The notes under the pieces were generated by a model. It was not told the origin of the DNA. It saw nothing but the letters and a program-made list of their open reading frames with translations, and ran no database searches. Of a stretch of 44,704 bases of DNA, positions 1 through 44,704 are shown one piece after another (positions within the stretch are counted from its first letter, which is position 1; each line of letters opens with the position of its first letter). A program made the position numbers and the translations under genes. This DNA is from Anaerolineae bacterium (GTDB lineage: Bacteria > Chloroflexota > Anaerolineae > S140-20), in assembly GCA_034435435.1 (NCBI GenBank), contig DAOTXN010000147.1, forward strand, positions 1 to 44,704, given 5' to 3'.

Positions 1-1389
1 CAAAATGCCCTCACGTAGTTGGATCATGAACGACACAGCGAGATGCGTTACGACGCCAAGCCCGCATTACTTTCTGCTTGGGTGGCGATGCACAGCGGCG
101 CGGTATGGCTTTGCGCTCGACCTTACTCTCAACTGGCAGCAATGCCACGGCGGCGCCGAGCGCTGGAGGGGGATCTCCTTCCAAAGGCGTGATCACAGGA
201 TACAAGCGCTCGAGCCTGATACGCGCATCGTCGGTAGTGAATTGCCAGTTCACCGTGGTTGCGCTGGTGTTGCGAGCTTGGGTCCAGGCCAACACTTGTC
301 TTTCCAGAATCTGCCGTGTCCCAATGCGTCGATCCAAACACTGGCGGCTGAGCACGCTCAACTCGGTCTCGGCCATATTCAACCAACTACCGTGTTTGGG
401 GGTGTAGTGAATTTCCAACTTGTTCAGAATGCGTTGAGCCTCGGCCGGTGGAAAGGCTTCGTACAGCGCGCCCCCGACGTGGGTGTTCAGATTGTCCATC
501 ACCAGCACGACCTTCTCGGCATCCGGGAACAATACGTCCACGATGTCCCGCACCAGATAAGCCCAGTCCTTGCGTGTGCGCCGCTTCGTGACACGGGTCC
601 AACGTTGGCCCAGCAGCGGGGCAAAAACCATAAAGATGTTGGCAACCCCCTCGCGTTTGTACTCGTAGTCGTGGCATTCTGTCTGTCCAGGCTTCAGTGG
701 CAGCGGAATTCGCGTCTCCGAGACCAGTTGATAGGGCATTTCGTCCATGCATACCAGCGGTCGCTTGGGATCCAAGGGTCTACGATAGACTTCCAGGATG
801 TCTTCCATGTGGCAAACGAACTCGCCGTTTTGCCCCGGCGGAATGCACCATTCCTTCTTGAGCCAGGGTTTGAGTTCATTCGCCTTCAACGTTTGGCGCA
901 CGGTCTCGTAAGAAATCGGTTCGTCAAATATCGCCAACTCGACCGCCTTGTCCGCCAGCAGACGCAACGACCAGCGAGCGTAACCCTCTGGCGCAGGCCC
1001 ACACAGCATCGCGATCAAGCGCGCCTCGCATTCGCCATCGATTCTACGTCGACGATGATTCCGCGTCGAATGCCCATGCAGGGCTATCTCGAAGCTCTCC
1101 AGCACAAACCGCTCCCGAATATTCGCCACTGTGCTCACATTAACTTCCAACGCTTCGCTGATTTTTGCATCCGTCCAAGCCGGAGCATCGGGACTACTGT
1201 CTGCCTTCAACATGATCCGCGCATGGACCAGTTTGCGCGCCGCCGCCTTGCCTTTCGCCAACATCGCTTCCAATCGTACACGCTCTTCCTCGGTCAACGT
1301 GATAACAGACTTTTTCATAGCTCTGGGCCCCCTTTGGAGTGCGTTGTTCTCGCATCCTTAAGGGTACCCCAGATTTTGTCACAGGGAAA
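1..1389 (-). mobile_element. IS630-family insertion sequence, possibly truncated by the window edge, inserted immediately upstream of the PglZ gene
   Basis: The transposase gene occupies almost the whole interval. Only 71 bp separate the transposase start (1318) from the PglZ start (1390). Terminal inverted repeats could not be verified because one end lies outside the window. Confidence 0.4.
11..1318 (-). CDS. IS630/Tc1-mariner family DDE transposase (N-terminal HTH + DDE_3 core). The ORF runs without a stop to the window edge, so the true 3' end is uncertain.
   Basis: Translation has an N-terminal HTH region (EERVRLEAMLAKGK...VSTVANIRERF). The DDE core tail VLVMDNLNTHVGGALYEAF...LEIHYTPKHGSWLNMAETELSVLSRQCL is characteristic of IS630 transposases. 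The long + strand ORF 5..1393 is its antisense shadow. Confidence 0.75.
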   Translation of the reverse strand: MKKSVITLTEEERVRLEAMLAKGKAAARKLVHARIMLKADSSPDAPAWTDAKISEALEVNVSTVANIRERFVLESFEIALHGHSTRNHRRRRIDGECEARLIAMLCGPAPEGYARWSLRLLADKAVELAIFDEPISYETVRQTLKANELKPWLKKEWCIPPGQNGEFVCHMEDILEVYRRPLDPKRPLVCMDEMPYQLVSETRIPLPLKPGQTECHDYEYKREGVANIFMVFAPLLGQRWTRVTKRRTRKDWAYLVRDIVDVLFPDAEKVVLVMDNLNTHVGGALYEAFPPAEAQRILNKLEIHYTPKHGSWLNMAETELSVLSRQCLDRRIGTRQILERQVLAWTQARNTSATTVNWQFTTDDARIRLERLYPVITPLEGDPPPALGAAVALLPVESKVERKAIPRRCASPPKQKVMRAWRRNASRCVVHDPTT

Positions 1390-3204
1390 ATGAATCTTGA
1401 CAGACCACTAGAGCATGACCCAGCCGCCCTGGCCCGCAAACTGGCGCAGGTGAAAATCTTGGCAGGTTACCCGCCCACAGTGGGCCAACGCATCCTCGGC
1501 CCAGAGTACGGCCATCTGGCTGCTCTAAACCTCGACCTCAGCAGCCTGCCGGTCCGCGAAACCGAGTTAGCCGGTGCTGTAGACCAGATCCGCGTTCATC
1601 TGAAGACCCTGGCGGAGACCCTGCTACCGTCCGAGGCGTTGCCCACAGCCCTCGCTCAAGTCAGCGGTCACCTGGTGGCCGAATTTGAAACGCTCCAATC
1701 ACTTCTGAAATCCAGCGCGGCTGTCGTTGTGGACGCCGACCTCGTGCAGCGGGTCCGTCACAAGTTCACCCCCATTCGCGACCAGTTGGAGCAAGAACTG
1801 GCCGACCTGGATTTGCTGATCACACCGTTACGCCCACCCAGGCCAAATCCTGATGGAAGCTGGGCTGCCGATAACTGGCTGGAGTGGGCCGTCAAGCACT
1901 ACTTGCCCTATCGGTTCTGGCTGGAAGAGATTGGCCGTCACGACCACGAGATCGCCGTCCAGGCCGACGCCTTTGCCGAATGGCTCTACGATCACTACCC
2001 AATGCTGCAGTTAACCTATCCTCGAATGGTCTATCGGGGCCTGTTAGCCCTACGGGATCGGCTCACCGGTCCTGCTCCAGTCCTGGTGGCTGTGGTGGAC
2101 AACCTCAACTACAAGTTCTTCCCCGATCTGGTGCGTTATCTCCAGACCCAGGGCTTCTTTAGCCAAGAGACCATTCCTCACCTGGCGATGCTCCCCTCTT
2201 GCACTGAGGTGAGCAAAAAGTGCCTGTTCATCGGCCAGCCAGAGCCTTTCCCTGGCACTGCCTATGAAAAGCCGACGCTCGCGGCTTGGGAACACACTCT
2301 AAAAGGGCGACGGATTCGCTACTTGCCTCATGTTGGCGCACTGCGCTCGGTCAAGCGACGGGAACACGATGTCTACTTTTTGAACTACTTGCCGGTAGAC
2401 GAAGCATTACACGACGACGAGCAACAAACCGGTGTGTTCTACAGCGCCGCCGTCCGCCAGCGGTTGCGGGCGCTGACCCAAGACATCCGGGCGTTCGCTG
2501 AGCGGATCGGCGCCGAGGGTGATCTGGTTCTGGTCGTCGTCTCGGATCACGGCGCGACTCGCATTGCTGCTGAGGCGCCCAACGCCATTGATCGCCAATT
2601 CTACGCCGGTAGAGTGAAGGACAGGCATCACCGCTATGTGACCATAGACGATAAGCAACTCGCTGCTCTGCCGGACAATGTGCGCTTCGAGTGCTACGTC
2701 TTTGAGCGGGAACGCTTCGGTTTGCCGACCCATTATCTGGCCGCCCGCAGCACCTACCGTTTCGCTGACCCGGGCGAAGGCATCTATGTCCACGGCGGAT
2801 TGTCGCCTGAGGAGACCATCGTGCCCCTGGCCGTCTTTACGCCGGTTGCCGTCGCCTCCAGGCCGCTGACGATCCGCCTGCTGGCCGACGAGTTCCGCTA
2901 TGGCGTAAAATCGCTCCTGCGTTTAGAACTGGTCAATCCCAACCGCTATGGTTGCCAAGATGTGCACGTGGAGGTGCTCAACGCCAACGTCGAGGCGACT
3001 CCTGTTTTGCTGGGCGGCCTGGATGCACTGAGTCAGGCCGAGGTCTCAAGCGAGGTACGTTTCCGTCGCATGCCTGGCGAGATGACGGCTCTGCAAGTGC
3101 GGATGACCTACCAGTTCCTGGGCAAGTCGCACAGCCAGGTGGCGGAACTGCCGATCACGCTAAAACGGTTGATGACCACGACCTTCGACCTGGACGACCT
3201 GTAA
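1390..3204 (+). CDS. PglZ-domain protein (alkaline-phosphatase superfamily), 604 aa
   Basis: Carries the conserved PglZ/alkaline phosphatase motifs LVLVVVSDHGATR and YVHGGLSPEETIVPL (SDHG and HGG..E). Probable ATG at 1390 (MNLDRPLEHD) inside the longer ORF 1339..3204. Gap of only 30-50 bp to the downstream ATPase gene. Confidence 0.6.
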   Translation: MNLDRPLEHDPAALARKLAQVKILAGYPPTVGQRILGPEYGHLAALNLDLSSLPVRETELAGAVDQIRVHLKTLAETLLPSEALPTALAQVSGHLVAEFETLQSLLKSSAAVVVDADLVQRVRHKFTPIRDQLEQELADLDLLITPLRPPRPNPDGSWAADNWLEWAVKHYLPYRFWLEEIGRHDHEIAVQADAFAEWLYDHYPMLQLTYPRMVYRGLLALRDRLTGPAPVLVAVVDNLNYKFFPDLVRYLQTQGFFSQETIPHLAMLPSCTEVSKKCLFIGQPEPFPGTAYEKPTLAAWEHTLKGRRIRYLPHVGALRSVKRREHDVYFLNYLPVDEALHDDEQQTGVFYSAAVRQRLRALTQDIRAFAERIGAEGDLVLVVVSDHGATRIAAEAPNAIDRQFYAGRVKDRHHRYVTIDDKQLAALPDNVRFECYVFERERFGLPTHYLAARSTYRFADPGEGIYVHGGLSPEETIVPLAVFTPVAVASRPLTIRLLADEFRYGVKSLLRLELVNPNRYGCQDVHVEVLNANVEATPVLLGGLDALSQAEVSSEVRFRRMPGEMTALQVRMTYQFLGKSHSQVAELPITLKRLMTTTFDLDDL

Positions 3205-3255
3205 CCTGTTCTCGTCACTTGCCCACTTGCAAACTTGCCTGCATGGAGAGAGTCG

Positions 3256-4668
3256 ATGGAAACCTTTGAACAAAAGGCCCTGGACCATTACGGTGAAGTC
3301 ATCATCAACAAGCATCTGATCCACGAGGCTGGTTTTGGCGCACGAGCCATCCCCACCTACGTCGGCGAGTGGATCCTCTCGGCCTACGCCCAAGATGGCG
3401 AGCTGACCGAAACCAGCCGGGAAAAGATCGCCGCCTTTTTGAGCAAGTACCTGCCCACCAAAGGCCAGAAGGATGAGATCAAGAACCGTCTGCTCAAGAT
3501 GGAGACCGTACGTTTGCTAGACGATTTCAGTGTGGCCATCAACCTCAAGACCGGCGAGCGGCTGCTGCGCGTCCCCTTGCTCGACATCAACGATGCCCAA
3601 GTTAGCGGTCAAATTGTGGATCACAACGAGTTGCTGGTCACTAGTGGCGTGTGGGGCATTGGCGATTTGTTCTACGTGCCGCCGGAAGGTTCCCGAGAGC
3701 GCGGTCAGGTCTGGATGCGCGAATTCCGCCCCTTTCAGGTCAGCAGCATTGATCTGGCATACTTTCAGGACTGCCGGCGGCACTTTACACTGGACGAGTG
3801 GCTGGACCTGATGGTCTCCAGCATGGGTTTCAATCCGGGCGCGCTGGCCGAGCTCCAAAAGATCATCCTCATCACCCGTATCATCCCCCTGGCTCAGCCT
3901 CGGGTGAACCTGGTCGAGCTGGCCCCCAAAGGCACCGGCAAATCATTCGTCTACGACAACCTTTCCCGTTACGCCCGCGTCATCGGCGGCGGCAAGATTA
4001 CCCCGGCCGTGCTCTTTCATAACCTGGCCTCGCACACTCCCGGCCTGATCACCCGCTACGACGCAATCGTCCTGGATGAAGTACAGAGTATTCGAGGCGA
4101 CAGCGCCGGCGAGCTTGTCGCCGGGCTTAAGGTCTATCTGGAAGCGGGCCGTTACAGTCGCGGTCGCACGATGGGCACGGCTGAAGCCAGCTTTGTCATG
4201 TTGGGCAACATTACCCTGGACGAGAACAAGCGCCCACTCTACTCAGACGCCGGACTATTCCGTGAGATCCCCAACTTTTTGCAAGAGACCGCCTTCCTGG
4301 ACCGTATTCACGGTTTGGTAGCAGGGTGGGAGATGGGCCGGGTGACCAAAGACACACCATCGCGCAGCCTGGGTTTCAAAGGCGACTTTTTCTCAGAGGT
4401 TCTACACGCGCTCCGTCGTGAAGCCCAATACGACGAGTTCGTCTCGCAAGAGATGCGTCTGGTCGGCTGTGACGACCTGCGTGACCGAAAAGCTATCGCC
4501 CGTCTGGCAGCCGGTTTCCTCAAGCTGCTCTTCCCCGATTCAAAGCCAGCCCCGGAAGAGTTCCGCGAATTTTGCATTCGGCCTGCCGTTGCGCTGCGCC
4601 AGCGAGTGAGGGACGAGCTGCACCGCATGGACCCCGAATACGCTCAAGTGGAGATCGGCGTGGCGTAA
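3256..4668 (+). CDS. BrxL-like AAA+ ATPase (Lon-associated ATPase domain without the Lon protease domain). Partner of the PglZ protein (TIGR02687/TIGR02688-type gene pair).
   Basis: Walker A LAPKGTGKSFVYDNL and Walker B AIVLDEVQSI. Overall resemblance to the N-terminal ATPase region of BREX BrxL. The ATG at 3256 (METFEQKAL) is preceded by GGAGAG. The protein ends well short of where a Lon protease domain would be. Confidence 0.5.
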   Translation: METFEQKALDHYGEVIINKHLIHEAGFGARAIPTYVGEWILSAYAQDGELTETSREKIAAFLSKYLPTKGQKDEIKNRLLKMETVRLLDDFSVAINLKTGERLLRVPLLDINDAQVSGQIVDHNELLVTSGVWGIGDLFYVPPEGSRERGQVWMREFRPFQVSSIDLAYFQDCRRHFTLDEWLDLMVSSMGFNPGALAELQKIILITRIIPLAQPRVNLVELAPKGTGKSFVYDNLSRYARVIGGGKITPAVLFHNLASHTPGLITRYDAIVLDEVQSIRGDSAGELVAGLKVYLEAGRYSRGRTMGTAEASFVMLGNITLDENKRPLYSDAGLFREIPNFLQETAFLDRIHGLVAGWEMGRVTKDTPSRSLGFKGDFFSEVLHALRREAQYDEFVSQEMRLVGCDDLRDRKAIARLAAGFLKLLFPDSKPAPEEFREFCIRPAVALRQRVRDELHRMDPEYAQVEIGVA

Positions 4669-4801
4669 ATGCCGTCGTCGGCTGTGACGTTTTTGTCATA
4701 TAGGGATCATATTAGACTCGGTCCGACAGTGCTATGATAGAGGCGTGTTCGGCGACCTGCGAGCACCCCATCACGTCCGTCTTTAATCGCACCGAGGCGA
4801 T

Positions 4802-7108
4802 GTGTTGAGCGACCAAACGGACAACAACTATCGGATTAACGAACCCGTCATCGCCCAAGTGGAACAAGTCTTCCCCTTTGGCGTCTTTGCTCGCCTGCCC
4901 AACGGCGCCCGGGCTTACGTGCGTAAGCGAGAGCTCACCTTGACGGGTAATGTGGACCCCCGTCAGGTAGTCTCAGAAGGCGAGCACATCAAGGCCGTCG
5001 TGATTGCGCTGGCTCAAGCCGAGCGGAACCTCGAGCTGAGCGTTCGTCAGGCCGAGCCAGACCCGTGGGATACAGTTGCGCGCTCGCTCAGCGTTCGATA
5101 TACCGTCATCGCTACGGTGAAGAAGCTGTCAACCCGAGGCGTTCTGGTCCAGGTTGTCCCCGGTGTGGACGGCTTTATCCCTTTGGCCGAGCTGGCGCCC
5201 TGGTCTGTAGAAAAGCCCGATGATCTATTGTGGCCTGGCGATCACGTGGAAGCGATGATCACACATCTCGATCTCCCGGTCAGACGCCTGCGGCTCAGCA
5301 TCCGCCAACAAATGAAACACGCGGCCCAGGTCAGGGAAATGGTAGCGTTCTTGAGGGAGAAGGAAAAGGCGGAGGAAAAACTGCCCGCCGAGGTTACTGA
5401 CGAGTCGTTTACCAGGGAAGAGTTTGCATCTCTTGAAGTGGGAGTTGAAAGTGTGGCCCCGGATATCGCCGAGCGGCTGGGACGAATTTTGATCGTAGAA
5501 GACCACGAGGATGTTCGCGAACCGCTGGTCGCGTGGCTGCGCCGATTGGGTTTTTCGACCGAGGGCGTCACGTCGCCGGCAGAGGCATTGGCTTGCTTGC
5601 AAGAAGGCAATTGTGGGCTGGCCTTGATTGATCTGGATCTGTCTGGCGAGGATGGTTTGAATCTCACTCGGACCATCGCTCAAGGGACCTCAGACACACA
5701 ACTGGCAGTGATGAGTTCTCCTGAGTGGATTGCGCAGCGGCTATCAGAATTGACCGCGCTGCGGGTGGTGGCAGTCTTTGTCAAGCCGTTGGATTTGAGC
5801 GAGATTCTCGAGACACTCATCCAGGTGGGTCAAGGCGAGACCCCCGATCCGCTTAGACCGGCGGCACCGAAACTGGATGAAGAGAAGAGCCTGGACTCAC
5901 ACCAGCAATTAGCTGAGACCATGCGCAGCGGCCTGCCACTGCAGGCACGATTCCGGGCCGGCCTGGAAGAGCTGGTGCACACGTCCCGTGCTGAGGAGGG
6001 TTTAGTCTTTCAGCTCGACCCGCATTCACAGCAGGTGACCATCGTGGCCCAGGCCGGGGATCTCGCGTTGAATCGAGCGGCGCTTTATATGCTGGTCGAG
6101 AGCCCGGTCAAGGATGTGATCCAAGAGCGGGATGCGGTGTTTGAGACACACGTTTCCCGTCAGGCCGCAGCTCGTTTCAGCAAATTGCTAGACTTGCTGC
6201 CTTTTGAATCCTGCCTGGGAGTACCTATCCCGGCCGGCGGTGAGGTGCACCACGCTCTTTTTTTGTTCCATCGCCAGCCGGACGCTTTCTCTCGCTATCG
6301 CGTGCGAGATGCGCAGGCCATGGCGATGTTGTTCAGTGTAGCCCTGGAGGGCCAGGCACTGGAAGAGCGTATTCGGGCAGTCAGTCCCTTTTTGTTGAGC
6401 GGTCAACTGGCGACGGGGTTCAGCCACGAAGTATACAACAAGATGCTCGGCCTAGAGCTGCAGATCCGCAACCTGCGGGCCGATTGCGAGCGTTTGCAGT
6501 TGGGAACGGCGTCTATTGACTCCCTCGCGCCACACCAGGCGCTCGATCAACTCTTGACTGCGGCTCTCGATTTGAAGGACGCAGCGACCCTCTTTCAAAA
6601 ATTAGTCCGGTCCGAACAGGAAGAGAGAGTGGACGTGAACGGGGTGATCCAGCGAGCCAATCAGTTGCTGCACCCCATCGCCCGCCGACACCAGGTCAAG
6701 ATCGAAACCGCGTTGATGCCGGACCTGCCCCCTATCCTTGGCAGCGCCATTCGTCTGCAACAGGTGTTCTTGAACGTGATGCTGAACGCCGTCCAGCACA
6801 TAGCCCCCAAGGTGAAACGTTGGTCTGAAACTCGGGGGTTATTGCGCATCATCACGACCCTGGAGCCGGAAAAGGAACGTCCCATTCAGGTGCGCTTTGC
6901 CGACAATGGACCAGGCATCCACCACCGTTCGTGGGAAAGTATCTTTGGCCTGGGCTTTTCCACCCGACCAGGAGGGACCGGCCTGGGATTGTTCATCGCC
7001 AGGAGTCTGGTCGAGTCCGTGGGAGGGGCGATTTGCGTAGAACAGAGCCTGATCCCAACCGGCACAATCTTTCGGGTCGAATTGCCGGCAGCGACGGGCA
7101 AGGCGTGA
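4802..7108 (+). CDS. Hybrid sensor histidine kinase with two N-terminal S1 RNA-binding domains, a receiver (REC), a GAF-like region, HisKA and HATPase_c
   Basis: S1-like OB folds: VIAQVEQVFPFGVFARLPNGARAYVRKRELT and YTVIATVKKLSTRGVLVQVVPGVDGFIPLAEL. REC: RILIVEDHEDVREPLVAWLRRLGF...ALIDLDLSGEDGLNL. H-box: GFSHEVYNKMLGLELQIRNLR. ATP lid: DNGPGIHHRSWESIFGLGFSTRPGGTGLGLFIARSLVE. Confidence 0.7.
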   Translation: MLSDQTDNNYRINEPVIAQVEQVFPFGVFARLPNGARAYVRKRELTLTGNVDPRQVVSEGEHIKAVVIALAQAERNLELSVRQAEPDPWDTVARSLSVRYTVIATVKKLSTRGVLVQVVPGVDGFIPLAELAPWSVEKPDDLLWPGDHVEAMITHLDLPVRRLRLSIRQQMKHAAQVREMVAFLREKEKAEEKLPAEVTDESFTREEFASLEVGVESVAPDIAERLGRILIVEDHEDVREPLVAWLRRLGFSTEGVTSPAEALACLQEGNCGLALIDLDLSGEDGLNLTRTIAQGTSDTQLAVMSSPEWIAQRLSELTALRVVAVFVKPLDLSEILETLIQVGQGETPDPLRPAAPKLDEEKSLDSHQQLAETMRSGLPLQARFRAGLEELVHTSRAEEGLVFQLDPHSQQVTIVAQAGDLALNRAALYMLVESPVKDVIQERDAVFETHVSRQAAARFSKLLDLLPFESCLGVPIPAGGEVHHALFLFHRQPDAFSRYRVRDAQAMAMLFSVALEGQALEERIRAVSPFLLSGQLATGFSHEVYNKMLGLELQIRNLRADCERLQLGTASIDSLAPHQALDQLLTAALDLKDAATLFQKLVRSEQEERVDVNGVIQRANQLLHPIARRHQVKIETALMPDLPPILGSAIRLQQVFLNVMLNAVQHIAPKVKRWSETRGLLRIITTLEPEKERPIQVRFADNGPGIHHRSWESIFGLGFSTRPGGTGLGLFIARSLVESVGGAICVEQSLIPTGTIFRVELPAATGKA

Positions 7109-7128
7109 ACGGTGAGGAGCGATGAGCG

Positions 7129-10100
7129 ATGAGCGATGAGCGGCTACGGGTTTTACTGATAGACGATGAAAAAAGCTTGCGAGAACCCCTGGAAAAGTTC
7201 CTGGAAGGCAATTTCGGCTACTGGGTGGACGCTGTCGCCAGCGGTGAGGAGGGGCTGCGTCAGGTACAAGAGGCTCACGGTCAGTATGATGTCGCCTTGA
7301 TTGACGAGGTCCTTTTGGAAGGGCCGGATGGCATTGAAACCATGCAGCAGATCAAGGCGCTTTATCCCAACGTAGAAGTCATCATATTCACCGGCTGGGG
7401 GCCAGAATCTAAACAACGGGCGATCCGGGCCGGCGCCTTTCGGTATTTGGAAAAGCCTGTTAACAACGACGAACTGGCCATGCTCATCCGCACGGCGGCG
7501 CAACAGGTGCGCCTGCGCGACATTGGCAGGGCCATTCTGGCAGAACGAGAGCCTGATCAAGTGCTCGCAAGCATTGGCAGAGCTGCCTGCTCCCTGGCTC
7601 TGGCTGACGATGCAGCCATTGTGCTTTTGGATCCGGCTACGGGAAAGTTGAGAGTTTATTCCAATACCTATGCGGCTGAGCAGCAATGGCAAAAACATTT
7701 CCAAGATCAGAATCTCTCCAGGGAGATCATCCGTACCGGCCAGGTCGTACAGGTCCCAGATACAGCGCAGGACGAGCGAGTAAACCCGCAGGTAGCGCAG
7801 ACCGGTATCCGTTCCTTTGTGGGGTTGCCCATTCCCGGCGAAGGCGGGAACCTGGGCGCGCTCTATGTTTATAGCCAGAAACCGATGCGGTTTGAAGAGT
7901 GGGGAACCGTCGCCGTGCTGCAAACCCTGGCCGGACAGGCCGGGTTGGCCATTACCAATGCTCAAGCTTTTCACCAGGTCCGCGCTCACGCCTGCTATAT
8001 GGAGGCCCTGGTGCAGGCCGGACAAGGGTTGACCAAAGCCACACACTTGGAGGAGCAGCTCGCATTGGCGTGGGGCTTTGTGCGCGAGCAGTTGGAGGTG
8101 TCTACCTTTTTCGTGGGTTTGTTTGACCGAGAAGCAGACGTTTTGACTTTCCCGCTGGCTTATGACGAGGGCCAGCCGATTGAGATTCCTGAGCGAATTC
8201 TGGGTGGTGATCCCAAGGAATGGGGTGCTGCCGGTTATGTGGTCAAGACCGGGCAGGAATTGTATTGGCCCACACAGGAAAGTAGCAAGGCGCACTGCCT
8301 TTCTTTGGGTATTAAAGGTATTCAAATCGGCAAGCCGTGCCAGTCCTGCTTTTATCTGCCTCTGAAGGCAGGTAATCAGGTTACGGGAGTGGTATCCATT
8401 CAAAGTTACAGCTCCTATGCCTTTACCCCCATCCTGTTGGATGCCTGCCGGGCTTTGGGGAGCCAGTTGAGCGAGGCTCTGGAGAACAGGCGGTTGTTTT
8501 CCGAACTGGTGGAGACCAAGGAGTGGCGAGAGGCCCTGATCGAGAACGCCTTTGACGCGGTGGTTGCCATTGACCGAAACAAGCGGATTACCGTGTTTAA
8601 TCAGCGGGCGGAAGAGATGTTTGGCCGGACAGCCGAGGAGATGAGTGGCCGGACAGTGGCTCGACTGCACGTGGATGTAAGCAAGGCACAAGAAATCTTT
8701 GATATAGTGGACAAAGAAGGAGCGATTTCAGGCTGGAAAGTAGAATTGAAGCACCGCGATGATACCCCTATCCCGGCCTTGCTCTCTGCCACCCTGATAA
8801 GAGACAGCGGCGGTCGTCCCATCGGACAGGCTGGTTTTATGCGCGACTTGCGCAAAGTCAATCTGTTGGAGGAACGACAGCAAGCTCTGATGCAGGTAAG
8901 CCAAACGATCACCAGTACGTTAGAATTGGATACAGTTCTAGAACGGGTCATACAGGCCGCGGTCGCGGCTTTCCCGGCGGCCCAGGCAGGAGCCATTCAT
9001 CTCTACGATGAGCGGAGTGGTGACTTGTGTTTGCGAGCCAACACATTTGGCTATAGTCCTTCAGCCGCCGAAGCGCTGTGCTTCAAGGCCGGCGAAGGCA
9101 TTGCCGGCTGGGTGTTCCAAAACCGGCAGCCAGCGGTGGTAGACGATGCCTTCCAAGATCCCCGCTACAAGTGGATTGAGCATCCAGAGGTGTCAGCCCA
9201 CCGGTCTATGGTCTGTGTACCACTTGAGGTGAGAGGCCAAGTGATCGGCGCTTTATCCTTGAACACGGTGGATAGTGCGGGTGTCTTTCACGCCGATGAT
9301 CTGGGCTTGCTGACCACGTTCGCCGATCAAGCAGCGATTGCCATTGACAACGCCCGCCGGATGCATGAATTGGAGCAAATGCGCCGGGCCGCAGAGGCAA
9401 TGGCGCGAGTTTTTGAACCCCCCCAGGCCTTGCAGCAGATTGCCAGGAGCGCCAGACAGGTTCTCGAAGCTGACTCTTCGGCCATCTGGTCTTATGATCA
9501 AGTCCTGGATCAGTTTATCCCGGAAGAACTGGTAGCTGTTGGAATTCCACCTGATGAACTGGAACGCTTTAGGCAAGAGGAGCCCAAGCCCGGTCGTACC
9601 GCGGACACGGTGATGCAAAGAGGTTACATCGCAGTGCAGGACATCTCGCAGCCTGAGTACGAATTCTTGGGTCAACCCACGCGCCGGTTATTAAATCGCA
9701 TCGGTGTACGATGTTTTCAGGGGATTGCGTTGCGAGTCGGGGAAGAAAGTCTGGGCGTACTGTATGTAAACTATAAACATACGAAAACCTTGGGCGAGGA
9801 GGAAGAAGCCACTCTCAGAACGTTCGCCAGTCACGCGGCCCTGGCCCTGAAAAACGCCCGTCTCCTGACCCAAATGGAACGAACAAGAAGGGCAACCGAG
9901 GTCATCGCCCGGGTCACAGTGCAGGAGGACCTGCATCATACGCTCACCACCATCGCTCAACACACACGCCGGGTTTTGAGTAGCGATGCCGTCAATATCT
10001 ACGAGTTTGATGAAGATGCGGGTCAATTCGGCGAATGGACAGCAGAGATCGTGGATGCTCGCGATCCTGGCTCCGTGCGACCAGCGGACCAGTTGACACG

Positions 10101-11628
10101 CGAGTCTGTAGTCTGGAGTATCTTGAATCTGGATGGCCCTGATTTCTACACTCTGGCAGAGGATCGCGTCTCGCAACATGAGCTGCTCGGTGGTCATTTT
10201 GTGACTGTGGAAGAAATCCGAGCTGCCATCGGCCTTCAACTGCGCGCGGGGGGGCGTCGGCTCGGGGTGATGTTCGTCAACTTTCGTTCGCCGCATCGCT
10301 TCACCTTCGACGAGATTGCCACTATTCAACTCTTTGCAGATCAGGCGGCGGTAGCGATTTGGAACGCCCGTCTGTTCCAGGCGGAACAGCGGCGAGTCGA
10401 AGAGCTTTCCGGGCTACACACGATCTCCCAGGCTATCGGTTCACTGACCGACATCCAGGAAGTCTATCAGCGGGTGAATGAGAGCATGGCAATGCTGATT
10501 GGCGCAGAGATGTGTGCAGTTCTACTTTACGACGAGGCTGAGAAAACGCTTGTTTGCCAACTACCGATGTACGGCGTGCCTGAAGAGATCGGCAAACAGT
10601 ACCGCATTCCTGTAGACGAGGGGGAAGCTGCAGCTATTTGGATGGTGGACGATCATCTAATCCTCAACGATGTTGGCCAGTCTCCTCTGGTGGCCGAACT
10701 AGGATTAGGTGAGCTTGTCCAGGAAGCCGGTCTGCGCGATACCTTGCTGGTCAAGTTGACAGTGGGAAACCGAGATATTGGAATCGTTCAAGCCTCAAAC
10801 AAGTTGAACGGAACTGTTTTCACACGTGATGACGCCCGGTTGCTGCGCATCTTTGCCAACCAGGCCGCAGCAGTCATAGAAAATGCGGGGTTGTACGAGG
10901 ACTTGAAAAAAACCAGAGGGCTTGTAGAGGCAAGGACTGTCCTCGCCTGGATGGGAATGGATAGTAGCTCTTCGCGCCATGCCATCAATAATCATGCCCG
11001 AACTATTCGAGAACAAATCCAATTGTTGCACGGGGATTTGAAAAAGGTACGTATGGTAAAACAACGCTCCAGAGTAGCCGATCGACTTTCGATGATAGAG
11101 CGACTCGCAACCAAAATCCTGGAGAAACCGATTACCCCTCCACTGTCAACGGAAGAAGGCATGGACTTGGTGCCCGTCAACGCATTGATCGGCGAACGCG
11201 CCAGACAACTGTGGCAAAGTGATCCCTATAAGAGAGTAACACTTCGGTTGGATCTGTGTTTGGCTGACACCGCTACCGTGTGGGCAAGCCCTGAATGGCT
11301 GCGGAGAGCGTTTGACATTCTGGTCGACAACGCTGTGGATGCCGTCGCTGATTGTGAGAAAAAAGAGGTCACTATCGGTACTCGCATGGCTGGTGGAGGA
11401 GTAGAAATCTTTGTATCAGACACCGGTCCAGGAATTCCTCAAGAGATACAAGCTCGAATCGGTCTGAGGTTGATCAAGCCGGAAGATGCAAAAGGTCTAG
11501 GTATGGGTCTTTTAATAGCCCAGGCCATTGCCCAGACTTACGGGGGTGAAATCCGGGTGCTGTCCTCCAGCCCTTCAGGTGCCACTGTCGCCATCTGGTT
11601 GCCGCCTAGAGTAATAGCCCCAGAATGA
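7129..11628 (+). CDS. Giant (1499 aa) hybrid sensor histidine kinase: N-terminal REC, multiple GAF domains, a PAS domain, and C-terminal HisKA/HATPase
   Basis: REC: RVLLIDDEKSLREPLEKFLEG...VALIDEVLLEGPDGIE. PAS: ENAFDAVVAIDRNKRITVFNQRAEEMFGRTAEEMSGRTVARLH. Repeated GAF-like blocks (e.g. GIAGWVFQNRQPAVVDDAFQDPRY). ATP-binding: VSDTGPGIPQEIQARIG...GLGMGLLIAQAIAQTYGGEIRV. Start codon lies in a GATGAGC x3 tandem repeat. Confidence 0.75.
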   Translation: MSDERLRVLLIDDEKSLREPLEKFLEGNFGYWVDAVASGEEGLRQVQEAHGQYDVALIDEVLLEGPDGIETMQQIKALYPNVEVIIFTGWGPESKQRAIRAGAFRYLEKPVNNDELAMLIRTAAQQVRLRDIGRAILAEREPDQVLASIGRAACSLALADDAAIVLLDPATGKLRVYSNTYAAEQQWQKHFQDQNLSREIIRTGQVVQVPDTAQDERVNPQVAQTGIRSFVGLPIPGEGGNLGALYVYSQKPMRFEEWGTVAVLQTLAGQAGLAITNAQAFHQVRAHACYMEALVQAGQGLTKATHLEEQLALAWGFVREQLEVSTFFVGLFDREADVLTFPLAYDEGQPIEIPERILGGDPKEWGAAGYVVKTGQELYWPTQESSKAHCLSLGIKGIQIGKPCQSCFYLPLKAGNQVTGVVSIQSYSSYAFTPILLDACRALGSQLSEALENRRLFSELVETKEWREALIENAFDAVVAIDRNKRITVFNQRAEEMFGRTAEEMSGRTVARLHVDVSKAQEIFDIVDKEGAISGWKVELKHRDDTPIPALLSATLIRDSGGRPIGQAGFMRDLRKVNLLEERQQALMQVSQTITSTLELDTVLERVIQAAVAAFPAAQAGAIHLYDERSGDLCLRANTFGYSPSAAEALCFKAGEGIAGWVFQNRQPAVVDDAFQDPRYKWIEHPEVSAHRSMVCVPLEVRGQVIGALSLNTVDSAGVFHADDLGLLTTFADQAAIAIDNARRMHELEQMRRAAEAMARVFEPPQALQQIARSARQVLEADSSAIWSYDQVLDQFIPEELVAVGIPPDELERFRQEEPKPGRTADTVMQRGYIAVQDISQPEYEFLGQPTRRLLNRIGVRCFQGIALRVGEESLGVLYVNYKHTKTLGEEEEATLRTFASHAALALKNARLLTQMERTRRATEVIARVTVQEDLHHTLTTIAQHTRRVLSSDAVNIYEFDEDAGQFGEWTAEIVDARDPGSVRPADQLTRESVVWSILNLDGPDFYTLAEDRVSQHELLGGHFVTVEEIRAAIGLQLRAGGRRLGVMFVNFRSPHRFTFDEIATIQLFADQAAVAIWNARLFQAEQRRVEELSGLHTISQAIGSLTDIQEVYQRVNESMAMLIGAEMCAVLLYDEAEKTLVCQLPMYGVPEEIGKQYRIPVDEGEAAAIWMVDDHLILNDVGQSPLVAELGLGELVQEAGLRDTLLVKLTVGNRDIGIVQASNKLNGTVFTRDDARLLRIFANQAAAVIENAGLYEDLKKTRGLVEARTVLAWMGMDSSSSRHAINNHARTIREQIQLLHGDLKKVRMVKQRSRVADRLSMIERLATKILEKPITPPLSTEEGMDLVPVNALIGERARQLWQSDPYKRVTLRLDLCLADTATVWASPEWLRRAFDILVDNAVDAVADCEKKEVTIGTRMAGGGVEIFVSDTGPGIPQEIQARIGLRLIKPEDAKGLGMGLLIAQAIAQTYGGEIRVLSSSPSGATVAIWLPPRVIAPE

Positions 11629-12020
11629 GGGTGATAATAGTGAGCAAATCCTTCCTGCTAGTCAGCGAGAGATCAGATACACACTGGCCCCTCGTTTTGC
11701 GCCAGGCGTTGACCCCTCTCGGGAAATTGCACATCGTGTCAGAAGAAAAGGCGTTACAAATAGTGGCTCAGAGCTATTACGACGCAATCATAGTCGATGC
11801 AGGAGCAGTCACTGATGCAATTGCAATAGTCTCGCGCTTGCGTGCGCAACAGTCTAAAGCGCGTATCATCGTCGCCACCGCGTCTCCCACCTGGACAAGG
11901 GCACGAGAGGCCCTGCACGCAGGTGCAGTTGATTATGTCCGTAAATCATTGGATGAAAAAGAGCTTCGTTCTGCAATCGAAGCGGTGTTGGAGCTTCCAC
12001 TACCGCCGGCGCAACATTGA
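11625..12020 (+). CDS. Degenerate (pseudo-)receiver domain protein, 131 aa
   Basis: REC-like fold with the phospho-acceptor Asp context (YDAIIVDAG), T (IIVATAS) and K (VDYVRKS). It lacks the N-terminal acidic pair (RVIIVSKSF instead of ..DD..). ATGA overlap with the upstream kinase gene. Confidence 0.5.
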   Translation: MRVIIVSKSFLLVSERSDTHWPLVLRQALTPLGKLHIVSEEKALQIVAQSYYDAIIVDAGAVTDAIAIVSRLRAQQSKARIIVATASPTWTRAREALHAGAVDYVRKSLDEKELRSAIEAVLELPLPPAQH

Positions 12021-12034
12021 AATGGAGATGGCAG

Positions 12035-12733
12035 ATGGCGACAGCAACTCTTCTTTTCGCTGACAATGACCCAGATTTCCTCAAAACCCGATCCGAGTTT
12101 CTTGAGCAAGAGGGCTATCAAGTGATCCAGGCGGGCAATCCTGCTGAAGCGCGAAGACTGCTCGAAAAAGGTGGGATAGACCTGGCAATTTTGGACATCC
12201 GGCTGCGGGACGATGACGACGAAAAAGACACCAGTGGTCTCACCCTGGCAAATGAAGTGACTCCTTCGATACCTAAGATCATTCTGACGAGTTTTCCGTC
12301 CGTAGATGCAGTGCGTGAAGCGCTGAGACCTCAATCAGGTGGTTTGTCACTGACTGTGGACTTTGTCAGCAAGAATGAGGGACCAGAGGCATTAATTGCC
12401 GCCGTCAAACGCGCCATAGCCGTACATGTTGACAAGCGACCTAAGCAAGTCGTTTTGAACCTATCGGAGCAGTTGGAGAAAGATTATGAGGAAGCCCGAA
12501 AGCAAGCGATTTTTACTCACCGTGCCAGGCTTGTCCTGATGGTGGTCGGTAGCATAGTTATCATTGGCGGCGTCGTAGGGGTGTTGTTGGGGCAAGCTAC
12601 GGCTGGTGCTTTGGGTACAGTGTCGGGCGTGCTGATAGAAGCATTGGCTGCTCTGTTCTCGAAATTCTCGGAAGAAGCCAATAAGCGGATGGACAAATAC
12701 CACAGAGAGTTGCTCAAACTCTATATGGACTAA
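12035..12733 (+). CDS. Response-regulator receiver domain protein with a C-terminal transmembrane helix and coiled-coil tail
   Basis: REC: LLFADNDPDFLKTRSEFLEQEGYQVIQAGNPAEARRLLEKGGIDLAILDIRLRDDDDEKDTSGLTLANEV. Hydrophobic segment LVLMVVGSIVIIGGVVGVLLG. An alternative TTG start at 12017 would overlap the previous gene's stop. Confidence 0.6.
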   Translation: MATATLLFADNDPDFLKTRSEFLEQEGYQVIQAGNPAEARRLLEKGGIDLAILDIRLRDDDDEKDTSGLTLANEVTPSIPKIILTSFPSVDAVREALRPQSGGLSLTVDFVSKNEGPEALIAAVKRAIAVHVDKRPKQVVLNLSEQLEKDYEEARKQAIFTHRARLVLMVVGSIVIIGGVVGVLLGQATAGALGTVSGVLIEALAALFSKFSEEANKRMDKYHRELLKLYMD

Positions 12734-12765
12734 AAGTGATCCGTCAGAACAATAAAGGGGGAAAT

Positions 12766-14730
12766 ATGTTTGGGGGCCAAGTGTTATTTGTTGACAACGA
12801 TCCCGATTTTCTCGACACCCGCGCCGAGTTCCTGGAAAACGCTGGTTATCGGGTAATGAAAGCATATACACTGGAACAGGCCCGACAGTTGCTGGCAGAT
12901 GCTCGCGTCCATCTAATCATTCTGGACATTCGTATGGTGAATGAAGATGATGAGAAAGACACCAGTGGCCTCACTTTGGCCAAGGATCCGGCTTATCGTC
13001 CGCTGCCCAAGATCATTCTCACCGGCTATCCTAGCTATAAGTATGTGAGAGAAGTCCTGGGGCCTGCACTGGAAGGCTTACCACCCGCAGTGGATTTCCT
13101 GGCCAAAGACGAGGGTCCTGGGGCTATGATTCAGGCCGCAGCGCGCGCCTTTGCCCAGCATGTTCGCCTCAACTGGGACCTGCACATCAACTGGGACCCT
13201 CGAGAACATCTGTCGTTTCTGCACCTGGTCAGCCCGCTCCAACCCGACCTGCCCAATGATACCCTGCTTCAGCGGGCCGACGAGCTGGAAGACCTCTTCC
13301 GGCGCTTGTTCTACGATTACCAGCAGATTCGCATTGGCCGGCTGCTGTGGCACGATCAGGAGCGTTTTTGCCTGCAAGTCCTGGCCCAGTCCTCCCAGGG
13401 AGCGACTGATTCCCGCATCTTGGTTTGTGGGGGACAGGGCTGTGTAGAACGCGATTTGAAACAGGTGCGGGAACTGGCGCCCGAATCGGCCCAGGGGACA
13501 AAACTGGACAGCACAGCCGAGACTATGCATTTCGCGGCGGCGGCTTTTACGCTTCTCGGCGCTGAACTGGAAATCGTGCAGCCACTACGGGACTTGTTTC
13601 AGCATGCTCAGGAACGCCCTCTCAGAACTGCCTTTGACCACTTGCTAAAAGATGTCCTGTTGGCCTGGCATCAGCGTGGGCAAATGGTTGAGCAGCGGCG
13701 CGACCTGATGACACTCTATCGTCTTCAGGTAGGGTTGGAGGAAAATGGCTTTCCTCACGCAGAGGTGGAGCGTCGGGTAGAGGCTCTGATCCAGATGGTG
13801 CGCCCCTTGAGCGCCGTGGAGATCGAGCGCGGCGATGGAGTGGTTACCTTTCACTTCCCCAACCAGCCGCCGCTAGTCTGCCCGGACCCCGTGGCGGCTG
13901 CCTACGCGCACCTGGCAAGCTATGACAAACCGATTGTGTGCAAGGTTTCGCCCGGTCAGCTCACGGCTGACAATGTGCTGGTGGACGCGAAGCAACGAGT
14001 CTGGCTGACTGATTTTCGCCACTCGGGTCAGGTCCCCCAGTGGTGGAATTTTGTCTGCCTGGAGGCGATGGTCCGTTTTGACCTGAGTCAGGCTCCCGAC
14101 TTGTTGGCCTGGCAAGAGTTTGAGGAGTGTCTGGTTACGCCGACCCAACTCCACGACCGGCTGCAGATACAAGATGTCATCAGCGATCTGCGCTCGAACT
14201 TGGTTTTGATTGAGCAAATCCGACGTCAGGCAGGAAGCGAAGCGGGACCTGATCCATTACCCTATTATGCTGGTCTGTTGATATGGACTGTGGGGGCCAT
14301 TGCGGATCACGATCCGTCAGTTCTCTATACCCAGGCCGAACGCATGCGCGGTGCCCAACTGCTTCTGGCGGCTGCCGTGCTTACACAAAGGTTGGGTAAG
14401 ACTTTTTCCGCACATCAAGCAGGCCAGAGACTGCGCCTGGAAGGCGATGGCGCTGTGTGGATTGGGGATCGGTGCGTCGGTGAGTTGGGCGGGCAAGAGT
14501 TGGAACTACTCCGTTGCCTGTATGAACGGACCAACCAACCGGTGACTCGCGAGGTGATTGTAAAATCGGCGTTCAAAGAACCTTACAGGATAGGTGATGA
14601 CCAGATGGAAAGCCGCATCAATTCGCTGGTCAGGCGACTGCGAGTTAAGATTGAGCCTGACCCGAACCGACCGCGCTACGTTGTCACAGTCAGGGGAAAG
14701 GGGCTTCGCTTGGAGACGGAAGGCAAGTAA
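12766..14730 (+). CDS. Response regulator with an N-terminal REC, a central protein-kinase-like/aminoglycoside-phosphotransferase-like domain and a C-terminal OmpR/PhoB-type winged-helix DNA-binding domain
   Basis: REC is a paralog of the previous gene's REC (VLFVDNDPDFLDTRAEFLENAGYRVM...LIILDIRMVNEDDEKDTSGLTLAKD). Central motif LTADNVLVDAKQRVWLTDFRHSG resembles a kinase catalytic loop plus DFG. C-terminal LELLRCLYERTNQPVTREVIVKSAF...RINSLVRRLRVKIEPDPNRPRYVVTVRGKGLRL matches trans_reg_C. ATG 12766 is preceded by AAGGGGGAA. Confidence 0.6.
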   Translation: MFGGQVLFVDNDPDFLDTRAEFLENAGYRVMKAYTLEQARQLLADARVHLIILDIRMVNEDDEKDTSGLTLAKDPAYRPLPKIILTGYPSYKYVREVLGPALEGLPPAVDFLAKDEGPGAMIQAAARAFAQHVRLNWDLHINWDPREHLSFLHLVSPLQPDLPNDTLLQRADELEDLFRRLFYDYQQIRIGRLLWHDQERFCLQVLAQSSQGATDSRILVCGGQGCVERDLKQVRELAPESAQGTKLDSTAETMHFAAAAFTLLGAELEIVQPLRDLFQHAQERPLRTAFDHLLKDVLLAWHQRGQMVEQRRDLMTLYRLQVGLEENGFPHAEVERRVEALIQMVRPLSAVEIERGDGVVTFHFPNQPPLVCPDPVAAAYAHLASYDKPIVCKVSPGQLTADNVLVDAKQRVWLTDFRHSGQVPQWWNFVCLEAMVRFDLSQAPDLLAWQEFEECLVTPTQLHDRLQIQDVISDLRSNLVLIEQIRRQAGSEAGPDPLPYYAGLLIWTVGAIADHDPSVLYTQAERMRGAQLLLAAAVLTQRLGKTFSAHQAGQRLRLEGDGAVWIGDRCVGELGGQELELLRCLYERTNQPVTREVIVKSAFKEPYRIGDDQMESRINSLVRRLRVKIEPDPNRPRYVVTVRGKGLRLETEGK

Positions 14731-14844
14731 TCTGGAAAAGCAGGAGAATCATCTTGTTGTGCGCCATTTGTCACATAGGTGAGCAATAATGTCAGAATGA
14801 GGTGATGTCGCCCCACTACTGAATAAATGTGTTGTGCGATAACT

Positions 14845-14873
14845 GAGAGCCGGCTATCACATAGCCGGCTCTC
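14845..14873. terminator. Perfect 13-bp-stem palindrome GAGAGCCGGCTAT-cac-ATAGCCGGCTCTC in the intergenic region. Possible terminator or protein-binding palindrome.
   Basis: Read directly from the sequence. No T-tract follows, so it may be a bidirectional or factor-dependent element, or an operator. Confidence 0.4.
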
Positions 14874-14979
14874 AAGTTGTGCTAGACTCAGAGTGAAAAT
14901 GCCAAGACCCCCACCACTTTAACAAGATTCGGAACCCAATTCGCCAAGTTGGTTCGTAGGATGTGAAGGAGGTGAAACT

Positions 14980-16389
14980 ATGAACGAGACAAGTTTTGAA
15001 CCTTCTGTAGGGATAGAAGATGGTCAGACCGCGCTGTGGTCGTCAAACGGCTCCAACTCTAACCCTTTGATTTCCCCCCCGGAGCAATTTTTTATTCTCC
15101 CCATCATCGGCAAGATACTGAATGTCCCGGCGGGCAGGTGCGCTGTTCTTACCTTCCGCGAGGGCCGGCGAAAGGTATTCACCGAGGGGATGCACGTGCT
15201 AGATCGAAACATCCCCTGGGGCGTCGGCCTGATCCGTTATGTGGATGTGCGACAACATAGCACTTCAATCCCATTCACCCAGGCTTTGTGCAGGGATGGC
15301 TGGCGCGGAGGTCTGGCGATCGAAGTTTGCTGGCGTGTGGGCGATGCGGCTCTCATTGTGGACATCGCCAATCCCGTTGGCGATCTCGTCATCGCGGCCA
15401 GGGCGAGCGTGCGCGCCATTATTGAAACGACGCCCCATGATACGCTTTTTGGCGGCATAGACGCAAGCGTTGTGGGTGCCGACTCCTTGGGCGACACCGT
15501 GGCCGCCAAACTGAAGGCGAACCCAGCCGTTCGCGGCATCGAGATCCTGCGCGTGCTCATCACCGAGCGTCGGGGTGACGAACGCCGCATCCAGATCGTC
15601 CAGACGGCCACCATTGAACGGACACGTGTCAGCAGCGATATGACGCTGGTATCGCAACAGATGGACCTGGAGCGCCAAAATCAAGCCCTGGTCGTGCTAC
15701 GGGCAGAGACTGAGCGCAAGCGGATTGAGGAAGAAAACAAAGTGCGCATTCAGCAAGCAGACATTGAGGCCGAGGTGATGAGGCGTCTCATTCAGACCAA
15801 ATGGCAGCAAGTTCAGCTCGATCAAGCGGCTGCGATTTACCAGCAACGCCACGAGCAGGTCCTTAAGACCATCGATGCTCACGCATTGGTGCTCAGCAAG
15901 GCCGCTGAACTGGGGCAACTCGAGGCATTTGGAGTCTCTTCCCGTCGCCGACCAGAATTCGCGGTTGGCGGTCTGGAAGCTACTTTGAATCAGGGACTTC
16001 ACAACTTGCAACGGATGCTCCAGGTACCATCGTTGATCCCTGCCCCTGGACAGATCGCGCAGCCCGACGACCGAAAGGCTCTGCGTATGCGTCTTATGAC
16101 CGAAGTAGATGAACTCTCTGACCTCGCGGACGTTGGGCAATGCTCCTTGGGTTTCGGAAGAGACGGAGAACAAGACCACGTGGTCGTTCAGGTGGGCAAT
16201 CGCACTGTGGACGTCGCCTGCTACCCTGGTTATCCTCAGGTGCCACCAGAAGTGCGTTGGGCCGACAACGGTCAGCAAAAAGCGTCCATCCGCTGGTCTG
16301 AGGATATGTCCTTGAAACACCTGGTAGCGATGCTCCAGGAAGACGTTGACGGGCAGACCTGCACATCTGGGCCGGTCTCTGAACCGTGA
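14980..16389 (+). CDS. SPFH/band-7 (flotillin-like) domain protein with a long coiled-coil C-terminal region
   Basis: SPFH-like core (VPAGRCAVLTFREGRRKVF...VGDAALIVDIANPVGDL...RGIEILRVLITE) followed by a heptad-rich coiled coil (ERQNQALVVLRAETERKRIEEENKVRIQQADIEAEVMRRL). Strong RBS GAAGGAGGTGAAACTATG. Confidence 0.5.
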   Translation: MNETSFEPSVGIEDGQTALWSSNGSNSNPLISPPEQFFILPIIGKILNVPAGRCAVLTFREGRRKVFTEGMHVLDRNIPWGVGLIRYVDVRQHSTSIPFTQALCRDGWRGGLAIEVCWRVGDAALIVDIANPVGDLVIAARASVRAIIETTPHDTLFGGIDASVVGADSLGDTVAAKLKANPAVRGIEILRVLITERRGDERRIQIVQTATIERTRVSSDMTLVSQQMDLERQNQALVVLRAETERKRIEEENKVRIQQADIEAEVMRRLIQTKWQQVQLDQAAAIYQQRHEQVLKTIDAHALVLSKAAELGQLEAFGVSSRRRPEFAVGGLEATLNQGLHNLQRMLQVPSLIPAPGQIAQPDDRKALRMRLMTEVDELSDLADVGQCSLGFGRDGEQDHVVVQVGNRTVDVACYPGYPQVPPEVRWADNGQQKASIRWSEDMSLKHLVAMLQEDVDGQTCTSGPVSEP

Positions 16390-16413
16390 CGTGAAGCCGA
16401 TCAAGCGAATATC

Positions 16414-16453
16414 CAGGCACTTGCCCAAGCTTGAGCTTCTGGCAAGTGCCTGG
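16414..16453 (+). terminator. Hairpin CCAGGCACTTGCC-(14 nt loop containing AAGCTTGAGCTT)-GGCAAGTGCCTGG, 24 bp after the SPFH gene stop
   Basis: 13-bp perfect inverted repeat seen in the sequence, followed by CATCTTGG. Candidate intrinsic terminator. Confidence 0.45.
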
Positions 16454-16480
16454 GCATCTTGGTAAATACAGAGGTGGGCC

Positions 16481-17680
16481 ATGAAACAGATGATACCTTT
16501 TATTCACACCATCCACTGTCTTGACACGCTTGTAGAATCCGGTATGTTTGATCCCTTTGGAATCGTCTACGAGCACGTGGCAGGCTATCACGCGCTCTTT
16601 GCCGCTCAAGTTGTCCTCGAGCCATACGAGGTCGTCGCGCGGAGAAAACTGGGCTGGGTAGAGAGGGATCTGCTCGATGAGATTTTGGACCGCCAGGGGC
16701 GTTTTATTGCGAGTTTGCACTTTATGGACTCCCAGTCTGCCAGCCCAGACCCTAATCTGAGAACGGTGGCGCTGCGTTACATCGCTTACCCAGACACCAG
16801 ACAGGTGGACGTGATTTTGATGGGCAAGGCTTTTGCTCCAGGACTGGACCAGGCACGGGCTGCAGCACTGGGATGGTATGAAGAGATCAACGCGTTGCTT
16901 TCCCCTGACTACCGGCTTGTGCCACTCTGCTCACAGACAGAATTTGTGACCCGCTCTGGGCAGCAGTTGCTGGAAGAGGTTTCAAAACCCGAGGAAATGG
17001 CCGAGATCAGGCGTTTTGAGATGTTCCTTCCCAGACCTGTGGAAAAGGACGTAAGAGAAACGCATTATCTGGTCTACCCTTTTGCGTGGCATCGGAACGG
17101 CATGGAGCAAGTCTGGCAAGTTATGGCATCATTATCAGTTCCCACAGCCGTCAGCGTACTTTTGCGACCGGCATACTTGTACGAGGCCGAAGAGCTTCAT
17201 CTGACCCGTTTCTACGAGGCAGCAAAAAAGTTGACCGAATCCGGTCGTGCGACGGATCGCTTGTTGGGAGAACAAGCTCTCCAAATATACACGAATTATC
17301 TCTTCTCTTGGCGACAACCTTACCTTGTGCGGGTACAGTTGGCCGTGCCACGTGGCGTGCCTCGGACTCTGGCCCGCGCGGCAGGTTGCGCAATCTCCTA
17401 TAGCTCTAATACGGGTGGCGGAACAGGCTTTTCTTTTCCCGGTTACGAGTTCATTGTGCCTGAAGAACAGGAGTGCGAGACAGCGCGAGACAACGTATGC
17501 ATGTTAGAGATGGATAACTGGGGCTGCGACCAAGCCGCACCTCCCTATCGGCGGTTCCGTCACCTTTCGGACGTCAAAGGTGTTCAGTCTGTCTTCCGTC
17601 TTCCACATGTGCCAAAGGCGGGAATGCCTGGAGCTGCGTTTGACATCTCCACTGACGCTTCCATCGCCAGTTCGATCTAA
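16481..17680 (+). CDS. Hypothetical protein, 399 aa, no recognisable domain
   Basis: Clean ORF with an RBS (GAGGTGGGCCATG). No motif I can assign. Sits between the SPFH gene and the integrase remnant. Confidence 0.45.
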   Translation: MKQMIPFIHTIHCLDTLVESGMFDPFGIVYEHVAGYHALFAAQVVLEPYEVVARRKLGWVERDLLDEILDRQGRFIASLHFMDSQSASPDPNLRTVALRYIAYPDTRQVDVILMGKAFAPGLDQARAAALGWYEEINALLSPDYRLVPLCSQTEFVTRSGQQLLEEVSKPEEMAEIRRFEMFLPRPVEKDVRETHYLVYPFAWHRNGMEQVWQVMASLSVPTAVSVLLRPAYLYEAEELHLTRFYEAAKKLTESGRATDRLLGEQALQIYTNYLFSWRQPYLVRVQLAVPRGVPRTLARAAGCAISYSSNTGGGTGFSFPGYEFIVPEEQECETARDNVCMLEMDNWGCDQAAPPYRRFRHLSDVKGVQSVFRLPHVPKAGMPGAAFDISTDASIASSI

Positions 17681-17850
17681 CGAGCCTCTGTACGCCGGCC
17701 GCTTGGTCTGAACAATCCTGCGCCGTTTCTGCGCGGTCACCATTACAGGCAATCCAAAAACTGCTGATACCCCGGGCATCTTGGACGTAGATCATGCCAG
17801 CTATTGCCTGCATCAGGTGGTCACTGTGAGTTCGGATACTTTGTTACCCT

Positions 17851-18096
17851 CTACTCCCCAACAATCTTTTCCACCTCCCGCTGGAGCTCCCTATCCGACG
17901 GCGTCGTGTAGATGGTCGTCGTGTCCAACTTTTCGTGACCCAGGATAGCGGCTATCCGGTCCAGGCTCGCGCCGGCCTCGACCAGGTTGTGCCCACACGT
18001 GTGCCGCAGGAAGCCGTGCTTTCCTGGCATACCTGACGACCAGCTGATGCGCAGAGCGTGTCGACGGGCCGGTGCTTTCCTCACCATGTCCCGCAA
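17851..18096 (-). pseudogene. C-terminal fragment of a tyrosine recombinase (integrase remnant)
   Basis: The 81-aa ORF carries the catalytic C-terminal box LRHTCGHNLVEAGASLDRIAAILGHEKLDTTTIYT (R..H..H....Y) but no N-terminal or core domain. About 50% identical to the equivalent part of the adjacent intact integrase. Confidence 0.55.
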
Positions 18097-18130
18097 AAAG
18101 CCGGTCGCCTCATCGAGGATGGAGTGTTTT

Positions 18131-19027
18131 TCACTGCTCCGCCTTTTCCATCCGCGCGGCCAGGTCGTCGGTCGTCGGCTCCGTGTAGATCATCGTCGTC
18201 TCGATGGAAGCGTGCCCCAGAATGGCCGCGAGGTTGCGCAGATCGCCCGGGTTCTCGTCGAGATAGCGTTTGGCGAACGTGTGCCTCAAAACGTGAGCGC
18301 TGACCGCCTGCTCGTCCACGCGGGCCATTCGGGCGTACTTTTTCAACATCCGCCACACCCCCGACCGGGAGCGCAGCGGTCCCCGCTGGCCCACCCACAG
18401 CGGATCGTCCGCGCTCAGGTCTGGGTACACAGCCAAGTAAGCCCGTAACGCCCGGCGCACCGGCGGGGTGAGCGGTACCTCGCGATACACCTCATTCTTG
18501 CCCTTGCGCACCACCACCGCGCCATTGCGCTCCCCGGCGGCCACGTCACCCCGTTTCAGCTCGAGCAGTTCTTCCACGCGCAACCCCGCCCCCAAAAGCA
18601 GCTCGACCATGGCCGCATCCCGCGCGTCCCCGGCGGCGTGCACGTGTCGCAGCAGGCGGCGCACCTGGCCTTTGCCCAGCGCTTTGGGCTGGTGCTTGTC
18701 CCGGCGCACTCCCTTGACCTCGGCGGTGGGATCGTTGCGCAGGTGACCTTTGGCCGTGGCCCACCGATAGAAACGCGAGAGGGCCACCAGGCGTTGGTTG
18801 ATGGTGGCCGGTTTGGCGTGCTCGACGCTTTGTTGGTGGGCCTTCCAGTCGTGAACGTCGCGGGGGATGATGAGGGCCGGGTCGAAGGGCTGGCCGTAGG
18901 TCTGCCGATTACAGCGAGCAAAGTGCCGCAGCGCGCGGGCATAACCGGCCAGGGTGTGCGGGCTTTTGCCATCGCGTTCCAGGTGGGCGAGCCATTCTCC
19001 GACGAGTGCATGGGAGGTGTGGGGCAT
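18131..19027 (-). CDS. Tyrosine site-specific recombinase/integrase (XerC/XerD-like), 298 aa
   Basis: N-terminal SAM-like domain (GEWLAHLERDGKSPHTLAGYARALRHF). Catalytic residues: R (LRVEELLELK), HxxR (LRHTFAKRY), GH and Y (LGHASIETTMIYTE). Confidence 0.8.
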   Translation of the reverse strand: MPHTSHALVGEWLAHLERDGKSPHTLAGYARALRHFARCNRQTYGQPFDPALIIPRDVHDWKAHQQSVEHAKPATINQRLVALSRFYRWATAKGHLRNDPTAEVKGVRRDKHQPKALGKGQVRRLLRHVHAAGDARDAAMVELLLGAGLRVEELLELKRGDVAAGERNGAVVVRKGKNEVYREVPLTPPVRRALRAYLAVYPDLSADDPLWVGQRGPLRSRSGVWRMLKKYARMARVDEQAVSAHVLRHTFAKRYLDENPGDLRNLAAILGHASIETTMIYTEPTTDDLAARMEKAEQ

Positions 19028-19478
19028 CGCTTTTTGTCCTCCAGATGCTTATGTTGCCGGATTTTCAGGCGTTAGGCGTGCCAATCAGAGCCAAAACCTG
19101 CCTTGATTATAGTACTTATGTCAAGTCGCGTCAACACAATACCCGTTATGGTGCGTGATTATGGTGACAGCTTTTGCGGCCCACATTTTGCTCACCGGGC
19201 GCGGGCATGATATAATCCCTCGACAGAGAAGCAAAGGAGCGCCGACGCTCAGGCTTTTCGCACAGCCAACAAACGATCACCAACACCGCGGTCAGGCAGG
19301 TCTTTTTTGGTCATCGTGACGACCGCATCCTTTTTGTCGGATGCGGCGCTCTCCTGTGCGTTTGGTCTGGTCCGGCGCTCTCAGGGTGCAAAGAGCTTGT
19401 GTGTGCTCTTGCACACTACATTATAACATAGACACTGGATCGTGGCAAGTGCCTCGCAGAAAACCGGTCCCCGAAGAT

Positions 19479-19721
19479 ATGCAAATCAAGCGGTTGGGAG
19501 AGAAACTCCGCACCGTTCGTGAAAGGGCGGGGCTCACTCTGGATCAAATGGGTGAGGCGCTTGGTAGAACTGAGGAAACCCGTCGCTCTCGCGTGCGGCA
19601 GTGGGAGACCGGCCGGCGAGTCCCCGATCTGATGACAATTCTCCGCTACGCCCGCTTTGCGGGCATCTCCACAGACGTGCTTTTAGACGATAGCCTCGAC
19701 CTGCCGCCAATTGAAAAGTGA
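19479..19721 (+). CDS. XRE-family helix-turn-helix transcriptional regulator (Cro/CI-like), about 80 aa
   Basis: MQIKRLGEKLRTVRERAGLTLDQMGEALGRT...RQWETGRRVPDLMTILRYARFAGISTDVLL is a classic HTH_XRE. Internal ATG start within the longer ORF 19341..19721. Upstream -10-like TATAAT at 19211-19216. Confidence 0.6.
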   Translation: MQIKRLGEKLRTVRERAGLTLDQMGEALGRTEETRRSRVRQWETGRRVPDLMTILRYARFAGISTDVLLDDSLDLPPIEK

Positions 19722-20018
19722 ACACACGCTGGCGCTTCTGATTTCTCTTACCAATGTATAGCCATTGACCCAGTCGCAGTCGGAGTCACTTTTTATGGCT
19801 GCCGCGCTGTGCGCGTCCTCGCAACTGCACTCGCCCTATGCCGCTTTCCGCGCCTTGCTGGACCGTCGCAACGACAGCCGGGATGTGCTGCAGGGCCAAT
19901 TCTCCGATTAATGTCAATTCAGTCGCAGTCGAACCACCGGCAGCTTTTCCAGGATCATTCCGTCCTCTTTTCGTTACACCAGATGAGAGGATCTAATCCT
20001 ACCAACAGGAGGTGAAAC

Positions 20019-20606
20019 ATGCAAATCGTACCCAACACTCTGACTCACGAGCGCGTGGTAGCCTTTGTGGACTATCACAACACCGTCCACGCTCTGCGCC
20101 GCGAGGGCCGCCGCATCGACCTGGGCGCGCTACGCGCATACCTGGCCGAAGGCCGCCACTTACTGGAGGCCTTCCTCTACATCGCCACCCATCCGCGCCC
20201 CGAGCGCTACGAGGCCGACGCCGCCACACTACACCGCTTGCGCCAGCACGGCTTCCTCGTCCGCACCAAGATGGGCCAACTCCTGCCCAACGGTCGCCTC
20301 AAGTGCGACTTTGATCTCGAAATGGCCCTGGACGTCCAGGAGTTCGCTGCCCGCACCCATCCCGACATCATCGTCCTGGTCAGCGGCGACGGCGATTTCG
20401 CCCCCCTGGTGCAGCGGCTGCGTCTTCAGGGCGTCCGCGTCGAAGTCGCCTCGACCCCGGGCAGCGTCTCGGCGAACCTGCGGGCGATGGCCAATGGATT
20501 CGTTGACCTCACCCGCCTGGGCGACGTCGTAGACCATCTGGGCCTGCCCGAAGCGGAACACATCCTCGCCGGCACGCCTATCGCCGCGACTGAGCTGGCG
20601 CTCTAG
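20019..20606 (+). CDS. NYN-domain (LabA-like, PIN-fold) putative RNase, 195 aa
   Basis: VAFVDYHN...CDFDLEMALDVQEFA...DIIVLVSGDGDFAPLVQRLRLQGVRVEV matches NYN/LabA conserved Asp positions. RBS AGGAGGTGAAACATG. Confidence 0.65.
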   Translation: MQIVPNTLTHERVVAFVDYHNTVHALRREGRRIDLGALRAYLAEGRHLLEAFLYIATHPRPERYEADAATLHRLRQHGFLVRTKMGQLLPNGRLKCDFDLEMALDVQEFAARTHPDIIVLVSGDGDFAPLVQRLRLQGVRVEVASTPGSVSANLRAMANGFVDLTRLGDVVDHLGLPEAEHILAGTPIAATELAL

Positions 20607-20613
20607 GGGCAGC

Positions 20614-20646
20614 GGCAGGGAGTTGGCCTTCCGTCAACTCCCTGCC
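20614..20646 (+). terminator. Hairpin GGCAGGGAGTTG-gccttccgt-CAACTCCCTGCC directly after the NYN gene stop
   Basis: 12-bp perfect stem seen in the sequence. Separates the NYN gene from the Ubl-E2-E1 operon. Confidence 0.45.
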
Positions 20647-20729
20647 ATCCCAGGATTGGTTTCGTTATGAGAGACAGAGGGCTAACCAGCCCGTCGCGTC
20701 ATCCGACTCACGCAAACAGGAGGTGAACC

Positions 20730-20936
20730 ATGGCCACTGCCATCATCAATGGGCGTCGCGTCCAGATCCCGCCCGTCGCCAAGGTGGAAGACATCCGCAA
20801 GGCCGGCGGGATCGACGAGGGCCGCACCATCATCCAGCGTCGTCGCGAAGGCAACTATGTGGTGCGCCCCGGCGAGGAGGTGCCCGTCCAAGACGGCGAC
20901 GTCTTTGTGGACGCGCCCCCACGCATCAAGGGCTAA
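20730..20936 (+). CDS. Small ubiquitin-like (beta-grasp) protein ending in a C-terminal Gly (...PPRIKG-stop), 68 aa
   Basis: Small beta-grasp-like protein directly upstream of the E2-like and E1-like genes. C-terminal glycine exposed. RBS CAGGAGGTGAACCATG. Confidence 0.5.
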   Translation: MATAIINGRRVQIPPVAKVEDIRKAGGIDEGRTIIQRRREGNYVVRPGEEVPVQDGDVFVDAPPRIKG

Positions 20937-21026
20937 CGCCCCCCAAGTCTTCCCAAAGGCTCCCGCCTTTCTCCCCGCCGCCGCTGTAGGCCTTTGGGAA
21001 GGCCCCCTCAAAAAAGGAGGCCGCCA

Positions 21027-21518
21027 ATGGCTCTCGACTGGCTCAAATCGAAAATGGAACAGAACCGGGAACCAGATGCCAACCGCCGCAATCAGCGGAT
21101 TGACGCCGAAGTCATGATGATTGCGCCGCGCTTCAGCCGCCCGCCTTATCAAGGCTTGGTTTATGACGACCAGGGACGCGACTGGCTGGTCGTCCCCGAT
21201 TATCCGCTGCCCGACCGCTTTCGGGATCGCCAGGCCGACTTGCTCATCGTCTTTCCCGAGACCTATCCTGAAACGCCGCCCATCGGCTTTTACCTCAACC
21301 AGCAGTTTCCACTGCGCAACGGCGCGCACGATGCGCATGCCACCGGCAAAGCCTATCACGGCGCCCCGGACCTGACCGATCAGGGTTGGCACTGGTATTG
21401 CGTGCAGATGGACATGGCCACCGCCGGCGCGTGGCGTCCCCAGATCGACCATCGCCAGCCGGACAACTTGTGGACCTTTTTGAACATGGTTCGAGAGGCC
21501 CTGACCAACGACGATTAG
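21027..21518 (+). CDS. Prokaryotic E2 (UBC-like) ubiquitin-conjugating enzyme homolog
   Basis: Size and position between the Ubl and E1 genes. Candidate catalytic Cys in WHWYCVQMD. RBS AAGGAGGCCGCCAATG. Call rests mainly on operon context and overall resemblance to bacterial E2-like families. Confidence 0.45.
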   Translation: MALDWLKSKMEQNREPDANRRNQRIDAEVMMIAPRFSRPPYQGLVYDDQGRDWLVVPDYPLPDRFRDRQADLLIVFPETYPETPPIGFYLNQQFPLRNGAHDAHATGKAYHGAPDLTDQGWHWYCVQMDMATAGAWRPQIDHRQPDNLWTFLNMVREALTNDD

Positions 21519-21547
21519 CCAACCAGCCATCCGAAAGGAGGAGCCTG

Positions 21548-23104
21548 ATGAACTACACCCTCTCACTCACACGACACGCAGCCGAAACGTTGCAAGCCCA
21601 TCTCCTGGGCGACCGGAGCCGCGAGCAGATGGCCATCACCTTGTGCGGCGTCAACCGGCTGCGCCGCGAGCTGCGCTTGCTGGTGCGCGACGTGATCCTG
21701 CTGCCGCCTGACGCCTTCCGTCACCAGACCGCCGCCTATCTGGAACTCAAGCCCGAAGTGCAGGCCCACGTCCACCGCCGGGCGCACCAGCATAGGCTGG
21801 TGCAGGTAGACTGGCACAGCCATCCTGCACCCGGTTTGCCTGCCACCTTCTCGGCTGTGGATGACCGGCACGAGGCAGCCCAGGCCCTCTACCTGGCTCA
21901 ACGCATGGACGGCGTGCCTTACGGATCAGTCGTCGTCAGTCCGCAGGCGCTCGACGCCCGCTTGTGGATCGTGACGCAACGAGGACGGAAAGGGCGGGCC
22001 GCGCCGACGCCGGCGCACCCCCAGGCCCACCCGCTAAACGCCGTGCTCTTCGGCGACCTGCAGCGTCGAATTCCCCTCAGCGCCCAACAGCAGGCGGATG
22101 CGCCGGGCCTCTCTGCGATCTTTGACCGCCAGGTGCGGGCCTTTGGCGCGGCCTTTCAGCGCCAGGTCGCTCAACTGCGCGTCGGCGTCGTCGGCCTGGG
22201 CGGGTTGGGCAGCGCGCTGGCGGCGCATCTGGCGCGTATGGGCGTGCGCGACTGGGTGCTGGTAGACCCCGACGTGGTGGAGCTGTCCAATCTGAACCGC
22301 CTGGTCAATGCCACGTTGACAGACGCGCAGAAAAACCGGCCCAAGGTCTACGTCGCTCGCAGCAGCGTGCGCCAGGCCCAGCCCCAGGCCCGCGTGCGCG
22401 CGATGCAGGTTGACGCCTTTGATCCCGCCGCGCAGCGCGCTCTCAAGGCTTGCGACCTGCTCATCCTCGCCACCGACAATCACAGCAGCCGCATGGCCCT
22501 CAACCGGCTGGCCGCGCAATACCCCATCCCGCTGCTCCACGTCGGATTCAACATCAGCGTTGGACCAGTTGGCAACTTGTCCGACGTTAGCGGCGAGCTT
22601 GTCATCCCCGACCTGGGACAGTGGTGTCTGCAATGCGCCGGCATCGTGAACCCACAGCAGGCGGGTTGGGAGCTGGCGTCCGACTCGCAGCGAGACCTCT
22701 TGCGCCAACGCGGTTACGTAACCGACACGCCCGCGCCTGCCGTGGGCCACCTGGACGGCGTGGTGGCTGCGTTGGCCGCCGCCGAGGTGCACAACCTGGC
22801 AAGCCGCTACAAGCCCCAGCAGCGCTACCTGACCTACGACGCGCTGCGCGGAGAACTGGCGCCCTTGCAGGTGACGCCCAGCGGCGATTGCCCGGTGTGT
22901 AGCCTCGATCACGGCGTGCTGGGGTTGGGCGACTTGGAGCCGCTACCGGATTACACCCGGCAGGCGACGCTGCTCCTGCCGCCTTCGGTTGCTCGCCCGC
23001 TGCCGGACATCCCTGGCCCCAACGGGAAAACGCTCCAAACGGCCACGCCCCTGCCCGACCGCACGGCGCGCGCCCGCCGAATGCGGGCGGCGCTGGACGA
23101 ATAG
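21548..23104 (+). CDS. Fusion of an N-terminal JAB/JAMM-like deubiquitinase domain and a C-terminal E1-like (ThiF/MoeB) adenylyltransferase
   Basis: JAMM-like HSHPAPGLPATFSAVD (HxH...S..D). E1 Rossmann: LRVGVVGLGGLGSALAAHLARMGVRDWVLVDPDVVELSNLNRL. Zinc-ribbon cysteines CLQCAG and CPVC as in MoeB/ThiF. RBS AAGGAGGAGCCTGATG. Confidence 0.6.
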   Translation: MNYTLSLTRHAAETLQAHLLGDRSREQMAITLCGVNRLRRELRLLVRDVILLPPDAFRHQTAAYLELKPEVQAHVHRRAHQHRLVQVDWHSHPAPGLPATFSAVDDRHEAAQALYLAQRMDGVPYGSVVVSPQALDARLWIVTQRGRKGRAAPTPAHPQAHPLNAVLFGDLQRRIPLSAQQQADAPGLSAIFDRQVRAFGAAFQRQVAQLRVGVVGLGGLGSALAAHLARMGVRDWVLVDPDVVELSNLNRLVNATLTDAQKNRPKVYVARSSVRQAQPQARVRAMQVDAFDPAAQRALKACDLLILATDNHSSRMALNRLAAQYPIPLLHVGFNISVGPVGNLSDVSGELVIPDLGQWCLQCAGIVNPQQAGWELASDSQRDLLRQRGYVTDTPAPAVGHLDGVVAALAAAEVHNLASRYKPQQRYLTYDALRGELAPLQVTPSGDCPVCSLDHGVLGLGDLEPLPDYTRQATLLLPPSVARPLPDIPGPNGKTLQTATPLPDRTARARRMRAALDE

Positions 23105-23134
23105 GAATCAGCCTGACGCTGGGCCGGGCGACTC

Positions 23135-23168
23135 CCCCCGGTTGTTCCAAGCGACCGGGGGTTCTTTA
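23135..23168. terminator. Bidirectional terminator-like hairpin CCCCCGGT-(11 nt)-ACCGGGGG followed by a T-rich stretch, between the convergent E1 gene and the membrane-CARF gene
   Basis: 8-bp GC-rich stem followed by TTCTTTATT, read from the sequence. Confidence 0.45.
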
Positions 23169-23810
23169 TTCGAATCGTGTGACAAAGACGCCGCGCTGGG
23201 TGTGGGGAAGAGGTTTGTTGTCAGCGTCGTAATCCGAGCGCACGTACTGGCAATCCACGCGGCGCTCGGTCGCCACGGAAAAGGCGCCGGCCGACATGAT
23301 GGCCGTGCCGCCGGTAATGTCTATGGCCGTCCTGGACAGTTCTACCCGATGTTGGGCCAACCAATCCAGCAAAAAAGCCGTCTTGGCCCGCACCTCGACC
23401 ACGCTCCAGGGATCCACGCTCTCTTTTTGGATGCAATCCGCCTCCAGCCCAGACGCCTCGGCAACCACGGCGGCGAGCTCTTCGGTTTGGCGGCTGCAGA
23501 TCAGCCCCAACCAGGCCGGTTTTTGCCGCTGCAAGGCCAGCAGGAGTGTATCTTTTTGGCCCCCGACGGTGAAAATCAGGCCGTCGCGCGGTATTTGAAA
23601 GGCTTCGCCGGCCCCGTAGCGCGGTCGGCGGCGGCGCAGCAGCGCGACCAGCCAGAATATCACGACCAGCAAAACCAGCCCGCCCAACGTGGTGACGGCC
23701 AACAGCAACAAACTGCCGGTGAAAGCGGCGCTGACTACGCTCTGCAGCCAGATGCCGGCGATCAACAGCTCGACCCAGCGGCTCTGAAAAAAGCGTTTGA
23801 TCTCGTGCAT
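23166..23810 (-). CDS. Membrane-anchored CARF-domain protein (Cam1-like/Csx23-like candidate cyclic-oligoadenylate sensor), 214 aa
   Basis: N-terminal hydrophobic segment (ELLIAGIWLQSVVSAAFTGSLLLLAVTTLGGLVLLVVIFWLVALL) followed by basic RRRRPRY. C-terminal soluble domain has a DITGGTAIMSAGAF motif that parallels the NYTGGSKSMAAQSY motif of the CARF protein at 34105..35289. Co-oriented with the type III cas operon. Confidence 0.5.
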   Translation of the reverse strand: MHEIKRFFQSRWVELLIAGIWLQSVVSAAFTGSLLLLAVTTLGGLVLLVVIFWLVALLRRRRPRYGAGEAFQIPRDGLIFTVGGQKDTLLLALQRQKPAWLGLICSRQTEELAAVVAEASGLEADCIQKESVDPWSVVEVRAKTAFLLDWLAQHRVELSRTAIDITGGTAIMSAGAFSVATERRVDCQYVRSDYDADNKPLPHTQRGVFVTRFE

Positions 23811-23819
23811 GGGCGCCTC

Positions 23820-24206
23820 CTACACCTGGCGGGCGACCCGCGCCGCCTCGCGCAGAGCTTGTAGATTGACGATTTCCGCGATCTCGAACTGGGGCGGGGT
23901 GCTCCCGGCCACGGGCCGCATCCACACCACCGCCGGAAAGTAGCCCATCCGCCCGTGCAGTTCGGGCAGCAGGGCGACCGCCGCCGGGGCATAAGCCGGG
24001 GGGTTGATCAGCAGCGGGAGGGTCTGCCACTCCTGGGGCGTCAGGTCGGCGCGGTCGGCGATCTCGGCGATCTGTTCAGCCAGCGGGAGGTCGTGGGTGA
24101 TGTGCACTTGCACGTCGATGACGCGCGCGACGGGCTGGCCGGTCAAGGCTTCGACCTGAGCCAGGTGGTCGGGGGTTAGCGGGTGGGCAAAGTTGAGGAG
24201 GATCAT
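23820..24206 (-). CDS. Hypothetical small protein (128 aa) co-operonic with the membrane-CARF gene
   Basis: ORF with a 4-bp overlap (ATGA) to the upstream RQC-like gene. No assignable motif. Confidence 0.4.
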   Translation of the reverse strand: MILLNFAHPLTPDHLAQVEALTGQPVARVIDVQVHITHDLPLAEQIAEIADRADLTPQEWQTLPLLINPPAYAPAAVALLPELHGRMGYFPAVVWMRPVAGSTPPQFEIAEIVNLQALREAARVARQV

Positions 24207-24844
24207 TTGCGTTGAGCGGGCCGGTCAGGATGTGGGAGCGGCTGTTCGCCTAACGTGTGCAAGGTGTGGTTGATCGCCGTGCGTAGCTTGCGCACCTCGC
24301 GAGCGAACCAGGTTCGCAGCATGGGGGCCAGGTCGCGTCGCTGGCGCTGCTCGATAGCCTGGAGCAGCAAAAGCTTGATGTCGCGGTGAATCGTCTCCAG
24401 CCGGGGCCACACCCGGTCTGGCTGGCCGGCCCCTTCGACGGAGCTCAAGGCGGGCGCCTGCCACTCTTCGAACCAGCCCAACAGCCGCTCCACCCACAGC
24501 GCCTTGACCCGTTCCCAACCCTGTGGCGAGTGGTAGAGCAGGGGGACGTCGCGGTCGTATTCGATGCGCAGCCAGTGATGATAGATGCACCAATCCACCT
24601 TGCGGGCGATTTGCTCGGCGGTGAGGTGTTGCAGCGCGCCATAGTCGGGCAGTTGGTCCCACTCCCACTCTAGCGCTTTTTTGCTGCGCGAGCCGTTGAG
24701 GATCAGTGTCAACCCGCTGCGGCCGGCTGCGCCGACAATGGCGTCGGCAGCCATCAAGATGGCGTTTATTTCGTCCTGGGCCGGCGGTTCGGCCGGCAGG
24801 ACGAGGGTGACGGGGATGGGAGAACGTTTACGACGGCGGGGCAT
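24203..24844 (-). CDS. RQC-like winged-helix domain protein (RecQ C-terminal-like), 213 aa
   Basis: LILNGSRSKKALEWEWDQLPDYGALQHLTAEQIARKVDWCIYHHWLRIEY resembles the RecQ RQC winged-helix signature (..L.GS....I......L..YG.......W...I..LI..G.L). The call rests on that motif pattern only. Confidence 0.35.
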   Translation of the reverse strand: MPRRRKRSPIPVTLVLPAEPPAQDEINAILMAADAIVGAAGRSGLTLILNGSRSKKALEWEWDQLPDYGALQHLTAEQIARKVDWCIYHHWLRIEYDRDVPLLYHSPQGWERVKALWVERLLGWFEEWQAPALSSVEGAGQPDRVWPRLETIHRDIKLLLLQAIEQRQRRDLAPMLRTWFAREVRKLRTAINHTLHTLGEQPLPHPDRPAQRK

Positions 24845-25280
24845 CGTTGTTCTTGGCCTCGGTAAATTCTTCCAAGAGCCGCTGGCTCATTTCCAACACC
24901 AGCGTCGCCTCTTTCAGGGCCTCGTCCGCGTCAAGCTGGGAAAAAATAACCTGGGGCGGCAGCGCCAACTCTTCGTCGCCGTAGATACTTACTTCCCTGT
25001 CCTTGCGCAAGCTCCTGGAAACGTGAATCAGGCGGTCCAACTGGGCTTGAAACCACGGGGGAAACAATTCCCGGTTTTCCCGCATAAAGAAACCCACGTC
25101 GTGCACTCTGGGGACTTCGAGACCCACGAGCCTCAAAACGGCCTTGAGGGCCATCTCGACACACTCTTGACAGCGCCGGACGGCCAGGTGCCACACGCCA
25201 TCGCTTTGAGCCATCCTGGCTTGCTTGAGGGAGTATGCAGCGGTCACGAGATAGCCCTGCGCCATTTCTTCGTTGGTCAT
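24828..25280 (-). CDS. HEPN-domain protein (toxin-like partner of a minimal nucleotidyltransferase)
   Basis: 150 aa, helical. R-x4-6-H candidate in EVPRVHDVGFFMREN. 4-bp overlap with the upstream MNT gene. Confidence 0.55.
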   Translation of the reverse strand: MTNEEMAQGYLVTAAYSLKQARMAQSDGVWHLAVRRCQECVEMALKAVLRLVGLEVPRVHDVGFFMRENRELFPPWFQAQLDRLIHVSRSLRKDREVSIYGDEELALPPQVIFSQLDADEALKEATLVLEMSQRLLEEFTEAKNNDAPPS

Positions 25281-25804
25281 AGCTCGATCACCTCACCCCA
25301 GCGGTAATCGGGTTTCAGCCTCCAATACCGCACACGGCCCTGACGTACCCTTTGGGCGCCTATCTCGCACAATCTTTGCGCCAGTTGATCCAGGATGGTT
25401 TGAAAAAAACCACTCTGGTCATACAAGATGATAGCGTCTTGAGTCAAGTCCAGGTAAAGAGGCGTAAAGCTTTGCGCCTCCTCGGGCGTCTTGATTTTGG
25501 TTGAAAAGTCGGTGTGAATTCCCTGACGGTGCAGGGAGATCAAATGGGGCCAAAGTTCATCTTCAATCTCTACCAGAAGGCGATTGCGGGCGCGGCGTGA
25601 CGCGGGCAGTTCCCTGGCGACGATGAACAAGTCTACGTCGGAGGTGAACGTGTGCTCGCTCCGCGCTACCGAGCCGTACAACACGACGGAGACCAGGCGC
25701 TCGCCGAAATGGCGTTTCAGCGCCTCGGTGTAGGCCTGGGCCGCTTCTAACGCTGACCAGGCGCCCCTGTTTGGGTCCTGTGGCACAGACATGGCATTCC
25801 TCAA
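25277..25804 (-). CDS. Minimal nucleotidyltransferase (MNT/Pol-beta superfamily) partner of the HEPN protein
   Basis: GS-x9-13-DxD motif: VVLYGSVARSEHTFTSDVDLFIVAREL. Confidence 0.65.
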   Translation of the reverse strand: MRNAMSVPQDPNRGAWSALEAAQAYTEALKRHFGERLVSVVLYGSVARSEHTFTSDVDLFIVARELPASRRARNRLLVEIEDELWPHLISLHRQGIHTDFSTKIKTPEEAQSFTPLYLDLTQDAIILYDQSGFFQTILDQLAQRLCEIGAQRVRQGRVRYWRLKPDYRWGEVIEL

Positions 25805-25900
25805 CGGGGATCATTCCCTTGTTCTCGGACCAATGTACCCTGCTTGGCTCGAGATGTCAAGTCTGGCAGCGCCCGGACAAGCGGTAGAGAGCAGCGTTAG

Positions 25901-26020
25901 CCCGCTGCGCTGGGCTGGTCGACGATGGCGGCGGTGGCCATCAGGATGGCGTCTATTTCGGCCTGGGCCGGCGGCCCGGCCGGCAGGGCGAGGGTGGCGG
26001 GGATGCGGCGGCGGCGGAGT
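25901..26020. repeat. Degenerate (~85% identical) copy of the 5' end of the RQC-like gene (24713..24841), lying between the Cas7-CSD gene stop and the MNT gene
   Basis: Direct alignment: CCCGCTGCG..GGC..ATGGCG..GGC.GCCATCA.GATGGCGT.TATTTCG.CCTGGGCCGGCGG..CGGCCGGCAGG.CGAGGGTG.CGGGGATG is shared by both copies in the same orientation. Confidence 0.7.
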
Positions 26021-26025
26021 ATGCC

Positions 26026-28269
26026 TCAGTTTTTGATGCCCCGCACATTTTCGGCTTGCGGGCGACCTTGGTAGCTGCCAACTGTGTAACTCACTCTCTG
26101 CCCTACCTGCAACGATTTTCGCCCTGAGCCGACAATACCGCTGTGGTGAACACGGATTTCGCTGCCATCTTCCTGGGTAATAGAACCGATACCCCGATCA
26201 TCTAACCATTTCTTGACCACTCCGATCTTGGTTGCTGAAGAGGTCGTCTGTTTTATTTGTTCTCTTACCGGCGTGGGCGATTTGACCGGTTGCCCAGCGA
26301 CTGCAGCCAGGGGGTCGGGTAGCACAGGCCGATGCCTGAACCTTTCAAGCTCCATGTACTCTGTTTGCTGGGGCCCAGGCCACTCGAGTATCTTTAACAG
26401 CATTTGAATCCGTGGTACACCCGCCAAAGATGATGCGTTATTGCGCTCGTTCTGGTCCATGTGCGCCAGGACATATCGATCGAATGCCTGGATAAAGCAT
26501 TGGGTATCATCTGGCGTTTCTGCCCTGTGCCACACGGGAAGGATTTGGGCCTTCTCATTTTTACTGAACAGGCAGCTATAGCGACCCATTTCCTCTTTAC
26601 GAGCACTCAAATACAGTGTGGGTTGGAGATGGGCAGAACCCATGCCCAGCGGCTTGCCCATGCCCAGTTTGTGGCGATACTGCTTGTCCGCCTCACCTGG
26701 CAACGTCAAGGCCCAGAGCAAAGCCCCTAGCTCGAAATCGCGCAGGTTCTCAAAATGGATATGAAACTTGAAAGCCACTTTCGACCTGACCGGCTTGATG
26801 CGAGTGTATTGTTTGGGGTGGTCTGTCAATGCCTCCTGATCGAACTCTTGAATATCGTTTAAATTGACATTGCCCCGATGCCAGTAGAGTTTGTGGCCAC
26901 GAATGGTTGTTTTGTGAGGCGGGGGACTGGCATAGTGATCTAGTTGACTTTTATCATCTGGTTCTTGTTGAGTCAGGTAGTGCTGAAAACTAGTTGGCTT
27001 GGGCGAGCCAAGGATCTTTGGCGTGATTGGGTGTTGAGCCGTCCATTCAGCTTGCGCCGCAGGTTCTGACCGTGCATCAGTAATTATGACTCGGCCAGCG
27101 CAGGCGCGATCTTTTACAGGAATGGCATCACTCTTGGTGTAGCCAAAGATAGCCTCGGCCAAATCCCGCTCCGACTCTTTCCGGAGGTCAGGAGGGAGCA
27201 AATCAAGTGGGCTGTTCGGGTAGGGAAGCCGAAACATCTTGGTCGGACCGAAAAAGACCAGTTCACCGGCAACATCGAGCAGATAGAAAAGCGGATCACC
27301 GTCACTCAGTAGTTTTCGTGTGCCTGTACCCAGCCCGCGCGTGAGATCGCGATCTTCCTGGTAGATTTGCCACATCTCGTCAGAAATGGGCACCCATTTG
27401 GCCGAAGGATCTGGCTCAAAGATGACACAGTGCCAATGTTTTTCGTGTCTTCCACCCATATGACCAGATTCGATCAGCGTACCAGGTACCATGCCAGGGG
27501 GTGCACTATGACTTCCGTGGCGAGCCGTTACCCTAGTAGTGATAGCGATATCAAGAATCAAGTCTCCCGGGCCTCGTTGACCACGGTTTTGAGATCCTCG
27601 AGAAGCGGGCTCTACAAACACATCGTAGACCCTTTGTGTCCCTCGTGACTCTCCCGTAATAGATCGGACGTTGTTGTACTCCACGTGTACGAACGATTCA
27701 CCGTTGTGCTCACTTACCGGTTGAATGGCCCACCCATTTGGGGTTTTCTTGAGATAGCCACCCTTGAGACGTGGAGAAGGATAGTCTAGATGCGTGGTCG
27801 GTGGCGCAGCCTTGTTTTTGCCCAGCATTTGCTCTCGATACCAGATTCCTAATGATGAAGGATCGCCTACTGCACGGTAGATGAGCTGTTCGCTGGTGAC
27901 CCACTGTACTTTGCCGTAGCCCACGATTTCCACCAACGATCTGATCATGCCACGCAGAGTGCTGCCCGGAATTACTGGACATTGGCCATCCACAGAGAAG
28001 AACTGAGCTCTTTCGTCTTTTACTTCTTCCGGCAGCTCGTGGAACGGCTTGTCGCCCCAGGCCCTGAAAATCTCTGGACTCATACCTGCCCGGGTGTATA
28101 GAGGCGATTCCGTGGTGAGCAGACATTCGATGTAGCCCGTATACCCGGCATAGACGTCTTGAGGTGGAATGTCATCAACCGTAACCACTTTTTCCGGCAA
28201 TGGAATAAAGTTATAGGGCGCGTGGGCTGTGCGATTTGACTGCTTGGGACTCTTGTGTTTCGGATTCAT
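26026..28269 (-). CDS. cas7: Large Cas7-family RAMP (Cas7 with a large insertion) with a C-terminal cold-shock domain, 747 aa
   Basis: N-terminal HAPYNFIPLPEKV and G-rich loop VIPGSTLRGMIRSLVEIVGYG are typical of type III RAMPs. C-terminal 65 aa (KIGVVKKWLDDRGIGSITQEDGSEIRVHHSGIVGSGRKSLQVGQRVSYTVGSYQGRPQAENVRGI) matches the CspA-type cold-shock domain pattern. RBS GGAGGGGTGAAATG. Confidence 0.6.
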   Translation of the reverse strand: MNPKHKSPKQSNRTAHAPYNFIPLPEKVVTVDDIPPQDVYAGYTGYIECLLTTESPLYTRAGMSPEIFRAWGDKPFHELPEEVKDERAQFFSVDGQCPVIPGSTLRGMIRSLVEIVGYGKVQWVTSEQLIYRAVGDPSSLGIWYREQMLGKNKAAPPTTHLDYPSPRLKGGYLKKTPNGWAIQPVSEHNGESFVHVEYNNVRSITGESRGTQRVYDVFVEPASRGSQNRGQRGPGDLILDIAITTRVTARHGSHSAPPGMVPGTLIESGHMGGRHEKHWHCVIFEPDPSAKWVPISDEMWQIYQEDRDLTRGLGTGTRKLLSDGDPLFYLLDVAGELVFFGPTKMFRLPYPNSPLDLLPPDLRKESERDLAEAIFGYTKSDAIPVKDRACAGRVIITDARSEPAAQAEWTAQHPITPKILGSPKPTSFQHYLTQQEPDDKSQLDHYASPPPHKTTIRGHKLYWHRGNVNLNDIQEFDQEALTDHPKQYTRIKPVRSKVAFKFHIHFENLRDFELGALLWALTLPGEADKQYRHKLGMGKPLGMGSAHLQPTLYLSARKEEMGRYSCLFSKNEKAQILPVWHRAETPDDTQCFIQAFDRYVLAHMDQNERNNASSLAGVPRIQMLLKILEWPGPQQTEYMELERFRHRPVLPDPLAAVAGQPVKSPTPVREQIKQTTSSATKIGVVKKWLDDRGIGSITQEDGSEIRVHHSGIVGSGRKSLQVGQRVSYTVGSYQGRPQAENVRGIKN

Positions 28270-28270
28270 T

Positions 28271-28843
28271 TCACCCCTCCAATCCTACCAAACGGCTCAG
28301 GGCGATATATGCCTGGCCTTCCTCATCATAATCCACGTAATGGCGCACTTTGAGCGCCGGTCGTCGTTTCCCTTGCGGAATCACCGGCGGCGCGTGGCGC
28401 TGGCCCTGTTTCCCTTCCTGGAGCAGGGCGAAGCCGGTCTGTTGGTCTACTTTCACCGGGTTGCCCAGATGCCAGAGCAGGTGTCTCTCGTCTGGCAGCG
28501 CCTTCAATGTGAGGTGGGTATCTTTTATCAGACGAGCGACAAACCCCTTCTTCGTGCGCCAGACCAGCAGTTCTCCCGCCGGGCCAAAGATGCGCGCTTG
28601 CTGCAAGGTCACCGCCCGTAACGGCACGGCGACCGAGGGAAATTCTTTGGAATCGCTGAATACGTCGCTAGAAAGCGCCAAAGTCCCATCGGCCTGCCGC
28701 TTACCCCAGATGACGCCATCGTCGGCGTGGACGAGCAGCCAGGGCATCCCTTCATCCACTCGCTGCGTCAGCCAGGCGCGCGGGTCGCTAACCAATTCTG
28801 TCAGTTTTTCTTTGTCTATCGATATGCCATAGTGCTTGCTCAT
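28271..28843 (-). CDS. Small beta-rich protein inside the RAMP gene array (possibly Csx19-like accessory subunit), 190 aa
   Basis: Translationally coupled on both sides (TGAaATG downstream, 4-bp overlap upstream). Sequence is beta-strand-rich (GVIWGKRQADGTLAL, ELLVWRTKKGFVARL), unlike helical Cas11. Confidence 0.35.
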   Translation of the reverse strand: MSKHYGISIDKEKLTELVSDPRAWLTQRVDEGMPWLLVHADDGVIWGKRQADGTLALSSDVFSDSKEFPSVAVPLRAVTLQQARIFGPAGELLVWRTKKGFVARLIKDTHLTLKALPDERHLLWHLGNPVKVDQQTGFALLQEGKQGQRHAPPVIPQGKRRPALKVRHYVDYDEEGQAYIALSRLVGLEG

Positions 28844-30282
28844 GCGTTCTGACCCTCCTTGTGAGCGTGGAATGCCGCCACGAAATCTTCCAGGGCTTGC
28901 GACGCACCATCGCCACCAAAGTGTAAGGTCTTATTCTCGCCCTGTGTCAATTCCCAGGTTGTGGTCTGCCCCGGCGTGCGCTGTGTCAACTTTGCCGAGC
29001 GGCCTGCCAGCCGCCCCCGCCCCACGCTGCTCTCACCACCCAGGGGCAGGTCGCCGGTCCACAGGTCTTTGAGCACCAGCAGCAACAGACCGATTTCCGC
29101 CGCTTGGGGCTGACGCAATTCCAGGTGGACACGCACTTGCGATCCCGGGCCGCCGAAGAGCGGCTGCTCGGAAAAGAGCGCCTGGGGATAGGCCCCGCCA
29201 GTAAAGCGGTCGATCTTGACCCGGCTCTGCACCAGGTCGAGATTACCTTTGACCTCGCTCTCATAAGTGACAATGCGGCTGCCCGCCGGTTTGTCCTCGC
29301 TCCCTTTGATGAGCGGGCCGAACATGCCGTTGACTAGGTCCTTGGCCTTGTCTTCCGGCAACAACGTATTGGCAATCCGCTGCGCCCGCGCCCGCACTGC
29401 ACCTGCCAGGCTGGTGCCGGACAGGATGGGAACCGGCTTCCTATTGCGCGGCGATTGCAGATGTACCATATCGGGGTCGTCAGGATCGCCGGAACTGGAG
29501 CGGATGAGCAGGGAGCTTTCCAGCGCAAAGGTTGCATCAAGGGTGAAGCGGACGCGATTATCGGGCAATGCTTGCGCGTCGTCCCCCAACAGGTCGCAGA
29601 TCTTTTCGCCACGCATCTCACCGGTGGCGTCGTTGTTCAACCAGGCCAAAAGCCCTTGCTTCGTCGTGACCGGGTAGCGCCGCACGCGCCACTCGGCGAC
29701 CTTGCACTGCCCCAATCCGCGACGTTTGCGCATTCCCAGGCCGATTTCGCCGCACTCGAGGCCGTGCAGGGCCAGGGCCAGGCTTTGCAGCAAGTCGGCG
29801 CCCCGGTTGTCCTCCGAAAGCAGCAACTCCAAAGAGAGTTCGAACGTCGTCCCGGCTTGAAGCAACTCGATGTCGTACTTTTTCTTATCCGCAGCAGTGC
29901 GAGTTTTGGCCTCGAGGGCCACGCCGTCGCGGATTTCGACGCCCGGCGTCTCGCCCAGGGCATCGTCCACCAGCAGCCAACTCTGCACACTTTCGTTGCC
30001 GCGCACCGTGCCGAAGAGTTGTCGCGCCCGATCATTGGGGCGCTCGGCGCCGCCGTAGCCGTGTTCTGCCTCACGCACGTAGGCGCGCAGCGCGCCCGCA
30101 ATGGACGTGCCAGTGAGCAACGGTTTGCCCGTCACACTATCCAACAGCAAGGGCATATCGGTGAGCGCCTCGGCATCCCCGTTGCCAAGATGCGCCGGAG
30201 TTTCCAATACCAACGTACCCTGGATAAGCACCCGCTCAATGATCTTACGCCCGGCGCGTCCTTCTACTTCATAGCCATTCAT
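28840..30282 (-). CDS. cas7: Double Cas7 fusion (Cas7-2x) RAMP, 480 aa
   Basis: Two G-rich-loop signatures in one polypeptide: PLLTGTSIAGALRAYVRE and VPILSGTSLAGAVRARAQRI. Confidence 0.6.
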   Translation of the reverse strand: MNGYEVEGRAGRKIIERVLIQGTLVLETPAHLGNGDAEALTDMPLLLDSVTGKPLLTGTSIAGALRAYVREAEHGYGGAERPNDRARQLFGTVRGNESVQSWLLVDDALGETPGVEIRDGVALEAKTRTAADKKKYDIELLQAGTTFELSLELLLSEDNRGADLLQSLALALHGLECGEIGLGMRKRRGLGQCKVAEWRVRRYPVTTKQGLLAWLNNDATGEMRGEKICDLLGDDAQALPDNRVRFTLDATFALESSLLIRSSSGDPDDPDMVHLQSPRNRKPVPILSGTSLAGAVRARAQRIANTLLPEDKAKDLVNGMFGPLIKGSEDKPAGSRIVTYESEVKGNLDLVQSRVKIDRFTGGAYPQALFSEQPLFGGPGSQVRVHLELRQPQAAEIGLLLLVLKDLWTGDLPLGGESSVGRGRLAGRSAKLTQRTPGQTTTWELTQGENKTLHFGGDGASQALEDFVAAFHAHKEGQNA

Positions 30283-31889
30283 GCGCCCACCTCCTGGTCA
30301 GGTTTCTGGTTCTGGCGGATCGCCTTTTTCATCACACCATCAATGAGCCGCGCTGTGTATTTCACCCGCAATTCGGGCGTGAACGCCGCCCGCTGACCTG
30401 CGACGGGGGATAAAGACTGTCCTTTTAAGAGTTGTTGCTGGATGTCTTGCTCCTGCAGCCGGGCCTCGAGCCAGGTCAGCAGGGGAAGGCCCGCCACGCG
30501 CGCCTCCTCGAATTGCCCCTTCGCGCCCTTGAGGGCGGCCAGGTGCACGCGAATGGGAGTCAGATCCCCTTCCCGCAGCGCTTGGCGCGCTGCGTTGCGC
30601 ACCCGCGAAAGCTGCGCGTTCTGTGGCTGGCGCGAGATTTGGATGCCGCTGATGGCAGCCGTCAGGCCCCGTTCCAACAGGTTTACCAAGTGGTTTTGGG
30701 CCATCCGCTGTGCCAATGCCAGACCTTCCTCAGAAAGGTTTGCCTTGGACGTTAATGCTTGACGCGCCCATGGTCCCCAGGCTACAGTATTCGCCGTGTG
30801 CCAGTTGACCGCGATGCGCCCAAACCCCTCGGCTCGTCGCTCGCCGATACCGGCTGCGACGAGATCGCGTAGTTGTTCAGCATCTACCTGCGCCGCGTCA
30901 TAGACAAAGACGCTGCCCGCTTGCAAGACCCAGGTTTGCTCCAGCGGTAACCCCCACTTGCGGTTAAAGCCGCCCACCAATCCCACGCGCTGATACTTGC
31001 GCCGGGCCTGCAGGTCTGGCAAGTCTAACAAGTCAGCCAGCATCCCATCCATATCGGCGCTGAACTGCCCGTCTGACCCGCGCAGGATGGCATCGCTCAG
31101 CAACGTGACGATGACCACGTCACCCGGCGCAGCAGCGGGTGCGTATTCCGTCCAGTTTTCAACCAGGGCCAGTGTTTCTATTTGTACGTGACCATAGCCG
31201 GCCGTGTGCGCGCCGCCCAAGAAGAGATCGGGATTCCCTGCTAGCAAGGTGTGCAGCAGCTCCAGGTCAAAGTCATCCGGCGCGATGATGGCGCCGCCCA
31301 GCACTTCCCCCGCCGCCAACGCATCGTAGCGATAGACCTTGTTTTCCTCGGTGCGGGTGTTCGCTTTGACCAGCGCGATGTGGACGTTTACCTCACGCGC
31401 AGGAGTGTAGAACTTTGTTTGTGGCGGCTCAGGTTCTTTGCCGACAGCAAGCGCTTCCAGTGCTTCCTCGGCGGATAGTTGGGGCGCTTCGGGCATGGTC
31501 AAAACGCAAAAATCGGCATTCTTGGGCGGTTTGGGTTGCTGCAATTGAATGGACGCATCCACTGCCCAGTCGTAGAATGTCCCGCTATCATCTCCCGCCA
31601 AATCCTTCTCCGTGAACCACGAAAGAGGGCGAGGCAAAAGCCGTTTCCCTTCGGGAGCAGGATAGGCATTGAGGAAAGCCACTGTGCCATCCAGAAACAA
31701 CGCACGAGTCTCGGCGTTTTTCGCCAAGTCGCCCGGTTCCTCATCTCGCAAATAGCGCGCGACCACCGCACCGCGCAGGGCGCTGCCCGGCACAAAGGGC
31801 AGGCCGATGGCGCTGTTCTCCTCGCCGGTTTCGGCTTGGGAGACCAGCACCGGTTCCAGCAAACGTAATTGATAGGTCAGGGCTTTCAT
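30279..31889 (-). CDS. Large RAMP-superfamily protein (536 aa). Cas7-like N-terminus, possibly a Cas5-group/Csx10-like or fused subunit.
   Basis: GLPFVPGSALRGAVVARYLR G-rich loop near the N-terminus. 4-bp overlaps with both neighbours. Confidence 0.5.
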   Translation of the reverse strand: MKALTYQLRLLEPVLVSQAETGEENSAIGLPFVPGSALRGAVVARYLRDEEPGDLAKNAETRALFLDGTVAFLNAYPAPEGKRLLPRPLSWFTEKDLAGDDSGTFYDWAVDASIQLQQPKPPKNADFCVLTMPEAPQLSAEEALEALAVGKEPEPPQTKFYTPAREVNVHIALVKANTRTEENKVYRYDALAAGEVLGGAIIAPDDFDLELLHTLLAGNPDLFLGGAHTAGYGHVQIETLALVENWTEYAPAAAPGDVVIVTLLSDAILRGSDGQFSADMDGMLADLLDLPDLQARRKYQRVGLVGGFNRKWGLPLEQTWVLQAGSVFVYDAAQVDAEQLRDLVAAGIGERRAEGFGRIAVNWHTANTVAWGPWARQALTSKANLSEEGLALAQRMAQNHLVNLLERGLTAAISGIQISRQPQNAQLSRVRNAARQALREGDLTPIRVHLAALKGAKGQFEEARVAGLPLLTWLEARLQEQDIQQQLLKGQSLSPVAGQRAAFTPELRVKYTARLIDGVMKKAIRQNQKPDQEVGA

Positions 31890-32554
31890 CCTTGCACCGC
31901 CTTTCGGAAGCTCGCAAAATGAGTTTCGGTCAGCGGTTCACCGCCCGGGGCAAAGAGCTCCGCCTGCACCCGCCCGCGCCCACGATTGCGCCCGGTGCCG
32001 ACACGTCGCAGCGCTTTGACCGTGGCTGCGAGCAGGGCCAGATCGTCAGAGTTCGGCTCTTCGCTGAAGATGAGTTGCGCACTGAACACGATATCGCGGA
32101 GGATGACCCGCATCGTGCGCAGCGTCTCTTTGCGCGGCGCGCCGCTCTCGTCCATCGCGGTCTGGCGGCGTAGCGTGGTCAACATGTCGAGCACATCGCT
32201 GCGCGTCAGAGTCTTTTTCTCGATGTCACGGGACAAGGCCGCCTGTAAGTCGCGCGGCAGGCGGGCCGGACCAACACGCATGATGGCTTCTCCTTCCAAC
32301 CGCGCCCCGCTCTGACCAAAGAGGCGGGTTGCAGCCCGTTGCCAGCGCGTTTTTTGATCTGGGAGGGCTTTACTCAGGGCATGGACCAGATCGTCGCACT
32401 CTGCGCCCAAGACGCCCTTGAGCGCGCGCCCACCGAGATAGGGTAGGCCGACGGCGTCGTGTTGTACCTCCACATCCACCAGACCGGCCACGCCATCGCC
32501 GCGCCCAAAGGTAGCATCACTCAAGAGGGTCAGTTTGAGTTGATAGACTTTCAT
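31886..32554 (-). CDS. cas7: Cas7 (Csm3/Cmr4-like) RAMP, 222 aa
   Basis: MKVYQLKLTLLSDATFGRGDG...GLPYLGGRALKGVLGAECDDL matches the Csm3-type N-terminal strand plus G-rich loop. Confidence 0.55.
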   Translation of the reverse strand: MKVYQLKLTLLSDATFGRGDGVAGLVDVEVQHDAVGLPYLGGRALKGVLGAECDDLVHALSKALPDQKTRWQRAATRLFGQSGARLEGEAIMRVGPARLPRDLQAALSRDIEKKTLTRSDVLDMLTTLRRQTAMDESGAPRKETLRTMRVILRDIVFSAQLIFSEEPNSDDLALLAATVKALRRVGTGRNRGRGRVQAELFAPGGEPLTETHFASFRKAVQG

Positions 32555-34066
32555 CGTGTTATTTCCTCCTCCAATGGGACAAAAAAGTCCAGCGCCTCCA
32601 CTGCGTCAAAGTAGCCGCAGCGCCCTCCTTGCCAGCCCTGCCCCGCCATCATGGGCAGGCTGCTGATTTCCGGTAGACGTTTCAGATCGGGATACGCGGC
32701 GAGGAAATGCTGCACCGCCTCACGCCCGCCACGCAACGCCTCCCGCAGTGCTTTGACCTTGTTGCGCCGTCCGGCCCAGGAGCCATCTCCATCCTGGAAG
32801 GCCGCCATGATCCGTGTAAAAGTTTCCCATGAGCGCCAATCGCCATTGGGTGGATTTAGCCGCACCGGGCGCATGAGCAGGCTATCGTCATGCACGGTGT
32901 ATTCGCGCTCTCGCACCTCTTTCAACGGCAGCACCAGCCCACTCACGGCAAAGTGCCAATCCAGGGCAGTCAAGCGATCTTTGCCGATATAGCCTTTGGC
33001 CGAGGCTGCCAACGCTTCGGCCAGTTCGTAGGCGCGGGAGAAGGGATAGTGCGATTTGACCACAGCCACACCCGCGCGGGCGTGCGCCTGTTCCTTGTCG
33101 GAAAGGATCTGCTCCGAGAAGACCCGCAGATAGTGCGCGGCGACTGCTAGACCCAGCCGCCCTTCGCAGACGAAGGTGACGTCATCCCCGCCAAAGACGA
33201 TGGGGCGGAAGGGCAAATGATCCACTCCCTTCTTATGCGGGCAAGGCACACGACCTCGTATGCGTTTGCTCACTTGGCCCTTCTCATCCTCAACCTCTTT
33301 GACCGCATCAAACAGTAAATCTACGGTGCTGGCAAGGGCTTTATCCGCTGCTGCTTTTACCGAGTTGGAGAAATTTTTCAACGCCTCACAGTAGTCCTCG
33401 TCGCTCCTTCCCACCAATCCCTGGATACGCTCGCCCATACGGTTGCCGTCGGTGTGGATGATGGCCAAGTAACTGGATTCACCCTTGGTCCCAAAATCAC
33501 CGAAATCATAGACAAATTCATAGCCCTGCTCGGTGAGCCTGGATAACTTTCGGCGAAGCTGGGCTTTGCCGTCTTCAGTTGCGCGTAGTTTGGCTTGCAC
33601 CTCGGCGGAAATCAGTTGCCCATCGTCGTTGGTGCCGACTGCCGGCGCGCCGGTGTAGACGCAGGCAGCGGTGACGCCCAGGCCCAGGAGCGGCGTGGAT
33701 GGGCGGCGGTTCAGTTTGCGTTGGGCCAGTTTGCCACGCAACGCCTGGTGCGTATCGCGCAACTGCCCCGACGCGAAAGTCTGCCGCGCTACGACCAGTT
33801 GCAGGCCGGGCGCGTCTTTGAGCGCCTGGTAGGTCAGCTCGCGAGCAAAGGTGTCCGCCTGTACCTCGGTATCAAAGAGCAACATGGCGTTGCCGCCGCC
33901 GGTGTAGACACGCTGTTCCGGCGTGGTCCGCGCCGCGACCCAATCCTCTGTGGCCTGGCGCACCAACTCCGAAGCGCCGATGTTCTGAGCCAGTTGGTTG
34001 CTGCCAAAGATGTAGTTCTGGATGCCGGAAGCTTCCACCAATAACAATGTTTTCTCTGTCATCATC
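32551..34066 (-). CDS. cas10: Cas10-like large subunit lacking an HD domain but retaining the cyclase GGDD motif (type III-D-like), about 505 aa
   Basis: Palm-domain motifs LLLVEASGIQNYIFGSNQLAQNIGASELV and PIVFGGDDVTFVCEG. No HD motif at the N-terminus. The ATGATG start at 34066/34063 is preceded by AAGGAGGG, and the longer ORF start at 34104 is unlikely. Confidence 0.55.
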
Positions 34067-34104
34067 CCTCCTTGAATGAATGAACGAGAAAGCGAGTGAG
34101 CCAA

Positions 34105-35289
34105 TCAGCGAATCTGACCGGCAATGGCGATCCACTCGCGGAAGTGCTGCGCCAGATCCGGCAAATGTTCCCGCCCAAAGACGCGGATTTTACCCTGAGC
34201 GTCCCAAGACTCACTGACCTCATCTTGTAATGCTTGTGCCTGTTCCACACAACATACCACGGCAAAGCGCGCTTCGTCACCGCCCAATTGCCGGGCACGG
34301 ACAAAGGTCTCCATGAGATGATCCTTGGCGGACTGCGTGCGATCCGTCGCCATGCATGAAAGAGCAAACAACTGATAGCCCAACAATGCCGCCACGTCTA
34401 ATTCAAAACCACGATGACCAGGGCGCTTGAATTCCAATCCCATGCCCACTTGATGCAATCCCAACTGCGCGCTCAACGCCTGCAAATTCTCAAACACGTA
34501 TTCTTCCAGCCAGTCGGCAATGAACAACTTGGTGCAATTGGCGAGGTGGCCGTTTTTGCAGTTTAGTTCGTCGGCTACCCGCTGGGGCGTTGGCGCCACG
34601 CCACATAGCGCCGTAAAGGCAGCGATCACCGGCGCTAAAGCCGGGTATTCGGCCGCGGTAGGCAGCTGCGGATTAGCCTGGCTGAGAGTTTGCAGCCAGG
34701 TGCGCCATTGGTTAAAGCCCGCTTTCGTGCAATGTACCTCCACCAGCGACTGGCGCAAAATCGACGGCATGGCTGGCGGACGCTGTACATTCACTTCGTA
34801 GCCATGCAAGGCGAAAAGGGCCTCAAAATCCACTTGCACGCGCTGGCCTACAAAGATGTGCTGGGTGGGCACACCCGGCGCTTCGATGACGAAGGAGAGC
34901 GTGTCGGCATCCAGGTAGCTGAACACACCACGGGGATAGGCCGCGCGCAAGATGTGATAAGATTGCGCGGCCATCGATTTGCTGCCGCCGGTGTAGTTCA
35001 GGCCGATGCTGGCGTTAGGGCCGATCTCCCGCTTTAAGCTCTGTAGGCGCTGGGCGATCAACTGTGGATCGGACTTGGAGATTTCCCAGAGGGTTAGAGT
35101 CAGATCGCCGCGCTTTTTACGGATCTGTTCACTGAGCTGCTTGGCGATGTCAAAGGTTGTATTGGTATGCAGAAGATAGGCCACGCCGCGCTCTGCGGCC
35201 AGCAACAACGCTGCCACATAATTCGGCAGCGGGTTGGCGCCGACCAGGAGAAACAGCACATCCGTTTGGTAGGGGGAGAAATCGGCCAT
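34105..35289 (-). CDS. CARF-domain effector protein (Csx1/Csm6-like, possible C-terminal HEPN), about 394 aa
   Basis: CARF N-terminal strand-loop DVLFLLVGANPLPNYVAALLLAA and the LNYTGGSKSMAAQSY motif. C-terminal R-x5-H candidate (KIRVFGREH). ATG at 35289 (MADFSPYQ). Confidence 0.5.
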   Translation of the reverse strand: MADFSPYQTDVLFLLVGANPLPNYVAALLLAAERGVAYLLHTNTTFDIAKQLSEQIRKKRGDLTLTLWEISKSDPQLIAQRLQSLKREIGPNASIGLNYTGGSKSMAAQSYHILRAAYPRGVFSYLDADTLSFVIEAPGVPTQHIFVGQRVQVDFEALFALHGYEVNVQRPPAMPSILRQSLVEVHCTKAGFNQWRTWLQTLSQANPQLPTAAEYPALAPVIAAFTALCGVAPTPQRVADELNCKNGHLANCTKLFIADWLEEYVFENLQALSAQLGLHQVGMGLEFKRPGHRGFELDVAALLGYQLFALSCMATDRTQSAKDHLMETFVRARQLGGDEARFAVVCCVEQAQALQDEVSESWDAQGKIRVFGREHLPDLAQHFREWIAIAGQIR

Positions 35290-35322
35290 TGTTGTCCTTT
35301 TCAAAAACACCTGTTTGTCTGA

Positions 35323-36315
35323 CTAGTCCATTCCCTTATCGAGAACATACCTCCCCCCTCCCCACACCACCCCCTTCCCCACGCCCACCCACTGCCCCAG
35401 CCACAGGGCCGGCAACAGCGGGCGCAGATCTGCTTCCGAGGCATACCAGGCCTGACCCACGAATCCTTCCAGCGGCATTGTTCCGCCGCGCTGGCTGTGG
35501 CGGGTCTGGCTCATCCAGGTGGTCTCGTGGTGCTCCAGGCGCACCCCGTCGGCCAGGTCCAGCAGCGGGCCGTACTCGGCCTGGGGCCATTCGCCCGCGC
35601 CGTGCACCTCGCTCAGGATGCGCAGCCGGCGCACGACCGCCCGCGCCAGGGGCGCGAACTCGGGGCGGCGGGCCAGCTCGCCCTGCGCTTTGACCTTGAC
35701 CGGGCTGAGAAAGTGCAGGCGCAAGCGCGTGATTTCAGGTGCGCCGCACCTGACCCAGGTCTGGCCGTCGGCGTAGCTCACCGCCATTCCCTCTACCGGG
35801 TCGCCCTGCCACACACCATCCACGAGCAATGGGACAGTCTGGCCGTCCGGCCCGGTCAGTGCTTCCACCCGGCGTATCACAGCTTTCAAGCGCTCGCGGC
35901 CCATTCCGCGCTCGCCCCCCACCATCAGCGCCGCCACAAAGGCCGGCAGTTGCTGGATGGCCGCCGAACCGATGAGGGCCAATTCAAAACGAAACCAGTC
36001 GCCAACGTCCACCTCACGCCGGCGGTCCTGATTGTCCCACAACGCGTAGCCCGGCGGCGGGGTGGGACCCATCAAGCGTTGCAGCGCTTGCGACCAGGAG
36101 GGGTCGGGCTGGGGTTCCAGCAAGAATCCGAACAGACACTGGCGGGGTCGTTGGCAGCCGTTCCGGCAACGTTCGGGCTGCCGGCACCAGAGGGTCCCCA
36201 GATACCACAGCAAGGCCCGGCGCAGCAGGTCGCCCTTGTAGGGTGGCAGGCGGGCGGGAGCGGCCACCTCTAGCTCGAAGCGCAGGCGCATCAGGCGCAG
36301 TTCCGATAACATATC
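35323..36315 (-). CDS. cas6: Cas6-like CRISPR RNA endoribonuclease (330 aa)
   Basis: C-terminal glycine-rich loop GVGKGVVWGGGRY (G.G.....G.G pattern). N-terminus MLSELRLMRLRFELEVAAPARLPPYKGDLLRRALLWYLG is Cas6-like. Position at the head of the type III operon. Confidence 0.5.
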   Translation of the reverse strand, partial: DMLSELRLMRLRFELEVAAPARLPPYKGDLLRRALLWYLGTLWCRQPERCRNGCQRPRQCLFGFLLEPQPDPSWSQALQRLMGPTPPPGYALWDNQDRRREVDVGDWFRFELALIGSAAIQQLPAFVAALMVGGERGMGRERLKAVIRRVEALTGPDGQTVPLLVDGVWQGDPVEGMAVSYADGQTWVRCGAPEITRLRLHFLSPVKVKAQGELARRPEFAPLARAVVRRLRILSEVHGAGEWPQAEYGPLLDLADGVRLEHHETTWMSQTRHSQRGGTMPLEGFVGQAWYASEADLRPLLPALWLGQWVGVGKGVVWGGGRYVLDKGMD

Positions 36316-36655
36316 AGACCCCTTCCCTGCGCTGCGATGCCACCGGCAAAAAGTCTGACGGATGGTTGAGCAGCAAGACCACGCGCGCGGGCTGGAACAC
36401 GCTGATGGTTTGAAGCAAGGGTTCAATGGAATGGCCCACCGGAAAGGCCAGAGTATCGCAAGCGGGGAATTCCAACGCGCCGCGCTGTTCGGCGTAGCAC
36501 AGCTCGGCCGGCAGCAGGTGTTCTACGTACCAGGCCATGCGCTCGGCCAGGGCGCCGCCGCATTGCCAGTATTGTTGTGTGCGCTCGCGCAGCGCGGCGA
36601 TGCTCAAGTCGCCGCAGGCCGCGTGAGAGGCCCACCATCGGAATGAGGAGTGCAT
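36314..36655 (-). CDS. Hypothetical 113-aa protein, first gene of the minus-strand cas operon
   Basis: ORF with RBS AGGAGA. 2-bp overlap with the cas6 start. No assignable motif. Confidence 0.3.
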   Translation of the reverse strand: MHSSFRWWASHAACGDLSIAALRERTQQYWQCGGALAERMAWYVEHLLPAELCYAEQRGALEFPACDTLAFPVGHSIEPLLQTISVFQPARVVLLLNHPSDFLPVASQRREGV

Positions 36656-36659
36656 TCCC

Positions 36660-37050
36660 GCTGTGTTCTCCTGTGCATCGTTTGTAACGGGACCCGGTTT
36701 GATTTGAAATGTCGTCGTTCGGTTAGAATGCTGTCAGCGCGGCGTCTGGCGCGATGCGGCGAGATGAGGTAAAATGGAATCAGAAAATGGGCCAGCCAGA
36801 CGTTCTTTGGAATGGCTGCTCCCATTGTACCATAATTCCCCGTTTGTGCGCAAGTTTTTGTCAAGCGCGTCACAGGTTCCAACTCTTTCAAACCAACTTT
36901 TTTTTCAACCGAATACAGGCTGTTTTCGTCGCGCTAGATAGAGACAGATAACGACCTGCTTTTGCGGGCGTGACCCCTCTCCCCATGCGCCCACGGTTTT
37001 GTGGCGCGCCGCGCAGCCGTCGCGCGACGGCTGCCCAGTAAAAATGAGGA
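36660..37050. promoter_or_regulatory. AT-richer divergent promoter region between the minus-strand cas operon and the plus-strand gene at 37059
   Basis: Marked local drop in GC (runs such as CAACTTTTTTTTCAACC, GTAAAATGGAATCAG). No long ORFs. Confidence 0.4.
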
Positions 37051-37058
37051 GAGTAGAA

Positions 37059-37997
37059 ATGTCACGTGCGAAAGCAAATGGGCGGCAACGTAGCGTACAC
37101 TGGAGCGCAGGCTTGCTGCGCCAGGCCGTAGAAGCGCTCTACATGCAACTGGTGGGACCGGCGGACGACGGGTGTGACCCAGGAGTCGTGGAGCACATCG
37201 TGCAGACGGGTATGCAGTCCAAGATATTGGAGGCGCTGCGGGGGCGCTATGACCCGGCCGAGGCCGTGCGCGATCTGTGCACGCGCTGCGCCTTTACCGC
37301 GCTGATGGTGCAAGGGCGGCCCCACCGCGAAATCGCCCCGCTGTACCAACGGCTGATCCAGGACACACTGAACCTCATCACCGAACGGGCAGAAGGGATC
37401 GCCCGGCGTACCGGCGAGAACCCGCTGGACGAGGACCCAGGGCTGCTGATCTCGCTGTGCAAGTGCCTGAGTAGCCACACCCTGCGCCAGCCGATAAGCG
37501 CCCACATCACCTGGAAGCTGGGACACTATGAAGGAGCCGTCAGCCGGGCCATGCGCCAGATCGAGAACCTGGCCAGGCACCCGCAGGTCGTGGAAGCCTT
37601 TGCGGCCCACGTGCTCGACTCGGACCTGCCCGGCGTGCTCAAGGCCCAGTTGCTGCAAATGGCGCGAGGCGGCGGGCGCACCGGCGTGAACCCAGAGTGG
37701 GCCATCCGCTTCTTCGTCCTGCCCGGCACGGTGGCGTTCGTCAAGGCCTTCGCCGGCGTCGTGCAGACGGCCCGCACGCTGTACGACGAGGAAACCTACG
37801 CCGGCGTCGCGTGGCGCGGCAAGCGCAAACTGCCCCGCGAGCGTCGCCAGGGCTACGTGGAGGCCGCTAGGCTATGCGACTCACGTAGCGCCCTCCCGCG
37901 GGTGTCCCGTCACTTGCGGGAGGGCGACGCTCGTCAGGAGGTGCGACGATGCACACCCATCCCGACTATTACACGGAACTGGTGCGGCGGCGCGTGA
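37059..37997 (+). CDS. Hypothetical protein, about 312 aa
   Basis: ATG at 37059 (MSRAKANG) preceded by AGGAGAGTAGAA, inside the longer ORF 36999..37997. Confidence 0.4.
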   Translation: MSRAKANGRQRSVHWSAGLLRQAVEALYMQLVGPADDGCDPGVVEHIVQTGMQSKILEALRGRYDPAEAVRDLCTRCAFTALMVQGRPHREIAPLYQRLIQDTLNLITERAEGIARRTGENPLDEDPGLLISLCKCLSSHTLRQPISAHITWKLGHYEGAVSRAMRQIENLARHPQVVEAFAAHVLDSDLPGVLKAQLLQMARGGGRTGVNPEWAIRFFVLPGTVAFVKAFAGVVQTARTLYDEETYAGVAWRGKRKLPRERRQGYVEAARLCDSRSALPRVSRHLREGDARQEVRRCTPIPTITRNWCGGA

Positions 37998-38320
37998 CCG
38001 GCGACCCGCCCCTGACCGCGCGCCAGCAGCACGAGCTGGACCTGCACCTCTACATCTGCGTCGAGTGCAATGACGAATATGCGCGACTCTTGGAAGCGCG
38101 CGCGCCGGCCGCGGCAAAGGCCCTGCGCCGCGACCTGGAGAGTCGCCTGACCGCCGATATGATCACGCCGTACCTGCGCGACCTGGCGCTGACTCTCTTT
38201 GCCGGGCAGCCGTTAACGGATTTTCAGTTGATCGTGTGGGGTTTTGTGCAGCGCGACCCGGAGGCCCTGGGACGCTTTCGCTTGTTAGAGGCCAGCGTGT
38301 GGCTGGAGAGGGATGTGTAG
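37949..38320 (+). CDS. Hypothetical 123-aa protein with a possible zinc-finger (CVECNDEY)
   Basis: ORF overlaps the previous gene's end in another frame. Annotation is weak. Confidence 0.3.
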   Translation: MHTHPDYYTELVRRRVTGDPPLTARQQHELDLHLYICVECNDEYARLLEARAPAAAKALRRDLESRLTADMITPYLRDLALTLFAGQPLTDFQLIVWGFVQRDPEALGRFRLLEASVWLERDV

Positions 38321-38380
38321 CCAGGCAGCGATTTGTGGTATAATCTATGCATCGATGTGAACGCGTATGTGAGGAGGGAT

Positions 38381-38620
38381 GAGATGATCGCCTGGGATGC
38401 CGTTCGATACGTAGTGGGAGCCGATGGCCGTCCCACAGCCGTTCAAATGGATCTGGAATTTTGGCGGCAGATCCTGGCTGTGCTCGAGGATGCTGAGGAC
38501 GTGGAGATAGCGCGGGCGGCGTTGGCCGAATTTGACGCGGCCGGCGGCGATCCAGAAAAAGCAGGTTGGATACTATTGGAGGACCTCGAAAAAGAATGGG
38601 AGATCGATGACGCGCTATAA
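38381..38620 (+). CDS. Type II antitoxin-like small acidic protein, partner of the RelE/ParE toxin
   Basis: Small acidic protein (MIAWDAVRYVV...EDLEKEWEIDDAL) overlapping the toxin start. Extended -10 TGGTATAAT at 38336-38344 upstream. Confidence 0.45.
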   Translation, partial: EMIAWDAVRYVVGADGRPTAVQMDLEFWRQILAVLEDAEDVEIARAALAEFDAAGGDPEKAGWILLEDLEKEWEIDDAL

Positions 38621-38912
38621 GGTCTACGTTCTCCCTTCCGCAGCGAAAGAGATCGATCGTCTACCGGGCCACATTCGACAACGCGTGCGTCAGGCAGTAA
38701 AGGAACTAGCCCGAGATGTTTATCCGCCGCGCAGCAAACGTTTGGACTACGAGCTCAAGTCTGGATGGGAGCTTGGGCGCTTGCGCCTGGAAAGCTGGCG
38801 CTTGGTTTACGTGATTGACCGAGAGTGGGATCGCGTATTTGTGTTGACCGTCCGCAGGCGACCGCCCTATCAGTACGACGACCTGGATCAGCTTCTATCA
38901 GACGTAGAATAG
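38607..38912 (+). CDS. RelE/ParE-family toxin
   Basis: MTRYKVYVLPSAAKEIDRLPGHIRQRVRQAVKELARDVYPPRSKRLDYELKSGWELGRLRLESWRLVYVIDREWDRVFVLTVRRR matches the RelE/ParE fold signature (..K.L..L.......I...I..L...P.....K.L.G.L....RLR.G.YR..Y.ID.....V.VL.V.HR). Confidence 0.6.
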   Translation: MTRYKVYVLPSAAKEIDRLPGHIRQRVRQAVKELARDVYPPRSKRLDYELKSGWELGRLRLESWRLVYVIDREWDRVFVLTVRRRPPYQYDDLDQLLSDVE

Positions 38913-38974
38913 CCCATTGAAAAAATACGCATCTTTGCGTGGCGCCCGTCCCTGGCTGGGACGGGCGCTTGTGT

Positions 38975-39370
38975 TTAGCGCTGGCGCACCTGTCGCCCGA
39001 CGAGGCCGCGCTCGTTCTGTTCCACGCAGCACGTGACCGGCATGCCCACGTAGGGTGTGATGCGCTCTGCCAGGTCGGAGACGTGGAAAAAGATGCGCGG
39101 ACCGCCGTTCTCGATGAACCCGTAGCCGCGGTCGGGAAAGTAGGCGCTCACCACGCCCGTGGCCACCTCCAGCGGAGGCTGGCCCAGTGCGTTACACATC
39201 GGGCACAGGTAGCGCACCGTGTTCCAGCTCGGGTTGGTCCCGGCCAGCACCATGTGTACGCCCGGATGGCGTGGGCAGCGTGGGTTGGGGTTGCGCCCTG
39301 TCCCAGACGACTGGCGATGCTGCGGCGGGCGCTCGGCCGGACGCCGATAGTCGATCTTGAGCTGTCGCAT
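38975..39370 (-). CDS. Cold-shock-domain protein with an N-terminal basic/Pro-rich region and a Cys pair (CPMC), 131 aa
   Basis: C-terminal TGVVSAYFPDRGYGFIENGGPRIFFHVSDLAERITPYVGMPVTCCVEQNERGLVGRQV matches the CspA-type CSD pattern. RBS AGGAGGAGGAACATG. Confidence 0.55.
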   Translation of the reverse strand: MRQLKIDYRRPAERPPQHRQSSGTGRNPNPRCPRHPGVHMVLAGTNPSWNTVRYLCPMCNALGQPPLEVATGVVSAYFPDRGYGFIENGGPRIFFHVSDLAERITPYVGMPVTCCVEQNERGLVGRQVRQR

Positions 39371-39450
39371 GTTCCTCCTCCTGTTTCGTTTTCCCGTGAT
39401 AGGTATCGATCTTGCATCTCTTGTAACGAAAGGATTAGGGTTGCGAATGG

Positions 39451-39479
39451 TTGCGGTTCCTTTTCGAGTGTGCTACAAT
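39451..39479 (+). promoter_or_regulatory. Sigma70-like promoter: -35 TTGCGG, 17-bp spacer, extended -10 TGCTACAAT, upstream of the DUF433 gene
   Basis: Read from the sequence. 33 bp upstream of ATG 39512. Confidence 0.45.
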
Positions 39480-39511
39480 GACCACAGATTTGAATTTTCA
39501 GGAGAAAGCGC

Positions 39512-39880
39512 ATGACTGAAGCAGCGGCCGATGTTCAAGTGGTGGTGGAGCGGTTAAGCTCACTGGAGGAGCAAGTTCGCCAATTGCAGGAGCTTGTATC
39601 CAGCCGGTGGGCTCCCAGGTCGGTGGGTACTTCCACTGAACATCCCCACGTCACGCGGGTGGACACTATCTTGGGCGGTGAACCGATCATCAGGAGCACC
39701 CGTACTCCTGTGCGGGCGGTGGCCGAGCACTGGAAATTCGGCGATGCACCCGAAGAGATAGCCCGCAAGCTGCCCCACCTGCAACTGGCTCAGATTTTTG
39801 ATGCCCTGAGCTATTATGACGACCACCGGGACGAAATTGAGCGCTATATCGCCCTGAACCGCGTACCGCTCCATGACTGA
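39512..39880 (+). CDS. DUF433-family protein (antitoxin-like, usually paired with a DUF5615/PIN-like partner that is absent here)
   Basis: ILGGEPIIRSTRTPVRAVAEHWKFGDAPEEIARKLPHLQLAQIFDALSYYDDHRDEIERYI matches the DUF433 signature (GG.P.I.GTRI.V..V.....G...EEI....P.L....I..AL.YY). Confidence 0.55.
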   Translation: MTEAAADVQVVVERLSSLEEQVRQLQELVSSRWAPRSVGTSTEHPHVTRVDTILGGEPIIRSTRTPVRAVAEHWKFGDAPEEIARKLPHLQLAQIFDALSYYDDHRDEIERYIALNRVPLHD

Positions 39881-40033
39881 GCGCGCCGATCCTGACTTGC
39901 AGGCCCTTTACCTCTAGCAACCCGTCGGAGAACCCTGTAGCATAGGGCCTTGCGCCCGTTTTGCTTGCGCCCGTTTTGCGCCCACGAGGGGCTAAATTAC
40001 ATCTCCCCGACAGGCTGCTGACCAGCCGCCCAA

Positions 40034-40066
40034 CCGACCACACCTTTGAGGCGTGGTCGGTTTTTT
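40034..40066 (+). terminator. Rho-independent terminator CGACCAC-acctttgaggc-GTGGTCG followed by GTTTTTTCG
   Basis: Stem plus T6 tract read from the sequence, downstream of the DUF433 gene. Confidence 0.55.
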
Positions 40067-40125
40067 CGTTATCCCAGGTGGACCCATTTGACCGTTGGCA
40101 AAAGACGCTCCTCAGGAGGCGTGTG

Positions 40126-41277
40126 ATGCTCTCGAATAACTGCTTGACCGATAGCGTTCAGGATGTGCCCCAAGCCCTCATCCGCGCATTGCTCCGCCAC
40201 CCGCGCGCGCTGCAATCCGCGCTGACCGAGGCCGGCCTGGCCCCTCACGACCTGGCGATCTGGGCCAGGGGGCAAGGCGATCTGGCCGACGTGGAAAAAG
40301 TGGCCGGTTGGCTGGCGGTGAGCCAGCGCCCCGGCGCCTATAAACCCCTGCTGGAGGTGGCCGGCAGCCACCTGCGCGCCGGCGACCTGGAAGCCGCCTT
40401 GCCGGTGTTCCGCTGGGCGTACCAGGCCTGGCAAGCGGCCCCCGGTTGGCGCGCCGCGCACCGCTACGACGGGGCCAAGCTGCTGGCGCTGTGGGGCGAG
40501 TGCCTCTATCGGCTGGACCAATCCGCCGAGGCGCAACAGCGCTGGCTGTGGGCGCTGGACGTGGCGCCCGACGCCGAGACGCTTACCCGCCTGGCCCGGG
40601 CCATCGAGCGGGCCGAGGCCGGAGACGCATACGCCGTCGTACTGAGCGAAGCCGTGCGCCGCCGCCTGCCCGGCGCCGCCGCGCTGCAGGAGCGCTGGGA
40701 GCGCATCAACGCCCTCACCGCCGTGGAGAGCGACGCATCCGACGCCAAAGCGCCCCAGCCCCAATTATCATCCCGAGCTCGTCGAGGGACTACCGCCGTT
40801 CTGGCCGATGTGGCCAACCTGGACCTGGTGTGCGGCGAGCAATTCGGCTACGGGCGACGGCTGGATTATGGCCGCCTGCTGCAAGCCGCTGAGCATTACG
40901 GCCCGGTCGTGATCAAGCTGGCCTGTGTACCCAACGTGCCCGACACGCTGGATGTGCGCGAACACCTGATCCAGGCCGGCTTTGAGATTGACCTCAAGCG
41001 CCCCAAGCGCAGCCACGGGCGCATCGTCGCCAACGCCGACACGGCCATGGCTGCCTTTGCTGTGCGCTGGGCCAGCGACCCGCAAATCGAGCGACTCGAG
41101 CTATGGACCGGCGACGGCGACTTTGTCAAAGTGCGCGAGGTGGTGACGCAGGCATGGCCGGAAGTCGCCGTGGCCTTTCGGAGCTTCGAGATCGGCACGG
41201 CGGCTGAAATCCGCCAGTTGGAGCAGGATTGGCTTCCTATCGGGGTGGAATACCTGCAAAACCTTCCAGGTTTCTGA
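40126..41277 (+). CDS. Protein with an N-terminal helical/TPR-like region and a C-terminal NYN (LabA-like) nuclease domain, about 383 aa
   Basis: C-terminal TAVLADVANLDL...RLDYGRLLQAAEHYGPVVIKLACVPN...IQAGFEIDLKRPKRSHGRIVANADTAMAAFAVRWASDPQIERLELWTGDGDFVKVREVV matches NYN/LabA. ATG 40126 preceded by CAGGAGGCGTGTG. Confidence 0.55.
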   Translation: MLSNNCLTDSVQDVPQALIRALLRHPRALQSALTEAGLAPHDLAIWARGQGDLADVEKVAGWLAVSQRPGAYKPLLEVAGSHLRAGDLEAALPVFRWAYQAWQAAPGWRAAHRYDGAKLLALWGECLYRLDQSAEAQQRWLWALDVAPDAETLTRLARAIERAEAGDAYAVVLSEAVRRRLPGAAALQERWERINALTAVESDASDAKAPQPQLSSRARRGTTAVLADVANLDLVCGEQFGYGRRLDYGRLLQAAEHYGPVVIKLACVPNVPDTLDVREHLIQAGFEIDLKRPKRSHGRIVANADTAMAAFAVRWASDPQIERLELWTGDGDFVKVREVVTQAWPEVAVAFRSFEIGTAAEIRQLEQDWLPIGVEYLQNLPGF

Positions 41278-41293
41278 GACCTGGAAGGTTTTC
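41261..41293 (+). terminator. Hairpin ACCTTCCAGGT-ttctgag-ACCTGGAAGGT followed by TTTTCG. The NYN gene stop codon sits in the loop.
   Basis: 11-bp perfect stem plus T-tract read from the sequence. Confidence 0.5.
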
Positions 41294-41342
41294 GTTATAC
41301 CAAATAGCAGCCCATTTCGACCATCTGATAGGAGGAAGAACT

Positions 41343-42002
41343 ATGAATCCCCAAGACGCCCGGCTGTTGGCCGAAAAGGTGGTGCGCGAGTTGTACCGCA
41401 TCGCCCAGGGCTACGGCAAGGAGCATCCCTTCCGCTTCGAAGACCTGGCTCACGACTTTGCGGTGATGCTAGACCGGAACGTCCTGCACGTCGTTTCGCT
41501 CAAGTTCTACCGCTCCAATGGGAACCGCGACGTGTTGGTGGAATACACCTACGAGCTGCACGCCGGCCGCCCGCACTTTCACCTGGATGACGCGCAAGGG
41601 CTGGGCATCGCGCCGCTCAGTCCGCCCTTCGAGATGGCGCTGATCGTCAACCGCGACCCGCAGGGCGGAGCCTACGAAGGGCAACTGCGGCTCAAGTGGG
41701 GCGACGCGCCCAACTATGCCCGGCGCGGCGGCTTTGAGCACCAGGACGGCAACACAGCGCAGCGCACTGGGGGACGGGCCAGCAAGCGGGTCTACATGGA
41801 CCATGGCCTGCGCCGCCAGGGCCAGGTCAAGTTCTTCCGAGCCGAGCAGAGCTACGGGTTCATCGCCGGCGCGGACGGGATAGACGTGTTCTTTCACGCC
41901 AGCAACGCCGACGGGTTCCAGCCGCGCAAAGGCCAGCGGGTAACTTACCTGCCGCTAGTGACGCCGCGCGGCATCCAGGCCAAGGACGTGCGGCTGGCGT
42001 GA
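41343..42002 (+). CDS. Protein with an unknown N-terminal domain (~150 aa) and a C-terminal cold-shock domain, about 219 aa
   Basis: C-terminal GQVKFFRAEQSYGFIAGADGIDVFFHASNADGFQPRKGQRVTYLPLVTPRGIQAKDVRL matches the CSD pattern. RBS GATAGGAGGAAGAACTATG. Confidence 0.55.
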   Translation: MNPQDARLLAEKVVRELYRIAQGYGKEHPFRFEDLAHDFAVMLDRNVLHVVSLKFYRSNGNRDVLVEYTYELHAGRPHFHLDDAQGLGIAPLSPPFEMALIVNRDPQGGAYEGQLRLKWGDAPNYARRGGFEHQDGNTAQRTGGRASKRVYMDHGLRRQGQVKFFRAEQSYGFIAGADGIDVFFHASNADGFQPRKGQRVTYLPLVTPRGIQAKDVRLA

Positions 42003-42022
42003 GGAGCGCCGAAGGACGGATG

Positions 42023-42499
42023 ACGATGGACCACGAGACCTATTACTACTGCGACGCTTCGATTGACGCGCTGATGCGCTGCACCGGCGTGGCGGTGGTG
42101 GTGCGCGACGGCGGGGGGCGTATCCTGGACGCAGCCAGTTGTTGCCTGGAAGGGATGACCAACAACGAGGCTGAGTACGAGGCGCTCATTCTGGGTATCG
42201 AGCTGGCGCTCTCACGCGCTGAAGCCGCCGAACGGGTGGCGCTGCTCACCGACAGCCAGATCGTGGTGGGGCAGATGGCGCGCCAGTTTGCGGTGCGCGA
42301 CCGCAAGCTGGCCCCACGCCACGAGCAGGCCTCGCGCCTGCTGGCCCAATTGCCCGGCGCAACGTTGATGTTCATCCCCCGCGAGCGCAATTGGCTGGCC
42401 GACGCGCTGGCCACCGAGGCGATGGAAACCGGGTTAGAAAAAGACCTGCCAGGTTTTGGAAACCTGGCAGGTCTGGGAGGGGAGGATGACGCTGTTTGA
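42023..42499 (+). CDS. Stand-alone RNase H (RNase HI-like) domain protein, about 158 aa
   Basis: YYYCDASID...DGGGRILDAASCCLEGMTNNEAEYEALILGIELAL...ALLTDSQIVVGQM matches the RNase H type 1 D-E-D core (D..S, NN.AEY.AL, TDS). RBS GAGGAG upstream. 14-bp overlap with the RT gene start. Confidence 0.6.
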   Translation, partial: TMDHETYYYCDASIDALMRCTGVAVVVRDGGGRILDAASCCLEGMTNNEAEYEALILGIELALSRAEAAERVALLTDSQIVVGQMARQFAVRDRKLAPRHEQASRLLAQLPGATLMFIPRERNWLADALATEAMETGLEKDLPGFGNLAGLGGEDDAV

Positions 42500-43346
42500 G
42501 GCGGTGTGCGACAGCTATAACCTGGACCAGGCCTGGATGGCGGTGCGGGGCAAGCGCACACTGGCCGCCCGGCAGCAAGGGGCCGGGGTAGATGGTGTGA
42601 CGGTGGCCGATTGGGAGCAAAACTGGCCCGCTCGCCTGCGAGCTTTGCAGACCGCCTTGCTGGAGGGCGCATATCACCCCAGCTCGCTGCTGTGGTTCGA
42701 CGCGCCGCGCCGCCCCCCCCTCAATCCCGCCCGCTCGCGGGGGGGAAGTAAAGGTAAGCGCCGCCTGGGCATCCCCACCGTGACCGACCGGGTGGCTCAA
42801 CGGGCCGTTCTGCGCGTGCTGGAACCGCTCTGGGAAGACGTATTCCTCTCGTGCAGCCACGGCTTTCGGCCGGGACGCTCGGTGTTCACTGCTGTGGCCC
42901 ACGTGCTGTGGCACGCGGCGCGGGGGTTGCGCTGGGTGGCCGACGCCGACATCGCATCCTTCTTTGATACGATCTCGCACGAGCGCTTGTTGCGCCAACT
43001 GGCGGCTCTGGACGACGAGCGAGTGCTGAGCTTGCTGGCGGGCTGGCTGGCGGTGGGCGCGGCAGCGCCGGGGCGAGGCGTGGCGCAGGGCGCGGTGATC
43101 AGTCCGTTGCTGGCCAACGTTTACCTGCACCCATTCGACGCGGCGCTGGTGCAGGCGGGTTGGGCGCCAGTGCGCTATGCCGACGATGTGGTGGTGCTGT
43201 GCGCCGACCCCGACCAGGCGCTGCAAGCCCTGGCCCACGTCAACCAGGCCCTGGCGGACCTGGACCTGGCGCTGAACGAGGCCAAGACGGCGGTTGTGCC
43301 GTTCGGGCCCGGGTTCAGCTTTCTCGGAGCGACGTTTGATGACTGA
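42486..43346 (+). CDS. Reverse transcriptase (group II intron-like RT domain only; the Cas1-associated RT encoded separately from Cas1), about 286 aa
   Basis: RT motifs LGIPTVTDRVAQRAVLRVLEPLWEDVFLSCSHGFRPGRS and the catalytic YADDVVVLC. RBS GGGAGGGGAGGATG. Stop TGA at 43344-43346, 12 bp before the cas1 ATG. Confidence 0.65.
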   Translation: MTLFEAVCDSYNLDQAWMAVRGKRTLAARQQGAGVDGVTVADWEQNWPARLRALQTALLEGAYHPSSLLWFDAPRRPPLNPARSRGGSKGKRRLGIPTVTDRVAQRAVLRVLEPLWEDVFLSCSHGFRPGRSVFTAVAHVLWHAARGLRWVADADIASFFDTISHERLLRQLAALDDERVLSLLAGWLAVGAAAPGRGVAQGAVISPLLANVYLHPFDAALVQAGWAPVRYADDVVVLCADPDQALQALAHVNQALADLDLALNEAKTAVVPFGPGFSFLGATFDD

Positions 43347-43358
43347 AGGGGGTGAACC

Positions 43359-44222
43359 ATGACCCGACTGATCGTGGACACGCAAGGGGCGCGGCTGCGC
43401 AAGGTGGGCGAGCGGCTGGCCGGGCCGCTGTCCAAGCACAGCGCGCTGCGCGCCCGCCAGACGCTGGCGGCGAGCGACCCGGCCCAGGCGCTGCCGGTGG
43501 CGCGGGCCATGGTGGCCGGCAAGCTGCGCAACCAGGCCACGGTGCTGCGCCGGTACGTTGCAGATAGCGACGAGCGCGTGCAGCGGGCGGTGGAGATCAT
43601 CGCGGCGCAGGTGGAACGGGCAGGCCAGGCGGCCGACCTGGAGACGCTGCGCGGGCACGAAGGCAGCGGGGCGGCGGCCTACTTTCGGGCCTGGCCGGCC
43701 CTGTTCGACGCCGAGCGCTGGCGCTTCCACGGGCGGGCCTACTATCCACCGCCCGACCCGCTGAACGCTATGCTCAGCCTCACTTGCCCTGGCGGGCAGT
43801 GCCAGGGGGGCTACACGCTGCTGCTCAACGACGTGGTCAGCGCAGTGTATCGCATCGGCCTGGACCCCGACATCGGCTTTTTCCACGCGCTTGACTATGG
43901 GCGGCCCTCGCTGGCGCTGGACCTGGAGGAGGAGTTCCGGCCGGTCATCGTGGACACGCTGGCCCTGAGCCTTGTGCGCAACCAGGTGCTCGAGCCGGGC
44001 GACTTTCGGCAGGAGGAGGGCGAGCGGCCCCGGGCGCTGATGACCGACGACGCGCGGCGTTTCTTCATCCAGAGCTACGAGGAGCGCATGGGGGTGCGGG
44101 TGCGGCATCCGGCGTGGGAGCAGATGCTCACCTACCGCCAGTGCATCGAGCGGCAGGTGGAGCACCTGGCCCGTTGCATCCTGGGGCGCGACGCGACCTA
44201 CGATCCGTTGCTGATCCAGTGA
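43359..44222 (+). CDS. cas1: Cas1 integrase (287 aa; the N-terminal beta-sandwich domain appears shortened)
   Basis: Catalytic-domain motif GFFHALDYGRPSLALDLEEEFRPVIVDTLALSLV (Cas1 E/H/E region). RBS GGGGGTGAACCATG. Confidence 0.7.
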   Translation: MTRLIVDTQGARLRKVGERLAGPLSKHSALRARQTLAASDPAQALPVARAMVAGKLRNQATVLRRYVADSDERVQRAVEIIAAQVERAGQAADLETLRGHEGSGAAAYFRAWPALFDAERWRFHGRAYYPPPDPLNAMLSLTCPGGQCQGGYTLLLNDVVSAVYRIGLDPDIGFFHALDYGRPSLALDLEEEFRPVIVDTLALSLVRNQVLEPGDFRQEEGERPRALMTDDARRFFIQSYEERMGVRVRHPAWEQMLTYRQCIERQVEHLARCILGRDATYDPLLIQ

Positions 44223-44280
44223 AACGTGAGGCGCGAGCTACGTTTCACGTCCCTTTGGGACGCACCACGGAGGAAGGGCC

Positions 44281-44559
44281 ATGTTTGTCGTTGTCGCCTA
44301 TGACATCGCCGACAACAAGCGGCGGGTGCGGGTGATGAAGGCGCTGCAGGGCTTTGGCGAGCACGTGCAGGAGAGCGTGTTCGAGTGCCACGTGGATGAC
44401 GCCGTCTATCGCAAGATGGTGCGGCGGCTCAAGGAACTGGTCAACCAGGGGGAAGATAACGTGCGCTTGTATCATCTGTGCCAGACGGACGTGGCGCGCA
44501 TCCAGCAGTTGGGCGTGGGCCGGGCGGCGCAGATGTTGACCGAATTCGCCATTGTGTAG
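44281..44559 (+). CDS. cas2: Cas2, 92 aa
   Basis: MFVVVAYDIADNKRRVRVMKALQGFGEHVQESVFECHVDD...NVRLYHL is the canonical Cas2 N-terminus with the catalytic Asp (YDI). RBS GGAGGAAGGGCCATG. Confidence 0.8.
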   Translation: MFVVVAYDIADNKRRVRVMKALQGFGEHVQESVFECHVDDAVYRKMVRRLKELVNQGEDNVRLYHLCQTDVARIQQLGVGRAAQMLTEFAIV

Positions 44560-44704
44560 AGGATATTGGATATGTAACTGCTCACCCTGGTAGCTCTTTG
44601 GACAAGATTTACAGGATTTACAGGATTTTTCCACGAATTCCATCCTGTGAATCTTGTGAATCCTGTCGAATGGCTTTGGGTTTGCCGCTTTTACGCATTT
44701 GGGC
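44560..44704 (+). promoter_or_regulatory. Leader-like, AT-richer sequence downstream of cas2 with short direct/inverted repeats. A CRISPR array may begin beyond the window end.
   Basis: ATTTACAGG x2 and CCTGTGAAT-like x3 (ACAGGATTT / AATCCTGT inverted relationship) seen in the sequence. No repeat-spacer periodicity within the 145 bp available. Confidence 0.3.

Follow-up and report, generated by a model that had tools for sequence, protein, structure and literature searches.

IS630 insertion within pglZ

The window, the whole 44,704-nt contig analysed here, opens with an insertion sequence (IS) that is followed on the plus strand by pglZ and brxL. The features of this region, with the evidence for each, are:

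1–1408, minus strand: IS630-family insertion sequence, cut short by the contig start (transposase match; boundary against other IS copies)
11–1318, minus strand: IS630 transposase ORF, 435 aa (NF033545, DDE_3, HTH_32)
1319–1408: IS 5′ UTR and terminal inverted repeat, outermost bases ...CTTGACAGACCAC
1409–1410, no strand: TA of the CTAG target, the duplicated target of IS630 type, at which pglZ resumes (alignments with IS copies and pglZ DNA)
1390–3204, plus strand: chimeric, 5′-truncated pglZ, called as a 604-aa ORF (tblastn, phmmer, IS alignments)
3256–4668, plus strand: brxL, short form, 470 aa, full length and intact (TIGR02688, BrxL_N, BrxL_ATPase, PADLOC, PDB 8EMC)
4673–4699, plus strand: terminator-like hairpin and T-run just 3′ of brxL (consensus scan)

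The element at 1–1408 is an IS630-family insertion sequence. Its transposase scores 205 bits against NF033545 (cut-off 100) and also matches Pfam DDE_3 and HTH_32, in agreement with an earlier note, made from the sequence alone, that had recognized an IS630 element near pglZ. That note had placed the element 71 bp upstream of an intact PglZ gene, whereas the terminal repeat reaches base 1408 and so covers the first 19 nt of the called ORF. The IS ends were set by comparison with other copies, an inverted-repeat search in 1–1500 having given no ends. Similarity to the IS stops exactly at base 1408, beside CTAG (alignments A2 and A3; L077, L078 and L081–L083), and the boundary at TA/CTAG is identical in six other, independent copies. 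C-TA-G flanks both ends of all aligned IS copies. Complete copies measure ~1.38–1.45 kb and carry their second repeat ~49 nt past the transposase stop, so the window begins ~40–50 nt inside the far IS end; the contig thus starts within the IS, 1.4 kb upstream of the truncated pglZ, and the second end of this copy is off the contig. A search of the window and of the BREX-like loci returned no second copy. With IS630/Tc1-mariner elements in general, the element has in common a DDE_3 transposase with an N-terminal HTH, terminal inverted repeats and insertion at TA within CTAG, and it shows nothing unusual for the IS630 family; its transposase, at 435 aa, compares with ~376–388 aa in most relatives, and the closest copies (L077, L082) are also long.

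From 1409 onward, the window aligns with the pglZ DNA of L011, L001 and L006. Codons 1–6 of the called ORF (1390–1407, MNLDRP, from ATG 1390) are IS-derived, and the stretch from 1408–1410 to the stop corresponds to residues 188–784 in the numbering of the 784-aa homologue P0002. The restart is in frame at Leu188, whose CTA codon (1408–1410) contributes the C that completes CTAG. The IS630-family element transposed into CTAG inside pglZ, between codons 187 and 188.

Homologue searches delimit the lost segment. P0002, used as a tblastn query, matched the window only through residues ~188–784 (76% identity), and its residues 1–187 matched nowhere in the window. PglZ homologues measure 781–841 aa, with full-length relatives at about 784 aa, and in an exhaustive phmmer search, query residue ~7 aligned to residue ~185–195 in all full-length matches (~780–800 aa, among 445 cluster representatives). 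Because every full-length relative aligns from residue ~188, 187 N-terminal codons are missing from the window copy. A search for the lost 5′ part of pglZ, with the first 188 aa of the closest homologue as query, retrieved 12 fragments, none from the window's own sources (NCBI plus Logan), and homologue searches found no other truncated pglZ copies with the same start.

An assembly artefact, in which the IS was wrongly joined to pglZ–brxL and the real genome carries an uninterrupted operon, was weighed at this junction. The window is an entire MAG contig whose first bases lie in a repeated element, repeats are typical mis-join sites, and the population may be heterogeneous. The junction is nevertheless base-exact for transposition, with a full terminal repeat, TA in CTAG and pglZ in frame, and a k-mer chimera would need a sequence common to pglZ and the IS, of which none is shared; we regard a mis-join as very unlikely. 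Since the contig is metagenome-assembled, the insertion may exist in only part of the population.

The PglZ and BrxL proteins

The ORF at 1390–3204 is a PglZ-type phosphodiesterase truncated by the IS at its 5′ end, and it retains a portion of the helical region, the phosphodiesterase core and the C-terminal β-sandwich. Its Pfam PglZ match (PF08665) is above the cut-off (31.2 bits against 25) and weak by sequence, covering the first 55 profile positions only, yet the assignment is backed by the predicted fold of P0002. Among PDB structures, the AlphaFold model of this homologue (pLDDT 87) is closest to Acinetobacter BREX PglZ (9zn5_B, E 1.5e-16), with PorX next (E ~1e-13), a comparison that applies to the full-length homologue rather than the truncated window protein. 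The P0002 model comprises a β-α-β domain at residues 1–~90 and then helices, with the break falling inside helix 179–190. The window PglZ, which begins at the position matching residue 188, lacks the N-terminal α/β domain; the part of PglZ that binds BrxB in type I BREX is residues 1–96 (PMC12205998).

The SDHG and HGG..E motifs read by the earlier note are present at 2542–2553 and 2791–2814 (HGGLSPEE), accompanied by DNLN within 2095–2115 and the threonine loop LPSCTEVSK at 2191–2217. The metal-binding and nucleophile columns are invariant in alignment A1 and intact in the window PglZ. All BREX type-specific PglZ models leave the protein far under their cut-offs. TIGR02687 (BREX-1 PglZ type A) gives 19.5 bits against 270.35, with a full-length homologue at 21.4, and NF033445 (type 4 PglZ, cut-off 140) gives 29.5 bits, compared with 21.1 for the L006 homologue and 279.6 for canonical locus L060. 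The earlier labelling of the gene pair as TIGR02687 and TIGR02688 holds for BrxL and fails for PglZ.

BrxL is composed of an N-terminal DNA-binding region and an AAA+ ATPase, with Walker A (PKGTGKS) at 3925–3945 and Walker B (IVLDEV) at 4066–4083. GGAGAG stands ahead of its ATG at 3256, and an alternative TTG start lies at 3235. The protein matches BrxL_N and BrxL_ATPase (PF20442 and PF13337, E 5.6e-102), the PADLOC BrxL model (396 bits) and the short-BrxL model TIGR02688 (445.5 bits against 329.3, profile positions 3–449 of 449). Against TIGR02653, the Lon-related type 1 BrxL model, it scores 259.6 bits versus 628 and covers only profile positions 4–462 of 675. It aligns with residues 10–458 of the Acinetobacter BrxL structure 8EMC (679 residues; E 2.6e-55), and the alignment ends before the Lon-like domain; the window BrxL has neither a Lon-like nor a PLD-like C-terminal domain, which upholds the earlier description of an ATPase stopping short of Lon. 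The concern that its length had been mis-called falls away, the short form being normal both in this family and in BREX type 4, where BrxL lacks the C-terminal domain (PMC12839542), and the orthologues in L006, L008 and L017 being of equal length. The hairpin at 4673–4699 probably marks the end of the operon, although it is weak evidence, because such counts are no higher than in shuffled sequence. Rfam and tRNA scans of the window returned no matches.

Operon context and fate of the system

Inspection of related loci for an uninterrupted arrangement, as the earlier note had suggested, revealed a BrxC-like gene directly upstream of pglZ–brxL in 34 of the 35 loci having at least 1.5 kb of upstream sequence, L018 being the sole exception. 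The usual order is a PglX-like methyltransferase, a DUF4007 protein, a ~160-aa P-loop protein, a BrxC/SspC-like ATPase, PglZ and BrxL. Where at least 6 kb of upstream sequence is available (24 loci), the DUF4007 gene is found in 19 and the small P-loop gene in 20; of the 16 loci in which it extends to at least 9.9 kb, 15 have the methyltransferase gene. In L051 and L058, this gene is placed between those for the small P-loop protein and the BrxC-like ATPase. On the complete plasmid AP024153.1, the six operon genes abut or overlap, and all are annotated "hypothetical protein". Most of the family comes from Chloroflexota (Anaerolineae), the rest being spread over other phyla, one archaeon and a plasmid.

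The methyltransferase (~1100–1300 aa) matches Eco57I, MmeI_Mtase and TaqI_C, and scores 81 bits against BREX_1_MTaseX (cut-off 500). The DUF4007 protein (~280 aa) is encoded by a separate gene and matches Pfam DUF4007 and PADLOC SspB. The large ATPase (~1370 aa) scores 86 bits against PADLOC SspC and 41 bits against PADLOC BrxC; with 21.6 bits against NCBIfam BrxC (cut-off 400), its similarity to BrxC is weak by both models, and it found no PDB sequence match. The ~160-aa protein carries partly degenerate Walker A/B motifs and matches no Pfam, NCBIfam or PADLOC family and no BrxB model; its profile returned only generic P-loop proteins, and no BrxB, from PDB sequences. Only its place in the operon, its size and its degenerate P-loop suggest a BrxB-like role. 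The PAPS reductase BrxP, sought by phmmer with the N-terminal 520 aa of the L060 protein, is missing from the family loci L001–L058 and found only in the distant loci L059–L076. No BrxL of the examined relatives carries a Lon-like domain, and some are fused to a PLD/HKD-like C-terminal domain.

These loci bear on the earlier proposal that pglZ and brxL form an autonomous minimal defence module, a phosphodiesterase and an ATPase acting without other BREX parts. Each gene has an open frame in which the catalytic or Walker motifs are preserved, and the genes are adjacent on the same strand with a terminator-like hairpin after them. The window PglZ, however, is a fragment of a ~784-aa protein and lacks 187 N-terminal residues that every full-length relative has (445 cluster representatives), its start codon sits in the IS terminal repeat, and 34 of 35 related loci have the BrxC-like gene adjacent. 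None of the 35 loci with enough flank proved to be a free-standing pair. In type 4 BREX, brxZ and brxL do not by themselves make up the modification machinery, and no system limited to the pair has been described (PMC12914056, PMC12839542). The truncation of pglZ and the operon context therefore largely refute the two-gene module, which we consider highly improbable.

We favour, at roughly 85%, the reading that 1390–4668 is the IS-broken 3′ end of a BREX-like anti-phage operon of six genes, and that the system is probably crippled. The earlier suggestion that the IS had split these genes from upstream BREX components comes close to this, except that the IS lies inside pglZ and not upstream of it. 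Of this region, the contig carries only the IS, pglZ codons 188–784 and an intact brxL because assembly broke inside the repeated IS. In the source genome, the region beyond the IS is off the contig, and any surviving 5′ half of pglZ and upstream genes would be those expected from related loci. The window itself contains no brxC-like gene.

The mechanism is drawn by analogy with BREX types 1 and 4, the family being known here from sequence. The methyltransferase would mark host DNA at a short motif, as in other BREX systems, and replication of unmarked phage DNA would be blocked by BrxC together with the metal-dependent phosphodiesterase/nuclease PglZ and with BrxL, an AAA+ ATPase that forms a ring and binds DNA. 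The displaced PglZ segment would comprise the whole N-terminal α/β domain, the BrxB-binding interface in type I BREX, and the remnant pglZ would be without its native promoter and translation start, left with an in-frame ATG that the IS end happens to supply. The most likely outcome of these losses is an inactive or crippled BREX-like system in the source genome. Neither remaining ORF has a frameshift, both keep their catalytic residues, and the N-terminally truncated (ΔN) PglZ and BrxL may retain residual activity.

A functional gain has also to be weighed, namely that the IS drives a neo-functional ΔN PglZ nuclease, freed from BrxB control and expressed with BrxL, whose predicted product would begin with the N-terminal peptide MNLDRPLEHDPAAL. 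ATG 1390, within the IS repeat, shares its reading frame with pglZ codon 188, an outward-facing TTGACA occurs in this repeat at 1397–1402, and the PglZ catalytic core and β-sandwich are intact. TTGACA is, however, downstream of the ATG with no matching −10 and no promoter-like site, and a scan limited to the σ70 consensus found no σ70-like promoter in 1100–5000. AGGG stands just 2 nt from ATG 1390, a poor Shine-Dalgarno spacing, and the break in the predicted helix 179–190 would likely destabilize the helical region. No further truncated copies sharing this start turned up among the homologues, and we consider an IS-driven nuclease very unlikely. At this locus the result is corrective: what a reader or an annotation pipeline would name a "604-aa PglZ-domain protein", and might take for part of a minimal PglZ/BrxL system, is an IS-truncated gene with a start codon taken from the IS.

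Relation to BREX and Ssp systems

BREX type 4 (brxP-brxC-pglZ-brxL; Goldfarb 2015 classification) is phosphorothioate-based (Yuan et al. 2026, PMC12914056; Rakesh & Krishnan 2026, PMC12839542), and the family has in common with it the order brxC-pglZ-brxL, the short BrxL (TIGR02688, 445 bits for the window versus 406 for canonical L060) and a DUF4007 (SspB/BrxA-like) module, here a separate ~280-aa protein. The large ATPase of the family resembles SspC/type-4-like BrxC models more than those of type 1 BrxC. Among the "Type 4 PglZ NTD Rep_2" set are Chloroflexi sequences with N-termini resembling this family, and the set also includes Noviherbaspirillum soli, our locus L061 (PMC12839542, Supplementary Data S3). 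The family differs from type 4 in carrying a PglX-like N6-adenine methyltransferase and no BrxP, in its separate ~160-aa P-loop protein and in a PglZ that fails NF033445 (21–30 bits versus 140, with L060 at 280).

The six roles of BREX type 1 (brxA-brxB-brxC-pglX-pglZ-brxL) are apparently filled in the family too, by a BrxA-like DNA-binding protein, the small P-loop protein in the BrxB position, the large ATPase, an Eco57I/MmeI-type methyltransferase, PglZ and BrxL. Two further likenesses are the best match of the full-length P0002 model, type 1 PglZ of Acinetobacter (9zn5_B), and the BrxL-PLD/HKD-like fusion of some members, reported for type 1 BrxL (PMC12839542). The gene order differs, with the methyltransferase first or between the small P-loop and brxC-like genes; the BrxA position is taken by DUF4007 rather than DUF1819, and the small protein fits no BrxB (DUF1788) model. 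The type 1 NCBIfam models are all missed (PglZ 19–21 versus 270, PglX 81 versus 500, BrxC 22 versus 400 bits), as is the Lon-type BrxL model TIGR02653 (260 versus 628 bits).

With the SspABCD phosphorothioation module, the family has in common the DUF4007 match to SspB and the large-ATPase match to SspC (PADLOC); it differs in having no SspD/PAPS reductase in its loci and in having PglZ, BrxL and the methyltransferase. The HerA/FtsK "BRC" system, which combines DUF4007, DUF6079, STAND and PglZ in similar taxa (PMC12839542), was considered and rejected: the family has BrxL, not HerA, and its PglZ keeps the helical region and C-terminal β-sandwich said to be missing in BRC PglZ (PMC12839542).

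Since BrxP is missing from its loci, the operon family appears to be a relative of BREX type 4 that carries a methyltransferase. Literature searches found no description of it as a separate BREX subtype. It may, as a tentative proposal that we raise without favouring it, constitute an undescribed subtype in which a type-4-like core (the DUF4007 BrxA/SspB-like protein, SspC-like BrxC, PglZ and short BrxL) is joined by an added P-loop protein and by an adenine methyltransferase in place of BrxP. If so, it would bridge the methylation-based BREX type 1 and the phosphorothioation-based type 4/Ssp systems. The family pairs the methylation logic of type 1 with parts of type 4, and all type-specific BREX models miss it; it would be useful for comparing which BREX parts are tied to a given type of DNA mark and how modification modules were swapped. 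The locus itself would exemplify how a mobile element can put a costly defence system within a defence island out of action. Farther downstream, the window carries type III CRISPR-Cas and other conflict genes.

An IS630 insertion inside pglZ

As an earlier note had observed, a PglZ-domain gene and a BrxL-like ATPase gene lie beside an IS630 element, and profile searches confirm the domain calls.

Open reading frames at positions 1-4668
11-1318, minus strand: IS630-family transposase (NF033545, 205 bits; Pfam DDE_3 and HTH_32)
1390-3204, plus strand: PglZ-domain ORF, 604 aa as called from ATG 1390 (Pfam PglZ)
3256-4668, plus strand: BrxL ORF, 470 aa, from ATG 3256 (BrxL_N and BrxL_ATPase)

The 604-aa protein contains the motifs DNLN, LPSCTEVSK, SDHG and HGGLSPEE, and matches Pfam PglZ (PF08665) at 31.2 bits, weak yet above the cut-off of 25. 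It falls below cut-off in all BREX type-specific PglZ models searched. The pair had been likened to TIGR02687 and TIGR02688; PglZ fails the former (19.5 bits, cut-off 270), and BrxL passes the latter, an equivalog model (445.5 bits, cut-off 329). The brxL start is preceded by GGAGAG, with TTG at 3235 as an alternative. Aligned to the Acinetobacter BrxL structure 8EMC, BrxL has intact Walker A and Walker B motifs and covers residues 10-458 of 679, lacking the Lon-like C-terminal domain, as the note had read it.

Searching the window PglZ protein against 5.8 billion proteins retrieved the protein itself on a single contig of 44,704 bp, which makes the window a complete contig. The search also retrieved about 120 relatives, nearly all 781-802 aa long, with identities of up to 77% and 99% of the window protein covered. 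In tblastn, the closest full-length homologue (P0002, 784 aa) matches the window only over its residues ~188-784; residues 1-187 have no match anywhere in the 44.7-kb window. When all 1.84 billion cluster representatives were searched with HMMER, 445 matched at E <= 1e-3, of which 121 reached E <= 1e-30, and residue ~7 of the window PglZ pairs with residue ~185-195 of every full-length hit.

Alignment of the reverse complement of 1289-1470 with transposase-proximal ends of metagenome IS copies defined the end of the element. Similarity stops exactly at base 1408 (...CTTGACAGACCAC), with CTAG next in every aligned copy; the terminal repeat of the other end, off the contig, would read inward as ...GTGGTCTGTCAAG. 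Complete copies elsewhere (L077, L078, L081 and L082) measure ~1.38-1.45 kb, carry an inverted repeat at both ends and are flanked on each side by C-TA-G. From base 1409 on, the window sequence matches pglZ of three related loci (L011, L001 and L006) at the DNA level, and the CTA codon at 1408-1410 is the counterpart of P0002 Leu188. These boundary alignments therefore place the IS in a CTAG site inside pglZ, assign codons 1-6 of the called ORF (MNLDRP) to the IS and show that 187 N-terminal pglZ codons were displaced. Since the second inverted repeat lies ~49 nt past the transposase stop in complete copies, the contig begins ~40-50 nt inside the IS, at a typical repeat-induced assembly break.

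Within 1390-1408, the IS terminal repeat has two outward-facing elements, an ATG (1390) and a perfect TTGACA (1397-1402). This ATG is by chance in frame with pglZ codon 188, so gene callers give a 604-aa 'PglZ'; the N-terminal peptide predicted from the chimeric ORF begins MNLDRPLEHDPAAL.

An AlphaFold2 model of P0002, computed from the PglZ protein alignment A1 (mean pLDDT 87), outlines the part that was lost.

Modelled domains of full-length PglZ (P0002 residues, AlphaFold2)
1-~90: beta-alpha-beta domain
96-405: long helical region
411-665: phosphodiesterase core
674-772: C-terminal beta-sandwich

The top PDB match of this model is Acinetobacter BREX PglZ (9zn5_B, E 1.5e-16), followed by PorX. 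Mapped onto the model, the break point falls within a predicted helix (179-190), and the insertion takes away the entire N-terminal domain with about half a dozen helices. Residues 1-96 of type I BREX PglZ form the BrxB interface (PMC12205998), and the PglZ N-terminal domain has been described as an inactive Swi2/Snf2-like P-loop domain (PMC12839542).

A six-gene operon in relatives and its place among BREX types

Gene contexts were gathered for the exact homologues and, from GTDB species-representative genomes, for 48 more loci of the family, and locus genes were labelled with iterated HMMs made from one complete locus.

Genes upstream of pglZ in related loci (loci with the gene, by length of upstream flank)
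~1370-aa BrxC-like ATPase adjoining pglZ: 34 of 35 loci with at least 1.5 kb
~280-aa DUF4007 protein: 19 of 24 loci with at least 6 kb
~160-aa P-loop protein: 20 of 24 loci with at least 6 kb
1100-1300-aa methyltransferase: 15 of 16 loci with at least 9.9 kb

In most loci the methyltransferase gene heads the operon; L051 and L058 have it after the small P-loop gene and before the brxC-like gene. Almost all loci reaching far enough downstream have brxL after pglZ. The complete Abditibacteriota plasmid AP024153.1 (L157, 88508-101158) holds the whole six-gene operon, its genes abutting or overlapping and all six annotated 'hypothetical protein'. Pontibacillus salicampi NCAIM B.02529 is another source of an intact six-gene operon. 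Judged by this gene order, the PglZ-BrxL pair represents the end of a six-gene operon. The suggestion of a minimal two-gene module is thus wrong, PglZ being truncated by the IS and the pair terminating an operon in relatives; the alternative in the earlier note, that IS630 had severed the pair from upstream BREX genes, is essentially right but understated. The element lies within pglZ itself.

The BrxC-like ATPase of relatives matches PADLOC SspC at 86 bits and BrxC at 41 bits, and the DUF4007 protein matches Pfam DUF4007 and PADLOC SspB, DUF4007 having been interpreted as a BrxA-like three-part DNA-binding module (PMC12839542). The ~160-aa protein, with partly degenerate Walker A and B motifs, matches generic P-loop proteins only; we infer a BrxB-like role. 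The methyltransferase combines Eco57I, MmeI_Mtase and TaqI_C domains; among NCBIfam models, it scores highest with BREX-1 PglX (81 bits, cut-off 500). BrxL occurs in relatives either as a ~470-aa form or as a ~660-688-aa form with a C-terminal PLD-like (MIT_C) domain; genes for the longer form include L022 12335-14389 and L048 6792-8765.

Distant loci recovered along with the family loci (L059-L076) are canonical BREX type 4, encoding a ~780-aa BrxP (PAPS_reduct, Fer4 and DUF4007 domains) followed by BrxC, PglZ and BrxL. Their PglZ passes NF033445 (280 bits, cut-off 140) and their short BrxL passes TIGR02688; type 4 BrxL is described without any C-terminal extension (PMC12839542). Because these canonical loci have it, the short BrxL is a normal, described form, which disposes of a mis-called BrxL of ordinary length. 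The window's family shares with type 4 the short BrxL, the DUF4007 module and the SspC-like ATPase, but it fails the type 4 PglZ model, carries a methyltransferase and has no BrxP in its loci. The family looks like type 1 in composition (six roles plus methylation) and like type 4 in sequence affinity.

The 'Type 4 PglZ NTD Rep_2' group in Supplementary Data S3 of PMC12839542 includes Noviherbaspirillum soli (L061) and Chloroflexi sequences like the PglZ N-terminus of the window's family; PglZ proteins of this kind were probably counted there under type 4. In Fischerella, a cluster has been reported that combines brxL, brxZ and sspB with a methyltransferase, the latter being treated as possibly independent (PMC12914056). 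Our literature search, which covered open-access full text, turned up no explicit account of a type-4-like subtype that bears a methyltransferase, and the family is apparently an unnamed, modestly interesting BREX variant.

Proposed function of the intact system and probable state of the window copy

The gene identities, IS junction, truncation and operon conservation in relatives are direct observations; by analogy, the intact six-gene system would work as a BREX-type defence. The methyltransferase would mark host DNA, and the BrxC-like ATPase, PglZ and BrxL would act on unmarked DNA. Type I PglZ is a metal-dependent nuclease/phosphodiesterase (PMC12205998) and BrxL a DNA-binding AAA+ ring (PMC10164562).

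The copy in this genome is probably inactive: pglZ has been deprived of the N-terminal domain that binds its partner and of the start codon it natively uses, the promoter scan predicts no sigma-70-like site from the IS to brxL, and the ATG supplied by the IS is poorly spaced for a Shine-Dalgarno sequence. Neither the IS nor the pglZ remnant nor brxL contains a frameshift, which makes the insertion look recent. As a locus, this is an ordinary case of a defence operon disrupted by an IS.

Variation and neighbouring genes

In L010 1-10000 (ENA ERZ25039554 contig_4555), pglZ and brxL are intact and the upstream genes are broken up (BrxC-like gene into six ORFs, methyltransferase into three, DUF4007 gene into two), reflecting either decay or long-read assembly indel errors. 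In L041 6224-8583, pglZ is in two ORFs. Between the brxC-like gene and pglZ, L001 carries a PIN-domain gene preceded by two small ORFs (9011-9968), a possible toxin-antitoxin module, and L005 a caspase-like fragment with a 141-aa ORF (3715-4562).

Beside or within the operon, several loci (L006 1653-4382; L019 9761-12451; the upstream ends of L022, L025 and L010) encode a TrlF-family PHP plus ABC-type ATPase (NF045780, 492 bits), which also shows a relationship to the anti-phage protein Ppl and may be an accessory effector. Directly 3' of brxL in L006 (13839-17733) lie genes for a 249-aa protein and a 1052-aa DEAD-box helicase; the helicase matches PADLOC HamB at 176 bits, and the two are therefore a Hachiman-like pair. 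Next to them, on the opposite strand, comes a gene for a SNF2-like helicase.

In the window, the genes directly 3' of brxL (4802-11628) encode a pair of very large hybrid sensor kinases, one of 768 aa (two S1 domains, receiver domain, GAF, HATPase) and one of 1499 aa (receiver domain, PAS, five GAF domains, HATPase). Further genes associated with conflict or mobility, at 12017-14730, 18131-19027 (minus strand), 21386-23104 and 39961-41277, encode response regulators with a CyanoTRADDas_TM or a TCAD9 domain, a tyrosine integrase, a JAB and ThiF (E1-like) fusion protein and an NYN-domain protein.

Type III CRISPR-Cas genes occupy 26026-36426 (minus strand) and 43359-44222 (plus strand), encoding several RAMP proteins (one fused to a cold-shock domain), a Cas10 palm-domain protein, a Card1-like nuclease-domain protein and Cas6, with Cas1 encoded at the end of the contig; a search of the window turned up no CRISPR array. 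These genes place the BREX-like remnant in a defence island. G+C content is 63-71% at 18000-25000 and 40000-44704 versus 50-59% in the rest of the contig, and the high-G+C stretches could be horizontally acquired segments or parts of a mosaic island.

Follow-up and report, generated by a model that had tools for sequence, protein, structure and literature searches.

The junction between the effector and accessory genes of a type III-D CRISPR-Cas operon carries a scar, very probably the decayed start of an RQC-minor-1 gene that was left behind when a HEPN/MNT cassette inserted there. The operon lies in a window of 44,704 nt, the whole stretch of DNA analysed, from an Anaerolineae bacterium (assembly GCA_034435435.1, contig DAOTXN010000147.1; Chloroflexota; Anaerolineae; S140-20). 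An earlier note on this DNA had proposed a footprint of insertion or recombination, and the proposal is supported by insert-free junctions of ancestral type at related loci, by the decay of the repeat copy beside the effector gene, and by an intact cassette with a promoter-like site. Read in this way, the scar is a polarised record of the entry of a HEPN/MNT pair into the middle of a type III-D operon, and it shows which junction is ancestral.

All genes around the repeat lie on the minus strand. The final core effector gene (26026–28269, 747 aa) encodes Cas7-CSD, which is a type III RAMP protein in the TIGR03986 family and has a cold-shock domain at its C terminus (Pfam RAMPs and CSD; NCBIfam TIGR03986, 394.8 bits, cutoff 161). 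The assignment to type III-D rests on Cas10 palm2, RAMPs, Csx19 (TIGR03984, 113 against 35) and TIGR03986 (395 against 161). The accessory genes begin with that of an RQC-minor-1 family DNA-binding protein (24203–24844, 213 aa), which scores 135.4 bits against a cutoff of 115 with NCBIfam NF041107 and 25.3 against 23 with Pfam RQC, and which has 137 homologs (best non-self identity 76%); NCBI gives homologs the same name. Its stop overlaps by 4 nt the gene for Csx15 (23820–24206, 128 aa; NCBIfam NF040560, 163.6 bits; PADLOC Csx15), a ring nuclease (PMC13148439). A gene for a CARF-domain protein (23166–23810, 214 aa; PADLOC CARF_2M, E = 4.7e-23, with weak Pfam and NCBIfam CARF matches) closes the operon. 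Cas1 is found at 43359–44222. Direct-repeat and tandem-repeat scans of the whole 44.7-kb window show no CRISPR array within it; one may lie outside. Searches with the RQC, HEPN and MNT proteins against solved structures give marginal matches only.

Positions 25879–26022 (copy 2, minus strand) are a same-orientation copy of 24691–24844 (copy 1, minus strand), and together they form the longest direct repeat in the window. The earlier note had described a duplicate of about 85% identity covering the first ~40 codons of the RQC gene. The repeat is indeed the 5' end of that gene, and its actual span is slightly longer, from codon 1 to about codon 51. An ungapped core of 86 nt (24733–24818 against 25920–26005) is 87% identical, while a global alignment of 24690–24844 with 25878–26022 has 118 of 143 positions identical (82.5%) and 14 gap columns. 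The longest identical run now common to both copies is 13 bases at most. Possible homology upstream of the ATG, ACCGAGGC against ACTGAGGC (AAGAAC against AAAAAC), is too short to separate from chance and is not used here.

A high GC content, repetitive GCC-type codons and an origin in a metagenome assembly might suggest chance similarity or an assembly artefact, a reading that can practically be dismissed. The local alignment score of 137 lies ~42 sd above that of 500 dinucleotide-preserving shuffles (mean 19.6, sd 2.8, maximum 35), placing the similarity far above background. The copies are 17% diverged with indels, unlike a collapsed or duplicated assembly repeat, and an independent Logan assembly is identical over 9.7 kb. 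Furthermore, the frame and position of the relic are correct relative to orthologous loci. The arrangement is known from one sample, the second assembly (L009) coming from the single run SRR10095362.

The 5' stretch of RQC-minor-1 is highly conserved in the family. Copy 1 is 74–83% identical to orthologs from other organisms, and its 83% identity to the L020 ortholog is no lower than the 82.5% between the two copies. Because of this conservation, an identity of about 85% is by itself no proof of a within-genome duplication; the evidence for that duplication lies in where copy 2 sits, in its frame and in its adjacency. In a 28-codon in-register block, copy 1 differs from copy 2 at 3 third positions and from orthologs at 6–17. 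Over the full 145 nt, the third-position differences are 13 of 47 between the copies against 14–28 of 47 in other comparisons, and at silent sites the copies group as nearest neighbours by a narrow margin only (bootstrap 43–52%).

A comparison of the junction in the window with that of related loci gives the repeat its polarity. Two orthologous loci, L004 and L020, share the Cas7-CSD, RQC-minor-1 and Csx15 flanks and have no HEPN/MNT pair. The L004 junction reads TGA ccc ATG, the intact RQC gene starting 3 nt after the Cas7-CSD stop, while in L020 the two genes are ~70 nt apart. In the window, copy 2 likewise begins 3 nt past the Cas7-CSD stop, immediately behind it as the earlier note had placed it: TGA (26026–26028) is followed by GGC and then by ATA (26020–26022), which stands where ATG was. 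Since TGA ggc ATA matches the L004 start in position and frame, copy 2 appears to occupy the ancestral start position of RQC-minor-1. The Cas7-CSD protein is 46% identical to that of L004, against 73–82% for neighbouring genes, and its gene has a GC content of 0.52; the idea that the Cas7-CSD allele had been replaced, with the relic marking the breakpoint, was rejected, because the L004 gene is equally low in GC (0.517) and the low identity is confined to variable residues 150–350.

Copy 2 also bears the marks of a dead fragment. Tblastn aligns it to RQC residues 4–48 at 61% identity, and it contains a deletion in the Arg-rich codons ~4–9, 1-nt indels, an in-frame TAA at 25897–25899, and five second-codon-position changes at sites invariant in 17–18 orthologs. 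The lost start codon, the several indels, the early stop and the changes at invariant sites identify copy 2 as a pseudogene fragment of the RQC-minor-1 start. This agrees with the earlier suggestion of a relic of a displaced gene start, in which neither a start codon nor an intact frame is left. Copy 1, in contrast, was compared with 18 block sequences and differs from 17 of them at 0–2 second positions, L012 being the misaligned exception; it is taken to be the functional 5' end.

The relic has features that simple decay does not lead one to expect. Its GC content is 0.73 against 0.47–0.58 in sampled noncoding DNA, and its substitutions are biased towards G/C (14 A/T-to-G/C against 6 in the opposite direction), which is not as simple neutral decay predicts. 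It is in frame with the Cas7-CSD TGA and open for 41 codons, and it has persisted despite ~18% divergence. These properties would suit a functional copy 2, whether a small ORF, a readthrough extension of Cas7-CSD or a structured RNA insulating the cas operon from the cassette. Such a role is nonetheless very improbable: the in-frame layout is inherited, as L004 has TGA-NNN-ATG too, the start codon is absent, and substitutions affect residues that are invariant in the family. Folding gives z = +0.55 against shuffles and Rfam has no match, and a role as structured RNA, terminator or insulator was rejected. For annotation, the 41-codon open frame past Cas7-CSD should not be called a gene.

Between the two copies lie only a sigma-70-like promoter, MNT and HEPN, and these two genes are the sole credible ones there, as the earlier note had stated. 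The promoter-like site (25832–25860, minus strand) consists of TTGACA, a 17-nt spacer and TACATT, matches 10 of 12 hexamer positions, and is the single such site in 24000–26600, where shuffles give 0.5±0.8; its function as a promoter is putative. It starts ~19 nt past the end of the homology between the copies. Alignment of the DNA upstream of MNT among relatives does not define where the cassette begins on its left side; this DNA is unconserved, so the edge rests solely on the end of that homology.

The MNT gene (25277–25792, minus strand) encodes a minimal nucleotidyltransferase of 171 aa with a Pfam NTP_transf_2 domain and a GSx10DxD motif, GSVARSEHTFTSDVD, at residue 40. Its start is placed at the ATG at 25792, which is preceded by GAGGA; the longest ORF begins at a TTG at 25804. 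The gene is also called in the independent assembly. The HEPN gene (24828–25280, minus strand, 150 aa; Pfam HEPN, 60.2 bits) follows, its start overlapping the MNT stop by 4 nt (ATGA, 25277–25280). An MNT gene with GSx10DxD upstream of and overlapping a HEPN gene is the arrangement of a HEPN-MNT module, and the two are predicted from their sequences to form a toxin-antitoxin pair. The HEPN protein has a conserved family block, SRxLRKDRExSxYGD, and no Rx4-6H RNase motif by regular-expression search (R-x(4-6)-H) of its 150 aa; the MNT protein scores 21.1 bits with the NCBIfam MntA antitoxin model, below the cutoff of 60. Full-length alignments give 59–67% identity to MNT relatives, and local tblastn up to 74%. 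MNT-HEPN relatives are found in many unrelated contexts, which indicates that the cassette moves between locations. The pair shows no hallmarks of a transposon or insertion sequence, as the insert of MNT and HEPN contains no transposase and no inverted repeat brackets it.

The far end of the cassette runs into the RQC gene. HEPN has no stop codon of its own; its final 4 codons and TAA stop lie inside RQC codons 1–6 in another frame, and its C-terminal tail has no conservation among homologs. Through this 17-nt overlap, translation of RQC is probably coupled to that of HEPN.

Similar scars occur at two related loci. In L032, the closest MNT-HEPN relative lies in a 3.6-kb toxin-antitoxin island, which is flanked by a 48-nt, 90% identical duplicate of the Csx15 start; in L022, a 37-nt, 92% identical duplicate of the RQC leader and ATG flanks a PIN/antitoxin cassette. 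These are two independent analogues of the scar in the window. The duplication begins no more than 1 nt from the start codon both in the window and in L032. Its length varies across the three loci (37, 48 and ~145 nt), unlike a fixed-length target-site duplication. No second copy is present at ~17 other non-redundant junctions examined. Duplication as a trait of this MNT-HEPN clade was rejected, as the downstream gene in L031, L033 and L035 has an unduplicated 5' end.

These comparisons point to the following history. The ancestral RQC-minor-1 gene would have begun 3 nt after the Cas7-CSD stop in a type III-D operon. A cassette of ~1.03 kb, with its own promoter, MNT and HEPN, would then have entered the Cas7-CSD/RQC junction, with the first ~145 nt of RQC becoming duplicated in the process. 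Of the resulting copies, one would have stayed beside Cas7-CSD and decayed, while the other would head the intact RQC gene directly behind HEPN, leaving RQC-minor-1, Csx15 and CARF downstream of the cassette promoter. We infer this order of events and the mechanism of recombination, which may have been either an in-place illegitimate insertion with target duplication or a single-crossover or one-sided homologous recombination with DNA bearing the cassette and an RQC 5' end. The history is drawn across lineages rather than from a before-and-after pair within one: homolog searches reveal no close relative of the organism, the best RQC and HEPN homologs being 76% identical.

The source of copy 1 bears on the choice of mechanism. 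The cassette could have arrived already joined to a foreign RQC-minor-1 5' part, making copy 1 the donor's and copy 2 the resident's. In this case, whether by homology-facilitated illegitimate recombination or a Campbell-type crossover, homologous RQC would have anchored one end, an illegitimate joint near position +145 in the resident gene would have closed the other, and much of the divergence would predate the event. This is a tenable minority reading, though a doubtful one. The divergence between the copies equals that between orthologs, copy 2 often carries the consensus where copy 1 is odd (D to N; three silent C to T; GAC CAG to GGC GCA), and there is published precedent for the mechanism in other systems (PMC5361080 and references in it). 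Donors are plausible, as MNT or HEPN stands upstream of RQC-minor-1 in L005/L023 and L015. Against this, the copies are still mutual nearest relatives at third positions of the core (3 against 6–17 differences), the nearest relatives are the same for the 5' 155 nt and for the rest of RQC, and the HEPN/copy 1 junction does not have the conserved RQC leader GGAGGAATAACCC found at the natural MNT-RQC junction of L005; because of its absence, the donor's junction would itself have to be illegitimate. Two comparisons, one of nearest neighbours at silent sites and one between the 5' end and the remainder of RQC, leave a foreign copy 1 neither demonstrated nor excluded. A mosaic of the window RQC gene with L026/L028 (83% over the N-terminal 84 aa, 64% over the remainder) was rejected, the N-terminus being more conserved family-wide.

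A two-step route is unlikely. A tandem duplication of the whole RQC-minor-1 gene could have been followed by replacement of the upstream paralog past codon ~50 by the cassette, and tandem accessory paralogs do occur, L033 having two Csx15 genes that are 80% identical. This route needs two events and a deletion endpoint exactly at the ATG of the downstream copy, and no tandem RQC genes are seen among ~39 loci. Insertion into the junction with duplication of the gene start remains the preferred reading.

The ancestral junction had only 3 nt to spare, so an insertion that duplicates the junction is one way to spare both flanking genes; from this we infer a selection filter favouring such insertions. 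The L032 and L022 scars suggest that the effector/accessory boundary is a repeated landing site for toxin-antitoxin cassettes, and also that an insertion into a tight junction survives if it duplicates the start of a gene. It is a long shot that this reflects a recurrent, specific route, in which such cassettes colonise the tightly packed accessory end of Anaerolineae type III-D operons using the conserved RQC-minor-1 and Csx15 5' ends as portable homology docking sites, and circles cut out between the flanking repeats re-integrate at the same gene start in other genomes by single crossover. Each event would then leave a start-codon-anchored duplication of 37–145 nt and put a toxin-antitoxin promoter in charge of the ring nuclease and CARF genes. 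The scar itself is real but fairly ordinary in evolutionary terms and reveals no new kind of system. It is useful to the study of defence-island accretion. It also shows that the cassette, which is now directly upstream of the RQC-minor-1, Csx15 and CARF genes, brought a promoter-like site of its own.

A comparison with known systems places the scar among familiar processes. Displaced, or orphan, fragments in Rhs, CDI and T6SS effector-immunity arrays have been attributed to homology-facilitated illegitimate recombination (PMC5361080 and references in it). There as here, the arrival of a toxin-type cassette in a conserved operon regenerates an intact gene, and beside it the displaced resident fragment persists as a diverging direct repeat. 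In those arrays the orphans are variable 3' ends and immunity genes, and they lie downstream. Here the orphan is a conserved 5' end left upstream; it comes from an accessory gene that is no toxin, and MNT and HEPN are not related to the gene they interrupt. The order of target fragment, insert and full target, in which the common segment is directly repeated, also resembles Campbell-type integration, which duplicates the homologous stretch either side of the insert. It differs from that process in that there is no sign of a circular intermediate or a recombinase, and duplications of 37–145 nt are short for RecA.

The cassette itself resembles HEPN-MNT modules, of which the type VII HepT-MntA system is characterised, in its upstream MNT, 4-nt overlap, NTP_transf_2 and HEPN domains, GSx10DxD motif, own promoter and scattered contexts. 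It differs in that its HEPN protein belongs to PF05168 rather than HepT and has no Rx4-6H, and in that the MntA model falls below cutoff; structure searches with the pair return only very distant solved relatives and no close solved or characterised one. Finally, toxin-antitoxin pairs are known to border type III CRISPR-Cas modules (PMC6546367, section 3.3), and the pair in the window likewise lies in a defence island, near the cas and accessory genes of a type III system. Unlike those bordering pairs, it sits inside the operon, between the final effector gene and the accessory genes, and its insertion scar is still readable.

All relevant genes lie on the minus strand and form a single type III-D CRISPR-Cas operon. 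Its order runs from Cas6 (35323–36426) through a CARF-PD-(D/E)xK Card1-like effector (34105–35310), Cas10 (32551–34104), three RAMP genes and Csx19 (28271–28843) to Cas7-CSD, a TIGR03986 RAMP fused to a cold-shock domain (26026–28269). There follow an MNT gene (25277–25792), a HEPN gene (24828–25280), the gene for the DNA-binding protein RQC-minor-1 (24203–24844), Csx15 (23820–24206) and, last, a CARF protein gene (23166–23810). Cas7-CSD has a GC content of 0.52 against 0.59–0.63 in neighbour genes, and its residues ~150–350 are hypervariable, with just 16–38% identity there to its counterpart in the related locus L004. The low GC is a property of the gene itself, since the L004 gene is equally low.

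The wider window is a defence island containing PglZ and BrxL remnants, an integrase, NYN nucleases, a JAB-E1 fusion, ParE, DUF433 and Cas1. Repeat scans over window positions 1–44704 detected no CRISPR array, although the type III-D effector operon is complete and both Cas6 and Cas1 are present. A second CSD fusion (41229–42499), weakly HORMA-like at its N-terminus (sub-threshold), adjoins an RNase H/RVT_3-like gene and Cas1 (43359–44222), so that the CRISPR locus holds two separate CSD fusions. The JAB-E1 (ThiF) fusion (21386–23104, plus strand) resembles CBASS Cap2-type E1-E2 proteins and is convergent with the CRISPR operon; near it lie an NYN nuclease, an HTH protein and a tyrosine integrase (20019–20606, plus; 18131–19027, minus). 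The left edge (1339–4668) holds genes for PglZ-domain and Lon-like BrxL proteins, which appear to belong to a BREX-type system; large GAF/PAS histidine kinases and response regulators come next.

The MNT and HEPN genes are flanked by two copies of the RQC-minor-1 5' end, whose core is the longest direct repeat of the whole window. Copy 1 belongs to the functional gene, while copy 2 begins 3 nt past the Cas7-CSD stop codon (TGA GGC ATA CTC CGC ...). The ungapped core (24733–24818 versus 25920–26005) is 87% identical over 86 nt, and the full segments (24690–24844 and 25878–26022) agree at 118 of 143 positions (82.5%) with 14 gap columns. Their local alignment score of 137 lies far outside the background of 500 dinucleotide-preserving shuffles (mean 19.6, s.d. 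2.8, maximum 35), confirming the same-orientation repeat described in an earlier note. That note placed copy 2 correctly after the Cas7-CSD stop and underestimated the repeat at ~40 codons; with refined coordinates, copy 1 spans codons 1 to about 51 on the coding strand. The same stretch is highly conserved in the family (74–83% DNA identity between copy 1 and orthologs of other organisms), and percent identity alone is therefore no proof of duplication within the genome.

Scanning with the RQC-minor-1 protein gave 28 related loci in genomes and metagenomes of Anaerolineae/Chloroflexota, and also an independent assembly with the same sequence as the window. Two of the related loci, L004 and L020, have the same flanking genes without the HEPN/MNT pair. 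L004 runs from Cas10 through Cas7-CSD to RQC and Csx15 with the junction TGA ccc ATG, and in L020 a ~70-nt spacer lies between Cas7-CSD and RQC, again followed by Csx15. Since the window's TGA ggc ATA equals the L004 junction in spacing and frame, copy 2 sits at the ancestral RQC start position, where decay has turned ATG into ATA. At other loci RQC-minor-1 is preceded by WYL regulators, by an AAA-ATPase/330-aa pair, by MNT or by a noncoding leader that is conserved, and it also occurs with type I-D-like loci.

Several features of these other junctions deserve description. A conserved noncoding region of ~400 nt lies directly 5' of RQC-minor-1 in L028 (~1660–2052), L015 (~330–725), L026 (~150–542) and L013 (1–171). 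It carries a near-perfect TTGCTA-17-TATAAT promoter and a leader of ~290 nt with conserved hairpins, matches no Rfam family, is not present in the window, and may be a structured regulatory leader. The leader end GGAGGAATAACCC ATG is common to many RQC junctions (L005, L011, L013, L014, L023, L038 and others) whether a WYL regulator, MNT or noncoding DNA lies upstream, and the upstream gene's stop codon is always at −6; RQC-minor-1 may move as a unit together with its own leader. In L005, a 43-nt palindromic hairpin repeat (4898–4940 and 6246–6288, 91% identity) surrounds an MNT and RQC-minor-1 pair placed between two Cas6-like paralogs; the intervals 4631–4754 and 6945–7068 belong to the same arrangement. 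The L005 RQC gene has a 1-nt frameshift near its start, seen too in L023 and L024, and a DUF3800-IX RNA lies at 306–375 (minus strand).

The two copies differ in condition. A gap-free block of 28 codons was compared with 18 non-redundant sequences from related loci, one of which (L012) is misaligned. Copy 1 differs from orthologs at 0–2 second and 6–17 third codon positions, whereas copy 2 has five second-position changes of its own (V to A twice, E to G, D to A twice) at sites invariant in 17–18 of the 18 sequences. In addition, the start codon of copy 2 is gone, part of its Arg-rich N-terminus is deleted, single-base indels are present, and an in-frame TAA (25897–25899) closes it. It has clearly evolved free of protein-level constraint, in keeping with the earlier suggestion of a relic of a displaced gene start.

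Copy 1 may have arisen by duplication in place, or it may have come in with the cassette from a related locus. In the block the copies are mutual nearest relatives at silent sites, with three third-position differences. The signal weakens over the whole 145 nt, where the head and frameshifted tail align poorly: the copies differ at 13 of 47 third positions against 14–28 of 47 for orthologs (bootstrap 43–52%). At several sites the family consensus is kept by copy 2, and copy 1 carries the derived state. The 5' 155 nt of RQC and the remainder of the gene have the same nearest relatives.

The inserted pair carries its own promoter-like site, TTGACA-17-TACATT (25860–25832), ~19 nt past the end of copy homology and the sole such site in 2.6 kb (shuffles 0.5 ± 0.8). 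Downstream of it come GAGGA and the MNT ATG (25792); MNT contains a GSx10DxD motif and overlaps HEPN by ATGA. HEPN, of family PF05168, has a tail that varies among homologs and no stop codon of its own: its frame extends 17 nt into RQC codons 1–6 and closes at an out-of-frame TAA, which puts the right-hand joint only a few bases away from the RQC ATG. The pair is a putative toxin–antitoxin module, judged by family. The Rx4-6H motif is absent from the window HEPN, scores with MntA/HepT models fall below cutoff, and no close solved relative of the HEPN was found. Relatives of the pair (59–76% identity, varying with protein and alignment) lie amid metabolic genes in L031 and L035, beside Cas6 and Csx15 in L033, and inside another Cas7-CSD operon in L032, a distribution expected of a mobile cassette.

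L032, home of the closest relative (74–76% identity), has a scar of its own. Its operon of RAMPs, Csx19, Cas7-CSD, AAA ATPase and a 335-aa gene is followed by a 53-codon RQC-minor-1 remnant and a 48-nt Csx15-start copy including cATGA (7642–7689; remnant and relic both within 7485–7768). Then come a 3.6-kb toxin–antitoxin island of PhdYeFM-PIN, an RHH gene and two MNT-HEPN pairs, and a full Csx15 (11238–11619) whose first 48 nt (11238–11285) are 90% identical to the upstream copy. A TTGACG-17-TATACT site starts exactly where homology ends, and the last HEPN stops at the TGA of the duplicated ATGA. In L022, a 37-nt direct repeat (4948–4984 and 5927–5963, 92% identity) of RQC leader, RBS and ATG encloses a PIN/antitoxin cassette (~940 nt) in the opposite orientation, and this cassette has a WYL regulator on one side and RQC-minor-1 on the other. 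Self-searches with probes around every RQC and Csx15 start, seeking a second copy in the same locus, found relics only in the window, L032 and L022 among ~20 non-redundant junctions. The self-searches also turned up two full-length Csx15 paralogs in tandem in L033 and a weak match in L017; neither is a relic. Other members of this MNT-HEPN clade lack such a duplication, and the scar is therefore a feature of insertion at tight operon junctions and not of the cassette.

The relic is unexpectedly rich in GC. Bacterial mutation is generally AT-biased, so a decaying fragment should lose GC; instead, 10 of 11 core differences pair A/T in copy 1 with G/C in copy 2, differences overall favour G/C in copy 2 by 14 to 6, and relic GC is 0.73 against 0.47–0.58 in sampled noncoding DNA. 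The small L032 relic shares this tendency, and both relics read GGG against GAA or GAG in all orthologs. No unusual RNA structure was found in the relic (fold z = +0.55 versus shuffles). The functional RQC 5' RNA (24680–24849, minus) gives a better fold than shuffled sequence (z = −2.6; 2 of 200 shuffles did as well) and has a perfect CGUCCUG/CAGGACG stem, broken by the relic substitutions.

Most likely, the cassette inserted at a Cas7-CSD/RQC junction of 3 nt and the event produced a second copy of the first ~145 nt of RQC, after which the upstream copy decayed and the downstream copy became the head of the working gene. Insertion into a pre-existing junction, as the earlier note proposed, is supported by the L004 and L020 junctions, the decayed copy 2 and the intact cassette. 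The event may have been an illegitimate insertion with target duplication, a homology-facilitated illegitimate recombination or a Campbell-type crossover. Junction-duplicating insertions would leave both neighbour genes intact, which would explain the survival of scars of this shape. With no more than 13 consecutive identical bases left between the copies, homologous recombination is now unlikely to excise the cassette precisely. RQC-minor-1, the ring nuclease Csx15 (PMC13148439) and the CARF gene would now also lie under the cassette promoter. As an insertion scar, the one in the window is well preserved and its general kind is known; its recurrence at the same junction type in three loci adds modest interest. 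Analogous displaced fragments have been described in T6SS, Rhs and CDI arrays (PMC5361080).

Follow-up and report, generated by a model that had tools for sequence, protein, structure and literature searches.

A cold-shock domain fused to the C-terminus of a type III-D Cas7-insertion protein in an Anaerolineae bacterium, with other tails at the same site in its relatives

A 747-residue RAMP protein of an Anaerolineae bacterium raises the question of whether a nucleic-acid-binding domain has been built into a subunit of a type III CRISPR–Cas complex and, if so, what such a domain would do there. The gene (26026..28269, minus strand, stop codon at 26026–26028) lies in a 44,704-nucleotide stretch of contig DAOTXN010000147.1 (assembly GCA_034435435.1; herein referred to as the window), and an earlier note, made from the sequence alone, had proposed that its last ~65 residues are a CspA-type cold-shock domain (CSD). 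The open reading frame is uninterrupted, and its product is identical to a 747-aa protein in NCBI (P0001).

Most of this protein is a Cas7-insertion core (residues 1–655; 26305..28269, minus strand). In an NCBIfam profile search, TIGR03986 spans residues 18–630 with all 568 profile positions (E = 1.2e-117) and scores 394.8 bits against an equivalog cut-off of 161, as befits a full-length family member; since the model ends there, the CSD falls outside it. The core closes with the motif RPVLPDPL (residues 647–654), of which R647, P648, V649, L650, P651, D652 and P653 are invariant across CSD-bearing homologues. In the full-length AlphaFold2 model (mean pLDDT 90, pTM 0.82), a Cas7 RRM core carries a large insertion domain, an arrangement structurally similar to III-Dv chain E, the insertion (INS) region (residues ~126–325; 27295..27894, minus strand) forming a beta-rich block. 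The earlier note took this part for an ordinary Cas7-like backbone. Indeed, the PYNFIPL start (APYNFIPLP, residues 17–25) and the GSTLRGMIRS loop (PGSTLRGMIRS, residues 101–111) that it named are both present; however, the protein is not a repeating backbone Cas7: Foldseek ranks first chain E of 8S9T, the Cas7-insertion subunit present once in the III-Dv complex of Synechocystis (E = 3e-26; TMq 0.57, TMt 0.62), and Cas7.4 of Cas7-11 comes next.

Behind the core follows a flexible linker of ~25 residues (residues 656–680, AVAGQPVKSPTPVREQIKQTTSSAT; 26230..26304, minus strand), which is disordered and lacks secondary structure in the model (pLDDT ~50, at residues 661–680), and then the CSD itself (residues 681–744; 26038..26229, minus strand). 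Pfam PF00313 matches residues 683–744 (nucleotides 26038–26223) at E = 8.4e-13 and 48.4 bits (gathering score 27), and the isolated tail at E = 2.6e-14 (53.3 bits); phmmer against PDB sequences matches CspA at 2e-8. DSSP assigns five strands (residues 681–689, 694–699, 704–708, 725–733 and 736–744) at pLDDT ~95, which form a five-stranded antiparallel beta-barrel (OB fold) of ~65 residues. The tail of the full-length model superposes on CspC, CspE and CspA with TM-scores of 0.88–0.91 (rmsd 1.3–1.4 Å) and the tail-only model on CspA with 0.85; for CspA, CspE and Bc-Csp the TM-scores span 0.85–0.91 and the rmsd 1.3–1.7 Å. Compared with CspA, CspB and CspE, the window CSD has the same fold and length at 36–43% identity (rmsd 1.3–1.8 Å), but those are free proteins and it is fused and tethered. 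The identification in the earlier note is hence confirmed: a genuine CspA-type cold-shock OB fold is fused, in one open reading frame, to the C-terminus of a TIGR03986 Cas7-insertion RAMP. The alternative that the tail is a common low-complexity extension of these proteins holds by half, in that extensions are common, yet this one consists of a low-complexity linker and a folded domain. As the sequence comes from a metagenome-type contig, a free csp gene might have been joined to cas7-insertion through an assembly or frameshift error; however, the same fusion, in each case behind csx19, is seen in no fewer than 24 distinct proteins whose assemblies are independent and span different phyla, the junction motif [AV][VL]AGQPV is common to the window protein and its CSD- and S1-tailed homologues, and GC3 is uniform (0.54 in core and in tail), and we reject this explanation as having next to no probability.

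A complete type III-D operon, all of it on the minus strand, ends with the fusion gene. Read from its far end, the operon comprises cas6 (35323..36426; CRISPR_Cas6, E = 3.3e-14), a Card1-like CARF nuclease effector (34105..35310; Card1_endonuc, E = 3.7e-7) whose position matches that in the related loci L001 and L005, a short cas10 of about 505–517 aa (32551..34104; Cas10-Cmr2_palm2, E = 1.2e-10; GGDD at residue 305), a single Cas7 of 222 aa (31886..32554; RAMPs, E = 4e-8), csx10 of the Cas5 family (536 aa; 30279..31889), a double, Cas7-2x-like Cas7 of 480 aa (28840..30282; RAMPs, E = 3e-32 in two stretches, with partial Csx7/Csm3/Cmr4 matches) and csx19 (28271..28843; TIGR03984, E = 1.1e-32), directly after which cas7-insertion ends the effector operon. 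The cas10 product lacks an HD domain, as no HD motif was found in its N-terminal 120 residues. The csx10 assignment is provisional, because its TIGR02674 score (E = 4e-38, 131.5 bits) lies below the cut-off of 177.3, although Cas_Cmr3 (25.1, cut-off 21) and RAMPs (27.3, cut-off 22.1) lie above theirs. A csx15 gene (23820..24206, minus strand; NF040560, E = 2e-48), which normally lies directly downstream of cas7-insertion, is also present; its product is 57–61% identical to that of the reading frame right after cas7-insertion in L001, L004 and L005, and a counterpart within that range lies one gene further downstream in L003, past a 255-aa reading frame. The set of cas10, csx10, Cas7 paralogues and csx19 is that of a type III-D effector, and the module resembles III-Dv but is not its fused variant: Cas7 and Csx10, fused in the Synechocystis III-Dv system, are separate reading frames here, with no fused cas7-cas5-cas11 gene. 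This neighborhood recurs: of 80 related genome loci, 78 have csx19 in the flanking 3 kb, and in the 11 CSD-tailed loci inspected it lies immediately upstream of cas7-insertion. No CRISPR repeat array was found across the 44.7-kb window; given the cas6 gene and the RT-cas1 module, the array is probably located past the end of the contig. The adjacent RT-Cas1 cassette encodes two more CSD proteins, a HORMA-like-CSD protein and a 131-aa CSD protein. We considered and rejected a recent duplication of another CSD of the window into cas7-insertion, the identity being roughly 30% by eye.

How common is such a tail? In the 120 protein clusters nearest to the window protein, the tail reaches 60 aa or more in 76. 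Pfam (E ≤ 0.1) finds a CSD in 14 and an S1 domain in 12; when the tail ends are grouped by BLAST, 14 fall into a CSD class, 15 into an S1 class, which here also takes in S1-like members, and 11 into S1-like-B. The 80 closest species-level genome loci, drawn from 483 relatives, contain 11 CSD, 13 S1 and 8 S1-like tails, such that the survey of homologues proposed in the earlier note does recover the same fusion. Short tails (~25–59 aa) are strongly K/R-rich, most of them carrying a net charge of +4 to +10 (full range +3 to +10), the linker ranges from 10 to about 100 aa, and roughly one close relative in three or four has either no tail or just a short one. No free csp or S1 gene, which would have pointed to fusion or fission, was found beside tail-less cas7-insertion within the 3-kb flanks of the 80 loci. 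Not every class is evidently RNA-binding: several are helical or unclassifiable, Pfam returned nothing significant for representatives of the classes other than CSD and S1, and hhalign linked only S1-like-B to S1, weakly (probability 66%); we hence claim no OB fold for these remaining classes. A search with just the last 158 aa drew on only 81 word-index candidates, too few for counting fusions, and returned one fragment (P0121), and a core-end plus CSD profile run against a representative set of 1.84 billion sequences gave at least 11 clear fusions (single-stretch, full-profile) among the best 150 matches, a lower bound because multi-CSD proteins dominate that search.

The operon order of the window is shared by L001 and L003 (CSD tail), L004 (S1 tail) and L005 (short basic tail). 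The S1- and K/R-tailed proteins P0003/L004 and P0013/L005 have cores 57–67% identical to the window's, the tail likewise following PVLPDPL; operon and junction are thus common and tail chemistry differs. Core and tail also have discordant histories. Identities to the window in core and tail are 68 and 54% for P0002, 64 and 31% for P0008, and about 40–45 and 75% for L022; the window core is 67% identical to that of L003, whereas its tail is 75% identical to that of L022. A sliding window places the identity crossover at residues ~626–675, INS identity is 54–74% to L003 and L004 and only 16–26% to L022, L009 and L053, and on the core tree the CSD-tailed proteins are interspersed with S1-tailed and tail-less ones. 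This discordance indicates that the tail behaves as an exchangeable module. Judged from sequence comparison, the C-terminus of these proteins carries a widespread module with interchangeable states (CSD, S1, K/R-rich peptide and others), of which the CSD fusion is one, and the presence of CSD, S1 and K/R tails at one junction would represent three chemically different RNA-binding solutions for one site.

Solved type III complexes indicate where this site would lie. The Synechocystis III-Dv Cas7-insertion protein (8S9T_E; TM ~0.6, 24% sequence identity) shares with the window protein the TIGR03986 family, the position after csx19, the insertion domain and a C-terminal LPxL motif; however, it stops ~12 residues past that motif without a C-terminal domain and bears instead a flexible, uncharacterised 112-residue N-terminal domain (PMC11026444), which we considered as a further OB fold and rejected for want of a Pfam match. 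Its plasmid, pSYSA, was not picked up by tblastn of the window protein against plasmids, and the locus was reached with a fragment of the PDB chain as query. In III-Dv, which holds a fixed 37-nt crRNA, Cas7-insertion exposes a 6-nt 3' seed of the crRNA, and its F767 (of 795 residues) stacks on crRNA U32 (PMC11026444). F767 lies within EAFKWFVANEKGRRLALPAL, resembling TEYMELERFRHRPVLPDPL of the window protein just ahead of the linker, although the correspondence of F767 to the Y638–F644 region is motif resemblance only, the last ~100 residues being unaligned by BLASTP. [quoted passage not shown] Both are multi-Cas7 fusions, unlike the separate subunit of the window, and an OB-fold appendage after the CTE is not described for either in the literature searched.

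We lean, if not by much, toward the hypothesis that the tail helps to capture targets, as a tethered RNA-binding arm beside the 3' seed of the crRNA; the role in recruiting or unwinding target transcripts suggested in the earlier note is thus plausible, and it is the reading we prefer and infer here. [quoted passage not shown] As a sequence-unspecific arm, it could transiently hold a single-stranded transcript, perhaps keeping the RNA unfolded as free Csps do; this would raise the local concentration of target RNA, speed seed pairing and make Cas10 (GGDD) signalling to the Card1-like effector more sensitive. Since many relatives are tail-less or short-tailed and the Synechocystis III-Dv complex works without a tail, such an arm would be an accessory.

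The same geometry might instead place the tail on the crRNA side, binding the pre-crRNA 3' flank or the crRNA 3' end during assembly and thereby setting or protecting the guide 3' end, or replacing a recruited host RNA-binding factor or exonuclease. The tail does begin right behind the crRNA-contacting C-terminal segment, in a subunit that holds the 3' end of a crRNA of fixed length. There is also a precedent in type III-A, whose cap subunit Csm5 recruits PNPase, which carries an S1 domain, and RNase J2 for crRNA maturation. [quoted passage not shown] However, crRNA maturation is presumably normal in relatives that share the operon but lack a tail, a long linker of variable length suits distant capture better than a fixed 3'-end ruler, and no nuclease linked to tail presence was found in the loci inspected (L001, L003, L004 and L005); we hence consider a crRNA-side role unlikely.

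Target capture by this particular copy requires that its CSD still binds RNA. The RNP-like motifs noted earlier are present in position, but their aromatics are mostly substituted: RNP1 reads RGIGSI (canonical KGFGFI) and RNP2 IRVHH (canonical VFVHF), so that the aromatic platform of CspA, CspB and CspE is largely replaced. Of the seven canonical aromatic/His contacts (W11, F18, F20, F31, H33, F34 and Y42), just two persist, H33 and a His at position 34, the other five being substituted (W11K, F18I, F20S, F31R and Y42R). The three core Phe/Tyr positions F18, F20 and F31 are kept in 21 of 24 Cas7-insertion CSD tails, and RNA binding is therefore less certain for the window copy than for the family. 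The L022 CSD carries the same substitutions, and the rates between the two (pN 0.16, pS 0.79, the latter saturated) place the pair under purifying selection. With Arg, His and Ile largely in place of the stacking platform, binding, if retained, would probably be more electrostatic than in CspA; CspA is an acidic protein, whereas the window CSD is net basic (about +4, counted by hand).

Substitutions shared under purifying selection imply a selected but different surface, and the window CSD could accordingly have been repurposed as a protein–protein or regulatory module that binds no nucleic acid, for example by docking Csx15 or the Card1-like effector or by auto-inhibiting the seed pocket; relatives with helical tails show that modules other than OB folds can be accommodated at the site. 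We nevertheless regard such repurposing as improbable, given that the net charge and the Arg gained at positions 31 and 42 are more like a nucleic-acid binder than a protein interface, that the closest relatives in the family retain canonical RNP motifs and that no partner co-varies with tail type across the five loci compared. If nucleic acid is bound, it might be the single-stranded DNA of the transcription bubble, holding the complex at transcribing invader DNA: cold-shock domains bind ssDNA as well as ssRNA (CspA/CspB), PDB entries with dT7 or RNA are among the cold-shock structures matching the tail model, and type III immunity is transcription-dependent. Yet a Cas10 without an HD nuclease domain offers no DNA-cleaving activity to position, and what relatives carry in place of the CSD, S1 domains and K/R-rich peptides, typically binds RNA, making this very unlikely.

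Returning to target capture, we tentatively extend it to the family, as a possibility we hold with some doubt: in type III-D effectors at large, the Cas7-insertion C-terminus may serve as a socket into which an arm for capturing target RNA is plugged. CSD, S1, K/R-rich and other tails would be cartridges, swapped by recombination between loci, and would set which transcripts get to the seed, or with what efficiency. The same CSD block in two RT-Cas1 cassette proteins of Anaerolineae-type loci would then be one RNA-handling domain serving both interference and RNA-derived spacer acquisition. The literature searched contains no description of a Cas7-insertion–CSD protein, in line with the earlier note, nor of S1-tailed or K/R-tailed TIGR03986 proteins.

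Should the tail prove dispensable, or the window copy non-binding, the fusion would merely be a domain-architecture variant of modest interest. Taken together, CSD, S1 and arginine-rich tails at one spot suggest an undescribed RNA-grabbing arm beside the seed end of the guide RNA, and their mosaic pattern points to sub-gene modules of Cas effector subunits being swapped between loci. How type III complexes rapidly find rare or structured invader transcripts is poorly understood; if our reading is true, nature would have solved the problem of target finding simply, with a covalently tethered RNA-binding domain that sits next to the seed and can be exchanged, and CSD or S1 arms on Cas7-11 or III-D tools would offer an engineering route to greater sensitivity.

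The gene at 26026-28269 (minus strand), the last of its operon, is a 747-aa ORF without interruption, and its translation contains both the APYNFIPLP start and the PGSTLRGMIRS loop from which the earlier note had recognized a Cas7-like backbone subunit. Residues 18-630 cover all 568 profile positions of TIGR03986 (394.8 bits against a cut-off of 161), the NCBIfam equivalog model "type III CRISPR-associated RAMP", and residues 683-744 (nt 26038-26223) match the Pfam cold-shock domain (CSD) PF00313 (E 8.4e-13, 48.4 bits); the CSD is thus no part of what defines the family, and its proposed place at the C-terminus of the RAMP is borne out above the gathering score of 27 both on the full protein and on the isolated tail (53.3 bits). 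Sequence matches in the PDB (phmmer) are to Cas7-11/gRAMP and chain E of the III-Dv structure (8S9T_E) and, separately, to CspA (2e-8). An AlphaFold2 model built from a 108-sequence alignment (mean pLDDT 90, pTM 0.82) extends the core to approximately residue 655, followed by a disordered linker (residues 661-680, pLDDT ~50) and five strands in residues 681-744 (pLDDT ~95). In Foldseek, the best match to the whole model is 8S9T_E, the III-Dv Cas7-insertion subunit (E 3e-26), with Cas7-11 next, and the tail superposes on CspC, CspE, CspA and Bc-Csp (TM 0.88-0.91, rmsd 1.3-1.4 Å; TM 0.85 to CspA from a tail-only model); the predicted C-terminus is hence a five-strand barrel of the OB fold, as had been anticipated. 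At least 24 independent fusions, together with the conservation of the junction, rule out an assembly artefact.

A full-text search of the literature outside subscription journals, in which absence is not proof, returned no description of a Cas7-insertion fusion to a CSD or S1 domain, in agreement with the earlier impression that the architecture is undescribed. Neither of the structure papers (III-Dv, PMC11026444; III-D2, PMC13294483) mentions the fusion, nor does the 2025 update of the classification, the 2018 survey of accessory genes or the NYN ribonuclease paper. The Pfam domain pair is already annotated by database pipelines, and two fragments carry the JGI name "cold shock protein".

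The CSD fusion recurs among relatives, in which the C-terminal module varies and a CSD is one of its states. With the core end set at the conserved RPVLPDPL motif (residues 647-654), 76 of the 120 closest protein clusters, the scope of this census, carry at least 60 residues beyond it, among which Pfam (E<=0.1) identifies a CSD in 14 and S1 in 12. When the terminal ~85 residues are clustered by BLAST, they fall into an S1 class (15 clusters, S1-like members included), a CSD class (14), an "S1-like B" class (11), two small beta classes (9 and 4) and two helical classes (8 and 7); S1-like-B alone has a weak link to S1 (hhalign probability 66%), and the small beta and helical classes have no Pfam match. 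Species-representative genomes contain 483 stretches encoding relatives, and the best 80 of these loci comprise 11 CSD, 13 S1, 8 S1-like-B, 4 small-beta and 3 helical tails, 20 unclassified tails and 21 tails shorter than 50 aa. CSD-tailed loci belong mainly to Anaerolineae/Anaerolineales MAGs (with the addition of one Latescibacterota genome, one Acidobacteria genome and one MAG binned as Iainarchaeum, whose contig looks Anaerolineae-like). Tails of ~25-59 aa are nearly all strongly basic (net charge from +3 to +10, in most cases +4 to +10; such as ...GGYKSGKRRGRR and ...KGKRKKRNRR), and three RNA-binding chemistries (CSD, S1 and basic peptides) therefore recur at one site.

The minus-strand type III-D effector operon that ends with the fusion gene is complete; it further comprises cas6 (35323-36426), a Card1-like CARF nuclease (34105-35310), a short cas10 (32551-34104; GGDD at residue 305, no HD), cas7 (31886-32554), csx10 (30279-31889; provisional because its 131.5 bits fall under the TIGR02674 cut-off of 177.3 in NCBIfam), a double cas7 (28840-30282) and csx19 (28271-28843). 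The arrangement is similar to that of the III-Dv operon in Synechocystis, apart from Cas7 and Cas5 being unfused here, and the same order repeats in independent contigs with a CSD tail (L001, L003), an S1 tail (L004) or a short basic peptide tail (L005). Csx15 (23820-24206, minus strand; NF040560, E 2e-48) directly follows cas7-insertion in related loci irrespective of tail type (one gene off in L003); in the window it is pushed away by MNT/HEPN and RQC-like genes. The MNT (25277-25804) and HEPN (24828-25280) genes are flanked by an 86-nt direct repeat (24733-24818 and 25920-26005, 87% identity), which looks like the footprint of that cassette's insertion; the copy just past the cas7-insertion stop codon encodes an N-terminal remnant of the RQC-minor-1 DNA-binding protein (24203-24844). 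In L003, an MNT/HEPN-like pair lies further downstream. A 214-aa ORF (23166-23810, minus strand) with weak CARF-family matches (TIGR02710, E 5e-8; CARF_Card1, E 0.008) and, by eye, a hydrophobic, possibly membrane-spanning N-terminal stretch may encode a membrane-anchored cOA sensor; a 237-aa ORF occupies its position in L003, matching over just 50 residues (28% identical).

The tail and the core differ in their histories. CSD tails occur in at least four places of a neighbour-joining core tree (rough, and built without support values), mixed among S1-tailed and tail-less proteins. Identity to the window protein is 68% in the core and 54% in the tail for the homologue P0002, 64% and 31% for the homologue P0008, and 45% and 75% for L022, the locus with the nearest CSD. 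The window's Csx10, Cas7-2x and Csx19 are nearest to L009 and L022 (62-79% identity); its Cas7-insertion core is nearest to L003/L004 (66-67%, versus 38-48% to L022/L009). In sliding-window comparison, identity crosses over at approximately residues 626-675, and the insertion domain (residues 126-325) is just 16-26% identical to the related loci L022, L009 and L053. GC3 is 0.54 in the cas7-insertion gene, core and tail alike, and 0.67-0.80 in all other genes of the operon (28271-36426). Together, the discordant identities, crossover and GC3 contrast indicate that recombination has exchanged the whole gene and also, separately, its tail; GC3 and the neighbours' relatives suggest that the gene at 26026-28269 was replaced by recombination.

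Beyond the operon, a ubiquitin-like conjugation operon (20730-23104, plus strand) encodes a 68-aa Ubl-like ORF (20730-20933), Prok-E2_E (21072-21512) and a JAB-ThiF/E1 fusion (21386-23104), all on the plus strand. The S1-tailed locus L004 is flanked by a 66-81% identical conjugation operon (11288-13839, minus strand); two type III-D loci have such a Bil-like system as a neighbour. A tyrosine integrase (18131-19027, minus strand), an HTH regulator (19341-19721, plus strand) and a stand-alone NYN ribonuclease (20019-20606, plus strand) mark the left boundary of the defence region, where GC climbs from ~0.55 to ~0.65. In a 768-aa hybrid sensor kinase (4802-7108, plus strand), two S1 RNA-binding domains at the N-terminus precede REC, GAF and HATPase, to our knowledge not a familiar architecture.

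Relative to the E. coli CspA sequence and numbering, the window's CSD carries W11K (with Trp moved to position 12), F18I, F20S, F31R, F34H and Y42R, leaving H33 as the sole unchanged position of seven. All seven aromatic/His positions are kept in 11 of 24 distinct Cas7-insertion CSD tails, and F18, F20 and F31 in 21, being lost only in the window (2/7 positions kept), L022 (3/7 kept) and the fragment P0114 (0/7 kept). L022 has the same substitutions (RGIGTI, IRVHH); between it and the window, pN is 0.16 and pS 0.79 (saturated), which marks the shared CSD as a subtype under selection and not one in decay. The lost aromatics would fit a CSD turned into a protein-interaction or regulatory domain; the arginines gained count against such repurposing, and net charge counted from sequence is ~+4. 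RNA binding is well motivated for the CSD tails as a family; with aromatic positions lost here and kept in most sister tails, it is less certain for the window copy, whose binding mode probably differs.

A tail-derived CSD profile run against all window ORFs identified two more CSD proteins, both within an RT-associated adaptation region (36999-44222, plus strand). One is a 131-aa ORF (38975-39370, minus strand; RGYGFI/IFFHV) scoring 25 bits in Pfam, just below the cut-off of 27; in the contigs L087, L088 and L089, the equivalent slot upstream of NYN is taken by an ORF of 131-137 aa, oriented alike. The other (41229-42002, plus strand; 219-257 aa, or 219 aa from the probable true start M38 at 41340) joins an N-terminal bacterial-HORMA-like match (29 bits, below cut-off) to a C-terminal CSD (37.9 bits, E 1.7e-9), and its 84 homologues (44-79% identity, most 62-79%) are mostly from Anaerolineae where the source names an organism. 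In the window and L087-L089 (6001-6660 in both L087 and L089), this HORMA-like-CSD gene lies between the NYN ribonuclease gene and an RNase H-like/RT/Cas1/Cas2 module. The cassette (399 aa, 140 aa, CSD on the minus strand, NYN, HORMA-like-CSD, RNase H-like, RT, Cas1, Cas2) is conserved in L087-L089 beside a type III operon, identified by Cas10 in L087 only, and we found no description of it in the literature. The window's plus-strand copy includes unknown ORFs of 332 and 123 aa, NYN (39961-41277), RNase H-like RVT_3 (41999-42499), an ORF at 42456-43346 taken as the RT because its slot, flanked by the RNase H-like and cas1 genes, holds an RVT_1 match in L087/L089, and Cas1 (43359-44222); a ParE-like toxin-antitoxin pair (38333-38912) and DUF433 (39512-39880) are extra insertions, and the contig stops ahead of cas2 and of any array. 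Three CSD modules in one III-D and RT-Cas1 locus are unlikely to be coincidence and fit an RNA-centred system.

In III-Dv, Cas7-insertion caps the crRNA 3' end of the complex and exposes a 6-nt seed that starts target pairing, with F767, in a subunit of 795 aa, stacking on U32 of the crRNA (PMC11026444). F767 lies within EAFKWFVANEKGRRLALPAL, ~12 residues before the C-terminus encoded on pSYSA; this segment is similar to TEYMELERFRHRPVLPDPL, directly ahead of the window's linker, and may be its equivalent, a tentative assignment because BLASTP left the F767 segment unaligned between the two proteins. In III-D2, the Cas7.4 C-terminal extension together with INS recognises the crRNA-3'-proximal guide-target duplex (PMC13294483). 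From these placements, we infer that the tail would be anchored beside the seed; it might instead act at the crRNA 3' end or during assembly. The Synechocystis subunit (L086, 2659-3030) differs in bearing 112 additional aa at its N-terminus, a domain that is not visible by cryo-EM and has no Pfam match, and flexible appendages thus occur at either subunit end, by lineage. Binding of ssDNA at the transcription bubble is disfavoured because Cas10 has no HD and because RNA is what the alternative tails bind. Most economically, the tail would be a non-specific RNA-capture or chaperone arm, tethered near the seed by a flexible leash of 10 to ~100 residues, that would raise local transcript concentration and hold the transcript single-stranded for seed pairing, with more sensitive Cas10 signalling to the Card1-like nuclease as the likely result.

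Follow-up and report, generated by a model that had tools for sequence, protein, structure and literature searches.

A type III-Dv CRISPR-Cas complex has been described from Synechocystis sp. PCC 6803 (PDB 8S9T-8S9X; Schwartz et al. 2024, PMC11026444). [quoted passage not shown] Csx19, which was described as unique to types III-D1 and III-Dv, is needed for assembly of the complex, and in Cas7-insertion (795 residues) the C-terminal region, with F767, stacks against the 3' seed of the crRNA (PMC11026444). In type III-D2 (Mitsuda et al. 2026, PMC13294483), target cleavage occurs at one site only, and SAM-AMP and SAM-AMP2 are synthesized. Among the accessory effectors, Can2 encoded in type III-D loci is activated by cA4, and the activity of TbrCan2 is disrupted by the exchanges T358A and T359A (Jungfer et al., bioRxiv 10.1101/2023.09.18.558242); Cam1 is a membrane-depolarising CARF effector (Baca et al. 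2024, PMC10808066).

The locus described here lies in a window (the whole stretch of DNA which was analysed) of 44,704 nt. Judged from sequence, the matches support a complete type III-D operon for an RNA-targeting effector, accompanied by two putative signal-activated helper proteins. The operon is ordinary for type III-D, except for a cold-shock domain (CSD) on one of its backbone subunits.

Gene content and organization of the locus

A first-pass annotation had described a single minus-strand operon with ATGA overlaps at 26026-36655. Nine ORFs were found there, at positions identical to those given earlier, with 4-bp ATGA overlaps at four junctions (Cas10/Cas7, Cas7/Cas5-Cas11, Cas5-Cas11/Cas7-2x and Cas7-2x/Csx19) and spacings of 0-12 nt at the others (Table 1). 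The order can2-cas10-cas7-cas5/11-cas7x2-csx19-cas7ins is repeated in about 68 of 80 loci, which belong to several phyla of bacteria and archaea. Profile searches yielded an assignment for each ORF and agreed with the proposed subtype III-D containing Cas7-2x, Cas7-insertion and Csx19, with scores for Csx10, Csx7 and Cas10 below the NCBIfam equivalog cut-offs; the best PDB matches of Cas10, Cas7, Cas5-Cas11, Cas7-2x and Cas7-insertion were chains C, A, A, D and E, respectively, of 8S9T.

Table 1. Features of the locus, with positions in the window and principal matches.
Feature	Positions	Strand	Matches
CARF fragment (N-terminal part only), 113-aa ORF	36314..36655	-	PDLC01809 CARF_HEPN 2.5e-16
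Cas6, crRNA-processing endoribonuclease, 329 aa	35323..36312	-	PDLC01477 1.6e-66; Pfam CRISPR_Cas6 3.3e-14
Can2/Card1-type ancillary nuclease, CARF + PD-(D/E)xK domains, 401 aa	34105..35310	-	PDLC01883 CARF_PDDEXK 4.4e-100; Pfam Card1_endonuc 3.7e-7
Cas10, type III-D form	32551..34104	-	PDLC02057 Cas10d 6.2e-123; Pfam palm2 1.2e-10; PDB 8s9t_C 2.2e-22
Cas7, stand-alone, 222 aa	31886..32554	-	PDLC02113 Cas7_IIId 1.1e-72; 8s9t_A residues 4-202, 2e-7
Cas5 (Csx10 type) + C-terminal Cas11-like helical domain, 536 aa	30279..31889	-	TIGR02674 Csx10 4.2e-38; PDLC02090 1.1e-122, residues 1-528
Cas7-2x, two fused Cas7 domains	28840..30282	-	PDLC02111 1.7e-133; Pfam RAMPs 3.1e-32, two stretches; PDB 8s9t_D 6.4e-27
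Csx19, small beta-rich core subunit	28271..28843	-	TIGR03984 1.1e-32; PDLC01430 3.4e-27
Cas7-insertion core (residues 1 to about 655) + disordered linker (about 634-677)	26230..28269	-	TIGR03986 RAMP 1.2e-117; PDLC02114 7.5e-173, residues 1-655
C-terminal CSD of the 747-aa Cas7-insertion (residues 681-744) + stop codon	26026..26229	-	Pfam CSD
MNT (nucleotidyltransferase, 25277-25804) + HEPN (24828-25280) pair	24828..25804	-	Pfam NTP_transf_2 1.7e-8, HEPN 2.6e-16
213-aa conserved accessory protein, weak RQC-like winged-helix match	24203..24844	-	Pfam RQC 1.4e-5
Csx15 accessory protein	23820..24206	-	PDLC01376 Csx15 2.6e-40
Cam1-like membrane CARF effector (putative), N-terminal transmembrane region + C-terminal CARF	23166..23810	-	PDLC01168 'CARF, 2 TMs' 4.7e-23
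RT (42456-43346), Cas1 (43359-44222), Cas2 (44281-44559)	42456..44559	+	Pfam RVT_1 1.4e-31, Cas_Cas1 6.2e-63; PADLOC Cas2 1.8e-25

The fused-subunit architecture suggested by the first-pass annotation was found for Cas7-2x and for Cas5-Cas11, but Cas7 has a gene of its own, so that there is less fusion than in the published III-Dv. Such splitting is usual, being seen in 67 of 68 related genome loci. In the alignment of Cas7 to the fused Cas7-Cas5-Cas11 chain 8s9t_A, D27 stands opposite D26 of Synechocystis; this predicted catalytic residue is D in 64 of 67 relatives. Cas5 and Cas11 had been suspected to be hidden in the 536-aa protein, and were recovered there: besides its match to Csx10, family profile A1 of the protein aligns to 8s9t_A across both its Cas5 and its Cas11 domain (378-779, E = 3e-20), and the AlphaFold (AF2) model (pLDDT 85.7) possesses a C-terminal helical bundle (387-535), with 8s9x_A/8s9t_A as best Foldseek matches (4e-22), followed by Cmr3 and Csm4. 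The double Cas7 of the earlier annotation is likewise upheld by its profile and structure matches; its predicted catalytic residues are Asp42 (opposite D33 of Synechocystis; kept by 72 of 75 relatives) and Asp271 (D266/D271 opposite D241/D246; 74 of 75). The small beta-rich protein thought to resemble Csx19 scored 113 bits against TIGR03984, where the cut-off is 35.

The Cas6-like ORF is indeed a Cas6; its start is ATG 36312, 1 nt past the stop of the 113-aa ORF, whereas the mechanical ORF reaches TTG 36426, and PDLC01477 matches ORF residues 42-363. The 113-aa ORF itself is probably what is left of a gene of Csx1/Csm6 type: residues 21-98 match positions 5-81 of the 496 positions of the CARF_HEPN profile, and no homologue was present among 82 related loci. 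Downstream of the operon, the MNT-HEPN pair is bordered by an 86-nt direct repeat (24733-24818 and 25920-26005, 87% identical) and is a toxin-antitoxin-like cassette inserted in the accessory region. A related locus (L006) is without it and carries the 213-aa gene directly after cas7-insertion-CSD; orthologues of the 213-aa protein (64-70% identical) are found beside the effector operon in L006 and L039. Many related loci, too, have csx15 downstream of their operon.

The inserted cassette and the gene fragment as first ORF represent some degree of local decay. A more far-reaching explanation would be that the type III-D module is decaying or orphaned and has lost its immunity function, and several further features could be cited in favour of this view: no CRISPR array or crRNA was seen in the 44,704-nt window, a RelB-ParE pair is located within the adaptation region, the RNP motifs of the CSD are degenerate and the substrate motif of Can2 has diverged (see below). 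However, the eight core genes are all intact, tightly coupled ORFs, and every catalytic motif which was checked is retained. RT, Cas1 and Cas2, with two in-frame stop codons separating RT and Cas1, are intact as well. They occupy the right end of the window, and 145 nt of contig remain past cas2, which is typical of an assembly break at a repeat array. Since these genes end at 44559, an array beyond 44704 is plausible, and related loci have arrays of 36-37-nt repeats nearby. Loss of immunity is thus considered improbable.

Cas10 and the signal-activated proteins

Cas10 had been annotated as an HD-less protein with a GGDD cyclase motif, which was corroborated by the Cas10d profile and by the N-terminal alignment to 8s9t_C. 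The HD domain is absent from the N-terminus, which aligns from residue 17 onward with the HD-less Cas10 of Synechocystis, there likewise from residue 17; because of this absence, DNA cutting by Cas10 itself is not expected. The GGDD motif (residues 305-308, nt 33181-33192) is situated inside the palm domain, within the match to Pfam Cas10/Cmr2 palm2 (residues 212-379), and is retained in 56-57 of 64 relatives.

The 401-aa protein was first taken for a soluble CARF/HEPN-like effector. The CARF assignment was retained; the HEPN reading was rejected, the nuclease domain being of the PD-(D/E)xK type. PDB matches were to TbrCan2 (8q3y, 1e-20) and Can2 (7bdv, 1e-3). The CARF motif NYTGGSK (NxTGG(T/S)K) and the residues E / ExD / K are kept, and the substrate motif reads SCMAT, versus SxTTS in TbrCan2; among the relatives SCTT[SDAG] is commonest, with SCMVT and SCIAT in some. 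The second CARF protein, already presumed to be membrane-anchored, is a Cam1 homologue (PDB 8t64, 1e-12, residues 57-199), and a full-length orthologue follows csx15 in another locus (L082).

Because the GGDD motif persists and the two accessory proteins are homologous to cA4-responsive effectors (Can2, Cam1), cOA signalling, as deduced in the first-pass annotation, is the best reading of the locus; going by the effectors, the messenger is most likely cA4. A SAM-derived messenger (SAM-AMP or SAM-AMP2) might be envisaged instead, since the Cas10 which produces these compounds in type III-D2 (PMC13294483) is likewise HD-less and of the same broad lineage. Yet the defining components of type III-D2 (Cas7x3, Cas7-5 and a CorA effector) are all absent here; the catalytic pair mutated in its Cas10 is D347/E348, versus GGDD in this Cas10; among solved Cas10 structures, sequence searches detected that of III-Dv alone (8s9t_C); and the two accessory effectors belong to CARF families activated by cOA (Can2 by cA4). 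A SAM-derived messenger is therefore regarded as highly improbable.

The preferred explanation, a type III-D interference module with RNA targeting and cOA signalling, is held with considerable confidence, and could operate as follows. Pre-crRNA would be cut by Cas6, and a complex of Cas10, Cas7, Cas5-Cas11, Cas7-2x, Csx19 and Cas7-insertion, of presumed stoichiometry, would bind one crRNA. A transcript pairing with the guide could be cut at up to three predicted sites, through Asp27 (Cas7), Asp42 and Asp271 (both in Cas7-2x). Binding of a non-self target should switch on the GGDD palm of Cas10, and the cyclic oligoadenylate formed, most likely cA4, would activate Can2 and the Cam1-like membrane protein encoded downstream. 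Single-stranded nucleic acid would then be degraded and the membrane depolarised, which might lead to growth arrest.

The cold-shock domain of Cas7-insertion

The Cas7-insertion core scored 395 bits against TIGR03986 (cut-off 161), and its best Foldseek match was 8s9t_E (1.3e-21), followed by Cas7-11. The C-terminal CSD claimed for this 747-aa protein was confirmed (Pfam PF00313, 8.4e-13, residues 683-744). In the predicted model, its barrel (pLDDT about 90) follows a linker of about 45 residues with pLDDT < 50; Foldseek retrieved CspA and CspB (TM 0.85-0.91, rmsd 1.2-1.8 Å). No description of a CSD on Cas7-insertion was found in published papers. Tails are hypervariable across the family and include CSD, S1 and other beta-rich domains, helical domains and basic tails; the S1 domains (Pfam 5.4e-22) occupy the same position as the CSD.

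We infer that in the family the CSD serves as a single-stranded-RNA-binding appendage, which aids capture or unfolding of target RNA near the seed; on its flexible linker it would extend from the subunit to which the exposed 3' seed of the crRNA is bound in the homologous structure. The RNP1 aromatic core is kept in 22 of 24 CSD tails and that of RNP2 in 21 of 24, which indicates selection for nucleic-acid binding. Independent acquisition of CSD and S1 at one position points to a shared need for binding single-stranded RNA, and the tether fits a reach beyond the complex better than the holding of a buried RNA end. In the window, the RNP1/RNP2 aromatics are replaced (RGIGSI and IRVHH) and equivalents of most canonical aromatic RNA-binding residues (W11, F18, F20, F31, F34) are missing, so this role is possibly weak or lost here. 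The missing patch also speaks for the other possibility, that the CSD is not a domain for target-RNA capture, as do several further points: Cas7-insertion of III-Dv holds the crRNA 3' end and the length of mature crRNA is fixed (PMC11026444); about a fifth of the family (41 of 199 members) have essentially no tail (< 20 aa), which makes the appendage dispensable for core function; and helical domains and plain basic tails are among the tail types. A role other than capture is a serious possibility, although not the one preferred.

Comparison with known systems

The subunit set and gene order are identical to those of Synechocystis III-Dv, which provided the best PDB match for five of six subunits; an HD-less Cas10 with GGDD is common to both, and the three catalytic Asp sites are conserved, at low identity (about 18-20% in structural alignments). 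Differences are the separate Cas7, which in Synechocystis is fused to Cas5-Cas11, the CSD, the effectors (Can2 and Cam1 versus Csm6 and Csx1), and the 112-residue uncharacterised N-terminal domain of the Synechocystis Cas7-insertion, which appears to be absent here (RAMP match from about residue 18).

The multi-gene form III-D1 (e.g., SsoCsm, PDB 8BMW) shares the Csx10-type Cas5, several Cas7 paralogues, overall gene order and Csx19, with marginal sequence matches to 8BMW chains (E about 1); unlike III-D1, the window has Cas5 fused to Cas11, a Cas7-2x and a terminal Cas7 with a large insertion. Type III-D2 (Cas7x3, Cas7-5, Cas10, CorA) has related RAMP domains (9wxh_D, 7e-14 and 8e-13) and an HD-less Cas10, but the window is without Cas7x3, Cas7-Cas5 fusion and CorA, and possesses GGDD and CARF effectors. 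In type III-E (Cas7-11/gRAMP), the C-terminal Cas7 with insertion is homologous to the Cas7-insertion core (PDB 1e-14; Foldseek 3e-20); III-E, however, is one polypeptide without Cas10, Cas5 or Csx19, paired with the Csx29 protease, whereas the window encodes separate subunits and CARF effectors.

The putative membrane effector resembles Cam1 (PDB 8T64), at low identity, in its small size, N-terminal transmembrane region and C-terminal CARF domain, which is the part covered by the match at 1e-12; the PADLOC model has two transmembrane helices. With TbrCan2 (PDB 8Q3Y), a clade 1 type III-D Can2, the Can2 of the window shares CARF and PD-(D/E)xK domains, NxTGGxK and E / ExD / K, and each comes from a type III-D locus; in the window, can2 directly precedes cas10.

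Composition and layout of the operon

Nine minus-strand ORFs were found at 26026–36655, exactly where the first-pass annotation had placed them; the operon region is real and its gene content is far beyond chance. Four-base ATGA overlaps occur at four consecutive junctions (Cas10/Cas7, Cas7/Cas5-Cas11, Cas5-Cas11/Cas7-2x and Cas7-2x/Csx19), and the other junctions are spaced by 0–12 nt, which fits one translationally coupled operon. Three HMM libraries agreed on the assignments of the ORFs, and matches to the profiles Cas10d, Csx10/Cas5_IIId, Csx19 (TIGR03984) and TIGR03986 bear out the type III-D assignment made earlier from the sequence. The score of Csx10 against TIGR02674 (131.5 bits) is below the equivalog cut-off of 177.3. 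The assignment of Csx19, for which a phmmer search of PDB chains gave no match, rests on TIGR03984 and PADLOC. Coordinates and profile matches are collected in the table.

Features of the window, with the matches on which their assignments are based
Feature	Coordinates	Strand	Match or remark
ORF 1, 113 aa, probable CARF remnant	36314–36655	-	positions 5–81 of a 496-position CARF-HEPN profile only, 2.5e-16
ORF 2, Cas6		-	profile 1.6e-66
ORF 3, 401 aa, CARF + PD-(D/E)xK nuclease (Can2 candidate)	34105–35310	-	PDLC01883 4.4e-100; Pfam Card1_endonuc
ORF 4, type III-D Cas10		-	PDLC02057 Cas10d 6.2e-123; Pfam palm2 1.2e-10; 8s9t_C 2.2e-22
ORF 5, Cas7, 222 aa		-	1.1e-72
ORF 6, Csx10/Cas5, 536 aa		-	TIGR02674 4.2e-38; PDLC02090 Cas5_IIId 1.1e-122, residues 1–528
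ORF 7, double Cas7 (Cas7-2x)		-	1.7e-133, two RAMP stretches
ORF 8, Csx19		-	TIGR03984 1.1e-32, 113 bits vs cut-off 35
ORF 9, 747 aa, TIGR03986 RAMP + CSD		-	1.2e-117, above cut-off; Pfam CSD 8.4e-13, residues 683–744
Cold-shock domain (CSD) of ORF 9	26038–26229	-	
86-nt direct repeat, 87% identical	24733–24818 and 25920–26005		brackets the MNT-HEPN pair
Promoter-like site	25832–25860	-	10/12 matches, just upstream of the MNT gene
MNT-HEPN toxin-antitoxin-like pair	24828–25804		
Csx15			2.6e-40; between the Can2 and Cam1 candidates
Conserved 213-aa protein			between the Can2 and Cam1 candidates, with Csx15
Cam1 homologue, 214 aa	23166–23810	-	8t64 1e-12; PDLC01168 'CARF, 2 TMs' 4.7e-23
12-bp GC-rich hairpin	23135–23161		after cam1, between two converging gene ends
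Conserved cassette	36999–44559	mostly +	same order in three other contigs
Cassette 1, ~330–400-aa protein			no assigned family
Cassette 2, ~123–140-aa protein			no assigned family
RelB-like/ParE pair	38333–38912		
Cassette 3, CSD protein, 131–137 aa	38975–39370 (131 aa)	-	Pfam 1.1e-5, just under gathering score
DUF433 gene	39512–39880		
Cassette 4, NYN-domain protein			
Cassette 5, 219-aa protein	true start near 41343		weak bacHORMA_1-like N-terminus + canonical CSD
Cassette 6, RNase H-like RVT_3 protein			
Cassette 7, RT (unfused)	42456–43346	+	
Cassette 7, Cas1 (unfused)	43359–44222	+	
Cassette 7, Cas2 (unfused)	44281–44559	+	contig ends 145 nt later
Tandem repeat blocks in the putative leader	44602–44671		two blocks of 9-nt repeats, shortly before the contig end
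BREX-type PglZ	1339–3204		
BREX-type BrxL	3235–4668		
Histidine kinase with N-terminal S1 domains	4802–7108		
Response regulators with CyanoTRADDas_TM and TCAD9 domains	12017–14730		
1499-aa multi-GAF hybrid kinase; SPFH protein	within 1–17680		
Tyrosine integrase	18131–19027	-	
NYN protein	20019–20606		
294-aa ORF	within 18131–23161		
572-aa JAB + E1/ThiF fusion	21386–23104		converges on cam1

PDB sequence searches led to the chains of the solved type III-Dv complex of Synechocystis sp. PCC 6803 (8S9T): Cas10 matched chain C, Cas7 the N-terminal Cas7 domain of chain A (2e-7), Cas5 the middle of chain A, and Cas7-2x chain D (8s9t_D, 6.4e-27). By sequence, Cas7-insertion matched Cas7-11/gRAMP chains best (about 1e-14), ahead of chain E (6e-11). 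The suspicion that Cas5 and Cas11 folds are hidden in the 536-aa protein proved correct, since a profile of 45 homologues aligned to residues 378–779 of chain A (3e-20), a span comprising both the Cas5 and the Cas11 domain; the AlphaFold model (pLDDT 85.7) consists of a RAMP body and a helical bundle (residues 387–535), and Foldseek placed III-Dv chain A entries on top (4e-22), followed by Cmr3 and Csm4.

Because ORF 1 matches its profile only in part and Cas6 follows directly, it is taken as the N-terminal fragment of a CARF protein (about 80 residues), probably what is left of a Csx1/Csm6-type gene cut short at the start of cas6; none of 82 related loci showed a counterpart. The true start of Cas6 is probably the ATG at 36312.

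Downstream of the operon, the MNT-HEPN pair lies between the two copies of the direct repeat. In a related locus without this pair (L006) the gene for the 213-aa protein stands directly after cas7-insertion-CSD; MNT-HEPN was therefore inserted in the window, duplicating the 5' end of the 213-aa gene. A scan for promoters and terminators gave counts not above shuffled expectation; the only sites of note are the promoter-like site and the hairpin in the table. The genes in 18131–23161 may form a ubiquitin-like conjugation or defence module of their own, and the surroundings of the CRISPR locus look like a defence island.

Active sites, effectors and second messenger

The GGDD motif comprises residues 305–308 of Cas10 and lies within the Pfam palm2 match (residues 212–379); an HD domain is not present, in agreement with the description of the protein as an HD-less Cas10 with a cyclase motif in its palm. 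Further active-site residues were read from alignments to the Synechocystis subunits, opposite the residues mutated in the Synechocystis study. D27 of Cas7 aligns with D26, D42 of Cas7-2x with D33, and D266/D271 of Cas7-2x with D241/D246. Conservation across related loci was high for D27 (64/67), D42 (72/75), D271 (74/75) and GGDD (56–57 of 64). From these conserved sites, the complex is predicted to cut RNA at three sites and to have an active cyclase.

The label CARF/HEPN, which ORF 3 had received in the first-pass annotation, has to be replaced by CARF plus PD-(D/E)xK: there was no HEPN match, and strong matches to PD-(D/E)xK, Card1 and Can2 were obtained, including TbrCan2 (8q3y, 1e-20) and Can2 7bdv. 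With a predicted N-terminal CARF and a C-terminal PD-(D/E)xK domain, the protein belongs to the Can2/Card1 family. Clade 1 Can2, the clade encoded by type III-D loci and activated by cA4, is characterized by the motifs NxTGGTK and E-ExD-SxTTS-K, and TbrCan2 activity is disrupted by mutations of the Thr pair of SxTTS (bioRxiv 10.1101/2023.09.18.558242). In the window protein NYTGGSK, WLEEYV, FELDV and SAKDH are present, and E, ExD and K are kept; SxTTS is only partly kept, as SCMAT (residues 318–322). The relatives have mostly SCTT-x, some SCMVT or SCIAT.

The second CARF protein, which had been described as membrane-anchored, was recovered as such: the translation shows a hydrophobic segment of about 50 residues at the N-terminus, together with the CARF match, so that the putative transmembrane N-terminus and the CARF domain fit Cam1, a CARF effector which depolarises the membrane (PMC10808066).

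Given GGDD together with Can2 and Cam1 homologues, the messenger with the best support is a cyclic oligoadenylate (cOA), and cA4 is the most likely one; cOA signalling as such had been proposed from GGDD and the two CARF proteins. A 2026 study of type III-D2 raised SAM-AMP with a CorA effector as another signal (PMC13294483); here it is unlikely, since Cas7x3, Cas7-5 and CorA are all absent, and GGDD and CARF effectors are present.

Cas7-insertion tails and the adaptation cassette

The reading of the 747-aa protein as Cas7-insertion with a CSD was upheld by the profile matches and by the structural model. The core gave 8s9t_E as the top Foldseek match (1.3e-21), then Cas7-11; a linker of low confidence follows (residues 634–677), and the tail (residues 681–744, pLDDT about 90) is modelled as a five-stranded beta barrel with a CspA-like OB fold, which superposes on CspA/CspB with Foldseek TM values of 0.85–0.91. 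Compared with KGFGFI (RNP1) and VFVHF (RNP2) of CspA, the window CSD has RGIGSI and IRVHH, and the equivalent of W11 is also missing; this domain has thus lost the canonical aromatic RNA-binding residues of RNP1/RNP2. It is one of two exceptions among the CSD tails of the family, which keep the aromatic core of RNP1 in 22 of 24 cases and that of RNP2 in 21 of 24, a retention indicating selection for nucleic-acid binding.

Tails were surveyed in 199 sequences of Cas7-insertion homologues, taken from related proteins and related loci, with some duplicates possible between the two sets. Past the conserved RPVLPDP motif the tail measures at least 45 residues in 138 of the 199 and fewer than 20 in 41, and it is hypervariable, being a CSD, an S1 domain, beta-rich, helical, basic or missing altogether. 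When 130 non-redundant long tails were clustered, 25 fell into a CSD group; two classes had S1 domains (Pfam 5.4e-22 and 4.4e-5), and further groups comprised several other beta-rich domains, two helical families and K/R-rich basic tails. CSD tails were seen in Anaerolineae, Latescibacterota, Acidobacteriota, Salinibacter, Planktothrix and one DPANN archaeon. In the literature searched, no description of a CSD fused to a type III Cas7 was found, which is not proof of novelty.

In Synechocystis, Cas7-insertion holds the exposed 3' seed of the crRNA, and F767 of its 795 residues stacks on the crRNA (PMC11026444). Since this residue is near the C-terminus, the tail would be expected to emerge beside the seed. 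[quoted passage not shown]

CSD proteins are also encoded next to the operon, in a conserved cassette which has the same order in three other contigs (L083, L084 and L086); in L083, a Cas10 gene is on the strand opposite to the cassette. The 131-aa CSD protein has the canonical motifs GYGFI and IFFH and is kept as a minus-strand gene in related cassettes. In the 219-aa protein the HORMA match is weak (29 bits vs the Pfam cut-off of 35.6), and the best PDB matches, CBASS HORMA proteins, reached E=0.04 only; it has 84 homologues, mostly 62–79% identical, and the few with a named source are from Anaerolineae. Three CSD-containing proteins are thus encoded within about 16 kb of one CRISPR locus in the window. 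The RelB-like/ParE pair and the DUF433 gene, which lie inside the cassette in the window, have no counterpart in the related ones and may thus be further insertions. The literature searched contained no paper that connects RT-Cas1 with HORMA, NYN or CSD partners, which again is not proof of novelty.

RT and Cas1 are in-frame, with two stop codons between them (43344–43358, FDD*RG*TM). The Cas1 match starts at profile position 72, so either part of the usual N-terminal domain is missing or RT and Cas1 were formerly one fusion protein that has since been divided. Tandem Repeats Finder, a direct-repeat search and a k-mer chain finder detected no CRISPR array in the 44.7-kb window, a result that applies to the window only and not to the genome. 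Since the contig ends so soon after cas2, an array just beyond its end is plausible; related loci have repeats of 36–37 nt ending in ATTGAAAC or ACTGAAAG. The blocks in the putative leader are ACAGGATTT and ATCCTGTGA, three times each, and are mutual reverse complements.

It may tentatively be proposed, as a possibility with the odds rather against it, that the C-terminus of Cas7-insertion is a hot spot which repeatedly gains swappable modules binding single-stranded RNA (CSD, S1, small beta-rich domains, basic tails), tethered by the exposed 3' seed of the crRNA, where they would recruit or melt targets, and that the CSD proteins of this lineage may also serve adaptation, through the conserved cassette beside RT, Cas1 and Cas2. 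If true, these effectors would have an RNA chaperone or antenna built in, a function that has not been described for class 1 effectors. The variable, often OB-fold RNA-binding tail offers a testable hypothesis on target finding by effectors of fixed length and a possible handle for the engineering of RNA-targeting tools; the CSD, NYN and RNase H-like genes that accompany RT and Cas1 in the cassette are candidates for accessory factors in spacer acquisition from RNA.

Fusion state and likeness to known type III systems

Related loci were obtained by an alignment-based scan with one genome per species, which gave at least 574 loci with relatives of Cas7-insertion, the best 80 of which were examined; an earlier genome scan with a single-protein query had yielded no confirmed loci. 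The best 80 are from Chloroflexota (many of them Anaerolineae), Methanosarcina and other archaea, cyanobacteria, Acidobacteriota, Bacillota and others. The order can2-cas10-cas7-cas5/11-cas7x2-csx19-cas7ins is kept whole in about 68 of these 80 loci, and csx15 often follows downstream.

In the window Cas7 and Cas5-Cas11 are separate ORFs, joined by an ATGA overlap, and there is no Cas7-Cas5-Cas11 triple fusion. Of 68 related loci, 67 have the two genes separate, fusion being found only in a Salinibacter MAG, and nearly all of the best 120 of 1127 homologues are stand-alone Cas5-Cas11 proteins of about 505–540 aa, with a query coverage of 98–100%. The split form is thus the common one in this lineage; among these loci it is the triple fusion, as in the III-Dv complex of solved structure, that is exceptional. 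This predominance in genomes is relevant to the stepwise series of fusions that has been proposed to lead from III-D1 to III-E. For type III-D itself the operon brings little that is new, because subunit set, structure and signalling logic are known already; dozens of sequenced species have the same operon, and it would not surprise specialists.

With type III-D the operon shares a Cas10 with a cyclase palm, a Csx10-type Cas5 and Csx19; the array and crRNA that also belong to the type have no counterpart within the window. From type III-D2 it differs in that Cas7x3, the Cas7-Cas5 fusion and the CorA effector are absent among the ORFs scanned. Type III-E consists of a single Cas7-11 without Cas10 or Cas5, whereas here Cas10, Cas5-Cas11, Cas7 and Cas7-2x are encoded by separate genes, and gRAMP models scored far under their cut-offs (82.6 vs 700 bits). 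Type III-Dv has one copy per subunit, a fixed crRNA of 37 nt and three cleavage sites, of which the three conserved Asp sites are the part recognizable here by alignment. The Cas5-Cas11 fusion, Cas7-2x and the insertion-bearing terminal Cas7 are shared with III-Dv, its triple fusion is not. In its fusion state the operon stands between III-D1, in which all subunits are separate, and III-Dv, in which Cas7, Cas5 and Cas11 are fused; it is a type III-D operon, closest to III-Dv but with Cas7 unfused.

What the first reader, a model, noticed from the sequence alone, without database searches (positions are those of the whole stretch)
38975..42002. Cold-shock-domain module recurs in three unrelated proteins within 16 kb
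Besides the Cas7 fusion, two more proteins end in a CSD. The first is a 131-aa protein with a basic/Pro-rich N-terminus and a Cys pair (38975..39370, minus strand, between two toxin-antitoxin modules). The second is a 219-aa protein with an unknown N-terminal domain (41343..42002, first gene of the RT-cas1-cas2 operon). Three independent CSD fusions clustered around an RNA-targeting CRISPR system and an RT suggest the CSD is used here as a dedicated ssRNA-handling adaptor of the defence island rather than as a housekeeping cold-shock protein.
Basis: partly seen in the sequence, partly recalled or inferred. Interest (0 to 1): 0.7.

Follow-up and report, generated by a model that had tools for sequence, protein, structure and literature searches.

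The report
HORMA-CSD and zinc-ribbon-CSD CRISPR adaptation partners
Two of the three cold-shock-domain proteins are a conserved, apparently undescribed pair (a HORMA-CSD fusion and a zinc-ribbon-CSD protein) that always travels with a stand-alone reverse transcriptase plus Cas1-Cas2, probably helping this CRISPR system capture RNA for new spacers. The third, a Cas7-CSD fusion, is a separate and long-known kind of fusion.

Summary
The window has exactly three cold-shock domains (CSDs), at the stated coordinates, and no free-standing Csp.

Both are strictly syntenic parts of an adaptation block. In 20 main-clade sequence clusters from Anaerolineae, every assessable locus has: two unknown genes, ZnR-CSD, NYN, HORMA-CSD, RNase H, RT, Cas1, Cas2. 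A 45-49% identical clade (6 clusters) keeps ZnR-CSD, HORMA-CSD and RT (Cas1-Cas2 assessable in one). In two of its contigs the zinc ribbon is fused to HORMA-CSD. The toxin-antitoxin genes are window-specific insertions.

The three CSDs have separate origins. The Cas7 CSD groups with canonical Csps. It sits on a TIGR03986 type III-D RAMP whose C-terminus swaps CSD, S1 or a basic tail. RAMP-CSP fusions were listed in 2006, and this effector occurs without the HORMA module.

Best explanation (inferred): the pair links ssRNA/ssDNA-binding CSDs to a thumb-less RT and Cas1-Cas2. I found no published HORMA-CRISPR adaptation link.

The parts
41343..42002 (+). HORMA-CSD fusion protein, 219 aa. HORMA domain at about residues 1-153, its last strand (146-153) running directly into the CSD (157-219).
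38975..39370 (-). ZnR-CSD protein, 131 aa. Conserved N-terminal MRQIRIDY-like motif, variable basic/Pro linker, C-x2-H...C-x2-C zinc-ribbon-like hairpin, then a CSD.
38927..38969 (.). Terminator-like hairpins between the convergent ParE and ZnR-CSD genes.
   Evidence: 12-bp GC-rich hairpin at 38941-38969, and a hairpin plus T-run at 38940-38927 on the minus strand.
39961..41277 (+). Helical-repeat plus NYN ribonuclease-like protein. The ORF is 438 aa from a TTG; relatives are 372-392 aa, so the true start is probably near 40126.
   Evidence: Pfam NYN 48.1 bits. Present directly upstream of HORMA-CSD in 17 of 17 main-clade clusters.
41999..42499 (+). RNase H-like protein (RVT_3 / RNase HI).
   Evidence: Pfam RVT_3 62 bits and RNase_H 27.1 bits. 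NCBIfam RNase HI families. Found in 19 of 19 main-clade clusters.
42456..43346 (+). Stand-alone CRISPR-associated reverse transcriptase, 296 aa. Fingers and palm only, no thumb/X domain.
   Evidence: RVT_1 110 bits. TIGR04416 positions 3-267 of 353. Aligns to residues 19-273 of the 428-aa GsI-IIC RT and to the RT part of Cas6-RT-Cas1 7kft. PADLOC CRISPR RT model PDLC01136 256 bits, full length.
43359..44222 (+). Cas1. This copy has a 58-aa in-frame deletion of the N-terminal domain and an 8-aa insertion.
   Evidence: Pfam Cas_Cas1 213 bits, with the match starting at profile position 72. Alignment with four relatives.
44281..44559 (+). Cas2. The contig ends 145 bp later, so no CRISPR array is visible in the window.
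   Evidence: Pfam CRISPR_Cas2 82 bits. No array in the window. Related loci carry 14 to more than 70 repeats downstream of cas2.
36999..37997 (+). Conserved unknown protein of the module, about 400 aa in relatives. The window copy lacks about 100 C-terminal residues.
   Evidence: tblastn 44-57% identity in all 12 assessable clusters. Alignment A5. No Pfam, NCBIfam, PADLOC or PDB match.
37949..38320 (+). Conserved unknown 123-aa protein with an invariant H-x3-C-x2-C motif.
   Evidence: Found in 12 of 12 clusters. Alignment A6. No family or PDB match.
26026..28269 (-). Cas7-CSD: a TIGR03986-family type III RAMP with a C-terminal CSD on a Pro-rich linker. It belongs to the effector operon and is separable from the adaptation module.
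   Evidence: TIGR03986 394.8 bits against a cutoff of 161. CSD 48.4 bits. Homologs end in CSD, S1, an S1-like segment or a basic tail. Orthologous effector loci L016 and L017 have no HORMA module in the sequence available.
38333..38912 (+). RelB-like / ParE toxin-antitoxin pair. A window-specific insertion, not part of the module.
   Evidence: Pfam. Absent from all related loci.
39512..39880 (+). DUF433 gene. A window-specific insertion, not part of the module.
   Evidence: Pfam. Absent from all related loci.

Best explanation
The two CSD proteins in the finding are dedicated accessory subunits of a reverse-transcriptase-dependent CRISPR spacer-acquisition module. They are not cold-shock proteins.

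Shown:
- HORMA-CSD and ZnR-CSD are inherited as a fixed block with a stand-alone, thumb-less RT and Cas1-Cas2. In the main Anaerolineae clade the block also holds an NYN RNase, an RNase H and two unknown proteins.
- The pair persists in a 45-49% identical clade that lacks NYN and RNase H.
- In two contigs the zinc ribbon of the small protein is fused to the N-terminus of HORMA-CSD.
- The HORMA subfamily is found only as a HORMA-CSD fusion.

Inferred:
- The two proteins act as a heteromeric unit.
- The HORMA domain is a peptide-binding protein adaptor in its known relatives (CBASS HORMA, Mad2, and Rev7 on DNA polymerase zeta). Here it docks the unit onto the RT and/or Cas1-Cas2, or onto the disordered N-terminal motif of ZnR-CSD.
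- The two CSDs hold or unfold single-stranded RNA or cDNA. That would supply template and primer grip to an RT with no thumb domain, and would stand in for the covalent RT-Cas1 tether of other clades.
- NYN would cut RNA to size. RNase H would remove the RNA strand of the RNA:cDNA hybrid before or after integration.

The Cas7-CSD is a separate case: a flexible, swappable ssRNA-binding OB-fold tail on a type III-D backbone subunit.
For: Synteny: 38 loci fall into 26 clusters at 97% nucleotide identity. Main clade (20 clusters): RNase H 19/19, RT 15/15, Cas1 13/13, Cas2 13/13, NYN 17/17, ZnR-CSD 13/13. Divergent clade (6 clusters): ZnR 6/6, RT 3/3, and Cas1 and Cas2 1/1 each.

Fusion: ZnR-HORMA-CSD is one continuous ORF in L014 and in L038, two different samples.

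Obligate architecture: a HORMA-only phmmer search of 1.84 billion representatives gave 15 hits, all but two short fragments (84 and 91 aa) 193-261 aa long. Eight of the 10 scanned carry a Pfam CSD, and the two that do not (P0280, P0281) show CSD-like C-terminal motifs by eye.

HORMA fold. The pTM of 0.85 and the 4-residue link between the last HORMA strand and CSD strand 1 indicate a rigid two-domain unit.

CSD nucleic-acid face conserved: Y171, G172, F173, F183, F184, H185 are invariant in HORMA-CSD. F85, F94, F95, H96 are invariant in ZnR-CSD.

RT: it lacks a thumb and matches a CRISPR-RT model at full length.

Large arrays of 14 to more than 70 repeats lie next to the module in relatives, which implies active acquisition.

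The module is independent of effector type: Cas10 identity is 24-27% in some loci and 48-51% in others.

Precedent for an RT plus CSD pairing: both module CSDs give their best defence-library hit to the retron type V / Se72 CSD effector.
Against: There is no biochemical or interaction evidence, and I could not run multimer predictions. No closure motif has been identified. No TRIP13/Pch2 remodeller is present in any locus.

In the main clade the ZnR-CSD gene is divergently transcribed and monocistronic with its own terminator, which is typical of a regulator.

I could not test whether RT-Cas1-Cas2 modules of the same RT clade exist without HORMA-CSD.

The family is narrow, mainly Anaerolineae MAGs: 7 of 185,579 species representatives.

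This window's own copy shows decay: a Cas1 N-terminal deletion, a truncated unknown protein and TA insertions. It may not be functional here.
Confidence: 0.5

Rival explanations
1. Expression regulators or RNA chaperones. The CSD proteins act like CspA/CspE antiterminators or RNA chaperones. They would ensure read-through or folding of the long, hairpin-rich pre-crRNA or of the adaptation operon mRNA, with HORMA contacting the transcription machinery.
For: The ZnR-CSD gene is small, divergently transcribed and monocistronic, and lies between the effector and adaptation operons. Arrays in relatives are very long, up to more than 70 repeats. Both module CSDs resemble CspE/CspA-type antiterminators at low score. 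A WYL regulator gene is also conserved next to cas2.
Against: In the divergent clade the ZnR-CSD gene is co-directional and sits immediately before HORMA-CSD-RT-Cas1-Cas2, and it is fused to HORMA-CSD in two contigs. The link is to the RT-containing adaptation genes, not to the effector or array type. Cas6 and effector loci with the same repeat family exist without them.
Confidence: 0.2
2. Infection-gated switch. As in CBASS, the HORMA domain senses a phage or stress-derived peptide. Closing of its safety belt repositions the directly attached CSD and so licenses the RT and integrase only during infection.
For: The closest structures are CBASS HORMA proteins in the peptide-bound closed state: 6p8r, 6p8s, 6p8u, 6u7b. 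The last HORMA strand runs straight into the CSD. The most conserved sequence block, RTGGRASK at residues 141-148, lies in the segment that links the HORMA core to the CSD.
Against: No TRIP13-like ATPase to reset the switch was found, and no nucleotidyltransferase partner, in any of the 38 loci. No candidate ligand is known. The state shown by the model cannot be taken as evidence.
Confidence: 0.15
3. A separate RT-based abortive-infection system (retron- or DRT-like: RT + CSD + NYN nuclease + RNase H) that merely sits beside cas1-cas2.
For: Both module CSDs hit the retron type V / Se72 CSD effector models. NYN could serve as a toxic effector.
Against: Those CSD hits are far below the cutoff: 23-27 bits against 82. 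The RT matches the CRISPR-associated RT model at full length (256 bits) and the RT part of RT-Cas1 fusions, and matches retron and DRT models much less well. Cas1-Cas2 follow in 13/13 and 1/1 assessable clusters, with large arrays nearby.
Confidence: 0.07
4. Chance clustering of ordinary cold-shock genes in a variable genomic island.
For: The island is mosaic: BREX remnants, an integrase and TA genes. The three CSDs are no closer to each other than to Csps.
Against: Synteny is perfect across 26 clusters and two clades. The architectures (HORMA-CSD, ZnR-CSD) are not Csp-like, and a gene fusion joins them. No free-standing Csp is present in the window.
Confidence: 0.01

Closest known systems
RT-Cas1 and Cas6-RT-Cas1 fusion adaptation modules of type III/VI CRISPR (Marinomonas mediterranea; Thiomicrospira, PDB 7kft; Vibrio vulnificus III-D)
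   Same: A group II intron-like RT joined to Cas1-Cas2 next to a type III locus. The window RT aligns to the RT part of 7kft (E 3e-26) and to the PADLOC RT-Cas1 model.
   Different: Here the RT is a separate 296-aa fingers-and-palm protein. A separate RNase H, an NYN protein, HORMA-CSD and ZnR-CSD accompany it. Toro et al. 2017 (PMC5541045) noted a Chloroflexi clade (RT-CRISPR-9) with the RT separate from Cas1, but had no complete operons for it. Placing this RT in that clade is my inference.
CBASS type III HORMA-TRIP13 regulators (Ye et al. 2020; PDB 6p8r, 6u7b, 6p8v)
   Different: No CD-NTase and no TRIP13 are present. The domain is fused to a CSD, and the genomic partner is RT-Cas1-Cas2. 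Sequence identity is 10-19%.
Rev7 (MAD2B), the HORMA accessory subunit of DNA polymerase zeta
   Different: It is eukaryotic and has no CSD. The analogy is functional only and was not tested here.
Retron type V / Se72 (RT plus cold-shock-domain effector)
   Same: A small CSD protein encoded next to an RT in a defence system. It gives the best defence-library match for both module CSDs: PADLOC CSD_V 29.7 and 28.5 bits, NCBIfam NF038236.
   Different: Scores are far below the family cutoff (82 bits). The RT is of CRISPR/group II type, not retron type. No msr/msd RNA was looked for.
RAMP-CSP and RAMP-S1 fusions (Makarova et al. 2006, PMC1462988); PDB 9arw 'CSD domain-containing protein Cmr6'
   Same: A CSD or S1 OB-fold fused to a type III Cas7-family subunit, exactly the class of the window's Cas7-CSD.
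   Different: In 9arw the CSD is N-terminal on a 376-aa Cmr6. Here it is C-terminal on a TIGR03986 III-D RAMP and has degenerate RNP motifs.
Lin28 (CSD plus zinc knuckles)
   Different: The order is reversed (zinc module N-terminal) and the zinc motif is different. There is no evidence of homology beyond the CSD.

Membership tests
Cold-shock domain (Pfam PF00313) | HMM score at or above the gathering score (27 bits) | tested here: met
   Cas7-CSD 48.4 bits and HORMA-CSD 38.3 bits. ZnR-CSD scores 25.6 bits, just below, but its family profile hits solved Csps at E 1e-7 to 1e-5.
Cold-shock domain (Pfam PF00313) | Five-stranded OB-fold beta-barrel | tested here: met
Cold-shock domain (Pfam PF00313) | RNP1 (K/R-G-F/Y-G-F-I) and RNP2 (V-F-V-H-F) aromatic nucleic-acid-binding motifs | tested here: inconclusive
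   Kept and invariant in HORMA-CSD (YGFI, VFFH) and ZnR-CSD (GYGFI, IFFH). Degenerate in the window's Cas7-CSD (RGIGSI, IRVHHS), although orthologs keep them.
Cold-shock domain (Pfam PF00313) | Binds single-stranded RNA or DNA | not testable with these tools
   Needs EMSA or fluorescence titration.
HORMA domain (bacHORMA_1 PF18138 / CBASS HORMA) | Pfam HMM at or above the gathering score (35.6 bits) | tested here: not met
   The window protein scores 29.3 bits (E 9e-7) over residues 5-72 only. One divergent relative, P0273, reaches 38.3 bits. Most homologs carry the precomputed PF18138 hit.
HORMA domain (bacHORMA_1 PF18138 / CBASS HORMA) | HORMA fold | tested here: met
HORMA domain (bacHORMA_1 PF18138 / CBASS HORMA) | Safety-belt capture of a closure-motif peptide | not testable with these tools
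   No multimer prediction or binding assay was available. The conserved, disordered N-terminal motif of ZnR-CSD is only a candidate.
CBASS type III operon | HORMA encoded together with a CD-NTase and a TRIP13/Pch2 AAA+ ATPase | tested here: not met
   Neither appears among the called genes or Pfam hits of the loci, nor in the window's module genes.
RT-associated CRISPR adaptation module | RT gene adjacent or fused to cas1-cas2 | tested here: met
   Window 42456-44559. RT 15/15 and Cas1/Cas2 13/13 in main-clade clusters; RT 3/3 and Cas1/Cas2 1/1 in the divergent clade.
RT-associated CRISPR adaptation module | RT belongs to the CRISPR-associated / group II intron-like RT lineage | tested here: met
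   PADLOC PDLC01136 256 bits at full length and Cas1_IIIb (RT-Cas1) 151 bits. TIGR04416 228 bits, below its 300 cutoff because the thumb is missing. PDB 7kft RT part E 3e-26.
RT-associated CRISPR adaptation module | CRISPR array next to the module | tested here: inconclusive
   There is none in the window, because the contig ends 145 bp after cas2. Five of six related loci examined have one: 14 to more than 70 copies of a 37-nt repeat ending GTATTGAGAC.
RT-associated CRISPR adaptation module | Spacers acquired from RNA | not testable with these tools
   Needs acquisition assays or a strand-bias analysis of spacers against matched transcriptomes.
TIGR03986 type III CRISPR-associated RAMP (Cas7-CSD backbone) | NCBIfam equivalog score at or above the cutoff (161.35) | tested here: met
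   394.8 bits over residues 18-630. The neighbouring gene is Csx19 in orthologous loci.
Retron type V / Se72 CSD effector | NCBIfam NF038236 at or above the cutoff (82 bits), with a retron RT and msr/msd RNA | tested here: not met
   26.6 and 23.3 bits only. The RT matches retron models much less well than CRISPR or group II models. The ncRNA was not searched for.

The most novel reading that the evidence does not exclude
HORMA-CSD is a TRIP13-independent conformational switch. Closure-motif binding, either to the disordered N-terminal motif of ZnR-CSD or to a phage peptide, is mechanically coupled to RNA capture by the directly attached CSD. This would make RNA-to-spacer acquisition by a split RT/Cas1-Cas2 machine conditional on infection. 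It would be the first HORMA-controlled step in CRISPR adaptation and a new use of HORMA signalling outside CBASS.
Probability: 0.15. Interest if true: 0.85.

Novelty: new variant of a known kind. Interest (0 to 1): 0.68.

Why it matters
How stand-alone reverse transcriptases cooperate with Cas1-Cas2 to turn RNA into spacers is unresolved. The mechanistic papers my searches returned deal with covalent RT-Cas1 fusions.

This locus family offers a natural 'split' version with a defined set of helper proteins: HORMA-CSD, ZnR-CSD, RNase H and NYN. It can be reconstituted and dissected.

It also places a bacterial HORMA domain outside CBASS, fused to an RNA-binding domain and without TRIP13. That bears on how HORMA adaptors evolved as polymerase and signalling accessories.

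In practical terms, a compact RNA-capture accessory for RT-Cas1-Cas2 could improve RNA-recording tools.

The Cas7-CSD part is ordinary. It adds one point only: this RAMP family carries interchangeable OB-fold tails.

Tried and rejected
**Literature.** They covered HORMA with CRISPR, RT and cold shock; type III with CSD and Cas7; RT clades with NYN; Cmr6 with CSD; the code 9ARW; HORMA with Cas1 and Cas2; cold-shock with Cas10 and Cmr; and cold shock with Cas1 and RT.
- None described HORMA-CSD or ZnR-CSD in CRISPR adaptation.
- The paper behind PDB 9arw was not found.
- The 9ARW search returned only noise.
- Silas 2017 and the mCpol paper hold nothing relevant.

**Common origin of the three CSDs.** Rejected by pairwise scores and a neighbour-joining tree.

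**Cas7-CSD and the HORMA module as one package.** Rejected.

**Wider loci.** A scan with the divergent alignment A3 failed because it had no conserved stretch. The contexts of the most distant HORMA-CSDs (P0271-P0284) therefore could not be fetched.

**The two unknown module proteins.** Pfam, NCBIfam, PADLOC and PDB profile searches gave nothing, apart from a meaningless 18-bit hit.

**Structure library.** The afdb50 fold library was unavailable.

**Hairpins at gene junctions.** I tested whether the two CCAGGT...ACCTGG hairpins are a conserved feature of the module. They are not: only 1 of 40 loci has one.

**P0080 as a gene-calling artefact.** Considered and rejected. The fusion is one uninterrupted frame in two independent contigs.

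Full report
**1. Observation**

Pfam PF00313 scores:
- 48.4 bits for the C-terminus of the 747-aa RAMP protein (26026-28269, minus strand).
- 38.3 bits for the C-terminus of the 219-aa protein (41343-42002, plus strand).
- 25.6 bits (E 1.1e-5, just under the gathering score of 27) for the C-terminus of the 131-aa protein (38975-39370, minus strand).

A profile built only from six canonical Csps, whose sequences I supplied from memory, was run on all 671 six-frame segments. It finds these three and nothing else, with the next best at E>1. There is no free-standing Csp in the window.

Both small genes have strong Shine-Dalgarno sequences. The 131-aa gene also has its own terminator-like hairpins.

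**2. What the two proteins are**

- Pfam bacHORMA_1 gives a sub-threshold hit: 29.3 bits against 35.6.
- An AlphaFold model built on 36 homologs is confident: pLDDT 88.8, pTM 0.85.
- Foldseek agrees: E about 7e-6, probability 1.0.
- The last HORMA strand (146-153) is joined to the first CSD strand (158-166) by four residues. With the high pTM, this indicates a rigid two-domain unit.

The 131-aa protein has four parts:
- a conserved N-terminal MRQIRIDY-like motif;
- a basic/Pro linker of variable length, which with the motif is predicted to be disordered (pLDDT 56-64);
- a confidently modelled beta-hairpin plus short helix that carries C32-x2-H35...C56-x2-C59 (C56 and C59 invariant, C32 and H35 at least 90% conserved), which I read as a zinc ribbon by inference;
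- the CSD.

In both families the RNP1/RNP2-type aromatic and His positions are invariant.

**3. Conserved neighbourhood and a gene fusion**

The HORMA-CSD protein has 80 homologs, mostly 218-225 aa and 62-79% identical, named only 'cold shock' by their sources and coming from Anaerolineae MAGs. The ZnR-CSD protein has 70 homologs, several with the same longest-contig lengths as HORMA-CSD hits (e.g. 51,494, 54,109 and 27,689 bp), which suggests shared contigs.

I collected 38 loci from contig look-ups, a scan of species-representative genomes (7 hits, all Anaerolineae) and a metagenome scan. I then mapped the window's proteins onto them with tblastn. They collapse to 26 clusters at 97% nucleotide identity.

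In the 20 main-clade clusters, every locus with enough flank has the same block: unknown ~400-aa gene, unknown ~125-aa gene, ZnR-CSD (opposite strand), NYN, HORMA-CSD, RNase H, RT, Cas1, Cas2.

| Neighbour | Found / assessable clusters |
|---|---|
| RNase H | 19/19 |
| RT | 15/15 |
| Cas1 | 13/13 |
| Cas2 | 13/13 |
| NYN | 17/17 |
| ZnR-CSD | 13/13 |
| unknown ~125-aa gene | 12/12 |
| unknown ~400-aa gene | 12/12 (two lie further upstream) |

The RelB/ParE and DUF433 genes around the 131-aa gene are absent everywhere else. They are insertions specific to this window.

A second clade, 45-49% identical (6 clusters), lacks NYN and RNase H. It keeps a ~106-aa ZnR-CSD gene immediately upstream and co-directional, and an RT immediately downstream. 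Cas1-Cas2 follow where the contig allows.

In two contigs from different samples (L014, L038) the zinc ribbon is fused through a linker to the N-terminus of HORMA-CSD in one uninterrupted frame. This is a Rosetta-stone-type argument that the two proteins work together.

A HORMA-only search of 1.84 billion representative proteins found 15 relatives. Thirteen are 193-261 aa long and two are short fragments (84 and 91 aa). Eight of the 10 scanned have a Pfam-detectable CSD. The two without one (P0280, P0281) end in CSD-like motifs by eye, as do P0283 and P0284. So this HORMA subfamily appears only as the fusion.

**4. The three CSDs are not a recently shared module**

Pairwise and group scores show three separate lineages:
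- CSDs fused to Cas7 homologs sit with canonical Csps. The mean local score is 162, against 82 to HORMA-CSDs and 65 to ZnR-CSDs.
- The HORMA-CSD and ZnR-CSD domains each form their own clade. They score 66 against each other, no better than against Csps.

The second half, random scatter, is clearly false.

**5. The Cas7-CSD is a separate, known matter**

The 747-aa protein is a full member of TIGR03986 (394.8 bits against a cutoff of 161). Its RAMP part is closest to Cas7-11 domains and to the III-Dv subunit 8s9t_E. Its neighbour is Csx19 in orthologous loci. Together these point to a type III-D effector.

Homologs share a conserved '...RPVLPDPL' end followed by a Pro-rich linker. After that comes a canonical Csp-like CSD (15 of the best 120), an S1 domain (three cases), an S1-like segment, or only a short basic tail. 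So this is a swappable, tethered OB-fold.

In this window the CSD has lost the RNP aromatics (RGIGSI, IRVHHS), while orthologs keep KGFGFI and VFVHFS.

Effector loci with the Cas7-CSD show no HORMA module in the sequence available (L016, L017). The HORMA module in turn occurs with effectors whose Cas10 is only 24-27% identical.

RAMP-CSP and RAMP-S1 fusions were tabulated by Makarova et al. in 2006 (PMC1462988). The PDB also holds a 'CSD domain-containing protein Cmr6' (9arw).

**6. The enzymes around the pair**

- The RT is 296 aa and ends after the palm. It aligns to positions 3-267 of the 353-position group II RT/maturase model and to residues 19-273 of the 428-aa GsI-IIC RT. It therefore lacks the thumb/X domain.
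- It matches a CRISPR-associated RT model at full length (256 bits) and the RT part of RT-Cas1 fusions.
- Toro et al. 2017 described a Chloroflexi clade (RT-CRISPR-9) with the RT separate from Cas1, but had no complete operons for it (PMC5541045). Placing this RT in that clade is my inference.
- Five of six related loci examined carry arrays of 14 to more than 70 copies of a 37-nt repeat ending GTATTGAGAC. In loci with called genes (L001, L004, L006) a WYL-domain or unannotated minus-strand gene lies directly after cas2.
- The window ends 145 bp after cas2, so its array is not visible.
- This particular copy shows decay. Cas1 has a 58-aa in-frame deletion of its N-terminal domain plus an 8-aa insertion. 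The ~400-aa unknown protein lacks about 100 C-terminal residues.

**7. Mechanism**

Shown: fixed co-inheritance with RT-Cas1-Cas2 across two clades, the gene fusion, the obligate HORMA-CSD architecture, the conserved nucleic-acid faces, and the thumb-less RT.

Inferred from established knowledge: HORMA domains bind short closure-motif peptides (Mad2, Rev7 and CBASS HORMA; Ye et al. 2020). CSDs bind and melt single-stranded RNA and DNA. On that basis I propose:
- HORMA-CSD and ZnR-CSD form a unit that docks onto the RT and/or Cas1-Cas2.
- It presents two CSDs that hold RNA template or cDNA.
- It thereby stands in for the missing thumb and for the covalent RT-Cas1 tether of other clades.
- NYN trims RNA, and RNase H removes the RNA strand of the hybrid.

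I put the association itself at about 0.9 and this specific mechanism at about 0.5.

Rivals:
- An antiterminator or chaperone role for operon or pre-crRNA expression (0.2).
- An infection-gated HORMA switch (0.15). No TRIP13 is present in any locus.
- A separate retron-like RT system (0.07). The module CSDs' best defence-library hits are the retron type V / Se72 CSD effector, but far below cutoff.
- Chance (0.01).

**8. Novelty and limits**

Ten full-text searches found no description of a HORMA domain, or of these CSD proteins, in CRISPR adaptation. The library omits most subscription-journal papers, so prior description cannot be excluded.

I class the pair as a new variant of a known kind: an RT-linked adaptation module with new accessory subunits. 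The Cas7-CSD is already known.

Limits:
- There are no interaction or activity data, and no multimer prediction was possible.
- The contexts of the most distant HORMA-CSDs could not be fetched.
- I could not ask whether RTs of this clade ever occur without the pair.
- The family is narrow, found in 7 of 185,579 species representatives.

Noticed in passing
window 43359-44222: Compared with four relatives, Cas1 has a 58-aa in-frame deletion that removes most of the N-terminal beta domain. It also has an 8-aa insertion (CPGGQCQG). The adaptation module of this genome may be defective, or the assembly may be wrong.
   Followed up: partly
window 36999-37997 and 37949-38320: Two unknown proteins are conserved members of the module in 12 of 12 clusters. 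One is ~400 aa in relatives and is truncated by about 100 aa here. The other is 123 aa with an invariant H-x3-C-x2-C motif reminiscent of zinc-binding anti-sigma factors. Neither has a Pfam, NCBIfam, PADLOC or PDB match.
   Followed up: partly
window 41260-41290 and 42442-42474: Two related perfect hairpins (CCAGGT...ACCTGG cores, 12- and 15-bp stems) sit exactly at the NYN/HORMA-CSD and RNase H/RT gene junctions. Two matches were found against 0.02 expected by chance. They are not conserved in related loci (1 of 40).
   Followed up: yes
window 4802-7108: A histidine kinase with two N-terminal S1 RNA-binding domains (S1-S1-REC-GAF-HATPase) lies directly after the BREX genes PglZ and BrxL. It is another OB-fold RNA-binding module in the island.
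   Followed up: no
window 18131-23864: An integrase, an HTH protein, a stand-alone NYN protein (20019-20606) and a JAB+E1 (ThiF) fusion (21386-23104) lie here. The fusion matches CBASS-type E1-E2 (Cap2-like) models, yet no CD-NTase was detected nearby.
   Followed up: no
window 12017-14730: Receiver-domain proteins here carry CyanoTRADDas_TM and TCAD9 domains. Both are hallmarks of the NTP-dependent 'ternary' conflict systems of multicellular bacteria (Kaur et al. 2020, PMC7159879).
   Followed up: no
homologs of window 26026-28269 (P0151-P0270): TIGR03986 RAMPs share a conserved 'RPVLPDPL' end and a Pro-rich linker. After these they carry interchangeable C-terminal modules: CSD, S1 (P0153, P0156, P0171), an S1-like segment (P0155, P0157) or a short basic tail (P0163, P0195).
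   Followed up: partly
L015:1221-1964: In the divergent clade, a 247-aa protein next to Cas6 has a weak N-terminal CSD (E 1.6e-3). That locus may therefore also carry three CSD proteins.
   Followed up: no
window 38975-39370 (residue C114): A cysteine inside the CSD barrel of the ZnR-CSD family (PVTCxVEQN) is invariant in all 32 aligned members. Its role is unknown.
   Followed up: no
P0271, P0273, P0282 (distant HORMA-CSDs): Some distant family members carry an extra C-terminal segment of 20-30 residues that looks like an amphipathic helix. It is absent from the main clade.
   Followed up: no
L001 7813-8002, 10071-10175, 11203-11391; L011 10656-10762; L029 13023-13102: The intergenic spacers between the module genes of related loci are filled with short G-rich or C-rich tandem repeats of 7-, 8-, 14- or 34-nt periods. 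These differ from locus to locus.
   Followed up: no
window 39949-39979: A perfect 15-nt tandem duplication (CTTGCGCCCGTTTTG, 2.1 copies) lies at the annotated TTG start of the NYN ORF, upstream of its more likely start near 40126.
   Followed up: no
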